From Eledone cirrhosa (lineage: Eukaryota): DNA of 64,000 nucleotides. Below the pieces are notes generated by a model that was not told the origin of the DNA, searched no databases, and worked only from the letters and a program-made list of their open reading frames with translations. The stretch spans positions 14,818,001 through 14,882,000 of the forward strand of contig OZ024742.1 of NCBI GenBank assembly GCA_964016885.1, given 5' to 3'. The position numbers and the translations under genes were made by a program. Below, piece by piece: positions 1-64,000 of the stretch (the first letter of the stretch is position 1; the number at the start of each line of letters is the position of its first letter).

Positions 1-3000
1 TAAGATGTAATAATATATATAGGTGTATGTGTGTGTGTAAGTTAAGATGTAATAGTATATATAGGTGTATGTGTGTGTGTAAGTTAAGATGTAATAATAT
101 ATATAGGTGTATGTGTGTGTGTAAGTTAAGATGAAATAGTATATATAGGTGTATGTGTGTGTGTAAGTTAAGATGTAATAATATATATAGGTGTATGTGT
201 GTGTGTAAGTTAAGATGTAATAGTATATATAGGCTGTATGTGTGTGTGTAAGTTAAGATGTAATAATATATATAGGTGTATGTGTGTGTGTAAGTTAAGA
301 TGTAATAAGTATATATAGGTGTAGTGTGTGTGTAAAGTTAAGATGTAATAATATATATAGGTGTATGTGTGTGTGTAAGTTAAGATGTAATAATATATAT
401 AGGTGTATGTGTGTGTAAGTTAAGATGTAATTAATATATATAGGTGTATGTGTGTGTGTAAGTTAAGATGTAATAATATATATTAGGTGTATGTGTGTGT
501 AGTAAGTTAAGATGTAATAATATATATAGGTGTATGTGTGTGTGTAAGTTAAGATGTAATAATATATATAGGTGTATGTGTGTGTGTAAGTTAAGATGTA
601 ATAGTATATATAGGTGTATGTGTGTGTAAAGTTAAGATGTAATAATATATATAGGTGTATGTGTGTGTGTAAGTTAAGATGTAATAGTATATATAGGTGT
701 ATGTGTGTGTAAGTTAAGATGTAATAATATATATAGGTGTATGTGTGTGTGTAAGTTAAGATGTAATAATATATATAGGTGTATGTGTGTGTGTAAGTTA
801 AGATGTAATAATATATATAGGTGTATGTGTGTGTGTAAGTTAATATGTAATAGTATATATAGGTGTAATGTGTGTGTAAGTTAAGATATAATAGTATATA
901 TAGGTGTATGTGTGTGTGTAAGTTAAGATGTAATAGTATATATAGTGTATGTGTGTGTAAGTTAAGATGTAATAATATATATAGGTGTATGTGTGTGTGT
1001 AAGTTAAGATGTAATAGTATATATAGATGTATGTGTGTGTAAGTTAAGATGTAATAAGTATATATAGGTGTATGTGTGTGTGTAAGTTAAGATGTAATAA
1101 TATATATAGGTGTATGTGTGTGTGTAAGTTAAGATGTAATAATATATATAGGTGTATGTGTGTAGAAGTTAAGATGTAATAATATATATATAGGTGTATG
1201 TGTGTGTGTAAGTTAAGATGTAATAGTATATATAGCTGTATGTGTGTGTGGAAGTTAAGATGTAATAATATATATAGGTGTATGTGTGTGTGTAAGTTAA
1301 GATGTAATAATTATATATAGGTGTATGTGTGTGTGTAAGTAAGATGTTATAATATATATAGGTGTATGTGTGTGTGTAAGTTAAGATGTAATAGTATATA
1401 TAGGTGTATGTGTTGTGTGTAAGTTAAGATCGTAATAATATATATAGGTGTATGTGTGTGGAAGTTAAGATGTAATAATATATATAGGTGTGTGTGTGTG
1501 TGTAAGTTAAGATGTAATAGTATATATAGGTGTATGTGTGTGTGTAAGTTAAGATGTAATAGTATATATAGGTGTATGTGTGTGTAAGTTAAGATGTAAT
1601 AGTATATATAGGTGTATGTGTGTGTAAGTTAAGATGTAATAACATATTAGGTGGTATGTGTGTGTGTAAGTTAAGATGTAATAGTATATATAGGTGTAAG
1701 TGTGTGTGTAAGTTAAGATGTAATAATATATATAGGTGTAAGTGTGTTGTGTAAGTTAAGATGTAATAGTATATATAGGTGTGTGTGTGTAAGTTAAGAT
1801 GTAATAGTATATATAGGTGTATGTGTGTGTCAGTTAAGATGTAATAATATATATAGGTGTATGTATGTGTGTAAGTTAAGATGTAATAGTATATATAGGT
1901 GTATGTGTGTGTGTAAGTTAAGATGTAATAATATATATAGGTGTATGTGTGTGTGTAAGTTAAGATGTAATAATATATATAGGTGTATGTGTGTGGAAGT
2001 TAAGATTGTAATAATATATATAGGTGTATGTGTGTGGAAGTTAAAGATGTAATAATATATATAGGTGTATGTGTGTGTGTAAGTTAAGATGTAATAATAT
2101 ATATAGGTGTATGTGTGTGTGTAAGTTAAGATGTAATAAGTATATATAGGTGTATGTGTGTGGAAGTTAAGATGTATATATATATAGGTGTATGTGTGTG
2201 TGTAAGTTAAGATGTAATAGTATATATAGGTGTATGTGTGTGTGTAAGTTAAGATGTAATAATATATATAGGTGTATGTGTGTGTGTAAGTTAAGATGTA
2301 ATAATATATATAGGTGTATGTGTGTGTGTAAGTTAAGATGTAATAATATATATATAGGTGTATGTGTGTGTGTAAGTTAAGATGTAATAGTATATATAGG
2401 TGTATGTGTGTGTAAGTTAAGATGTATAATAGTATATAGGTGTATGTGTGTGGTAAGTTAAGATGTAGATTAGTATATATAGGTGTATGTGTGTGTGTAA
2501 GTTAAGATGTAATAATATATATAGGTGTATGTGTGTGTGTAAGTTAAGATGTAATAAGTATATATAGGTGTATGTGTGTGTGTAAGTTAAGATGTAATAA
2601 TATATATAGGTGTATGTGTGTGTGTAAGTTAAGATGTAATAGTATATATAGGTGTATGTGTGTGTAAAGTAAGATGTAATAATATATATAGGTGTATGTG
2701 TGTGTGTAAGTTAAGATGTAATAGATATATTAGGTGCATGTGTGTGTAAGTTAAGATGTAATAATATATATAGGTGTATGTGTGTGTGTAAGTTAAGATG
2801 TTATAATATATATAGGTGTATGTGTGTGTGTAAGTTAAGATGTAATAATATATATAGGTGTATGTGTGTGTGTAAGTTAATATGTAATAGTATATATAGG
2901 TGTATGTGTGTGTGTAAGTTAAGATATAATAGTATATATATAGGTGTATGTGTGTGTGTAAGTTAAGATGTAATAGTATATATAGGTGTATGTGTGTGTA

Positions 3001-6000
3001 AGTTAAGATGTAATAATATATATAGGTGTATGTGTGTGTGTAAGTTAAGATTGTAATAGTATATTATAGATGTATGTGTGTGTTAAGTCTAAGATGTAAT
3101 AGTATTATATAGGTGTATGTGTGTGTGTAAGTTAAGATGTAATAGATATATATAGGTGTATGTGTGTGTGAAGTTAAGATGTAAATAATATATAGGTGTA
3201 TGTGTGTGGATGTTAAGATGTACATGAGATAGATATAGGTGTGTAGGTGTGTGTGTGGTAAGTTAAGATGTTATAATATATATAGGTGTATGTGTGTGAG
3301 CTCTAGTGTTAAGATGTAATAGTATATATAGGTGTATGTGTGTGTGGAAGTTATGATGTAATAATATATATAGGTGTATGTGTGTGTGTAAGTTAAGATG
3401 TAAATAATATATATAGTGTGTATGTGTGTGTAGAGTGTTAAGATGTAATAATATATATAGGTGTATGTGTGTGTGTAAGTTAAGATGTTATAATTATATA
3501 TAAGGTGTATGTGTGTGTGTAAGTTAAGATGTAATAGTATATATAGGTGTATGTGTTGTCGTAAGTTAAGATGTAATAGTATATATAGGTGTATGTGTCG
3601 TCTGTAAGTTAAGATGTAATAGTATATATAGGTGTATGTGTTGTGTGTGAAGTTAAGATGTAATAATATATATAGGTGTATGTGTGTGTGTAAGTTAAGA
3701 TGTAATAAGTATATATAGGTGTATGTGTGTGTAAGTTAAGATGTAATAATATATTATAGGTGTATTGTGTGTGTGTAAGTTAAGATGTTATAATATATAT
3801 AGGTGTNNNNNNNNNNNNNNNNNNNNNNNNNNNNNNNNNNNNNNNNNNNNNNNNNNNNNNNNNNNNNNNNNNNNNNNNNNNNNNNNNNNNNNNNNNNNNN
3901 NNNNNNNNNNNNNNNNNNNNNNNNNNNNNNNNNNNNNNNNNNNNNNNNNNNNNNNNNNNNNNNNNNNNNNNNNNNNNNNNNNNNNNNNNNNNNNNNNNNN
4001 NNNNNNATGTGTGTGTAAGTTAAGATGTAATAGTATATATAGGTGTATGTGTGTGTGTAAGTTAAGATATAATAGTATATATAGGTGTATGTGTGTGTAA
4101 GTTAAGATGTAATAATATATATAGGTGTATGTGTGTGTAAGTTAAGATGTAATAATATATATAGGTGTATGTGTGTGTAAGTTAAGATGTAATAATATAT
4201 ATAGGTGTATGTGTGTGTAAGTTAAGATGTAATAGTATATATAGGTGTGTGTGTAAGTTAAGATGTAATAATATATATAGGTGTATGTGTGTGTAAGTTA
4301 AGATGTAATAATATATATAGGTGTATGTGTGTGTGTAAGTTAAGATGTAATAGTATATATAGGTGTATGTGTGTGTAAGTTAAGATGTAATAGTATATAT
4401 AGGTGTATGTGTGTGTGTAAGTTAAGATGTAATAGTATATATAGGTGTATGTGTGTGTAAGTTAAGATGTAATAATATATATAGGTGTATGTGTGTGTAA
4501 GTTAAGATGTAATAATATATATAGGTGTATGTGTGTGTGTAAGTTAAGATGTAATAGTATATATAGGTGTATGTGTGTGTTTAAGTTAAGATGTAATAGT
4601 ATATATAGGTGTATGTGTGTGTAAGTTAAGATGTAATAATATATATAGGTGTATGTGTGTGTGTAATTTAAGATGTAATGGTATATATAGGTGTATGTGT
4701 GTGTAAGTTAAGATGTAATAATATATTTAGGTATATGTGTGTGTAAGTTAAGATGTAATAATATATATAGGTGTATGTGTGTGTGTGTAAGTTAAGATGT
4801 AATAGTATATATAGGTGTATGTGTGTGTGTAAGTTAAGATGTAATAATATATATAGGTGTATGTGTGTGTAAGTTAAGATGTAATAATATATATAGGTGT
4901 ATGTGTGTGTAAGTTAAGATGTAATAGTATATATAGGTGTATGTGTGTGTGTAAGTTAAGATGTAATAATATATATAGGTGTATGTGTGTGTAAGTTAAG
5001 ATGTAATAATATATATAGGTGTATGTGTGTGTGTAAGTTAAGATGTAATAGTATATATAGGTGTATGTGTGTGTAAGTTAAGATGTAATATTATATATAG
5101 GTGTATGTGTGTGTGTAAGTTAAGATGTAATAGTATATATAGGTGTATGTGTGTGTGTAAGTTAAGATGTAATAGTATATATAGGTGTATGTGTGATGTA
5201 AGTTAAGATGTAATAGTATATATAGGTGTATGTGTGTGTGTAATTTAAGATGTAATAGTATATATAGGTGTATGTGTGTGTGTAAGTTAAGATGTAATAG
5301 TATATATAGGTTTATGTGTGTGTGTAAGTTAAGATGTAATAGTATATATAGGTGTATGTGTGTGTGTAAGTTAAGATGTAATAGTATATATAGGTGTATG
5401 TGTGTGTGTAAGTTAAGATGTAATAGTATATATAGGTGTATGTGTGTGTGTAAGTTAAGATGTAATAGTATATATAGGTGTATGTGTGTGTAAGTTAAGA
5501 TGTAATAGTATATATAGGTGTATGTGTGTGTGTAAGTTAAGATATAATAGTATATATAGGTGTATGTGTGTGTAAGTTAAGATGTAATAATATATATAGG
5601 TGTATGTGTGTGTAAGTTAAGATGTAATAATATATATAGGTGTATGTGTGTGTAAGTTAAGATGTAATAATATATATAGGTGTATGTGTGTGTAAGTTAA
5701 GATGTAATAGTATATATAGGTGTGTGTGTAAGTTAAGATGTAATAATATATATAGGTGTATGTGTGTGTAAGTTAAGATGTAATAATATATATAGGTGTA
5801 TGTGTGTGTGTAAGTTAAGATGTAATAGTATATATAGGTGTATGTGTGTGTGTAAGTTAAGATGTAATAATATATATAGGTGTATGTGTGTGTAAGTTAA
5901 GATGTAATAATATATATAGGTTTATGTGTGTGTAAGTTAAGATGTAATAGTATATATAGGTGTATGTGTGTGTGTAAGTTAAGATGTAATAATATATATA

Positions 6001-9000
6001 GGTGTATGTGTGTGTATAAGTTAAGATGTAATAGTATATATAGGTGTATGTGTGTGTGTAAGTTAAGATGTAATAATATATATAGGTGTATGTGTGTGTA
6101 AGTTAAGATGTAATAGTATATATAGGTGTATGTGTGTGTGTAAGTTAAGATGTAATAGTATATATAGGTGTATGTGTGTGTAAGTTAAGATGTAATAATA
6201 TATATAGGTGTATGTGTGTGTAAGTTAAGATGTAATAATATATATAGGTGTATGTGTGTGTAAGTTAAGATGTAATAATATATATAGGTGTATGTGTGTG
6301 TAAGTTAAGATGTAATAATATATATAGGTGTATGTGTGTGTAAGTTAAGATGTAATAATATATATAGGTGTATGTGTGTGTGTAAGTTAAGATGTAATAG
6401 TATATATAGGTGTATGTGTGTGTAAGTTAAGATGTAATAATATATATAGGTGTATGTGTGTGTAAGTTAAGATGTAATAGTATATATAGGTGTATGTGTG
6501 TGTGTAAGTTAAGATGTAATAGTATATATAGGTATATGTGTGTGTAAGTTAAGATGTAATAATATATATAGGTGTATGTGTGTGTGTAAGTTAAGATGTA
6601 ATAGTATATATAGGTGTATGTGTGTGTAAGTTAAGATGTAATAATATATATAGGTGTATGTGTGTGTGTAAGTTAAGATGTAATAGTATATACAGGTGTA
6701 TGTGTGTGTAAGTTAAGATGTAATAATATATATAGGTGTATGTGTGTGTGTAAGTTAAGATGTAATAGTATATATAGGTGTATGTGTGTGTGTAAGTTAA
6801 GATGTAATAGTATATATAGGTGTATGTGTGTGTGTAAGTTAAGATGTAATAGTATATATAGGTGTATGTGTGATGTAAGTTAAGATGTAATAGTATATAG
6901 GTGTATGTGTGTGTGTAATTTAAGATGTAATAGTATATATAGGTGTATGTGTGTGTGTAAGTTAAGATGTAATAGTATATATAGGTGTATGTGTGTGTGT
7001 AAGTTAAGATGTAATAGTATATATAGGTGTATGTGTGTGTGTAAGTTAAGATGTAATAGTATATATAGGTGTATGTGTGTGTGTAAGTTAAGATGTAATA
7101 GTATATATAGGTGTATGTGTGTGTGTAAGTTAAGATGTAATAGTATATATAGGTGTATGTGTGTGTGTAAGTTAAGATGTAATAGTATATATAGGTGTAT
7201 GTGGTGGTAAGTTAAGATGTAATAGTATATATAGGTGTATGTGTGTGTTTAAGTTAAGATGTAATAGTATATATAGGTGTATGTGTGTGTAAGTTAAGAT
7301 GTAATAATATATATAGGTGTATGTGTGTGTGTAATTTAAGATGTAATAGTATATATAGGTGTATGTGTGTGTAAGTTAAGATCGTAATAATATATATAGG
7401 TGTATGTGTGTGTGTAAGTTAAGATGTAATAGTATATATAGGTGTATGTGTGTGTAAGTTAAGATGTAATAATATATATAGGTGTATGTGTGTGTGTAAG
7501 TTAAGATGTAATAGTATATATAGGTGTATGTGTGTGTAAGTTAAGATGTAATAATATATATAGGTGTATGTGTGTGTGTAAGTTAAGATGTAATAGTATA
7601 TATAGGTGTGTGTGTGTAAGTTAAGATGTAATAGTATATATAGGTGTATGTGTGTGTAAGTTAAGATGTAATAGTATATATAGGTGTATGTGTGTGTGTA
7701 AGTTAAGATATAATAGTATATATAGGTGTATGTGTGTGTAAGTTAAGATGTAATAATATATATAGGTGTATGTGTGTGTAAGTTAAGATGTAATAATATA
7801 TATAGGTGTATGTGTGTGTAAGTTAAGATGTAATAATATATATAGGTGTATGTGTGTGTAAGTTAGATGTAATAGTATATATAGAGCTGTGTGTGTAAGT
7901 TAAGATGTAATAATATATATAGGTGTATGTGTGTGTAAGTTAAGATGTAATAATATAATATAGGTGTATGTGTGTGTGTAAGTTAAGATGTAATAGTATA
8001 TATAGGTGTATGTGTGTGTGTAATTTAAGATGTAATAGTATATATAGGTGTATGTGTGTGTGTAAGTTAAGATGTAATAGTATATATAGGTGTATGTGTG
8101 ATGTAAGTTAAGATGTAATAGTATATATAGGTGTATGTGTGTGTGTAAGTTAAGATGTAATAGTATATATAGGTGTATGTGTGTGTAAGTTAAAATGTAA
8201 TAATATATATAGGTTTATGTGTGTGTAAGTTAAGATGTAATAGTATATATAGGTGTATGTGTGTGTGTAAGTTAAGATGTAATAATATATCTTGGTGTAT
8301 GTGTGTGTATAAGTTAAGATGTAATAGTATATATAGGTGTATGTGTGTGTGTAAGTTAAGATGTAATAATATATATAGGTGTATGTGTGTGTAAGTTAAG
8401 ATGTAATGATGTATATAGGTGTATGTGTGTGTAAGTTAAGATGTAATAATATATATAGGTGTATGTGTGTGTGTAAGTTAAGATGTAATAGTATATATAG
8501 GTGTATGTGTGTGTAAGTTAAGATGTAATAATATATATAGGTGTATGTGTGTGTGTAAGTTAAGATGTAATAGTATATATAGGTGTATGTGTGTGTAAGT
8601 TAAGATGTAATAATATATATAGGTGTATGTGTGTGTGTAAGTTAAGATGTAATAGTATATATAGGTGTATGTGTGTGTGTAAGTTAAGATGTAATAGTAT
8701 ATATAGGTGTATGTGTGTGTGTAAGTTAAGATGTTATAGTATATATAGGTGTATGTGTGTGTGTAAGTTAAGATGTAATAGTATATATAGGTGTATGTGT
8801 GTGTAAGTTAAGATGTAATAGTATATATAGGTGTATGTGTGTGTTTAAGTTAAGATGTAATAGTATATATAGGTGTATGTGTGTGTAAGTTAAGATGTAA
8901 TAATATATATAGGTGTATGTGTGTGTGTAATTTAAGATGTAATAGTATATATAGGTGTATGTGTGTGTAAGTTAAGATGTAATAATATATATAGGTGTAT

Positions 9001-12000
9001 GTGTGTGTGTGTAAGTTAAGATGTAATAGTATATATAGGTGTATGTGTGTGTGTAAGTTAAGATGTAATAATATATATAGGTGTATGTGTGTGTAAGTTA
9101 GATGTAATAATATATATAGGTGTATGTGTGTGTAAGTTAAGATGTAATAGTATATATAGGTGTATGTGTGTGTGTAAGTTAAGATGTAATAATATATATA
9201 GGTGTATGTGTGTGTAAGTTAAGATGTAATAATATATATAGGTGTATGTGTGTGTGTAAGTTAAGATGTAATAGTATATATAGGTGTATGTGTGTGTAAG
9301 TTAAGATGTAATAATATATATAGGTGTATGTGTGTGTGTAAGTTAAGATGTAATAATATATATAGGTGTATGTGTGTGTAAGTTAAGATGTAATAGTATA
9401 TATAGGTGTATGTGTGTGTGTAAGTTAAGATGTAATAATATATATAGGTGTATGTGTGTGTAAGTTAAGATGTAATAATATATATAGGTGTATGTGTGTG
9501 TAAGTTAAGATGTAATAATATATATAGGTGTATGTGTGTGTGTAAGTTAAGATGTAATAGTATATATAGGTGTATGTGTGTGTGTAAGTTAAGATGTAAT
9601 AATATATATAGGTGTATGTGTGTGTAAGTTAAGATGTAATAATATATATAGGTGTATGTGTGTGTAAGTTAGGATGTAATAATATATATAGGTGTATGTG
9701 TGTGTGTAAGTTAAGATGTAATAATACATATAGGTGTATGTGTGTGTGTAAGTTAAGATGTAATAGTATATATAGGTGTATGTGTGTGTGTAAGTTAAGA
9801 TGTAATAGTATATATAGGTGTTGTGTGTGTAAGTTAAGATGTAATAGTATATATAGGTGTATGTGTGTGTAAGTTAAGATGTAATAGTATATATAGGTGT
9901 ATGTGTGTGTGTAAGTTAAGATATAATAGTATATATAGGTGTATGTGTGTGTAAGTTAAGATGTAAATAATATATATAGGTGTATGTGTGTGTAAGTTAA
10001 GATGTAATAATATATATAGGTGTATGTGTGTGTAAGTTAAGATGTAATAATATATATAGGTGTATGTGTGTAAGTTAAGATGTAATAGTATATATAGGTG
10101 TGTGTGTAAGTTAAGATGTAATAATATATATAGGTGTATGTGTGTGTAAGTTAAGATGTAATAATATATATAGGTGTATGTGTGTGTGTAAGTTAAGAGG
10201 TAATAGTATATATAGGTGTATGTGTGTGTGTAAGTTAAGATGTAATAATATATATAGGTGTATGTGTGTGTAAGTTAGATGTAATAATATATATAGGTTT
10301 ATGTGTGTGTAAGTTAAGATGTAATAGTATATATAGGTGTATGTGTGTGTGTAAGTTAAGATGTAATAATATATATAGGTGTATGTGTGGTGTATAAGTT
10401 AAGATGTAATAGTATATATAGGTGTATGTGTGTGTGTAAGTTAAGATGTAATAATATATATAGGTGTATGTGTGTGTAAGTTAAGATGTAATGATATATA
10501 TAGGTGTATGTGTGTGTGTGTAAGTTAAGATGTAATAGTATATATAGGTGTATGTGTGTGTGTAAGTTAAGATGTAATAATATATATAGGTGTATGTGTG
10601 TGTAAGTTAAGATGTAATAATATATATAGGTGTATGTGTGCGTAAGTTAAGTGTAATAATATATATAGGTGTATGTGTGTGTGTAAGTTAAGATGTAATA
10701 GTATATATAGGTGTATGTGTGTGTGTAAGTTAAGATGTAATAGTATATATAGGTGTATGTGTGTGTGTAAGTTAAGATGTAATAATATATATAGGTGTAT
10801 GTGTGTGTAAGTTAAGATGTAATGATATATATAGGTGTATGTGTGTGTAAGTTAAGATGTAATAGTATATATAGGTGTATGTGTGTGTGTAAGTTAAGAT
10901 GTAATAATATATATAGGTGTATGTGTGTGTAAGTTAAGATGTAATAATATATATAGGTGTATGTGTGTGTAAGTTAAGATGTAATAATATATATAGGTGT
11001 ATGTGTGTGTGTAAGTTAAGATGTAATAGTATATATAGGTGTATGTGTGTGTGTAAGTTAAGATGTAATAGTATATATAGGTGTATGTGTGTGTAAGTTA
11101 AGATGTAATAGTATATATAGGTGTATGTGTGTGTGTAAGTTAAGATGTAATAGTATATATAGGTGTATGTGTGTGTAAGTTAAGATGTTATAATATATAT
11201 AGGTGTATGTGTGTGTAAGTTAAGATGTAATAATATATATAGGTGTATGTGTGTGTGTAAGTTAAGATGTAATAGTATATATAGGTGTATGTGTGTGTGT
11301 AAGTTAAGATGTAATAGTATATATAGGTGTATGTGTGTGTAAGTTAAGATGTAATAATATATATAGGTGTATGTGTGTGTGTAATTTAAGATGTAATAGT
11401 ATATATAGGTGTATGTGTGTGTAAGTTAAGATGTAATAATATATATAGGTGTATGTGTGTGTGTAAGTTAAGATGTAATAGTATATATAGGTGTATGTGT
11501 GTGTAAGTTAAGATGTAATAATATATATAGGTGTATGTGTGTGTGTGTAAGTTAAGATGTAATAGTATATACAGGTGTATGTGTGTGTAAGTTAAGATGT
11601 AATAGTATATATAGGTGTATGTGTGTGTGTAAGTTAAGATGTAATAGGATATATAGGTGTATGTGTGTGTGAAGTTAAGATGTAATAGTATATATAGGTG
11701 TATGTGTGTGTGTAAGTTAAGATGTAATAGTATATATAGGTGTATGTGTGTGTAAGTTAAGATGTAATAATATATATAGGTGTATGTGTGTGTGTAAGTT
11801 AAGATGTAATAGTATATATAGGTGTATGTGTGTGTAAGTTAAGATGTAATAATATATATAGGTGTATGTGTGTGTGTAAGTTAAGATGTAATAGTATATA
11901 CAGGTGTATGTGTGTGTAAGTTAAGATGTAATAATATATATAGGTGTATGTGTGTGTGTAAGTTAAGATGTAATAGTATATATAGGTGTATGTGTGTGTG

Positions 12001-15000
12001 TAAGTTAAGATGTAATAGTATATATAGGTGTATGTGTGTGTGTAAGTTAAGATGTAATAGTATATATAGGTGTATGTGTGTGTGTAAGTTAAGATGTAAT
12101 AGTATATATAGGTGTATGTGTGTGTGTAAGTTAAGATGTAATAGCTATATATAGGTGTATGTGTGTGTGTAAGTTAAGATGTAATAGTATATATAGGTGT
12201 ATGTGTGTGTTAAGTTAAGATGTAATAGTATATATAGGTGTATGTGTGTGTAAGTTAAGATGTAATAATATATATAGGTGTATGTGTGTGTGTAATTTAA
12301 GATGTAATAGTATATATAGGTGTATGTGTGTGTAAGTTAAGATGTAATAATATATATAGGTGTATGTGTGTGTGTAAGTTAAGATGTAATAGTATATATA
12401 GGTGTATGTGTGTGTAAGTTAAGATGTAATAATATATATAGGTGTATGTGTGTGTGTAAGTTAAGATGTAATAGTATATACAGGTGTATGTGTGTGTAAG
12501 TTAAGATGTAATAGTATATATAGGTGTATGTGTGTGTAAGTTAAGATGTAATAATATATATAGGTGTATGTGTGTGTGTAAGTTAAGATGTAATAATATA
12601 TATAGGTGTATGTGTGTGTGTAAGTTAAGATGTAATAGGATATATAGGTGTATGTGTGTGTGTAAGTTAATATGTAATAGTATATATAGGTGTATGTGTG
12701 TGTGTAAGTTAAGATGTAATAGTATATATAGGTGTATGTTTGTGTGTAAGTTAAGATGTAATAGTATATATAGGTGTATGTGTGTGTGTAAGTTAAGATG
12801 TAACAATATATATAGGTGTATGTATGTGTAAGTTAAGATGTAATAATATATATAGGTGTATGTGTGTGTGTAAGTTAAGATGTAATAATATATATAGGTG
12901 TATGTGTGTGTAAGTTAAGATGTAATAGTGTATATAGGTGTATGTGTGTGTGTAAGTTAAGATGTAATAATATATATAGGTGTATGTGTGTGTAAGTTAA
13001 GATGTAATAATATATATAGGTGTATGTGTGTGTGTAAGTTAAGATATAATAGTATATATAGGTGTATGTCTGTGTGTAATTTAAGATGTAATAGTATATA
13101 TAGGTGTATGTGTGTGTGTAAGTTAAGATGTAATAACATATATAGGTGTATGTGTGTGTGTAAGTTAAGATGTAATAGTATATATAGGTGTATGTGTGTG
13201 TAATTTCAGATGTAATAATATATATAGGTGTATGTGTGTGTGTAGGTTAAGATGTAATAATATATATAGGTGTATGTGTGAGTGTAAGTTAAGATGTAAT
13301 AATATATATAGGTGTATGTGTGTGTAAGTTAAGATGTAATAGTATATATAGGTGTATGTGTGTGTGTAAGTTAAGATGTAATAGTATATATAGGTGTATG
13401 TGTGTGTGTAAGTTAAGATGTAATAGTATATATATAGGTGTATGTGTGTGTGTAAGTTAAGATGTAACTAATATATATAGGTGTATGTGTGTGTGTATGT
13501 TAAGATGTAATAATATATATAGGTGTATGTGTGTGTGTAAGTTAAGATGTAATAGTATATATAGGTGTATGTGTGTGTAAGTTAAGATGTAATAGTATAT
13601 ATAGGTGTATGTGTGTGTGTAAGTTAAGATGTAATAATATATATAGGTGTATGTGTGTGTAAGTTAAGATGTAATAGTATATATAGGTGTATGTGTGTGT
13701 GTAAGTTAAGATGTAATAGTATATATAGGTGTATGTGTGTGTAAGTTAAGATGTAATAATATATATATAGGTGTATGTGTGTGTGTAAGTTAAGATGTAA
13801 TAATATATATAGGTGTATGTGTGTGTGTAAGTTAAGATGTAATAATATATATAGGTGTATGTGTGTGTAAGTTAAGATGTAATAGTATATATAGGTGTAT
13901 GTGTGTGTGTATGTTAAGATGTAATAATATATATAGGTGTATGTGTGTGTAAGTTAAGATGTAATATTATATATAGGTGTATGTGTGTGTAAGTTAAGAT
14001 GTAATAGTATATATAGGTGTATGTGTGTGTGTAAGTTAAGATGTAATAATATATATAGGTGTATGTGTGTGTAAGTTAAGATGTAATAATATATATAGGT
14101 GTATGTGTGTGTAAGTTAAGATGTAATAATATATATAGGTGTATGTGTGTGTAAGTTAAGATGTAATAATATATATAGGTGTATGTGTGTGTAAGTTAAG
14201 ATGTAATAATATATATAGGTGTATGTGTGTGTAAGTTAAGATGTAATAATATATATAGGTGTATGTGTGTGTAAGTTAAGATGTAATAATATATATAGGT
14301 GTATGTGTGTGTAAGTTAAGATGTAATAGTATATATAGGTGTATGTGTGTGTGTAAGTTAAGATGTAATAGTATATATAGGTGTATGTGTGTGTAAGTTA
14401 AGATGTAATAATATATATAGGTATATGTGTGTGTAAGTTAAGATGTAATAATATATATAGGTGTATGTGTGTGTGTAAGTTAAGATGTAATAGTATATAT
14501 AGGTGTATGTGTGTGTGTATGTTAAGATGTAATAATATATATAGGTGTATGTGTGTGTAAGTTAAGATGTAATAGTATATATAGGTGTATGTGTGTGTAA
14601 GTTAAGATGTAATAGTATATATAGGTGTATGTGTGTGTGTAAGTTAAGATGTAATAATATATATAGGTGTATGTGTGTGTAAGTTAAGATGTAATAATAT
14701 ATATAGGTGTATGTGTGTGTAAGTTAAGATGTAATAATATATATAGGTGTATGTGTGTGTAAGTTAAGATGTAATAATATATATAGGTGTATGTGTGTGT
14801 AAGTTAAGATGTAATAATATATATAGGTGTATGTGTGTGTAAGTTAAGATGTAATAATATATATAGGTGTATGTGTGTGTAAGTTAAGATGTAATAATAT
14901 ATATAGGTGTATGTGTGTGTAAGTTAAGATGTAATAGTATATATAGGTGTATGTGTGTGTGTAAGTTAAGATGTAATAGTATATATAGGTGTATGTGTGT

Positions 15001-18000
15001 GTAAGTTAAGATGTAATAATATATATAGGTATATGTGTGTGTAAGTTAAGATGTAATAATATATATAGGTGTATGTGTGTGTGTAAGTTAAGATGTAATA
15101 GTATATATAGGTGTATGTGTGTGTAAGTTAAGATGTAATAATATATATAGGTGTATGTGTGTGTGTAAGTTAAGATGTAATAGGATATATAGGTGTATGT
15201 GTGTGTGTAAGTTAATATGTAATAGTATATATAGGTGTATGTGTGTGTGTAAGTTAAGATGTAATAGTATATATAGGTGTATGTTTGTGTGTAAGTTAAG
15301 ATGTAATAGTATATATAGGTGTATGTGTGTGTGTAAGTTAAGATGTAACAATATATATAGGTGTATGTATGTGTAAGTTAAGATGTAATAATATATATAG
15401 GTGTATGTGTGTGTGTAAGTTAAGATGTAATAATATATATAGGTGTATGTGTGTGTAAGTTAAGATGTAATAGTGTATATAGGTGTATGTGTGTGTGTAA
15501 GTTAAGATGTAATAATATATATAGGTGTATGTGTGTGTAAGTTAAGATGTAATAATATATATAGGTGTATGTGTGTGTGTAAGTTAAGATATAATAGTAT
15601 ATATAGGTGTATGTCTGTGTGTAATTTAAGATGTAATAGTATATATAGGTGTATGTGTGTGTGTAAGTTAAGATGTAATAACATATATAGGTGTATGTGT
15701 GTGTGTAAGTTAAGATGTAATAGTATATATAGGTGTATGTGTGTGTAATTTCAGATGTAATAATATATATAGGTGTATGTGTGTGTGTAGGTTAAGATGT
15801 AATAATATATATAGGTGTATGTGTGTGTGTAAGTTAAGATGTAATAATATATATAGGTGTATGTGTGTGTAAGTTAAGATGTAATAGTATATATAGGTGT
15901 ATGTGTGTGTGTAAGTTAAGATGTAATAGTATATATAGGTGTATGTGTGTGTGTAAGTTAAGATGTAATAGTATATATAGGTGTATGTGTGTGTGTAAGT
16001 TAAGATGTAACAATATATATAGGTGTATGTGTGTGTGTATGTTAAGATGTAATAATATATATAGGTGTATGTGTGTGTGTAAGTTAAGATGTAATAGTAT
16101 ATATAGGTGTATGTGTGTGTAAGTTAAGATGTAATAGTATATATAGGTGTATGTGTGTGTGTAAGTTAAGATGTAATAATATATATAGGTGTATGTGTGT
16201 GTAAGTTAAGATGTAATAGTATATATAGGTGTATGTGTGTGTGTAAGTTAAGATGTAATAGTATATATAGGTGTATGTGTGTGTAAGTTAAGATGTAATA
16301 ATATATATAGGTGTATGTGTGTGTGTAAGTTAAGATGTAATAATATATATAGGTGTATGTGTGTGTGTAAGTTAAGATGTAATAATATATATAGGTGTAT
16401 GTGTGTGTAAGTTAAGATGTAATAGTATATATAGGTGTATGTGTGTGTGTATGTTAAGATGTAATAATATATATAGGTGTATGTGTGTGTAAGTTAAGAT
16501 GTAATAGTATATATAGGTGTATGTGTGTGTAAGTTAAGATGTAATAGTATATATAGGTGTATGTGTGTGTGTAAGTTAAGATGTAATAATATATATAGGT
16601 GTATGTGTGTGTAAGTTAAGATGTAATAATATATATAGGTGTATGTGTGTGTAAGTTAAGATGTAATAATATATATAGGTGTATGTGTGTGTAAGTTAAG
16701 ATGTAATAATATATATAGGTGTATGTGTGTGTAAGTTAAGATGTAATAATATATATAGGTGTATGTGTGTGTAAGTTAAGATGTAATAATATATATAGGT
16801 GTATGTGTGTGTAAGTTAAGATGTAATAATATATATAGGTGTATGTGTGTGTAAGTTAAGATGTAATAGTATATATAGGTGTATGTGTGTGTGTAAGTTA
16901 AGATGTAATAGTATATATAGGTGTATGTGTGTGTAAGTTAAGATGTAATAATATATATAGGTATATGTGTGTGTAAGTTAAGATGTAATAATATATATAG
17001 GTGTATGTGTGTGTGTAAGTTAAGATGTAATAGTATATATAGGTGTATGTGTGTGTGTATGTTAAGATGTAATAATATATATAGGTGTATGTGTGTGTAA
17101 GTTAAGATGTAATAGTATATATAGGTGTATGTGTGTGTAAGTTAAGATGTAATAGTATATATAGGTGTATGTGTGTGTGTAAGTTAAGATGTAATAATAT
17201 ATATAGGTGTATGTGTGTGTAAGTTAAGATGTAATAATATATATAGGTGTATGTGTGTGTAAGTTAAGATGTAATAATATATATAGGTGTATGTGTGTGT
17301 AAGTTAAGATGTAATAATATATATAGGTGTATGTGTGTGTAAGTTAAGATGTAATAATATATATAGGTGTATGTGTGTGTAAGTTAAGATGTAATAATAT
17401 ATATAGGTGTATGTGTGTGTAAGTTAAGATGTAATAATATATATAGGTGTATGTGTGTGTAAGTTAAGATGTAATAGTATATATAGGTGTATGTGTGTGT
17501 GTAAGTTAAGATGTAATAGTATATATAGGTGTATGTGTGTGTAAGTTAAGATGTAATAATATATATAGGTATATGTGTGTGTAAGTTAAGATGTAATAAT
17601 ATATATAGGTGTATGTGTGTGTGTAAGTTAAGATGTAATAGTATATATAGGTGTATGTGTGTGTAAGTTAAGATGTAATAATATATATAGGTATATGTGT
17701 GTGTAAGTTAAGATGTAATAATATATATAGGTGTATGTGTGTGTGTAAGTTAAGATGTAATAGTATATATAGGTGTATGTGTGTGTGTATGTTAAGATGT
17801 AATAGTATATATAGGTGTATGTGTGTGTGGAAGTTAAGATGTAATAATATATATAGGTGTATGTGTGTGTGTATGTTAAGATGTAATAGTATATATAGGT
17901 GTATGTGTGTGTGTAAGTTAAGATGTAATAATATATATAGGTGTATGTGTGTGTGTATGTTAAGATGTAATAGTATATATAGGTGTATGTGTGTGTTTAA

Positions 18001-18486
18001 GTTAAGATGTAATAATATATATAGGTGTATGTGTGTGTGTATGTTAAGATGTAATAGTATATATAGGTGTATGTGTGTGTAAGTTAAGATGTAATAGTAT
18101 ATATAGGTGTATGTGTGTGTGTAAGTTAAGATGTAATAATATATATAGGTGTATGTGTGTGTGTAAGTTAAGATGTAATAGTATATATAGGTGTATGTGT
18201 GTGTAAGTTAAGATGTAATAATATATATAGGTGTATGTGTGTGTGTATGTTAAGATGTAATAGTATATATAGGTGTATGTGTGTGTGTAAGTTAAGATGT
18301 AATAGTATATATAGGTGTATGTGTGTGTGTATGTTAAGATGTAATAGTATATATAGGTGTATGTGTGTGTAAGTTAAGATGTAATAGTATATATAGGTGT
18401 ATGTGTGTGTGTATGTTAAGATGTAATAGTATATATAGGTGTATGTGTGTGTGTAAGTTAAGATGTAATAGTATATATAGGTGTAT
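1..18486. repeat. Large minisatellite array, 40/42-bp unit AAGTTAAGATGTAAT(A/AG)..TATATATAGGTGTAT(GT)n, about 450 copies, runs off the left edge
   Basis: Direct reading. Pure 40-bp period at 14041-14330; 42-bp units translate as KLRCNSIYRCMCVC. The array ends at ~18486. Confidence 0.98.
3807..4006. other. Assembly gap (200 N) inside the satellite
   Basis: Run of exactly 200 N. Confidence 1.
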
Positions 18487-18906
18487 ATATTTATGTTGGA
18501 AATACCTTTGCAATGTTGTCTGTATGGTGCTGCTGAAATACTGGTTTGACATCAATGTAGTCTCTCACCCTCTCCCTCTCGCCTCATAGTCCTTTCCTTT
18601 CCTCTACAGCCACATCTACCCTTCCTTATCCTTTCACACTTTCCCTCTCCCTTTTTTTCATTTCTTAATTTTGTTTTTATCTTTTTTTAATATTTCCCTC
18701 ATTGTATAATTTTTGTTTAATAAATTTAACAAAATGTTGGCGAGTGTGTGTCTGTGTCTGTGTATATGCGTAGGTGTGTGTGTGTGTGTGTGTTTTTATA
18801 TTGATGTGTATGTGAGTGTGAGTTTATGTGCATAATATGTAGGTGTGTATGCGTGAGTTAATGTGTTTACATACATAGGTGCATACATACATACAGACAT
18901 ACGTAC

Positions 18907-18962
<56 letters not shown>

Positions 18963-19080
18963 ATACTTGGGGAGGGTCATATTTGCGTAATATTGCCAGA
19001 ATTGATAACAGAACACACTCACTGTTTGGTTGGTTTTCGCTTCTCGCTGTCTTTTATATCTGCGATCTAACTTACATATT

Positions 19081-20058
19081 AGTCCAGCCAGCGACTTGAA
19101 AACTCTGGTACAAACACTACACATGTGACAATTATTAACACATAGTGCTGGGCCCATGGTACCATGTGACGACAAGTGCAGAGAGATCTCCAGATATAAA
19201 GCAGTGTCGTGAAGCTTTTATAGTGAGCAAAGGCACTGCACAAAGCCAGTCCCACTCTCTTAACCAAGATGATATTTACCAAAAAGAAGAACAAGTCAAC
19301 ATCATTGGATACCATCAGGATTGCAGGTGTTATATCAGAGTTTTCCTTCTCCTAGAATTCTGCCTTGACAAAGGCTAAGGGGTCATCTCTCCCAGTGACT
19401 TTGGATGGCCATTGACTCTTAAGAGCTCTTTTTCCCTTTAATATTTTAAAAATTCACAAATATGGACAAAAATTGATTAGTTTAAGTTTTGTTTTTAGTC
19501 CTGCAGGATGTCCAAAGTCACCCTCCTCACCAAGAAACCTTGGTGGGGTTTCCAGTTTAGTCGCCAACAACCCGACCATGGGGCAGGTTGTACTGGGATA
19601 CATGTTACCAGTAGCAGCAACTGGTGACCTGACATAATACATACATACATACATACATACATACATACATACATACATACATACATACATACATACATAC
19701 ATACATACATACATACATACATACATACATGGTGGCTGCCAACTCGTTTTCGAGTACGGCCATTACTTTATATACATGTAGGAGAACCCCTACTGATGCG
19801 CTGAACGAGTGTGACTTTTTAGTCCAGCCAGCGAATTGAAAACTCTGGTACAAACACTACACTTGTGACAATTATTGACACATAATGCTGGGCCCATGTT
19901 ACCTGCAGGATGTCCAAAGTCACCCTCCTCACCAAGAAACCTTGGTGGGGTTTCCAGTTTAGTCGCCAACAACCCGACCATGGGGCAGGTTGTACTGGGA
20001 TACATGTTACCAGTAGCAGCAACTGGTGACCTGACATAATACATACATACATACATAC
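19081..20058. repeat. Local two-module duplication with (CATA)n tracts
   Basis: Module A 19081-19159 recurs at 19821-19899. Module B 19500-19640 recurs at 19902-20042. Each B copy is followed by (CATA)n. Confidence 0.85.
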
Positions 20059-21522
20059 AACCAGTCAACGCGATCAGTCGCATATTTTGGCGTGGGAGAC
20101 TATTTATTAAATTTAAGATGAATACTATCTCCGACAGTAATGCCACAACTACAGTCATGTTGAATAACTGGTTATTCTTCTAACTTTCCCTTCTGAAGAC
20201 ACCTTTTATTCGAATTCGTAGAGATATTCGACTAAATACATAATTCATTTTACAAGGATTTGCTACAAACAGCATGGCTGAACACAGCATCAGTGGAGTA
20301 CCGAAGAAAAACGAGAAAGGTAAACAAACTTTATTCAGTTGTAGCTACAGAAGAAACCGAAATTATAAATCGTATTTCTCTTGGAGTTGCGAACTTAATG
20401 ATGATTTATTTAATTGTTATAAAATGGCAAAAAACAATCCCTCCATTGGCTATATGAACAGAATGAAGCTACACTGGGACGAAATACACCCAGAGCTAAA
20501 TTATTTCACAGCGAAACAATTACGCCAACAAGCGACGTTTGTTGAACGAAAAAATAAGATAAATATTATTAATTGTAAGTCCCCCACAACAAACATGGAA
20601 TCAACAACACGTGCTACAGATCGCCATGCTACTAGACTTCCTAGCACCCAGGTCGAACACTACCTTGAAACAACTATGCCTATAAGAAACTTGACACCAC
20701 CTGTACCATCTAAGTCTACCTCGAATGCTGGGAAAACACTATCGATAATAATAATAATCGAAGAAATTTGACACCACGTGTACCATCCGTGTATACCTCA
20801 ACTGTTGTGGAAAATACTACCGATAATGATAATAATTGTTTCTACTTTTTGGCACAAGGCCAGCAATTATCCAGTGCATTGCTGGTACTTTATTTTATCG
20901 ACTCCGTAAGGACGAAAGGCAGAGTTAACCTCGGCGATAATGGTTTCTTATATATCGATATTGATAATAATCAAAAGTATAAACAATTGAAAATTTCCCT
21001 CAACGAAATCTTCCAGAGAGAAATGAACTCTTGCTGAACGTGTTAAAACAACAATATTTAATAAAAAAACAAATAATGAAATATTACGTGTTATTGACGA
21101 AATAAGGGATGAATATTTACGACGGATAAAAACCCCAACATTTTGGCAAATCAACGCCTGTTTATATGCCTTAGCAACGACAGTGAAACATTATCTTGGT
21201 GATAGCAGAGATATTAGCAAGAACAGAACACCACCAAAACTACCATCATCTCCTTATAATATATAACCAGCAATTTCTCTGTCTGTCTGTCCGACAGTGG
21301 AAACACGTACGCGCGTGGTTGCTATCTCTCTCTCCAGCTATCCCTCTCTTTTAGTCTGTCTGTTTCTCTCACTCTCACTCTTTCTCTTTGTAACACACTA
21401 ACATTCCTCCCCTCTATCGCTGTGACGAATGGGGAGATGGAGGAGGAGGAGAGAGTCACTTCGTCACTTCACCTCTGCCTTTCTTTCTCTCCCCTCTCAC
21501 TCCCTCATTACGTACAGACATT

Positions 21523-21695
21523 AGGGCGGTGGATTGGCAGAATCTGTAGAGAGTCGGACACCATGCTTCATAGCATGGAGTTACGTCCCTTTACGGTCTG
21601 AGTTCAAATACCGCCGAGGTTAACTTTGCCTTTCATCCTCACGGGGTCGATAAAATAAAGTACCAGTAATGTACTGGGTAATTGCTGGCCTTGTC
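21523..21695 (+). mobile_element. tRNA-derived SINE, family A
   Basis: A-box-like TGGCAGAATC, B-box GAGTTCAAAT, and conserved body CCTTTCATCCT..GGGGTCGATAAAATAAAGTACCAG shared with about a dozen copies in the window. Confidence 0.85.
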
Positions 21696-23027
21696 TATAT
21701 ATCTAAAACAGAGAATGTCTGTCTGACTCCCTAAAACCCGAGAACCACCCAACCGATTGTTTTCAAACTTTACACATATAATACTTATGGTCCTGTCCTG
21801 TGAGTGTTTTCAAATTGTCAATGCCCTAAGAACCGCATTAGGCGATTTAGCGATCTCTCTCTCTATAACTCTTAGTCTTTCTCTTTTTAGATAGATACAT
21901 AGATATAACTATTTCTACTTTAGGCACAAGGCCAGCAATTACCCAGTGCATTACTGGTACTTTATTTTATCGACCCCGTAAGGATGAAAGGCAAAGTCAA
22001 CCTCGGCTACATAGATATAACGTTGCGCCCTTATAATATCTGTCTGGCTGTCTGCATTACGACATTATGACGTTATGACGTAGCTGTGTGTGTGTGTATA
22101 TATCCTAAACGAACGGTAGTCCGTTTAGTAATATTGTTGTGGTCGTGTTTTCGTTGGCAACCGTCTGTTTACGACAGTACAGCGCGGCTCTACTTTATTT
22201 AACTGAGATAAAACTTATATGAGCATGAACAGTAGATCATTACGCATCTTTTGGCTTAAAAATCTAGAAATTTGGTCCAGCGGGAAAAAGTTTATAATCA
22301 AAGTTTGCTGATAAATCTTGTGTTCAAGTGAATGAGTAGTAAGCGTGACGCTAGGGGAGGTAATCCAGAAATGAATTTTTTTTTCGGCGGAACTCTTGTG
22401 ATTGTGATTACGTTAGTCAAATGTAGTCAAATCGCCGAATCCTCTCCTCCTAATTGACTACGCCATTTCTGCGTCAGTGTGAAACATTACTTCACTTTTC
22501 ACTGCTAAAATGCTTTTTAAATACTTCGTTAAAAATTTATGTTTATTATCAAAGCTATTTTTTGTACCAGTCTATCAATAGTTTGCGAAAATATAGGTAA
22601 ACATGTGAGTTAAATTTTTTTTAAACGCATCGATCGCTTCGTCGCACCGACTGTGACACTGTCTGACTGTCTGTCTGACTGACACCTTTGTCGGACCGAC
22701 ACCTTTGTTCAAGCGGACAACTTTGTGTCACTGACACCTTTGTTCGTGCCGGCATCTCTGCGAAACACCGATGACAACAACCAGACCAAAATTTCACTTC
22801 ATTCTTCATTCTTCTTCAAGACCGATCGTATCGGTTGCTCTTCATATACCAGGTATTCAACAGATAGTTTGCACTTCTAGTATTATTAACAGTTGTGCGA
22901 TTTTTTGTACCGATAGGTGCGAATAGTGCGCTATATTTTTGTACCGATAGGTGCGAATAGTGCGATAGGTGCGAATAGTGTACAATATTTTCTGAGATTT
23001 GCATCCACTAATTTCGCTTAATTAAAA

Positions 23028-23830
23028 ATGATGTTTCGCGGCTTTTTGATCGGCTTATTCATTTTTTCCATGGCACGGAAATGGAGTATTTCCATTTCGA
23101 ATCAAAACTTTTCACTAAAATCGGGCAATTGGACTGATCAAATTCACATTCATGCCAGTTTTTACAAATCCATAATTAGAAATGTGGCGAAATCGAATGA
23201 CCAGAAAGAAGGTATAAAAATATTAATAATTCAAATGTATTTACTTATCATACCAACAAAAATACTTAGATATTTTGTATACCTGGGGCCCGTCAGGGCC
23301 AGGTAATGTTAATCGCCAACATTGTTATCTGTTGTCCTTTTGTGAAAGTATTGGTGGTTCATGTCGGCTCTAATGATCTGAATCCTCGTCGCACCGTTGG
23401 CACTACAAAGCTGTGCAAAGTAATACAATAATTTTTGCCCAAGTATTTTTTATTAATCATTTATTTGTAAATTAAGGACAAAGTGCCCATTCGAGGCACA
23501 AAACTGGAAAAACAGGGGAAGAGTCTCTTTGCAAGGCTACAGAAAATAGCGGAAAAGCACCACTGTACACCCATTTTCTACAGTGGTGTCATTCCACGCC
23601 CACAAAGTGTAATTGAAAATAAAAATGACTTGGGCAAGAGAAATTCTCGTTTGGAAAAGTTTAATTACTGCATGAAAGAAATGATTCAAAAATTGAACTT
23701 GCCCAATCTTCACAACATTGAAAATTGGTCAAAATTTGACAAATCTTACTTCAAACCAGATATGATTCATTTGAACAATGTTGGAAATCTTAAATTGACA
23801 CAAATTTTTGCCAATGTTTTTGCCACCTGA
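23028..23830 (+). CDS. SGNH/GDSL-hydrolase-like gene (Helitron cargo, spliced; 5' exon structure uncertain, possibly pseudogene)
   Basis: Block-I-like KSIIRNV (not GDS). IFCIPGAR...VLVVHVGSNDL (23270-23419). 57-nt GT-AG intron 23420-23476 containing an in-frame stop. Then FYSGVIPR...PDMIHLNNVG to TGA 23830. AATAAA at ~23850. Confidence 0.72.
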
Positions 23831-24050
23831 CTGACTAATTTTGTGACTTAATAAAATGTCATCATACTAGTAATGCACAATGGTCATTTTTAAATTTAAA
23901 TTTTATTAAATAGTTGTTGCTTCCATTGCCTTAAAATAGTAACAAGAATGTGCACATACTTTTTTAAAATACATCATTATCAGTCAAATCAGTCAAATGT
24001 CACTAAAAGCCAGGTGATCGATAACAACTTCTATAAGATTAGTTACATGC

Positions 24051-24350
24051 TCACATTGGATCACCTCTCATCAATGGCATTGGGTGTCTGAGATAATCGT
24101 GGAGATAACTGATGAAGTCACAAATGAAGTGATGGTCTTCCAGTTTGAACAACTCCCTATATCCATTGATATATGTGATGGCTTCCGATTCGTAGGTGCG
24201 TTTTATGAGGAATTCCATGCATCCGATTTTCAGTGATTCAATGGGCATTTTATCAGAGATGATAAGGTATTTGACCACGTTTTGCTTTGTAAGTAAATTG
24301 GAGAGAATCACTGCAGTCAAAGTCATTTCTTTGCATGGGCTTTTGTCCAT
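24051..24350 (-). CDS. 99-aa ORF with BACK/BTB-C-terminal-like helical pattern (Helitron cargo)
   Basis: LSNLLTKQNVVKYLIISDKMPIESLKIGCMEFL resembles the L..EN...L..AD....LK..C..FI pattern that follows BTB domains. Preceded by a 43-nt GTAAGT...TTTTTAG intron (24352-24394); minus-strand AATAAA at ~23902-23907. Confidence 0.45.
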   Translation of the reverse strand: MDKSPCKEMTLTAVILSNLLTKQNVVKYLIISDKMPIESLKIGCMEFLIKRTYESEAITYINGYRELFKLEDHHFICDFISYLHDYLRHPMPLMRGDPM

Positions 24351-24624
24351 TCTAAAAAGTTAAAATGATAAAGTATTACTACTATATAACTTACATCTAT
24401 TGTTGTAACACCATTGAAATGCACAAGTTTCACCAATTCACTATTATGCACTAATCATCTCAAATGCATTCATGATTTACTAGCTTTGTCATTAAGCCAG
24501 TTGCCTCAACTAGATTGCAATTATACTCAAAAGAACTTTAAAATGTCAATCACTTGTCAGTAATTCACTATGATCATTTAATTATTAGATAGTTGTTGCT
24601 TACATTGCCTTAAAAAATAGTAGA

Positions 24625-26114
24625 CCAGATAGAAAAATGCGTACAGCAAAAAAAGTAATATTGTTGGAATATAAACCTTTAAAAATACAGGACAAGAAAC
24701 TAAAATAAAACTTTAAAAGAATAGGACAAGAAACTAAGATAAAACTTTGAAAGAATAGGACAAGAAACTAAGATAAAACTTTAAAGAATTGGACAAGAAA
24801 TAAAAAGTTTTACAATAATATTAGTGGCAAAATTTTTTTATTCGTTTCCTGTGCTATGCCCCAGTATCTTCTTGATTAGTGCATAATAATTGTCATGCTC
24901 TCATTGTGCGTTGCCCCTGAGCGGTTAGTTCTGGTTGGGGTTGGTTGGCTGAGCAGTTCTGCTCCGTCAGAATGACCATTGCAAGAAGAATTGGCCGATG
25001 CAGCTCTCCTCCAAGAATGCACTTCTGGTCCCGCAACACCAGACGAAGATGAAGAAGACGACCGGGACAAGATGTCGACTCTGACCACCGACTACGGCAC
25101 CTCCCTCAACCACCGGTCCTCCCTCCCTCTGTCCCGTCATCCCTCCAGTCCTCCTGCTCTCCCTTCCTGTACCAGAAAGCTGTGGCACGCATTCATCTGG
25201 ACTGCCGGACTTGAACTCAAGGACAAGATGCAAGGAGAAGATGGACGGGTTGGTCAAGATCAAGGATGAGCGGGACGACACGACCGTCCGCTGCTGCTCA
25301 AGATCTGTGCTCATGGGCCCATGGGTCCATTCACATTATGCATGACACATGAGGCGTGTCGCCGAATGATGAAATAGGGGTATGGTTATGGCCCAATTGG
25401 TGTTCAAACCAGGATCAAATGATCCCCCGGTCTGACGACGACCTCTGAATGACCCAGAGCCTATGAATGTGGAACTCGATTTTTTACCAATAAAAATTTT
25501 GCCACTAATATTATTGTAAAACTTTTTATTTCTTGTCCAATTCTTTAAAGTTTTATCTTAGTTTCTTGTCCTATTCTTTTAAAGTTTTATCTTAGTTTCT
25601 TGTCCTATTCTTTTAAAGTTTTATCTTAGTTTCTTGTCCTATTCTTTTAAAGTTTTATCTTAGTTTCTTGTCCTATTCTTTTAAAGTTTTATCTTAGTTT
25701 CTTGTCCTATTCTTTTAAAGTTTTATCTTAGTTTCTTGTCCTATTCTTTTAAAGTTTTATCTTAGTTTATTGTCCTATTCTTTTAAAGTTTTATCTTAGT
25801 TTCTTGTCCTATTCTTTTAAAGTTTTATCTTAGTTTCTTGTCCTATTCTTTTAAAGTTTTATCTTAGTTTCTTGTCCTATTCTTTTAAAGTTTTATCTTA
25901 GTTTCTTGTCCTATTCTTTTAAAGTTTTATCTTAGTTTCTTGTCCTATTCTTTTAAAGTTTTATCTTAGTTTCTTGTCCAATTCTTTTAAAGTTTTATCT
26001 TAGTTTATTGTCCTATTCTTTTAAAGTTTTATTTTAGTTTCTTGTCCTGTATTTTTAAAGGATTATATTCCAACAATATTACTTTTTTTTGCTGTACGCA
26101 TTTTTCTATCTGGT
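24625..26114. mobile_element. Foldback-like element: long inverted arms containing 34-bp tandem repeats around a GC-rich core
   Basis: ACCAGATAGAAAAATGCGTACAGC at ~24625 pairs with GCTGTACGCATTTTTCTATCTGGT ending ~26114. Arms ~24625-24838 and ~25491-26114. Confidence 0.8.
25530..26060. repeat. 34-bp tandem repeat, about 15 copies
   Basis: Unit AAAGTTTTATCTTAGTTTCTTGTCCTATTCTTTT, period 34 (25581 to 25615). Confidence 0.95.
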
Positions 26115-26141
26115 ATATATATACACACACACTATATACAC

Positions 26142-26211
<70 letters not shown>

Positions 26212-26309
26212 CGTAACGTTTTTCAAAATATTTATTTCTGCGTTCACAGATTGATTTTTTTTAGTTTCAGAAGATTCCGTTAAGGGTGAAAGCAGCGATT
26301 CTTTGCTTA

Positions 26310-26592
26310 AACTTTAATCTGGTCACGGAGCGTCGGTGCCTACTGGCTGGCCATATTCTGCGTCTGCCAAATGAACGGCATTCGAAAACACCGAGAACTG
26401 GACTCCGCCTGGAGGTAAACGGAGGCGGGGTTGCCCAAGGATCACCTGGCGACGAACGTTCCGGAAGGACCTGATGGCAGCCAACATCACCTGGCACGGT
26501 CTCGAAAAAGTTGCCGCTGATCGTGACCGTTGGCGAGCACTTACTGCTCGATACGCCGAACGGCACGGAAGAATCTAAGACTAAGACTAAGA
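26310..26592 (+). mobile_element. 3' fragment of a LINE (RTE-like) with (CTAAGA)3 tail
   Basis: ERRCLLAGHILRLPNER resembles the RRLRWxGHVxR C-terminal motif; short tandem tail follows. Confidence 0.55.
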
Positions 26593-27520
26593 TAATTATA
26601 TATTCGTGTACAGGTATTTTTGCATAAATAATAACAAAATATAAACAAAAGTATTTATTTCACGAGGCTCGAAAAGGATAAATATATATCGAATATATAA
26701 GAACCCTAGAGCAAATCCCGAGCAACGCCGGGCCATTCTGCTAGTATATAACTAAAATAGAGAAAAAGATTGCTGACCTATGAAAAACCATAGGATATGT
26801 GACAATGCTCCTTACATGCAAACAAACACAAAAAACCTCATTCCTCACCAACAAAGAGTGATAAATAAAATAGAGACGATGTTTTGTAACAGTAGAATCA
26901 GACCTCTTCAATATAAGCTGATCACCCTCAAACAACAATTGAGAGTTGTTAGCGACAAACGACGATACCTGAAGAAGGTAGATGAAAGAAGAGTGCTTAA
27001 TAAACGATTTAGACGAAACCAAACATCAGTCTATAGAGATATGAAGGGCAAAATAATAAGTGTCACTGAGGCCCCATCCCAGAAAGACATAGATTCCTTT
27101 TAGAGAAAAATATGGGGTGAAAAGAAGAATTTCAACCAAGATGCAGTGTGGCTAAAAGAAATCCAAAAGAACTATTGCTCCTACACTACAACAAAAACAT
27201 ACGAAATAAGTGAGGGTACCCTTGAGAGTGTGTTAGGAAAATTCCAAGATAAGAAAACACCAGGAAGAGACATGATTGTCGGCTACTGGTACAAAAAACT
27301 GATATTCTATCGGAGGTATCTTACTTACCTCTACCAACAAGTTCTTAAGGGAGATACACTTATACCAGAATGGTTGACATTAGCACAAACATTACTGGTC
27401 CCCAAGAACAAAGACATCCACCTGGCAAAAAATCTAGCGACCCATTGCATGCCAGTACCTGATGTATAAGATGTATACAGCCTGCCTGAACCTATTCCTC
27501 CAAGATCACTGTGAAAATAA

Positions 27521-27701
27521 TTGTTTCTACTTTAGGCACAAGGCCAGCAATTACCCAGTACATTACTGGTACTTTATTTTATCGACCCCGTAAGGATGAA
27601 AGGCAAAGTCAACCTCGGCGGGATTTGAACTCAGATCGTAAAGGGACGTAACTATGCTGGAAAGCATGGCGTCCGACCCTCTACCGATACTGCCAATCCA
27701 C
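27521..27701 (-). mobile_element. Family A SINE with 14-bp TSD inside the R4 RT region
   Basis: CACTGTGAAAATAA at 27507-27520 and 27702-27715; removal restores DHCENNNIITDEQ. Confidence 0.92.
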
Positions 27702-29500
27702 CACTGTGAAAATAATAACATCATCACAGATGAACAAGCAGCTGGAAAGAAAGGGGTTTGGGGATGTGCTGAACACCTCCTAATCAACAAAACTGCGATG
27801 TCGGAGGTGCGACAACTTAGGAGGAATATGGCTACAGTCTGGCTGGACTACAGGAAAGCTTTCGATTCTGTTCCCCACTCTTGGGTGATAGAGGCCCTCC
27901 GACTTGCTAAAGTCCCAGACATTTTTGTCAGGGCAATAGAGAAGCTGTCTTCTTCTTGGGCTACTATCCTAAGGTTAAAGACAGAGAGGGAGGACTCTAT
28001 TTTCACTGATAAAATAAAATATCACAGGAGTATATTTCAGGGAGACAATCTCTCGTGATATTATTCATCTTGTCATTAAACCCCTAACTCATAATTTCTT
28101 TGTGGATGATCTGAAACTCTATGCCAAGAACATGGATGGGATGAAGAAAAATCTTGACCTGGTTACAACGTTCTCAAAGGATATAGGAATGGAGTTTGGC
28201 CAAGATAAATGCTCATACATGACTCTAAAGCGGGGAAAACAAAAACCCAATCTAGCAACATTGTCATCAATGGCCTAACTGTTTCACCGATATCTGATGA
28301 GGACTGCTACAGATACCTGGGGATAGATGAGAACATATCCTATAATGGTATCTGTAATAAGGAACGCATAACCAGGGAATACTACACTCGATTAAGAAAG
28401 ATTTGGTCATCGGAACTCTCTGCGCAAAACAAAACAGTGGCTCACAATGTGTTTGCTGTGCCTGTCCTAACACCAACGTTTGGAATACTCAATTGGACGA
28501 TAGACGAAATCCGAGAGATTGATGTTGGAACTCGAAAAATACTAAACAACACCGGAAACTTCCACATCAACAGTGACATAGACCGCCTTTACTTGAAACA
28601 TAAGCAGGGAGGCAGAGGCCTAACATCAGCCCAGACAGAATTTGATTGTCGCATCATATCCCTCCGACAACATCTACGAACCTCGAAGCGTAGGAGCCCG
28701 CTTCTCGAGCAAGTCTATCTGCATGAAACAGATAAGTTCATGAGAGTTGGGAAGGAACTCCTCGAGAGATATTCCCTGTGTGATAATCAAAACTCACACC
28801 CAGGGAAGTCGCTCAGCAGTATCGCAGTGAATCCATAGATGAAAAACTGCATGCTTATCAGCAAAAAATCATGTATGGATATGTTGCCAGGAAGCTCCAG
28901 AGTGAGAGTAATATAGATAAGGAAAGTAGTCTATCTTGGACCAACAACCGCTATATTTGCTCCCACTTTGAAGGATACGCTTTTGCAATCCAAGAACAGG
29001 AGATTAACACGAAATACCTGATTCACAAAAGAGATAGGGATGCAGGCAAAACACCTAGATGTGATAACAAGTACAGACTCTGCAGAATTAACATCGAAGA
29101 TGTAACCCATGTCATAAGCAGCTGTCCAAAGATGTCATCGCGGTACTATCTACCTATCAGGCATGATGTAGTGACCAAGACACTGTACAATGCAATCCGT
29201 AGAAAAGATAGCCCTGATAATAAACACATTAAAAGCTACAGCAATGTGGAAGGCATACATATCCATAATATGAATGAGTACTGGTGGATATACACATGTA
29301 CAGATACTAAGCATATACACATGCACACATACAACTCAAAACATACACATCCATACCTACACACACATGCAGACATGCAGACATATCTACCTAGTTGATG
29401 CTGTGTAAATTCCAATGAGAGAGTCTTGTGTCTATGTTAGAAACTGACTCTCTCTCTATTGGCAAACATTTGTAGAATTACAAAACCAGAAGAACATACA

Positions 29501-29568
<68 letters not shown>

Positions 29569-29687
29569 TTAAAACAATGAAATAAAGAATCAAGTCTTTA
29601 GAGATATACTTCACTGCTTTACGATCGTTTCTAGGTGATGATAATACATCGTAACTATACTTCGTTGATGAAAATTATAATAAGATA

Positions 29688-29870
29688 ATTGTTTCTACTT
29701 TAGGCACAAGGCCAGCAATTACCCAGTGTATTACTGGTACTTTATTTTATCGACCCCGTAAGGATGAAAGGCAAAGTCAACCTCGGCGGGATTTGAACTC
29801 AGATTGTAAAAGGACGTAACTATGCTGGAAAGCATGGCGTCCGATCCTCTACTGATACTGGCAATCCACC
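29688..29870 (-). mobile_element. Family A SINE
   Basis: Near-identical to 27521-27701. Confidence 0.88.
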
Positions 29871-30499
29871 GAAATGAAATACAGTAATACAATAATATAA
29901 TATAATGTAACACAATATAGTACGGTGTGGTAAATTGCACAGTATATCATACGCCTTAAAATACTTTGAAGTATGTCTATGTATAAATAATCAAATTCAG
30001 ATAAATGCATGTTGACATAGTCAAAACGCTTAAATTTCATAGATCACAAAGTGCACATACCCGCATTATAGATAGAGGTATGGTTATATTGATACGCAAT
30101 TAAAAATATACATACACATAAATAGATGCAAACATATACATACATCTACATATGTGCACACAATCATATACACATATATTTATATATATATATATATATC
30201 TACATATACATACCTATACACACACACATATATATATATATATATGTATGTACACACACATACATGTACACACACACATATAAACACTCATACACATATA
30301 TATATATTCACATATCATACATACATAGATACATATTTACTCATGCAATTACGGGTGGTTGTGTACCTTATTGCCCTTAGTCATTAACGCATAAATCTAA
30401 GGAAGCTAAAAAATTAAAAGGTAAGAAATAAGCATGAATGCATATAATTAGGGGAAAGGGATTCTAACAAATGTTACGCTACATAGAATTATAGTGAGT

Positions 30500-31910
30500 T
30501 GCTATTTTGAATTTAATTAGGTTTATAGTATTTAAATGTTTTTCGTATACGGTGATTACAAACTATAATCAGTTCCTGTCTTTTATTCAATAAATCGTCC
30601 TTAGATTTAGTGATTTCCAAGATCTCCCCTCAACATAATCTGCATTCCCTTCTGTTCCCAAGATATGGAGTTCTTTGTAGAATGATGTTCTACGATAGCT
30701 TGAAATCTATTTTTTCTTTTTATAGTTATTTACTGCTTCAGCTAAAGATGTGGTGTTAGCTAGTTTAGTATTGTTAAAACTACTAGAGTATGCGTAAAAT
30801 CTTTTCTTAAATGTGTTTGATGTAGATCCTATATATGTTTTGTTGGAGTCAGTAGTAGACACAGTGCATTTATGTATTACATTATTAATCAAACAGTTGC
30901 CATTTAAGGGGCAGATGCTTCTATTTCTGCAATTATAACCATACGTAAGATGGTTATTGAGGGTGCCTATACTATTCTCATTAATCCTTGAGCTATTTCT
31001 ATTGTAATTAATGTTAGCGGGAGAATGAAGGTTGCTTTGTGGGTGGTTTGGTGCTAGGGTTGTATTGTGATTTTGTGTTATGTTGTTTTTGTGTTGGTGA
31101 TTGGGGTGGTTGTGTTTTCCAGGTTGAAGGATTGTATTATTTGTCCTTTTAAAAGGTGCAGTCCTATTTAAATTATGTTGTGGTGGTGTGGTTATATTAT
31201 TTTTAAATTTATAAATGTTGTAGTTGCTTATTTTTTGCTGGAGATTGTTTGATGTAGAGTATGAGAATTTAACAGTATATCTGTTAAATATTTGGTGGAA
31301 AATGTTTATGTAGAATTTCGAAGAATTTTTGGGGGGATTTGTCCAATAGTTTGCAGGTTGAAGGGTGCGTTGTACCATGTTATGTTTCTTTTGCGGTTTT
31401 TAGTTAAGTTCTTATTACCACTTATATTATTGTACTGTGTTCTAGAAGAATTTCTATGGTTAGTGTCCTTATCCTTACGGGGTCGATAAAATAAAGTACC
31501 AGTAATGCACTGAGTAATTGCTGGCCTTGTGCCAAGAGTAGAAACAATTATTGGGTAGATTATGAGAGGTTGAATGTTTGGTAGTCAGATGTGGGTTGAT
31601 AACATTGGTCATAGATTTGTTGATAACATTGGTCATAGATTTGTTGATAACATTGGTCATAGATTTGTTGTGGTTTTTCGGTTGTTTGGTGTAATAGGAA
31701 TAACCCCATTAGGTATTTGTTTCAATGGTACTTTTTGGTGTTTGTAGTTTTTGCTAGGTTTTATATTTTGGTCCATAGTAGTGTTGGAGATATATGAGAT
31801 TTTTTCTTTATATCCACTTCTAGTTAAGGCCTCGTTGTAGAAGGGTGCATTTTTATAAAATATATCTTCATTGGAAGATAATTTAGAAAGTCTAAGAGAT
31901 ATGTTATGTA
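30500..31910 (-). mobile_element. Penelope-like element fragment (RT C-terminus, linker and GIY-YIG endonuclease), degenerate
   Basis: NISLRLSKLSSNEDIF...FYNEAL..SGY; WYNAPF; NCRNRSICPLNGNCL.NNVIH.C....TYIGST..FKKRF; LLNKRQEL..C.H. Interrupted by a SINE piece at ~31473-31550. Confidence 0.85.
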
Positions 31911-31932
31911 CTAAGTTTTTGAGTATAGAGCC

Positions 31933-31963
<31 letters not shown>

Positions 31964-31985
31964 AGCCATATATATAGAGTATAGA

Positions 31986-32021
<36 letters not shown>

Positions 32022-32416
32022 TGATATAGGAAGCTTATAGATCGGACAACACACGCTGTTTTTTCGTGGAGGTAAGTTTTGATTAATTTTTGTATTCTGA
32101 AACATCAAAATACAACAAAATTTTTCCTCACTAGACTCGGGAAATATCCTGACAGAAGTTGTGGAAGTTACACAAATATTTTCGTATATTTTCCCAGAAC
32201 AATCTTTATTTACATTTTACATTTGACGTTTACTTGCCTCCCAATGCAAAATGGCTATAAATTCAAATTTTGAAAAGAGAGGAAAACGGACAAATGAACT
32301 ACGAACTAGATACATCTCACTGCCTCCCACCACCACAATAACGTCTATACTCGCTCCCCACCACCACATTTACAAAGTCACTGACCTGTTGCCAAAAACT
32401 CTCTACTCTATGTTGA

Positions 32417-32449
<33 letters not shown>

Positions 32450-33127
32450 GGCATAGGTTAAGTTTAACGTCCTCGAAAATGAAACTAGGTTTTCTGACAA
32501 GTGAATGTGTTTGTTTTTTTTACAATGAAATTTACGATACACTCTTTGTTTATTTACAACAGGTCACTATAGTGATATGGTGTTAATTAGTATTGCGTGT
32601 GTGATTATTTTCTCTTATATATATATGTGTGGGTGTGTATATGTGTGTATATATATGTGTGTCTGTATGTATATATATATGTGTGTCTGTATGTATATAT
32701 ATATGTGTGTTTGTATATATATATATGTGTTTGTGTCATCATCATCGTTTAGATGTTTTTGTAATATCTTGCCAAAGTTGGCACCAACTATAAACAAATT
32801 AAGGCCGGGTCATAAGAAGGACAGAGAATGATAAGGGATTTGGGTAAAAACATGTAAACGATGATGATGACACAAACACATATATATATACAAACACACA
32901 TATATATATACATACAGACACACATATATATACACACATATACACACCCACACATATATATATAAGAGAAAATAATCACACACGCAATACTAATTAACAC
33001 CATATCACTATAGAGACCTGTTGTAAATAAACAAAGAGTGTATCGTAAATTTCATTGTAAAAAAAAAAACAACACATTCACTTGTCAGAAAACCTAGTTT
33101 CATTTTCGAGGACGTTAAACTTAACCT

Positions 33128-33132
<5 letters not shown>
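32450..33132. mobile_element. MITE-like inverted repeat (~300-bp arms, ~85-bp spacer) inserted in (TA)n
   Basis: GGCATAGGTTAAGTTTAACGTCC at 32450 is the reverse complement of GGACGTTAAACTTAACCTATGCC ending 33132; both flanks are (TA)n. Confidence 0.85.
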
Positions 33133-33193
<61 letters not shown>

Positions 33194-33473
33194 TCCAGAA
33201 ATAGCCGTCGAAACGGCTTGAGCTCTACCGTCGGGGTCATACTTTTTCCTAGTTCCCACTCTACTACCCTAAGTATCGAGTACTCTGGTGCGTTATGGCC
33301 CATCTGGTTCCTTACCACAATTCCTTTGTTATATATAGATATATATATATATATATATAAACGTTTGTATTTGTAAAGCCAAAACAATGCAGGTATGGAT
33401 ATAGAATATAAATGTAAATGCAAAAGATATTGTTGACAATTAGTCTTTTACCTTAAATTTATTTAAATATCCT

Positions 33474-33529
<56 letters not shown>

Positions 33530-34224
33530 CATTATCGGAGAAAGCTAATAGCGATACTCCGGCCAAATCCCAACTCACTCAACAAACATTAGGAAATAAG
33601 TGAGTATATTCCTAATTAAACGTTCGGGGTGCTAACTAATTGTATTGTGTGGAAAATTGGCTGTATTATTTCATGAGAGATATATCGAATATATCTCTTC
33701 CCAGAAGGACGTCTCATTTCATTATAAAATTCCTACAAGTTAGGTGAAATTATACCAATTTATGTAGAAGCTTGTATAAGATCAACAGATACTTATTCAG
33801 TGGGCTCTTATAATTCTTCAGTGGGTGCCCAATAATAGTAATATTGATAACGAAATCAACATCAATATTTAGCGATAATCACCATCAGTGCTTGAGGTAG
33901 CTGCTAGGTTGCTAGCCCAGCAGTTCTAAAGAAATTCTCATACTGTCACAAAAATGAGGAAGGGGATTACCGCCAAAAAACAATACATGTATATATATAT
34001 ATCACAGTCAAAACGACCAAATTTCAACCCAACGTCTACATCTACAACAACAACAACAATATCTACAGCAACAATAGCATCAGAATGAAATGAACACCAA
34101 CATCAAGAGGAACAACAAACAACATCAACAACATCAACAACATCAACTACCACCATCCACCACTACCACCACCATCACCAGCGATCGGGCCTTAAGAAAA
34201 CAACAACTATAATAATAATAATAA

Positions 34225-34690
34225 TAATTTTTCTGCTGTTGGCGCGGAGCAGCGATTGTCCCCGCGCATCACTGGAGCCTTGTTTTGTCGACTCTGTGAA
34301 GATGAAGGACAGGGTTGACCTCGGCGGGATTTGAACCCGGAGCGTGTAAAACAATTATTATAATAATTTGGCAGTATCGGTAGAGGGTCGCATAGAGTTA
34401 CGGCCCTTGCCATTCTGAGTTCAAATCCCGCCGAGGTTAACTTTGCTTTTCATCCTTACAGGGTCAATAAAATAAAGTACCAGTGATACACTGAAATAAT
34501 TATAATAATTATTTCTATTTTTGGCACAAGGCCAGCAATTACCTAGTACATTACTGGTACTTTATTTTATCGACCACGTAAGGATGAAAGGCAAAGTTAA
34601 CATCAGCGGGATTTGAACTCAGAATGGCAAAGGCCGTAACTCTATGCTTGGCGTCCGACCCGCTACCGATACTGCCAATCCACTGCCCTG
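34225..34690. mobile_element. Cluster of three family A SINEs (-, +, -)
   Basis: Copies at ~34228-34350 (divergent), ~34368-34495 and ~34510-34688. Confidence 0.85.
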
Positions 34691-35284
34691 AAACAATTAT
34701 AATACTGAACAGTAACACACGGCTTCAATAATACAAACTCTTTTGAAAGTCAATAGTTGATATGATCTTGTATCAGTAATGATGGTAATGTATATGTGTG
34801 TATGAGTGGCATGTGTGTGTTTGTATGCATGAGTGTTGATATGTGAGTGGTGTGTGCGTGTTTGTATGCATGAGTGTTGATATGTGAGTGGTGTGTGCGT
34901 GTTTGTATGCATGAGTGTTGGTGCGTGAGTGTGTGTGTCGTACGTATGAGTGTCAATAAGTGATTATTATTACTATTTTTTTTTTTTGCGCAGTTAAACC
35001 ACTGGGAGTGAAGGACCCCTAGCCCTTGTCAGGGCATTCTTCTAGGAGAAGGCATCTCAGGAAACTGGGTTAATTCTGACAAAAACTTGCAGTTCAGTAG
35101 TTACCGATGATGTTGATTATTTCTTCTTTTCGGGTTATAGCTACTGTCGCTCAGAGAGTGGGATTGGCTCAGTGCACAGTCTTTCCTCACTTTAAAAATA
35201 TTCGTCACGCACAGGCATTGCACGATTGCATTAATTAATAATTATTAATAGTGTTATTATTATTATTGTTGTTATTGTTAAGAC

Positions 35285-38200
35285 CATGCTGTAAAATGGA
35301 GGGGTAGAGAGGGCCCATGAGTCCAGTAAGACATCCTCTCTAGTGCTGGTGGCACGAATAAAAGCATCTAGTCCATGCTGTAAAGTGGTGCTGGTGTTAG
35401 GAAGGGCATCCAACCAGTATATATACTACTGCCAAAAACTATGAGCACAACAAATGAGAATTGCAGCAACTGCATCAACAGCAATAACACTAACCATGTT
35501 AGGGCTGCACATGGTAGTGGGGTGGCTGGTGCGGCCATATGCGAGAACCCCCCGACCGTCATCAAGCAATCGCACTACAGGAAAAGGAACAAGAATATGA
35601 AGACGTCGCATCTCAGAGTTGCAACACTTAATGTTTGCACTCTCATAGGTAGATCTGGTGAAATAGCAGAGTTGCTGGAGAGAAGGCATGTGGATGTGTG
35701 CTGCGTGCAAGAGGTGAGATGGAGAGGTGCCTCCGTGAGACTAATCGAGACATCTTAATTATAAGCTTTTATGGGTAGGTAAGGATGATGGGTTAGGGGG
35801 AGTAGACATTTTCCTGGCTGAGAGATGGATCGATAAGACAATAGAGGTAGTTTGAGTTAATAATAGAATAATTAAGCTTAGATTAGTTGTAGGCAGGAGA
35901 CTACTGACAATCATCTCTGCCTATGCTCCCCGGGCAGGCCTAGGTAAAGAAGATAAAGACTGCTTTTACGAGCAACTTTTACAAACAGCCGCAATGACAG
36001 AGGATGGAGACATTGTTATGCTAGCAGGGGACTTAAATGGTCATGTTGGACAGCTCCAGGATGGTTACACTGGGGTACATGGTGGGCACGGTTACAGCTC
36101 AAGAAATGAAGAAGGAGTGAGACTTCTTGAATTTTGTGATTCAAGTGCACTAACCATTTGCAACACTAACTTCCAGAAACCTACCAACCACCTAATAACC
36201 TACAAATCAGGCAAGCACATAAGCCAGATTGACTTCTTACTAGTTAGGCAGCAGGACAGGCAGATTGTGTCAAATACCAAGGCATAACCTGGGGGAGAAT
36301 GTACCCCCACAGCATAGGTTAGTCGTTAGTGATATCTCAGTAAGCAAGAGACGAAATGAGACATACAGGAAGGTGTGGAGAAGAGAGGTCTGGAAGCTAA
36401 AAGACTAAAATACAAATTTAGGAAAGCCCTTCAAGATGTGTATGACGAAAAAGAAGACAATTTAGAGTCGTATGACATAGATGATAACTGGAATTTCTTA
36501 CGTGACAACTTACTGCCGGCTACTGATGAAACTTGTGGCTGGAGCTCTGCTCCAGCCAGACAGAGAGTGACCTGGTGGTGGAACAGCACGGTAGATAGGG
36601 CCATTAGAGACAAAAGACTAGCATGGAATGATGGAAAAAGGGTGGGAGTAGAGAAGGATATACAGTCGCTAAGAGGGAAGCTTGACGTCAGGTGTACTTA
36701 GCACGCAGGGAGGCTGTGAGTAGGAGGTTTGCCAATGTTCTGTGACGGGAAGATCAGAGACGTGCAGTGTTCCGCATTGCAAGGCAGTGTGTCATTGTAA
36801 ATCAGGATGTTGTTGGAGATAAATGTGTCTGGAATGATGCCGGTGTACTTAGTGTCACAGATGATCAGAAAAATGTGGCCTGAAAATGTTGTTATGAGAG
36901 ACTGATGAATGTGGAGAACGAATGGGAGAGAGAGAGAAATTACCCTCAGTAGATCTGACAGAGGGACCAGCTATTGAGATTGACGAATATAGGGTCCAAG
37001 AGGTGATAAAGGAAATGAAAAATGGTAAGGCCGCTGGACCGTCGGGGATAGTTGCTGAGATGCTGAAAGCATCAGGGTACGTAGGCACTAAACTGGTTGC
37101 ACACATCATCAATCAGGCTATATATGGTGGTGTCATACCCAAAGACTGGTGCAGCAGTATTCTCATAAATTGCTACAAAGGTAAAAGGGGTGCTCTGGAG
37201 AGGAGCAATTATAGGGGTATAAAACTGATGGATCAGGTTATGAAAGTGGCAGAAAGGATATTAGCGCAACTAATTAGAGAAAGGGTCAAACTAGATGAGA
37301 TGCAATTTGGTTTTGTGCCTGGGAAAAGTACAACAGATGCCCTCTTGGTGAGACAATTACAAGAGAGGTTCTTAGAGAAAAATAAGCCACTATACTTAGC
37401 TTTTGTTGATCTAGAGAAGGCCTTTCTCTATGCTGACGATCTGGTTCTTATAGCAGAATAAGTAGAGGAGCTAGATAATAAATTCTGGCTATGGAAACAG
37501 ACAGCAGTTGGAATCAAGAGGACTGAGAGTGAACCTAGCTAAAATAAAAGTGTTGATGAGTAGAAAAGATGACAAAACTCTGATTCCATCAGGGAAATGG
37601 CCATGTTCGATATGCAGAAAATGAACTGGCATAAATTCTATAAAATGCACACAATGCAGATCCTGGGTACACAAGAGATGTAGTGGGATAACAGGCAAAC
37701 TAACAGGTAGGGAGAAATACGTATGCAGTAGATGTACAGGGAAATTTGACAGAAGAAGTCGCATTGATAGACACATTTTTCAAGGGTAGTTGGGTTCTAT
37801 AGAAGTGGTTGATAACTTCCGGTACCTAGGTGATCAGATTAGCATGGGAGGGGGTGTTCTGAGGCCATAGTATCTAGAATAAGGACGGGTTGGAAGAAGT
37901 TTAGGGAGCTGCTTCCTCTGCTGACGAAGAAGGGTTTCTCCCTGCATACGAAAGGCCGGTTATATAATGCCTTTGTGAGGAGCGCGATGCTGCATGGTAG
38001 TGAGACATGGGCAGCAACTGCAGAGGATATGCGATGGCTGGAGAGAAATTAGGCAAGCATGCTCTGTTGGATGTGCAAATTCAATGTGTGTGAACGACCC
38101 AGCATGAATGTGTTGAGAGAGAAACTGTGTCTGAGAGGGATAGAATATAGTGTGCGAGAGAGGAGACTTAGGTGGTATGGACATGTGATGCGCATGGAGG

Positions 38201-38404
38201 ATGACCGCTGGGTAAAGAAGTGCCGAGAAATCCCAGTAGAGGTAGACCACGAAAAACATGGGCGGAGGTGGTGAGAGCAGATCTCAGATTGCTGAAACTC
38301 ACGGAGATGACGAAGGACCTTGACGGGTGGAGAGATGCTGTGCTGAATAGGACCCGTCCCACCCTTGCAAGCAGGGAAAAGCGGACGTAAAATGATGATG
38401 ATGA
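35285..38404 (+). mobile_element. Near full-length degenerate RTE-clade LINE (APE endonuclease, RT, Cys/His finger), internally deleted
   Basis: ATLNV...VDVCCVQEVRW, GDLNGHVG, SQIDFLL, GKAAGPSG, QFGFVPG; DLEKAF fused directly to LYADD; RRLRWYGHV; (GAT)n tail at ~38393-38404. Confidence 0.92.
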
Positions 38405-39575
38405 TTATATATATATATACACACACATAAATATGTATGTACATACACACATTGGCAATATTCAGAAAGATAGATAGAAATACACACATTTGTGTGTATT
38501 GTATGTGGGGGCTGTATATGTGTGTATGTTAGGTGTATATGTGTGAGTTAGGTGTATGTGTGTGTGTTAGGTGTATGTGTGTATGTTAGGTGTATATGTG
38601 TGAGTTAGGTGTATGTGTTAGGTGTATGTGTGTGTGTATAGTGTGCGTGAAAGTGTTTGTGTGTGTGTATAGTGTGCGTGAAAGTGTTTGTGTTTGTATG
38701 TCTGGGTGAATTAAATAATAAGTAGATAAATAAATATATAAATTCCAAGGTGAAGAAATATGATGGAAAAAAGTCAACTTACTGAGTAAAAGAGTCAAAC
38801 TAGAGTTGATGGTGTTTAGTGGAGAAAATGTCACAATTTTATCACAGTTATTTTCAAGTTTTACAGATTGTTTAATATTTCTCTGATGGGAGTGTTACAC
38901 ATGAACCAATGAAAATACAACACGTATTAACCTTTTCATTATAGACCTGACTAAAATCAACAGATGTCTTATAAAATAATACCACCTATTTTACCTTTAA
39001 AATATTTAACCTTGATACCAACAACCTGGCCAAAATCAGCGGTTGTCAAAACAATACCACCTATTTAAAAGGGTCCTTACTTAACCTTGATACCAACACA
39101 GCTAAAACCTGCTTTGATTCCTTAAAAAAAAAGAAACTCACCTATTTTAACCCAGTTAATATCAACATACAACACATGATGTTGTCCAAGGGAAAGGCAA
39201 AGGCTGATACAGCTTGGCAGGCATCAGTGATGTCACAACTCATTTCTACAGCTGAGTAAACTGGAGCAACGTGAAATAAAGTGTCTTGTTCAAGGACACA
39301 ACACACAGGCCATTCCGAGAATCGAACTCACAACCTCTCGATTACACACCCCCCACCACCACCACCACCACCACCTTCTATTATAATAGTACGCTCCCTA
39401 CTTATCAAATTGTTTATTTTCCCTCTTGACAACTCAACAAACTGGTTTACATCTGTGTATTATACAAACATAGACACATGCAGACACCCACCTATATATA
39501 CATCTCTCTATATATATAGAGAGAGAGGCTGGCAAGCTGTTTTTACCGGTGAAGACGAATAAGCAAAAGCACACA

Positions 39576-39607
<32 letters not shown>

Positions 39608-39893
39608 CATCATTACCATTTAGCAACCATTTTTCCATGTTAGCATGGGTTTGACGAGTTGTCCCATTGTGAGACAAGCCAGATCAGACATGAGTACCTT
39701 ACTAACTGTGGTTACACCCGATTGAACCCTGGACTCATAGATATCTATCTACCTATATATATGTGTATATATATATATTAATAAGAGGAATTCCAACTTT
39801 GTCTGATTTACTCGTTTTATTTACAATCCTTTAAAATTTATAATGGTATTATAATGAAATAGTATGATAGAATATTAAATTCTAAGTGTTAAT

Positions 39894-39932
39894 TGAACAA
39901 GTACTTTCATGCTTTCGCAATCTTCAGGTTCC
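39894..39932 (-). ncRNA. Mirror copy of the hammerhead motif
   Basis: Same motif on the opposite arm of the palindrome; 5' stem I is GGAAC. Confidence 0.6.
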
Positions 39933-40005
39933 TAATATGTGGTGACAGTCAAGTTTGCAATTTTCAACTGTTGAAAATTGCAAACTTGACTGTCACCACA
40001 TATTA

Positions 40006-40044
40006 TGAACCTGAAGATTGCGAAAGCATGAAAGTACTTGTTCA
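40006..40044 (+). ncRNA. Minimal type-I hammerhead ribozyme motif (Penelope-type)
   Basis: Stem I TGAAC/GTTCA, core CTGAAGA, stem II TGC-GAAA-GCA, GAAA, palindromic stem III AGTACT, cleavage triplet CUU. Confidence 0.7.
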
Positions 40045-40254
40045 ATTAACACTTAGAATTTAATATTCTATCATACTATTTCATTATAATACCATTATAA
40101 ATTTTAAAGGATTGTAAATAAAACGAGTAAATCAGACAAAGTTGGAATTTCTCTTATTAATATAATCTTCTATACACAATCATACACACCCGTGTATATT
40201 TATCTATCTATATATATATACAAGTTAATATAAATTAATATGATAAACACATAA

Positions 40255-42442
40255 AACAGAGGTATTCAAGATTGCGAGGCAGTGTGTCAGAGATAGTTGT
40301 GATGTCATTGGAGAGAAGTGTATCCGGAATGATAAAGGTGAGCTTGCCCTCACAAGTGCTGAGAAGAAAGATGCATGGAAGAGTCATTATGATAGATTAC
40401 TAAATGAGGAGAATGCATGGGAAGAAGAGACCCTACCCCACGTAGACCCTATAGAGGGACCAGCAGTACAAGTCAGCGGCAGCGTAGTAAGTAAGGCAAT
40501 CAGAGATATGAAGATAGGGAAGGCAACCGGTCCATCGGGTATAGCTGCCGAGATGCTGAAGGCATCTGGGTCTGTAGGTCACACTATAACCACACGTATT
40601 GTTAACCAGGTAATACTAGAGGGGGCCATACCAAAAGATTGGTGCAGTAGCATCATTGTCAACTGCTACAAAGGTAAAGGCGATGCACTAGATAGAGGAA
40701 ACTATAGAGGTATAAAGTTGATGGACCAGGTCATGAAAGTAACAGAAAGAGTTATAGCACAGCTGATTAGGGACCGGGTGAATATAGACGAGATGCAATT
40801 TGGGTTTGTACCAGGGAAAGGCACCACTGATGCGCTCTTCCTTGTGAGGCAATTACAGGAAAAGTACCTAGCTAAAAGTAAGCCACTCTACTTGGCATTT
40901 GTCGACCTTGAGAAAGCCTTTGACAGAGTTCCACGTGCAGTAATCTGGTGGGCTCTTAGAAAACTAGGAGTAGATGAATGGCTTGTGAAAGCGGTACAAG
41001 CCATGTATAGGGGAGCAGTCAGCAAAGTTAGGATTGGCAATGAGTATAGCGAGGAATTTAGCGTACAGGTTGGGGTCCACCAGGGCTCTGTTCTTAGCCC
41101 TCTCCTGTTCATCATAGTCCTGCAGGCAATAACGGAGGAGTTTAAGACCGGATGCCCATGGGAACTCCTGTATGCTGATGACCTCGCACTCATAGCTGAA
41201 TCTATGGTAGAACTAGAGAATAAATTCCAAACCTGGAAGCAGGGACTAGAGAGAAAGGGCCTCAAAGTCAACATGACAAAGACTAAGGTCCTTATAAGTA
41301 GACGAGAAAACAGAACCCAGATCCCCTCAGGGAAATGGCCTTGCTCAGTATGTAGGAAAGGTGTAGGTAGGAACTCCATTCTTTGCCCCAAATGCAAACA
41401 ATGGGTACACAAGAGATGTAGCGGGATCTCAGGAAGCTTAATTAAGAATGTAGGATTCACATGCAGCAGCTGTGCTGAAACAGCAAGCAAACAGCCACAG
41501 GAAACAAGTACCACCAATCTCTGGGAGGGCCCTGTAGAAACAGTAGACAGCTTCTGCTACCTAGGTGACCGAATTAGCAACGGAGGTGGGTGCTCAGAAA
41601 GTACAATAACTAGGGTAAGAACGGGATGGAAGAAGTTTAGGGAACTACTACCACTGCTAGCTGCAAAAGGCTTCTCCCTCAGAATGAAAGGCAGACTGTA
41701 TGATGCGTGTATCCGAACAGCGATGTTGCATGGTAGTGAGACCTGGGCGCTGAAGGTGGAAGACTTACGTAGATTAGAGAGAAACGAAGCCTGCATGCTC
41801 CGATGGATGTGTAACAGTAATATACGTGAACGACAAAGCATAAATGAATTGAGAGAGAGACTGAGCATAAGAGGAATCAAATGCTGCGTGCAGGAGAGGC
41901 GGTTACGCTGGTATGGACATGTGATGCGTATGAAGGATGACAGCTGCATAAAAAGGTGCAGAGCACTAGAAGTTGATGGAAACCGCGGAGTGGGGAGACC
42001 CAAGATGACTTGGGATGAGGTGATAAAAGCCGACCTTACCCAACTACACCTCTCAAAGTCAATGACACACGACCGTGACTTCTGGCGTCACGCAGTAATA
42101 CAGGGTACCCGACCTCCCATGGGTACATGCTGAAGCATATAAACAATATGCCCCCCCCCCCCCCCCCACCGCAAGGTGGTCGTGGAGGTGCCACGGCAAA
42201 AAAGCACCCAGCCCACACTGTAAAGTGGACGTGTAGGCGCCACGAAAAAGCACCCAGCACTCACTGTAAATGAGGTTGGTGTTAGGAAGGGCATCCAGCT
42301 GTAGAAATCAAGCCAGATCAGTTCCTGTATGAGCAAGGCATGGTCAGCCGACCAGACACTGCCCACAACAGGACAACCCGTCTAACCCATGCTAGCGTGG
42401 AAGAACGGACGTAAAACGGTGATGATGATGATGATGATGATG
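40255..42442 (+). mobile_element. Young 5'-truncated RTE LINE with uninterrupted RT ORF
   Basis: Open frame from ~40262 to TGA 42133 (HQGSVLSP, LYADD, YLG, C-x2-C...H-x2-C finger), 3' UTR, (GAT)n tail, TSD ACATAA at 40249-40254 and 42443-42448. Confidence 0.95.
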
Positions 42443-42955
42443 ACATAAGTGTTTGTATTGTAAATGACCAAGTTAGCTAGAATGAAATATACTAATTAAA
42501 ATAAATATAGTTTGCCTGTCTCGATTTAAAATAATAAATCAATAAAAACAAACCCATACTGGCAATAACCGTGATACCTGGACAAATTTAAATTTCAAAA
42601 TCCAAACCTGTTCCGCAGACAAATTTAAATTTCAAAACCCAAATAAGTTTCGCAATGATAGTATAAAAAAGTGAAAGATTCCAACCTCTGTGTTCATCAA
42701 CAGGTATCCAGAAAATTAGGATGTTTCATCTCGAAATATTTTTGGAGGTCTGGTGTACAAGCGCTAACGCACGTGGTTTTCCAGCTCACTAGCTATCCCC
42801 ATACTCATGGTGCTAGAAATAACAGCCGTTTATATGGGATTAAAATTTAGCTCAACAAAAGGAGCCGTAATACTATATTATATTTAGAATTATAAACTCA
42901 AACAGTCCTTTACAATTAATTAGCTCAAAGAAAGAAGCATTTCTGAGCCGTGAAA

Positions 42956-43103
42956 TACAAGTTAATATAAATTAATATATGATAAACACATAAGTGTTTG
43001 TATTGTAAATGACCAAGTTAGCTAGAATGAAATATACTAATTAAGATAAATATAGTTTGCCTGTCTCGATTTAAAATAATAAATCAATAAAAACAAACCC
43101 ATA
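42956..43103. repeat. Direct repeat equal to the uninterrupted RTE target site
   Basis: Matches 40219-40254 joined to 42449-42558. Confidence 0.88.
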
Positions 43104-43158
43104 AACTGTCAATGTAAAGTGGGTTTATATATTCAGAAAAATATGAGGTTGTTATGCA

Positions 43159-43192
<34 letters not shown>

Positions 43193-44254
43193 GGAATGAG
43201 TAGGACCCCGACGGCTGAGCTCAAGCTGTTTCGACGGCTAATTCTAGACTAAATGAAAATTTATCCTGGTATTTGAATAGCCGAGCTTCTCAAGGGGTAA
43301 TTCCATATATGGTCAAAGTGATTGTCACAGGGATTGGTCAAAAGTTAGTAGTTGAGACATAATAATTCTATGATGGCAAATTAGTGGGGGGAAGGGGTAG
43401 CTAAACCTGCCAGTAGGAGAAAGAGGGAGAGGGGGTGGAGGAGACCCATTCATGCGTTGATAGTGCCAGCTACAGCTGGGCGTGAGGTCAAAGAAGATAC
43501 TAGGGAGGGAGAGGAAGTCGAAACAGTAAGTAGAACAATGAGGGGTAAATATATAAAAAAATACCGAGTGTTAAAAAGCGATTAAATGTAAAAAAATAAA
43601 CAATTTCTGGTTACTACGACCTAAGTCTCTCACTATTGCTAGGCTAAAGAAATATACTAGGTGGGACGGAATAAAAAAGAGACCCTTTTAAGAGGTATAA
43701 GTACGTATATCGGAGGGGCCAAAATACTAAAGAGACTACCACAAAATAATTAATAAAAGTTTCTACCCCAGGCACAAGGCCAGCAACCACCCAGTGCAAA
43801 AAAGTAAACTAGTACAAAATAATAATTCAGAGTCCCGAAAAAGAATACTAATACTATCTCTAAGGGTACCGCCACGATACAAAAGTTCTAGTACAAGCTA
43901 CATGAAAGCTCGTACGAAGTAAAAGTAAAATACGGAAAATTAATTCAGAATCTGATTGCTATTTCTAGATTTTCATTTACTCTGACCTATATTGTGGTTA
44001 TTTGCTCAAAAGTCACCAGAGATATGTCAGTGGATTATTCTGAAACTAAGTACCTCTCTGTTTATTCTTCAAGCTATATTGATTACACAACATAAAATCC
44101 AAAGATTTCTTTTTGCATCTCTTTCTTAACAACTAAGAAATTTTTCTATAGAAAATACTTGCAGCTTTCAAACCTTTTGTCAACATGACCCATTTTTGGC
44201 AAATCAATATTCCTGTTTTAATTGTATGGATTCAGTAGAAAATATCTAAAACTG

Positions 44255-44494
44255 AGTTCACATTGCTCCAGTTTACTCAGCTGTAGAAATGAGATGATAG
44301 GGACTGGGGTCCCTATCATTCCACTGCAAAGTGGTTGTGGAGGTGCCACGGCAAAAAAGCACCCAGCACTCACTGTAAATGAGGTTGGTGTTAGGAAGGG
44401 CATCCAGATGTAGAAATCAAGCCAGAATCAGTTCCCGTCCCACCCTTGCAAGCAGGGAAAAGCGGACGTAAAAATGATGATGATGATGATGATG
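44255..44494 (+). mobile_element. Family B SINE (5'-truncated) with RTE-derived tail
   Basis: TTGCTCCAGTTTACTCAGCTGTAGAAATGAG body; tail CCCGTCCCACCCTTGCAAGCAGGGAAAAGCGGACGTAAAA(TGA)n. Confidence 0.88.
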
Positions 44495-45198
44495 AGTTTG
44501 CTAATTCAAATGTTAATAGTATTTTTACTAGTAGACAGATTGTTGTGAAAATTAGCAGTAAATTAAAGACTTTAATCTTTAACGATGCAGTCATAATGCA
44601 GTTTTGTACTTTTCAAGAATGTCTTGCAAATGAGTCATGTAGTTTGTTAATTCAAATATCTTTACTAGTGGACAGATTGTTGTGAAAATTAGCAGTCTAG
44701 CTGAGGCAATTGTGCCAATTTGACAATGCTGGTCTAGCTGAGGCAATTGAGCCAATTTGTTTTAGGTATAGCTTAGGCAATTGTGCCAATTTAACAATGT
44801 TTAGGTCTAGCTGCACCAATTTAACAATGCTGGTCTAGTTGAGGCAATTGTACCAATATAGCAGTATTTAGGTCTAGTTGTGACAGCCCAATTCTGGAGT
44901 GTAGGCCTATTTTGTCTGAAGCTTTAACAATAACAAACTAATGAAAGAATCTCAATACAGTCATTTGATTTGCTAAAAACAGCAGTTAATTTTCCCTTCA
45001 ATCTTATCCTACTGTAGCACTCTCTAGATAAGGGAAGTAGCTAGAGTTACATCCCGTTGAAATTCTAGAACATTCCTTAAACTTCCGTTCAAGGGATTAT
45101 AAAAGATAGAGCAAAAAGCATTCTTTCTCTCTTTCGTGGCTAACTCTTAAACTGACAACATCGAGCGCAAGCATGTTAAGCTTTTTCCAACCATATCT

Positions 45199-46362
45199 GG
45201 GAAATGGTCGTGCTCGGTATGTAGGAAAGGCGTAGGTAGAAACTCCATCTTATGTCCTAAATGCAAAGTATGGGTGCATAAAAGATGTAGTGGGATCACA
45301 GGTAAGCTAACTAAGAACATAGACTTTACATGTGGCCGATGTTCTGGTGCAATAAGTAGCAGCAAGTGCCCACAAAATACTAGCTCTTTCAATTGCGCAG
45401 AGGGTTCTATAGAAATAGTGGACAGCTTCCGTTTCCTGGGCGATAAAATCAGCAGTGGGGGAGGGTGCTCTGAAAGTACTGTAGCTAGAGTCAGAACTGG
45501 TTGGAAAAAGTTCAGAGAGCTTATACCACTATTAGCTGCTAAAGGGTTCTCCCTAAAAATGAAAGGCAGGTTGTACGATGCCTGCATACGAACAGCAATG
45601 TTGCATGGTAGTGAGACCTGGGCATTGTGTGCAGAGGATATACGCAGACTAGAGAGGAACGAAGCTTGCATGCTCCGCTGGATGTGTAACAGTAATATAC
45701 GTGAACGGCAAAGCATAAACGAACTAAGGAAAAAATTAGAGATAAGAGGGATCAGATGTTGTTTACTCGAGAGAAGGCTGCGTTGGTATGGACACGTGAT
45801 GCGCATGAAAGTCGATAGCTGTATTACAAAGTGCAGGGCAATAAAGATAGACGGTAGCCACGGAATAGGCAGACCTAGAAAAACATGGGATGAGCTGATA
45901 AACTCCAACCTCATACACTTACACCTCTCCAAGACAATGTCACTGGACCGTGACCTTTGGCGGTACTCAGTAACAGAGAAGACCCGCCTTGCCAGTAGGC
46001 ATCTCTAACAAACTACACCCCGTCCCGCCACCACCCCCACCCCATCCACACCACCCCGTTCCATGTAAAGTTATGTTGGTGCCGCGCCATCCAGGCCGAA
46101 ACAAACGAGATCGTGTAGGTGTCACGACAAAAAAACACACAGTCCACGCTGTAATGTGGCCGTGTAGGCAACACGGTAAAAACCTCCCAGACCCACACTG
46201 TAAATGTGGTTGGTGTTAGGAAGGGCATCCAACTGTAGAAAACCTGCCAGACAGTCCTATGCGAGCAAGACAATCACTCTTGCCTCAAGTGGGACTACCC
46301 CCGTCCAAACCCATGCAAGCGTGGAACACGGACGTTAAACGTTGATGATGATGATGATGATG
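45199..46362 (+). mobile_element. 5'-truncated RTE LINE inserted in the 5' LTR
   Basis: GKW.CSVCRKG...RRLRWYGHV, 3' UTR, (GAT)n tail, ATCT on both sides. Confidence 0.92.
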
Positions 46363-47119
46363 ATCTTATAATTCAGGATTATACCTTGTCATGCCACGAG
46401 GTACGTTTGTAATACACGGACTACAATAAATGCAAGTTATTTTGATACTCGTTTTGAGAAACACTTCATGCCTCAGTTATTACTTCGAATGTAGAGCGAG
46501 ATAATTCTCACAAAAAGAAATTGTATGAAAGTTCTTCCATATCTTCTTTCCACTTATCCATTTATCCAAACAAATCCATTTATTCACCATGGCCTAAAAG
46601 TGGTGACAAATATTTTCATGCACTATTACAATTTATTGCTAAACAACTCCACTAAAATGGTAAACCCAACAACGACACAGAAAAGAATTGTTTTCGACTC
46701 TAGGAAGTTCGTTTTATCTCAGTCAGTTCGTGTGGGGCGAAAAAAAAAAAAAATTGAAGAAGCAAATCGCCATGTTGACAGCATATTTCACCAAAAGGAG
46801 AAAAAAAAAAAAAATGTCCCTCGTGTCATTGGTTCAACTAAGCTTTCGTTTTCTTGAAGTTGCCATCTTATTTGCTCGATGCTATATTTTCACTTCAGCT
46901 ATTCATGGTACTACCACGTGTGCGCTAGTTAAAAAAAAAAAAAAAAAAAAAAGGGAATTTTCTCGAGAGCCTACTTCGACAGATTCACTCTTCGGTTCTT
47001 CTGCTTTCTAAACCCAGCCTGCTTCATGTCGTCAGGACTCAATGTTGAGAGCCATTGATGTGTTAACTACATCATCATCAACATCTATCCCAGTTATTTC
47101 AAGGTTTTCAATCGTACCA

Positions 47120-48200
47120 AGTCAGAATCAACCCAGCAAAATGTGTTTGGGACAGCTTCACTGGAATTCCTTGGACATCTTATAGATTCAGAAGGCATTC
47201 AAGCTCTGCCATCTAAGGTGGAAGCGATTCAGCGTATCGCATCCCCCCCTCCCACCTCCCTGAAACAATTACGTCATTTCTTGGGATTAATTAACTTTTA
47301 TCGTTGCTTCATTCCTAACTGTGCGGACAAGTTGTTTCCCTTGACAGTTTTTAAAGGCTGTGAAAAAGAAAGATGCTCCTATTTCACTTTCTGCCGATGC
47401 CTTGCAGTCTTTTGAATTCGTCAAGTCCGAGATAGCTGAAGTCTCCTTCCTCGCCCATCCTGTTGCAAACGCGAGGCTTTCTTTAACTGTTGATACATCC
47501 AATCATGCTGTTGGAGCAGTTTTGCAACATACGATCGACCACCAGGTTCAACCACTGGCATTTTTCTCACGCCAACTTAAACCAACGGAACAGAGATACA
47601 GCACCTTTGACAGAGAGCTTTTGGCAGTTTATCTTGCCGTGAAACACTTCCACCATTTTTTGGAAGGGCGGGAGTTCACGATATTCACGGACCATAAACC
47701 GCTAACATTCGCTCTCCAATCCAAGTCCGACAGGTACTCTCCGAGAGCATATAGACATTTGGATCTCATCTCCCAGTACACCAGTGACATTCGTCATATA
47801 GCCGGAGCTGCCAACATACCCACGGACGCACTATCTCGACTTTCTGTGTGTTCTCTTGCGTCTCCTGCACATATCGATTTGGTTGCCATGGCAACTGACC
47901 AACTTACTTTGGATTCGTTGGACATTTCATCTGACCAGTTCTCCTGCTGCAAATTGGAATATTCACCTCTTCCATCTTCTGAAGGGAAAATTCTCTGCAA
48001 TATTTCTACTGGTTCACCCAGATTGCCATCAACGTACCGTTTTTGATGCACTTCATTTCTTGTCGCATCCCAGCATAGCTGCCACGGTGAAGCTCGTCAC
48101 GGCCCAATTTTTCTGGCCAAATATGCGTCCTTCAATCACCGGTTGGGCACGTTCTTTCCAAGATTTATCGGCATGTTCGCGATCCTCTTAGCAAATTCAG
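47120..48200 (+). pseudogene. Gypsy pol remnant: RT C-terminus, RNase H, integrase Zn-finger start
   Basis: LEFLGHLI, LRHFLGLINFYR, VDTSNHAVGAVL, FFSRQLKPTEQRYSTFDRELLA, FTDHKPL, LH..SHP...FFWPNM; frameshifted. Confidence 0.92.
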
Positions 48201-48663
48201 CCCGCCGGACGCCCGCTTACGTCACCCTACAATGGACCTTTTCGTGTGCTTTCGCACACACCAAAAACTATATACATTTAACCCCTAGTGGCATTAACAG
48301 ACTTCTTTTTCAGTCTGTACACTAGTGATGTATGAACTATTTGATTTTGAAGCAACTTTGAACTTACCATTGAGCATTAATTTTCTCTGCTCCATTATAT
48401 TAACTTTGAATTATCAGTTTGTTGCATTTACTTGTTTTGTGCTTTTTTGATATTTGCTTCAGTTGCGAGCTCATGTTTTATTCATGCACTTTCTTGTATC
48501 TTTTGCTTTGCTCCTCATTTCTTGCGGGTTCTGGCTACAATGACTTTCGGTTGGTTATTCGACTTCTCTTCTGAGAGGGGAGTTTTGTAGCGCTCTCTAG
48601 ACAAGGGAAGTAGCTAGAGTTACTTCCCGTTGAAATTCTAGAACATTCCTTAAACTTCGTTCA

Positions 48664-49003
48664 TCATCATCATCATCATTTTACGTCCGCTTTTCCCTGC
48701 TTGCAAGAGTGGGACGGGAACTGATTCTGGCTTGATTTCTACAGCTGGATGCCCTTCCTAACACCAACCTCATTTACAGTGAGTGCTGGGTGCTTTTTTG
48801 CCGTGGCACCGACATGTCCACTTTGCAGTGGAATGATAGGGACACCAGCCCCTATCATCTCATTTCTACAGCTGAGTAAACTGGAGCAATGTGAAATAAA
48901 GTGTCTTGCTCAAGGAAACAACACATCACCCGGTCTGAGAATTGAACTCACAACCTTTCGATTGCAAGGCCAATGCTCTAACCGCTAAGCCATATGCCTC
49001 CAT
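48664..49003 (-). mobile_element. Full-length family B SINE inserted in the 3' LTR
   Basis: tRNA head TGGCTTAGCGGTTAGAGC...GAGTTCAATTC, RTE tail with (TGA)n, TSD GTTCA (48659-48663 and 49004-49008). Confidence 0.92.
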
Positions 49004-49770
49004 GTTCAAGGGATTATAAAAGATAGAGAAAAAAGCGTTCTTTCTCTCTTTCGTGACAAACTCTTAAACTGACAACATCGAGCGCAAGCATGTTAAGCTT
49101 TTTCCAACCACATCTTATAATTCAGGATTATACCTTGTCATGCCACGAGGTACATTTGGTTACCACATTTGTAATACACGGACTACAATAAATGCAAGTT
49201 ATTTTGATACTCGTTTTGAGAAACTCTTCATGCCTCAGTTATTACTTCGAATGTAGGGAGAGATAATTCTCACAAAAAAGAAATTGTATGAAAGTTCTTC
49301 TATATCTTCTTTCTATTAAAAATGAGTAGTTGGGATCCGGTGGTACTTACTGGAGTTAATAACCCTGGGACCAACTCCCTAAACTACTATACAAAAAGAC
49401 AGGACACACTGGATAATGTGATCTGACATATACTATGTCTGAAAAGAAAAAAATATTTTCTGCTCATGGAAGTTCTGTCTGATAGGTGTCTAATTATAGG
49501 TGTGTCTGATGAGAGCTCTGTCTGATGATAGATGTATCTTATGATAGGACTGTATGATGATAGATGTGTCTGATGATAAGTCTGTCTCCTGATAGGAGTG
49601 TCTGATGATAGGTCTGTCTTATTCTTATGATAGAACTGTCTGATGATAGGTCTGTCTCATGATAGGGCTATCTCATGATAGGAGTGTCTGATGATAGGTA
49701 TGTCTGATGACAAGCTAAAGTTAAACAACACATCAACACGATGTTACATTGATCTATTTATTAGATAAAC

Positions 49771-49961
49771 TCATTCCTTTAACTGATTCATTAGTTGATC
49801 CTTTCTTTTCTTCCGTCTCATGGTCTTTCGTCGTTTTCTTTCAATTAAATTTGTTTTCTTGATTTCATTCACATCTTTAATGATGATATTTTTGTTCTTT
49901 TTCTTCTGCTTCTCTGAGACTTTCTGCCGCTGAAGTTCATTAATGGCACTTGAAGAATCAC
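49771..49961 (-). CDS. DDX24: DDX24-like helicase, last coding exon (basic Lys/Arg tail)
   Basis: TTCAG acceptor at 49962-49963; phase matches the upstream exon (C+GT=R DSSSAINELQ...RKRRKTMRRKKRK...KE*); minus-strand AATAAA at 49757-49762. Confidence 0.8.
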
Positions 49962-50064
49962 CTGAACATAAAAACAAACAACATTGAAGAATTTTTTTAA
50001 TTAAGAAGAATTCCTGAACTTGTTGAGATTTTTTTATAGAGAAATTCTACTCGAATCATCATCA

Positions 50065-50550
50065 CTGTATCTTTATTAGTAGACAGATTTTTGTGAAAAT
50101 TTACAGTATTACAGTAAAGACTTTAATATTCAATGTGATGCAGTCATAGTGAAGTTTTGTATTAAATGTTTATAGTATCTTTACTAGTAGACAGATTATT
50201 GGGAAACATTTGTAGTATTAAAGTGAAGACTTTAATATCTAATATGATGCAGTCATAGTGTTGTTTTGTACTTTCTAAGAATGTCTTGCTAATGAGGTTT
50301 CATATGGTTTGTTAATTCAAATGATTTTTAGTATCTTTACTAGTAAACAAATTGTGGAAATTTTCAGTATTACAATAAAGACTTTAATATTCAATATGAT
50401 GCAGTCATAGTGATATTTTGTACTAAATGTTTATAGTATCTTTACTAGTAGACAGATTGTTGTGGAAATTTGCAGTATTACAGTAAAGACTTTAATATTT
50501 AATGTGATACAGTCAAAATATTATGTTGTACTTTTCATGAATGTCTTACT
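50065..50550. repeat. Degenerate tandem repeat, ~110-155-bp units, 4 copies; related copies at ~44515-44695
   Basis: GTATCTTTACTAGTAGACAGATT...AAAGACTTTAATATT...GATGCAGTCATAGTG recurs. Confidence 0.8.
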
Positions 50551-50605
50551 AATGTGGTACAGGATATTAAGGGTTAAAAACAATTGAAATATTAAATCAA
50601 CTTAC

Positions 50606-50766
50606 GAATTTCTTTTGGATGGTGAAGTTTGCCCAATTTCGTTGGATACTTGGTCACAAATTTCTTAGAAGTTAATTTTGTTTTCAACATCATCTGTAAC
50701 TGCATTTTCATAGATGTTATTTTACGTTGTAGGTCAGCTTGGTCTTTTGAGTCACCAAGATCATAT
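50606..50766 (-). CDS. DDX24: DDX24-like helicase exon
   Basis: YDLGDSKDQADLQRKITSMKMQLQMMLK...VTKYPTKLGK matches the DDX24 C-terminal TKYPT motif; CCCAG acceptor and GTAAGT donor. Confidence 0.88.
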
Positions 50767-53700
50767 CTGGGAACACTGAGTCAAGGTCACCAATAACCAG
50801 TCAAAATTTGATCAATAAAACAGGAAGTGTATCTAGCTATAGAAAACCTGCCAAACAAAGGGTTTGGAGGGTTCTTCAGTTGTGTTATGGACATGACAAC
50901 CTCACTAGTGATGGTCATTGTAAAGTGGTTGGTGACAAGAAGGGCAGCCAGTCATAGGAAACCTGTCAAACAAATAGCAGGGAGGACTCTTCAGTCACAT
51001 CAAGGACATGAGAGCTTCCCAAGTGTTGGTGATCAATACGAAAAACACACCTAGTACACTCTGTTTAGGAGAGTATCGCCATGAAAAAAGCCCTCAGTAC
51101 ATGCTGTAATGTGGTTGGAGTTAGGAAGGGAATCCAGCCAAAGAAAACCCAAGACAAAAATGGATGGTATCAGCAAGATGTGGTCAACTGACCTGTCAGG
51201 CTTCATAACATGACATGCCTTGATGACATGACATACCTTGATACCCTTGATGACATGATATGCCTTGATAATGTGACAGGCCCCTTGAAGACATGACATA
51301 CCTTGATGACATGACAAGCCTTGATAATGTGACATGCCTTGATAATGTAACATGCCTTGATAATGTGACAGGACTTGATGACATGCCATGCCTTGATAAT
51401 GTGACAGAACTTGATGACATGACATGCCTTGATAATGTGACAGGACTTGATGATGTGACAGGACTTGATAATGTGACAGGACTTGGTGACATGCCATGCC
51501 TTGATGACATGACATGCCTTGATAATGTGACAGGACTTGATGACATGACATGCCTTGATAATGTGACAGGACTTGATGACATGACATGCCTTGATAATGT
51601 GACAGGACTTGATAATGTGACATGCCTTGATAATGTGACAGGACTTGATGACATGCCATGCCTTGATAATGTGACAGGACTTGATGACATGCCATGCCTT
51701 GATAATGTGACAGGACTTGATGACATGACATGCCTTGATAATGTGACAGGACTTGATGACATGCCATGCCTTGATAATGTGACAGGACTTGATGACGTGA
51801 CATGCCTTGATAATGTGACAGGACTTGATGACATGACAGGACTTGATAATGTGACAGGACTTGATGACATGACATGCCTTGATAATGTGACAGGACTTGA
51901 TGACATGACATGCCTTGATAATGTGACAGGACTTGATGACATGACAGGACTTGATAATGTGACAGGACTTGATGACATGCCATGCCTTGATAATGTGACA
52001 GGACTTGATGACATGCCATGCCTTGATAATGTGACATGCCTTGATGACATGACATGCCTTGATAATGTGACAGGACTTGATGACATGCCATGCCTTGATA
52101 ATGTGACAGGACTTGATGACGTGACATGCCTTGATAATGTGACATGACTTGATAATGTGACAGGACTTGATGACATGACATGCCTTGATAATATGACAGG
52201 ACTTGATGACATGCCATGCCTTGATAATGTGACAGGACTTGATGACATGACAGGACTTGATAATGTGACAGGACTTGGTGACATGACATGCCTTGATAAT
52301 GTGACAGGACTTGATGACATGACATGCCTTGATAATGTGACAGGACTTGATGACGTGACATGCCTTGATAATGTGACAGGACTTGATGACGTGACATGCC
52401 TTGATAATGTGACATGACTTGATAATGTGACAGGACTTGATGACATGACATGCCTTGATAATATGACAGGACTTGATGACATGCCATGCCTTGATAATGT
52501 GACAGGACTTGATGACATGACAGGACTTGATAATGTGACAGGACTTGGTGACATGACATGCCTTGATAATGTGACAGGACTTGATGACATGACATGCCTT
52601 GATAATGTGACAGGACTTGATGACGTGACATGCCTTGATAATGTGACAGGACTTGATGACGTGACATGCCTTGATAATGTGACAGGACTTGATGACATGA
52701 CATGCCTTGATAATGTGACAGGACTTGATGACATGACATGCCTTGATAATGTGACAGGACTTGATGACGTGACATGCCTTGATAATGTGACAGGACTTGA
52801 TGACATGACATGCCTTGATAATGTGACAGGACTTGATGACGTGACATGCCTTGATAATGTGACATGCCATGCCTTGATAATGTGACAGGACTTGATGACA
52901 TGCCATGCCTTGATAATGTGACAGGACTTGATGACATGCCATGCCTTGATGACATGACATGCCTTGATAATGTGACAGGACTTGATGACATGACATGCCT
53001 TGATAATGTGACAGGACTTGATGACATGACATGCCTTGATAATGTGACAGGACTTGATGACATGACATGCCTTGATAATGTGACAGGACTTGATAATGTG
53101 ACAGGACTTGATGACATGACATGCCTTGATAATGTGACAGGACTTGATGACATGACATGCCTTGATAATGTGACAGGACTTGATAATGTGACAGGACTTG
53201 ATGACATGACATGCCTTGATAATGTGACAGGACTTGATGACATGACATGCCTTGATAATGTGACAGGACTTGATGACATGCCATGCCTTGATAATGTGAC
53301 AGGACTTGATGACATGCCATGCCTTGATAATGTGACAGGACTTGATGACATGACATGCCTTGATAATGTGACAGGACTTGATGACATGACAGGACTTGAT
53401 AATGTGACAGGACTTGATGACATGACATGCCTTGATAATGTGACAGGACTTGATGACATGACATGCCTTGATAATGTGACAGGCCTTGATGACATGACAT
53501 GCCTTGATAATGTGACAGGACTTGATGACATGACATGCCTTGATAATGTGACAGGACTTGATGACATGCCATGCCTTGATAATGTGACAGGACTTGATGA
53601 CATGCCATGCCTTGATAATGTGACAGGACTTGATGACATGACATGCCTTGATAATGTGACAGGACTTGATGACATGACAGGACTTGATAATGTGACAGGA

Positions 53701-56700
53701 CTTGATGACATGACATGCCTTGATAATGTGACAGGACTTGATGACATGACATGCCTTGATAATGTGACAGGACTTGATGACATGACATGCCTTGATAATG
53801 TGACAGGACTTGATGACATGCCATGCCTTGATAATGTGACAGGACTTGATAATGTGACAGGACTTGATGACATGCCATGCCTTGATAATGTGACAGGACT
53901 TGATATGACATGCCTTGATAATGTGACAGGACTTGATGACATGCCATGCCTTGATAATGTGACAGGACTTGATGACATGACATGCCTTGATAATGTGACA
54001 GGACTTGATGACATGCCATGCCTTGATAATGTGACATGACTTGATAATGTGACAGGACTTGATGACATGACATGCCTTGATAATGTGACAGGACTTGATG
54101 ACATGACATGCCTTGATAATGTGACATGCCTTGATAATGTGACAGGACTTGATGACATGACATGCCTTGATAATGTGACAGGACTTGATGACATGACATG
54201 CCTTGATAATGTGACAGGACTTGATAATGTGACAGGACTTGATGACATGCCATGCCTTGATAATGTGACAGGACTTGATGACATGCCATGCCTTGATAAT
54301 GTGACAGGACTTGATGACATGCCATGCCTTGATAATGTGACAGGACTTGATGACATGCCATGCCTTGATAATGTGACAGGACTTGATGACATGCCATGCC
54401 TTGATAATGTGACAGGACTTGATGACATGCCATGCCTTGATAATGTGACAGGACTTGATGACATGACATGCCTTGATAATGTGACAGGACTTGATGACAT
54501 GCCATGCCTTGATAATGTGACAGGACTTGATGACATGACATGCCTTGATAATGTGACATGCCTTGATAATGTGACAGGACTTGATGACATGACATGCCTT
54601 GATAATGTGACAGGACTTGATGACATGACATGCCTTGATAATGTGACAGGACTTGATGACATGCCATGCCTTGATAATGTGACAGGACTTGATGACATGC
54701 CATGCCTTGATAATGTGACAGGACTTGATGACATGCCATGCCTTGATAATGTGACAGGACTTGATGACATGCCATGCCTTGATAATGTGACGGGACTTGA
54801 TGACATGACATGCCTTGATAATGTGACAGGACTTGATGACATGACATGCCTTGATAATGTGACAGGACTTGATTACATGCCATGCCTTGATAATGTGACA
54901 GGACTTGATGACATGCCATGCCTTGATAATGTGACAGGACTTGATTACATGACATGCCTTGATAATGTGACAGGACTTGATGACATGACATGCCTTGATA
55001 ATGTGACAGGACTTGATGACATGACAGGACTTGATAATGTGACATGCCTTGATGACATGACATGCCTTGATAATGTGACAGGACTTGATGACATGCCTTG
55101 ATAATGTCACAGAACTTGATGACATGCCATGCCTTGATAATGTGACAGAACTTGATGACATGACATGCCTTGATAATGTGACAGGACTTGATGGCATGCC
55201 TTGATAATGTGACAGAACTTGATGACATGCCATGCCTTGATAATGTGACAGAACTTGATGACATGCCATGCCTTGATAATGTGACAGAACTTGATGACAT
55301 GCCATGCCTTGATAATGTGACAGGACTTGATGACATGACATGCCTTGATAATGTGACAGGACTTGATAATGTGACAGGACTTGATGACATGCCATGCCTT
55401 GATAATGTGACAGGACTTGGTGACATGCCATGCCTTGATGACATGCCATGCCTTGATAATGTGACAGGACTTGATGACATGCCATGCCTTGATAATGTGA
55501 CAGGACTTGATGACATGCCATGCCTTGATAATGTGACAGGACTTGATGACATGCCATACCTTGATAATGTGACATGCCTTGATAATGTGACATAACTTGA
55601 TGACATGACATGCCTTGATAATGTGACAGGACTTGATGACATGCCATGCCTTGATAATGTGACAGGATTTGATGACATGCCATGCCTTGATAATGTGACG
55701 GGACTTGATGACATGACATGCCTTGATAATGTGACAGGACTTGATGACATGCCATGCCTTGATAATGTGACAGGACTTGATGACATGCCATACCTTGATA
55801 ATGTGACAGGATTTGATGACATGCCATGCCTTGATAATGTGACGGGACTTGATGACATGCCATACCTTGATAATGTGACAGGACTTGATGACATGCCATG
55901 CCTTGATAATGTGACAGGACTTGATGACATGCCATACCTTGATAATGTGACATGCATTGATAATGTGACAGAACTTGATGACATGACATGCCTTGATAAT
56001 GTGACAGGACTTGATAATGTGACAGGACTTGATGACATGACATGCCTTGATAATGTGACAGGACTTGATGACGTGACATGCCTTGATAATGTGACAGGAC
56101 TTGATAATGTGACAGGACTTGATGACGTGACATGCCTTGATAATGTGACAGGACTTGATGACATGACATGCCTTGATAATGTGACAGGACTTGATAATGT
56201 GACAGGACTTGATGACGTGACATGCCTTGATAATGTGACAGGACTTGGTGACATGACATGCCTTGATAATGTGACATGCCTTGATGACATGCCATGCCTT
56301 GATGACATGACATGCCTTGATAATGTGACAGGACTTGATAATGTGACAGGACTTGATGACATGACATGCCTTGATAATGTGACAGGACTTGATGACATGA
56401 CATGCCTTGATAATGTGACAGGACTTGATAATGTGACAGGACTTGATGACATGCCATGCCTTGATAATGTGACAGGACTTGATGACATGACATGCCTTGA
56501 TAATGTGACAGGACTTGATAATGTGACAGGACTTGATGACATGCCATGCCTTGATATTGTGACAGGACTTGATGACATGCCATGCCTTGATAATGTGACA
56601 GGACTTGATGACGTGACATGCCTTGATAATGTGACAGGACTTGATGACATGACATGCCTTGATAATGTGACATGCCTTGATGACATGACATGCCTTGATA

Positions 56701-57612
56701 ATGTGACAGGACTTGATGACATGCCATGCCTTGATAATGTGACAGGACTTGATGACATGACATGCCTTGATAATGTGACAGGACTTGATGACATGACATG
56801 CCTTGATAATGTGACAGGACTTGATGACATGACATGCCTTGATGACATGCCATGCCTTGATAATGTGACAGGATTTGATGACATGCCATGCCTTGATAAT
56901 GTGACAGGACTTGATGACATGACATGCCTTGATAATGTGACAGGACTTGATGACATGACATGCCTTGATAATGTGACAGGACTTGATGACATGACATGCC
57001 TTGATAATGTGACAGGACTTGATGACATGACATGCCTTGATGACATGCCATGCCTTGATAATGTGACAGGATTTGATGACATGCCATGCCTTGATAATGT
57101 GACAGGACTTGATGACATGCCATGCCTTGATAATGTGACAGGATTTGATGACATGCCATGCCTTGATAATGTGACAGGACTTGATGACATGACATGCCTT
57201 GATAATGTGACAGGACTTGATGACATTACATGCCTTGATAATGTGACAGGACTTGATGACATGACATGCCTTGATAATGTGACATGTCTTGAAAATGTGA
57301 CAGGCCTTGATAATGTGACAAGCCTTGATGACATATGTCTTGATAATGTGACAGGCCTTGATGACATATGTCTTGATAATGTGACAGGCCTTGATGACAT
57401 ATGTCTTGATAATGTGACAGGCCTTGATGACATATGTCTTGATAATGTGACAGGCCTTGATGACATGACAGGACTTGATGTCATGACAAGCCTTGATAAT
57501 GACAGGCCTTGATAACATGACAGGCTGTCATAACGTGAGAGGCCTGGAAAATAGACATTAAACAATGATGAGGAAATAACATTTAAGATGGCGGTGGAGA
57601 AAATAAGGATAC
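50767..57612 (-). other. U12-type (minor spliceosome) GT-AG intron, 6846 bp
   Basis: Donor GTATCCTT (57612-57605). Branch site CCTTGAC (50786-50780) about 14 nt upstream of the AG, with no polypyrimidine tract. Phases of the flanking exons agree (TT+A=Leu). Confidence 0.85.
51206..57525. repeat. 6.3-kb minisatellite of alternating 18-bp subunits (36-bp dimer)
   Basis: CTTGATAATGTGACAGGA alternates with CTTGATGACATG(A/C)CATGC; about 350 subunits. Confidence 0.98.
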
Positions 57613-57693
57613 AAGCTGTCTTCATCCAATTCAATATCCATTTCTTCTGCTGCTCTCTGGAACCAATTATTTTCATGCTTCCTCTTCTCAAAC
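57613..57693 (-). CDS. DDX24: DDX24-like helicase exon
   Basis: FEKRKHENNWFQRAAEEMDIELDEDS resembles the conserved NxW..xAA...IEL.E segment; TATAG acceptor; phase consistent. Confidence 0.9.
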
Positions 57694-57903
57694 CTATATA
57701 CATTAAAATAGAAGATGTTATCTTTATTGTATTTATTACATAATACATATATCAATGACATGCTGGATAATTATGTAATGGTTACACCAGTAACTGGCAC
57801 TGGTGTGACATCATCAGATGTTTATACAAAGTAACCAGCATGTCACTGAATTATGTATAATGTAATAAAAACAAATAAGCAAACATAACATATGTCTTAA
57901 CAT

Positions 57904-58880
57904 TTGGCAGTATTGGTAGAGGGTCGGACGCCATGCTTTGAAGCATAGAGTTGCGTCCCTTTATGATCTGAGTTCAAATCTCGCCGAGGTTAACTTTGCC
58001 TTTCATCCTTACGGGGTCGATAAAATAAAGTACCAGTAATGTACTGGGTAGTTGCTGGCCTTGTGCCACAAGTAGAAACAATTATTTCATACACAGAAAC
58101 TCCATTGTGTTTAATCACCATCACAATTCTGGATATATATGACTGACAGAGTGCTTTTCACTGCTTGGACCAGATTATCTTCATGACATTGCAACATAAC
58201 TTTCATAGATAAACACCCTAATAATTAGCTACATTAGAATAGATATATATAAAATTGTGTACTAAGCAGCTGAAGTATATGATAAAGTTATATCTGTGTA
58301 TATACAAAATTGAAGTAACCGAGACTGTGTGAATGTGTATATAGGTCTATAGATATGTTTTTAGTATATAAACATGTAAATATACATATTTACCAATAAC
58401 CACCAGCAGTATTGTAACAAAGAATCCTCTATGTGGATACACAAGCTGTCTTACTAAATGGAAGAACACATTAGATAATGTAGTCCTAGATACACTGTGC
58501 TAACAAACAAGAAAATAATAATAATAAAAATAATTGTTTCTATTTTTGGCACAAAGCCAACAATTATTTTGTGGAGAAAGTTGATTAAATTAGTCCCAGT
58601 ACTTTATTTTAGCAACTCCCATAAGGATGAACTCAGAACATAAAGGGATGGAACTCTATACTGTAAAGTATGTTGTTCTGCTAATCCACCACCCTCACAA
58701 CCCTAATAATAATTGTTTCTATTTTTGGTACAAGGCCAGTAATTACCCAGTACATTACTGGTACTTTATTTTATCGACCCCGTAAGGATGAAGGGCAAAG
58801 TTAACCTCGGCGGGATTTGAACTCAGAATGGCAAGGGCCGTAACTCTATACGTCAAAGCATGGCGTCCAACCCTCTACCA
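57904..58880. mobile_element. Intronic family A SINEs
   Basis: Copies at ~57904-58085 (+), ~58533-58695 (-, degenerate) and ~58712-58877 (-). Confidence 0.85.
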
Positions 58881-59216
58881 ATACTGCCAATCCACCAATA
58901 ATAAAAATGAGATGGGACACAACAGCTATGGCTTTGATCTTGGTCAGCTGAACTAATCAACAAAAACAGCTACTAATCCATGACATACATCACAATTGGA
59001 AAGACAGCAGTGCACTTGAGGAGGGAGCCCTGTGAGGTGGGGTGGCTGTTGTAGCAGGTGTCTCTGGCCACTCTCCACTTTGGCCACAAACATGAGCTCC
59101 ACCGCCCGCAACGTAGATGAGAGGAAGATAGTTAAATCCTGGGGTCTGACCGACCGCCTCCTTTTTTCTACCAGTCTCCATCAAGACCTCTGGTGTCCTT
59201 GGTCCCCGCACTACTG

Positions 59217-61672
59217 ATATCATCATCATCGTTTAACGTCCATTTTCCACGCTAGCACGAGTCTGGACGGGAATTGTCCCACTTGAGGCAAGATTGCTTG
59301 TCTTGCTCAGGACTGTCTGGCAGGTTTTCTACGGCTGGATGCCCTTCTTAACACCAACCACATTTACAGTCTGGACTGGGAGGTTTTTACCGTGTTACCT
59401 ACACGGCCACATTACAGTGTGGACTGTGTTTTTTTGTTGTGACACCTACTCGACCTCATTTATTTAGGACAGGATGTTGTGATACCAACAACTTTACATC
59501 GAAAGCGGTGCGGGTAGGGTTAGTGGGACGGGGGTGTATTTTGGTTAAGAGGTGCCTACTGACTGTAGGTTTCGCTTTGTACTTAAGCAAGGTGGGTCTT
59601 CTGTATTACTGTGTAGCACCAAAGATCTTGGTCCAGTGACATTGTCTTGGAGAGGTGTAAATGTGTGAGGTCGGATTTTATCAAGTCGTCCCAGGTTTTT
59701 CTGGGTCTGCCTACTCCGTAGCTACCGTCTATTTTGGTTGCCCTGCACTTTTTTATACAGCTGTCATTTTTCATGCGCATCACGTGACCGTACCAACATA
59801 GTCTTCTCTCGAGTAAACAGCATCTGATCCCTCTTATTCCTAATTTCTCACTTAGTTCATTTATGCTTTGCCGTTCGCGTATATTACTATTACACATCCA
59901 ACGGAGCATGCAAGCTTCGTTCCTCTCCAGTCTGGGTAGATCCTCTGCACACAAGGCCCAGGTCTCACTGCCATGTAGCATTGCTGTTCGTATGCAGGCA
60001 TCATACAGCCTGCCTTTTATTTTTAGAGAGAAACCTTTAGCGGCCAATAGTGGTATAAGCTCTCTGAACTTTTTTCATCCTGTTCGGACTCTAGCTACAG
60101 TACTTTCGGAACACCCTCCACCACTGCTGATTTTGTCACCCAAGTAACGGAAGGTGTCCACTATTTCTATAGAACGATCTTGGCAATGGAATGAGCTAGT
60201 ATTCTGCTACTTATTGCACCAGAGCACCTGCCACATATAAAATCTATATTCTTAGTTAGCTTACCTGTGATCCCACTACATCTTTTATGCACCCATACTT
60301 TGCATTTGGGACATAAAATGGAGTTTCTGCCTACTCCTTTCCTACACACTGAGCATGGCCATTTCCCAGATGGGACCAGTGCCCTATTCTCCTTCCTACA
60401 TATTAGGACTTTAGTCTTAGACAAGTTAACTTTAAGGCCTTTTGATTCTAGGCCATGCTTTCATGTTTGGAATTTCTTCTCTAGTTCAGCCATTGATTCA
60501 GCTATGAGCGTTAGATCATCTGCGTATAGAAGTTCCCATGGGCAGCCGGTCTTGAACTCGTCCGTTATAGCTTGGAGGGCGATAATAAATAGGAGGGGAC
60601 TAAGAATGGAGCCCTGATGAACACCAACTTTTACGCTAAACTCTTCACTATATTCGTTGTTAATTCTAACCTTGCTGACTGTTTCTTTATACATGGCGTG
60701 TATAGCTCTCACAAGCCATTCGTCAACACCTAGTTTTCTAAGGGCCCACCAGATAATGGAGTGGGGGACTCTGTCAAAGGCTTTCTCCAGGTCTACAAAA
60801 GCTAAGTAGAGGGGTTTACTTTTAGCTAGGTACTTCTCCTGTAGTTGTCGTACAATGAAAAGAGCATCTGTGGTACTTTTACCTGACACAAACCCGAACT
60901 GCATTTCATCTAGATCAATTCGCTCTGATTAGTTGCGCTATTACTTTTTCTGTGACCTTCATGACCTGGTCAATTAATTTAATGTCTCTATAGTTACCCC
61001 TATCTAGAGCACTCCTTTACCCTTGTAGCAGTTAATGATGATGCTGCTACGCCAGTCCTTTGGTACGACCCCATTCTGTATAACTTGGTTTACTATCCGG
61101 GTGACCATAGTGTCCCACCATTCCAGATGCTTTCAGCAACTATTTCCGAAGGCCCAGCCGCCTTACCCGTCTTCATATCTTTGATTGCCTTACTTATTAT
61201 ACTAGATTCAACTTGCACTACTGGTCCCTCTATTGGATCGATGTGGGGGAGACTGTCTTTCTCCCATTTATTCTCCTCATTTAGTAGCCTTTCGTAGTGA
61301 CACTTCCAAGCTACCTTCTTATCAGCGTCAGTGATGCCAAGTACACCATCATCATTAAGGACACACTTCTCCCCGACAATATCACAGTTTTCCTTGACAC
61401 ATTGTCTAGCAATCCTGAACACCTCACGTTTTTGGTCCTCGCATTGTAGAACATGCTTGAACTTTCTTTCCTCTGCTTCCCTTCTTGCGAAATACACTTG
61501 TCTCCTAGCTTCCCTCCTGGCCACTTGATAGTCTTCTCTACTTCCCCCATCCCGCCATGCTTTCCAAGCCTGCTTTTTGGCCTTGATCGACTCCTCCACC
61601 TTACTGTTCCACCACCAAGTTACTCTCCTCCTGCCTATAGGTCTGCTCCAGCCACAGATTTCATCTGTCGCC
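59217..61672 (-). mobile_element. 5'-truncated RTE LINE in a DDX24 intron (same orientation as the gene)
   Basis: QFGFVSGK, DLEKAFDRVP, HQGSILSP, LYADD, Cys finger; (ATC)n tail at ~59218-59230; several frameshifts; closely similar to 45199-46362. Confidence 0.93.
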
Positions 61673-61977
61673 TTCTATAAAATTGAAAAGACAGCAGTGC
61701 ACTTGAAGAGGGAGCCCCATGAGATGGGGTGGCTGCTGAGACGGGTGTCTCTGGCCATTCTCTGAGGTTATGCCTTTGCCATTTTGTCTGCGGAGCATGG
61801 CTAAAGCATCACTCAAACTGGGGTGTAGCCTCTGTCCCTCTCCCTTTCTTCTGCTACTTCATTCTCTTTTCTTTCCTTTCAAATGTGTTTTGTATTTATA
61901 TAAACAACTTTGTAAAATAAAACCATGAACACCTCAAAAAAAAAATAAAACAATGTAATTTATCCAAAGTTACTCAC

Positions 61978-62074
61978 TTGTGTTCTACTGAGTCAATCTT
62001 CAGCGCCAACTGGACTCTGCTGTTTATTGATGGCATATAATTAACATCAATAGGAAACAGGTCAAAGTCTTTAG
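61978..62074 (-). CDS. DDX24: DDX24-like helicase exon
   Basis: KDFDLFPIDVNYMPSINSRVQLALKIDSVEH; TTACAG acceptor and GTGAGT donor; phases 1 and 2 fit neighbours. Confidence 0.9.
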
Positions 62075-62114
62075 CTGTAAATTCAATGGAAACATTAATG
62101 TATTTGTGGATATA

Positions 62115-62462
62115 TGTCTAATGAATTACATTCTATTTCAATTAATTAATGAAGAATTTTGAAGGATTTATTAAAATCATTAATTATTTTATTACTAGGA
62201 CAGTAACTTAATGAAAGGTTCTATTATAAAATTATGTCAGAAGGTTTTAATTTAAATATGAATACTTTAACCTTTATCTGACTGTATTTCTAATGAATTA
62301 CACTCTATTTTAATTAATCAATAAAGAATTTCAAGAGATTTACTAAAATCATTAATTATTTCATTACTAAGATATTAACTTTATGTAAGGTTCTTATTTA
62401 AAATTATATTGAAAGATTTTAATTTAAATAGGAATACTCTATTTCAATTAATTAATGAAGAA
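62115..62462. repeat. AT-rich ~172-bp tandem duplication
   Basis: TCTAATGAATTACA...TTTAATTTAAATA repeated twice plus a partial third copy. Confidence 0.75.
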
Positions 62463-62785
62463 TATATATCTACCTGGATATTGAGTATAAAACCTATGTG
62501 ATATCAGAATACATATGAGATATACCTCATATGATATCAGTCATACACCACATATATGATATCAGCTATACATATGCTGTTACAGAAGCCTGGTTTGAGG
62601 CTGAATTCTTTTTTACAGGACTTAGAAAACCTGAAGGACCGCTGCAATAAGTGTGTGAATCTGAGAGGGGAATATGTTGAATAAAATCATAATTAACTGA
62701 TCCTTCTGTATTTTCTTTTACCCAAAACCAGGAACATTTCAGCACACACCTCCTCATATATATATGATACGCCACATATAATAGA

Positions 62786-62953
62786 AGGCACATGGCTTAG
62801 TGGTTAAGAGCATTGGGCTTGCAATCGAAAGGTTGTGAGTTCAATTCTCGGACCGGGTGATGTGTTGTTTCCTTGAGGAAGACACTTTATTTCATGTTGC
62901 TCCAGTTTACTCAGCTGTAGAAATGAGATGATAGGACTGGGGTCCCTATCATT
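62786..62953 (+). mobile_element. Family B SINE, 5' half
   Basis: TGGCTTAGTGGTTAAGAGC...GAGTTCAATTC head and body matching 48664-49003. Confidence 0.85.
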
Positions 62954-63277
62954 AGATTACCCAAAACACCCCCAACGAGATATACCTTGGAGGAGGCCAG
63001 CTAAACCTGCATAGGTGTGAGCTGTCACACACACACATATAATATGATATCAGCTATACTTATGTGATACACCATATATAATGATATATCGGCCACATTT
63101 TAAGATACACATATATGATATCAGCAATACTTATGCTGATATCATATATGGTATCTTAAAATGATATCAGCAATACTTATACCACATATAATATGATATA
63201 CACCACATCTGATACAAGATATATCACTAACAAGATGATATCACACATGTAGAAATGTTAAAGTGATATATACTTAC

Positions 63278-63395
63278 TTCTGTTTAAACTATAAAGAATC
63301 TTTCTGTAAGCTTTCTGTTCCTCTGGGCAGATAAGCAACACTGTTAGACCTTCCAGTGAGGCCCGAGCTGTACGGCCACTGCGATGTATGTAGTT
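63278..63395 (-). CDS. DDX24: DDX24-like DEAD-box helicase exon with motif VI; upstream exons lie beyond the window
   Basis: NYIHRSGRTARASLEGLTVLLICPEE: HRSGRTAR is the DDX24/Mak5 form of motif VI; TCTCAG acceptor and GTAAGT donor. Confidence 0.93.
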
Positions 63396-63804
63396 CTGAG
63401 AATAAAAATTCAAAATACAACAATCACCATCACCAACATCAACATCACCATCACTAACATCAACACCACCAGCACTAACATCAACACTATCACCACCAGC
63501 ACCAACATCACCACCATAATAGAACACATAACACATTAGAACTAAATGTTTATACAACTCCTCTGGTTTTGGTACCACAATAAAATACACCTAGTCTACT
63601 CTGTAAAGTTGTAGAGCTAATACCAAGACATACCACATAACAATGACAGTTTCTAAAAATTGAAAGACAGAAAGACAATGACCAATGACTATGAAGTTAA
63701 AACACCAGAGTAATGACCACATTGTTGTGTGTTCAAATCCCACTTGAGCAAAACACAGAACACAAGTTAATGTTAAAATTACAAGCTGATATAATAGTTC
63801 CTGA

Positions 63805-64000
63805 TTTAGGCTCAAGGCCAACAATTTCGGGGGAGTGGTAAGTCAATTAAATCGACCCTAGTGCATTACTGGTACTTTATTTTATTGACCCCGTAAAAAT
63901 AGATGAAAGGCAAAGCTAACCTCAATAGGATATGAAGTGAGAATGTAAAGCGACGTCAAAAAACATGTTGTCCGACGCTCTACCGATTCCACTGCCAATC
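63805..64000 (-). mobile_element. Older family A-related SINE
   Basis: CTGGTACTTTATTTTATTGACCCCG...GATGAAAGGCAAAG body. Confidence 0.8.

Follow-up and report, generated by a model that had tools for sequence, protein, structure and literature searches.

The SGNH-hydrolase-like gene described here lies in the window, i.e. the whole stretch of 64,000 nt of Eledone cirrhosa DNA that was analysed. It is best explained, with a probability of roughly 80%, as a hybrid, made by deletion and carried by a non-autonomous Helitron, which likely spread as non-functional cargo by means of the Helitron transposase (RepHel) acting in trans. By comparison with a RepHel-encoding parent element, the hydrophobic start of the gene and its FYKS motif are assigned to the RepHel open reading frame, to which the SGNH part was joined by the deletion. 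The gene is made of the following parts (positions in the window).

23028..23172, plus strand: RepHel-derived part of exon 1, comprising the transposase ORF from its start codon to codon 48, with the hydrophobic leader and Ser48 (23169-23171)
23169..23172, plus strand: junction of the deletion, which took out about 8,985 nt and with them Gly-Asp and strand beta-1; TCnA microhomology, imperfect, at the two breakpoints
23172..23211, plus strand: SGNH-derived remainder of exon 1, from comparison with the GDS-bearing loci and the parent
23203..23206, plus strand: private 4-nt duplication that frameshifts the window copy, from alignment with paralogues
23212..23269, plus strand: predicted intron 1, GT..AG, 58 nt long here and 55 nt in most copies; phase 0 in paralogues
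23270..23419, plus strand: exon 2 with SGNH block II (Gly) and block III (Asn), from motifs, homolog alignment and profile match
23420..23476, plus strand: predicted intron 2, 57 nt, GT..AG, phase 0, two in-frame TAA stops
23477..23830, plus strand: exon 3 with SGNH block V (Asp-x-x-His) and the stop codon, from motifs, Atlas and fold search

The gene starts with an ATG at 23028 on the plus strand. FYKSIIRNV lies in the frame of this start codon, and its Ser codon occupies 23169-23171. CIPGAR (from 23276), HVGSND (23360-23377), SGVIPR and D..H (Asp at 23759-61 and His at 23768-70, the residues of block V) are all in another frame. A preliminary description of the region had listed these four blocks in order after removal of a 57-nt segment, and each of them was found where it had been placed. 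FYKSIIRNV had been taken for a divergent block I of the esterase; its place and the frame mismatch were confirmed, but its codons are attributed to RepHel. Similarly, the N-terminus is hydrophobic as described (an 11-residue window reaches a hydropathy of 2.5 at residues 6-16), but it corresponds to the start of the Helitron RepHel ORF (codons 1-48) and not to a signal of the esterase itself. The end of the gene, formerly set at 23856, is moved to the stop codon at 23828-23830. Another Ser, four residues upstream, was considered for block I and ruled out by the parent junction.

The gene occurs in multiple copies. Searched at the DNA level, the same genome delivered 347 first-look candidates, of which 40 were scored (96-97% identity), and 30 of the scored loci were aligned to judge the exon/intron model. 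The 4-nt duplication occurs in the window copy only: it is absent from all 29 other loci of the alignment and also from the main contigs of the four public runs. Because of this private duplication, exon 1 and the rest of the gene are out of frame with each other in the window copy, which, from its sequence, cannot make the hybrid protein at all. The three-exon model yields a 227-aa frame in 21 of the 30 loci and a 233-aa frame in one, and is broken in eight, including the window copy. A non-canonical or mutated donor near 23220 had been proposed; the donor of intron 1 is a canonical GT at 23212, and the window copy is simply frameshifted. The comparison of paralogues that had been called for settled exon 1, with its canonical donor, and the Ser in the catalytic position was traced to RepHel through the parent. 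The 57-nt segment also stands as a predicted intron in the paralogues (GT..AG, phase 0, in-frame stops common to all copies); its GT/AG ends are kept in 28 of the 30 loci and its length in all of them. We infer that both short GT-AG segments are spliced. No intron-skipping joints were seen in the contigs of the four public runs, which are contigs of unknown kind with no bearing on expression. Exon 2 contains another GT-AG segment, of 46 nt (23303-23348), which was not accepted as an intron: without it, blocks II and III would no longer be in one frame, and alignments with the homologs continue across it.

The domain is assigned to the alpha/beta SGNH type beyond chance, and Atlas, the fold searches and the profile match to PDB 4c1b agree on this. 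Exon 3 lies near GDSL clusters in Atlas (0.91-0.92). Scanning of cluster representatives with HMMER gave three matches, two of which are real homologs, P0001 (E 1.4e-07) and P0002 (E 5.1e-04), the latter with a NADAR domain ahead of its SGNH part (E 1.4e-12); the third, the fibronectin-repeat phosphatase P0003, was set aside as matching by chance. A profile built from three sequences (the gene and both homologs) matched the ZfL2-1 LINE ORF1 esterase (PDB 4c1b) with an E value of 1.8e-11, the next match having 0.58. A structure was predicted for exons 2-3, read through intron 2, from 3 sequences (pLDDT 57.9, low confidence). With this low-confidence model, the top rows of the fold search were nearly all SGNH/GDSL-type esterases (best Z 9.5, rmsd 3.2, 140 residues), and Foldseek reached a best E value of 3.8e-03. 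The preliminary description had named the OSK domain as a place where this SGNH type occurs; in the fold search, OSK came at rank 25 (Z 7.9) among many other SGNH structures, and nothing ties the gene to Oskar. The Pfam family Lipase_GDSL_2 was matched below cut-off by the query lacking exon 1 (E 0.046, 14.7 bits against a gathering score of 32.9); the outside homologs P0001 and P0002 are likewise under this gathering score, and Pfam on single exons found no SGNH family. Matches to the SGNH fold, whose absence would have refuted the preliminary description, were obtained, but none to Lipase_GDSL_2 above cut-off. Word-index protein searches with exon 3, P0002 and alignment A1 (range 470-2000 aa, outside of which the 335 aa of the parent protein lie) gave no further relatives. 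In the window gene, the Gly of block II, the Asn of block III and the Asp-x-x-His of block V are present. The G-D-S of block I with its preceding strand is absent from the hybrid, which displays Y-K-S from RepHel instead, while GDS is present in the parent.

The gene is carried by a 4-kb element that was inserted into an older one. The features of both are as follows.

22103..26113, plus strand: Helitron-like element of the HLE2, 5'-hairpin type, non-autonomous and derived from a 12.6-kb RepHel element by internal deletion; bounded as A↓TC ... CTGG↓T (arrows mark the boundaries)
22105..22128, plus strand: 5'-terminal hairpin, 10-bp stem and 4-nt loop, one mismatch in the window copy
22127..22139, plus strand: left 13-bp asymmetric terminal inverted repeat, from comparison with the right repeat
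26071..26083, minus strand: right-hand copy of the 13-bp inverted repeat, located 30 nt before the 3' end
24621..26117, no strand assigned: long inverted duplication of the element's 3' end, arms at about 24621-24837 and 25492-26117, with a 34-bp tandem unit in variable number
21694..26744, plus strand: older short canonical Helitron-like element (TC ... hairpin, CTAG), whose TA tract is the insertion site of the 4-kb element
23993..24350, minus strand: convergent 119-codon intronless ORF, BTB/BACK-like by language-model (Atlas) features only (0.91)

The 5' boundary A↓TC was found in 18 of 20 long loci (not found in two) and the 3' boundary CTGG↓T in 17 of 20 (not found in three). The empty site is represented by 7 of 11 relatives of the older outer element, which run from about 22101 to 26113-26321 without the insert. 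Reading of the flanks by eye revealed no target-site duplication, the target being A↓T. The strong hairpin is that of the 5' end: the 5' end of the parent folds at -10.2 kcal/mol, and the last 60 nt of the element at only -2.7 kcal/mol. The hairpin located 10-12 nt before a 3' CTRR, typical of canonical Helitrons (HLE1), was accordingly missing. Both DUF6570 and short asymmetric inverted repeats, given as HLE2 markers in the available text of PMC11417382, are present. The insertion site is A↓T and not the T↓T of HLE2; HLE2-reverse, according to the accessible part of PMC5148889, has no established insertion preference. A RepHel partner with Rep and PIF1 helicase has both of the same termini, which places the element among Helitrons, though all ten long copies examined are frameshifted or broken. 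The element is taken as a young, non-autonomous one of the HLE2, 5'-hairpin type. An intronless ORF1 upstream of a reverse transcriptase, as in LINEs with an ORF1 esterase, was not found: predicted introns are present, and none of the ORFs of the parent element codes for a reverse transcriptase. Readings of the element as DIRS/Ngaro, Polinton, foldback or LINE were dropped once the RepHel parent had been found. An Rfam search over 21500-27000 gave nothing real, hence no hammerhead and no support for a Penelope-like element.

Still shorter deletion forms, which lack the 5' half of the gene, are seen in DNA contigs with abundant joints 22374-23648 and 22374-24481. The last 200-600 nt of the element are repeated in inverted orientation about 0.7 kb upstream. 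The sister subfamily shares this layout, which is therefore old; such an arrangement could fold a single-stranded intermediate back on itself. The 119-codon ORF has its 119 aa in 14 of the 16 copies (of 20) in which a start was found, is cut short in the window by a 2-nt deletion near 24051, and had no match in Pfam.

The RepHel partner was reached via the GDS-bearing loci; the 30 best Helitron_like_N loci, tried as its source, had no DNA in common with the element. A search based on P0001 gave 30 loci, 27 of them with the junction of the window and three with GDS after the end of NADAR. DNA upstream of GDS was found at seven places by DNA search, in a word-based first look. The parent element, at one of these places (L112+L113), is 12,628 nt long and has the same termini as the 4-kb element. 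It matches the Pfam families Helitron_like_N (5.7e-28), DUF6570 (6.6e-16), PIF1 (8e-27) and UCH (6e-07, a C-terminal UCH protease). Its RepHel is frameshifted, and a NADAR-SGNH gene follows 3' of RepHel on the same strand, with five exons and four predicted GT-AG introns (54, 213, 55 and 57 nt) in a 335-aa frame. This frame is open in one of the five copies holding all exons, a copy with Asn in place of the block V Asp. The homologs P0001 and P0002 display the same layout of NADAR end and GDS. Against them the GDS form scores 95.5 and 83.6 bits and the hybrid 58.2 and 63.5 bits, a gap that is partly due to the NADAR end. The NADAR of the parent is YbiA-type: judged by eye from the spacing of the motifs, a distance of seven residues separates its Glu from its Lys, and the last strand holds another Glu; Pfam NADAR matches of the individual exons are below cut-off. 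The earlier proposal of an SGNH domain like that of LINE ORF1 esterases, carried within a DNA element, is upheld by the profile match to 4c1b, the element ends and the RepHel parent.

The four segments of the parent gene are all GT..AG, three of them measure 54-57 nt, their phases jointly restore the 335-aa NADAR-SGNH frame, and they are, stops included, common to all copies. This makes it hardly credible that the short GT-AG segments remain unspliced and that the locus is a dead pseudogene with insertions, even if BLAST scores rise only slightly without intron 2 (from 60.1 to 64.3 and from 54.3 to 57.0 bits). That gain is small because intron 2 lies in a variable loop. The second NADAR intron of L112 (213 nt) contains an apparent small inverted-repeat insert, which is common to all copies examined. 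In another GDS-bearing long copy (L115-L117), a related non-autonomous element, belonging to the sister subfamily, interrupts the same intron, and a further insert lies elsewhere.

The first 48 codons of the parent's RepHel frame are those of the window gene; in a second long copy, this frame stays open over >300 codons. After these 48 codons, RepHel continues to a 2A-like motif and the remaining transposase. In the hybrid, RepHel codons 1-48 lead in frame into SGNH just after its Ser, and all of NADAR is gone. BLAST alignments of the hybrid to the homologs begin only at or after this Ser. The preferred reading, a deletion hybrid, would imply the following course. A RepHel-encoding HLE2 element carrying an accessory NADAR-SGNH gene would have undergone a microhomology-mediated deletion (~9 kb, TCnA), giving a non-autonomous form of 3.6-4 kb with both termini kept. 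Since the TCnA microhomology includes the Ser codon, Ser may have come into catalytic position, and the frame may have been kept, without selection. Expression of the hybrid would depend on the promoter and start codon of RepHel; lacking Gly-Asp and the central strand beta-1, the protein would be a poor esterase or fail to fold. RepHel supplied in trans would have amplified the short form with the hybrid frame as cargo, and the window copy would have been frameshifted afterwards.

At RepHel residues of about 65-82, the hydrophobic leader ends in the 2A-like motif G-C-V-E-L-N-P-G-P, identical in four long copies including the sister subfamily (G000:C2 copy L126-L127, L141, L143 and L151). The 2A consensus is given as G-D-V/I-E-x-N-P-G-P in the available text of PMC3708506, and Cys for Asp may make the motif of RepHel a weaker one. 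Helitrons are not mentioned in the accessible portions of two papers on 2A.

Selection was evaluated on 49 hybrid copies, i.e. 30 loci of the own-genome DNA search and 19 of the 30 loci of the P0001 search, with duplicates, GDS forms and truncated copies excluded; sampling by best match favours copies near the window sequence. They display 57 synonymous, 155 missense and 10 nonsense changes against neutral expectations of 54.9, 156.1 and 10.9 (omega 0.96, p 0.76). The copies depart from the majority state by about 0.7%, too little for selection on the lineage to be visible. As neutrality after insertion is expected even for working transposon genes, omega tests the copies and not the source element. 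Within these limits, the pattern of changes shows a young burst with neutral decay. The frame is open in 27 of the 49 copies, and 19 of the 49 in addition retain all four splice dinucleotides and those catalytic residues that were checked (Ser, Asn block, Asp-x-x-His).

The fusion is in frame, Ser is in register, the other three blocks are kept and the leader is hydrophobic. The hybrid occupies 27 of the 30 P0001-search loci and is far more numerous than the GDS form (347 against 8 first-look candidates, which are not copy numbers), and 19 of 49 hybrid copies look intact. These features would suit a newborn working gene, whose leader directs the product to the membrane or secretory path, whose RepHel Ser48 acts as nucleophile and whose product aids the spread of the subfamily. 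We consider this very improbable: the Ser codon lies within the microhomology, so that the register needs no selection, Gly-Asp and beta-1 are lost, and alignments to the homologs start no earlier than Ser. Moreover, DNA contigs also contain, in abundance, the shorter derivatives without the 5' half of the gene, and the protein of a non-autonomous element would act in trans, with scant advantage for its own family. Birth of a new enzyme gene in a single step, by which the esterase gained a transposase promoter, a signal-like leader and a catalytic Ser and the hybrid swept the genome because it works, is regarded as very improbable. Under the preferred reading of a deletion hybrid carried as cargo, the window copy is dead and the hybrid probably idle.

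The NADAR-SGNH gene of the parent is likely an accessory enzyme pair, combining an ADP-ribose eraser and an esterase. Esterase activity is plausible, as all four blocks are present, and so is NADAR activity, judged by motif spacing against the accessible text of PMC11543638. RepHel was recovered at >=90% identity in 23 of 75 matches, and none of six further such RepHel loci has the whole NADAR-SGNH gene. In the sister subfamily (81-88% identical), both copies examined have the ends and RepHel and no NADAR-SGNH cassette. In a 61%-identical family, tblastn gave no NADAR-SGNH match within 20 kb of any of four copies. The absence of the cassette from the sister subfamily and the 61%-identical family indicates that it is dispensable; it was likely picked up or lost recently and is not needed for movement of the element. 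The four copies examined of this 61%-identical HLE2 family (L153-L160) have unbroken RepHel-UCH frames of 2,230-2,245 aa, and the family was probably active recently. Among the ten long RepHel copies noted above, no unbroken frame was found.

As to where the parent cassette comes from, a recently captured host gene or LINE ORF1 piece, carried passively and never used by the Helitron, is a possible but rather doubtful source; it is compatible with a deletion origin of the hybrid. The closest solved sequence is the ZfL2-1 ORF1 esterase, NADAR is known in ORF1 of oyster Tx1 LINEs (from the available part of PMC12477816), and the cassette is missing from the sister subfamily. However, all seven GDS-bearing places lie inside this Helitron family, with no free host or LINE-linked copy in a word-based look that can miss diverged copies. 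Predicted introns are also present, and no reverse transcriptase is adjacent within the element.

Intron-bearing SGNH genes in DNA elements, considered unusual in the preliminary description, have a published precedent in texim, SGNH hydrolase genes with up to 15 exons in fish Helitrons (Tomaszkiewicz et al., 2014, PMC4021074; PMC7643365; accessible text). The earlier surprise is thereby largely answered. Compared by description, texim and the present gene have in common introns, kinship with CR1-type retrotransposon esterases, transport by Helitrons and multiple copies. Whereas texim is located 5' of the Helitron coding region and counts as many as 15 exons, the parent gene found here has 5 exons and lies 3' of RepHel. 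It has an N-terminal NADAR, which the available texim text does not mention, and the common form in the present family is a RepHel-SGNH deletion hybrid.

The element resembles HLE2-reverse/FoHeli3-5 and proto-Helentron, as far as presented in the accessible parts of PMC11417382 and PMC5148889, in its 5' stem-loop, the lack of a strong 3' hairpin and, for the parent, a length of about 12 kb. It also shares with them a 13-bp asymmetric inverted repeat whose right copy lies 30 nt from the end, and DUF6570 and UCH in RepHel. According to the same sources, these elements come from Fusarium and Phytophthora, whereas the host of the present one is an animal with a genome of 3 Gb. The present element also differs in the long inverted duplication at its 3' end and in being inserted at A↓T with TC..CTGG ends, as in HLE1. 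Neither NADAR nor SGNH was found in the HELIANO text and supplement (PMC11417382), where naming as lipase was not cleanly covered. With the ORF1 esterase of the LINE ZfL2-1 (PDB 4c1b), the gene has the same block motifs, and the predicted model matches its fold (Z 6.8, rmsd 2.8, 100 residues); unlike that esterase, it is predicted to be spliced, lies in a DNA transposon and is fused to NADAR or to a RepHel leader. NADAR domains in transposons are reported from Ectocarpus Gypsy Pol and oyster Tx1 ORF1 in the available text of PMC12477816. Unlike these, the present NADAR is fused to SGNH, predicted to be spliced, carried by a rolling-circle DNA element and wholly deleted from the window copy. 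In guanine-ADP-ribose hydrolases, the NADAR residues are E43, K50 and E125 (accessible text of PMC11543638 and PMC11125620), and by eye the Glu/Lys/Glu spacing of the parent NADAR matches them.

The general theme, a spliced SGNH gene with a Helitron and NADAR in retroelements, is already in print; neither a NADAR-SGNH fusion in a Helitron nor a RepHel-SGNH hybrid appeared in a search of the freely accessible literature. The locus offers a traceable case in which a Helitron deletion builds an intact-looking spliced gene that misleads annotation: it has a signal-like start, an open frame and the catalytic residues, but its front end is transposase. In addition, it documents a 5'-hairpin HLE2 element from an animal and a NADAR-SGNH fusion carried by a rolling-circle element. 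If the parent enzyme pair is active, it would give a testable handle on why transposons carry SGNH esterases and on whether transposons remove ADP-ribose marks from the DNA intermediates they form.

Elsewhere in the window, an 18.5-kb array with a 41-42-bp unit and near-complete strand skew (G without C) occupies 1-18486. A 6.3-kb array with a 36-bp unit at 51246-57524 displays minus-strand open frames of >2,000 codons with no convincing Pfam match. Decayed pieces of LINE-type reverse transcriptases and an LTR-type RT-RNase H piece are located at 26777-29398, 35384-37461, 40247-42133, 45151-46008 and 47059-48046, and two of the LINE-type pieces have a PHD-like finger after RT.
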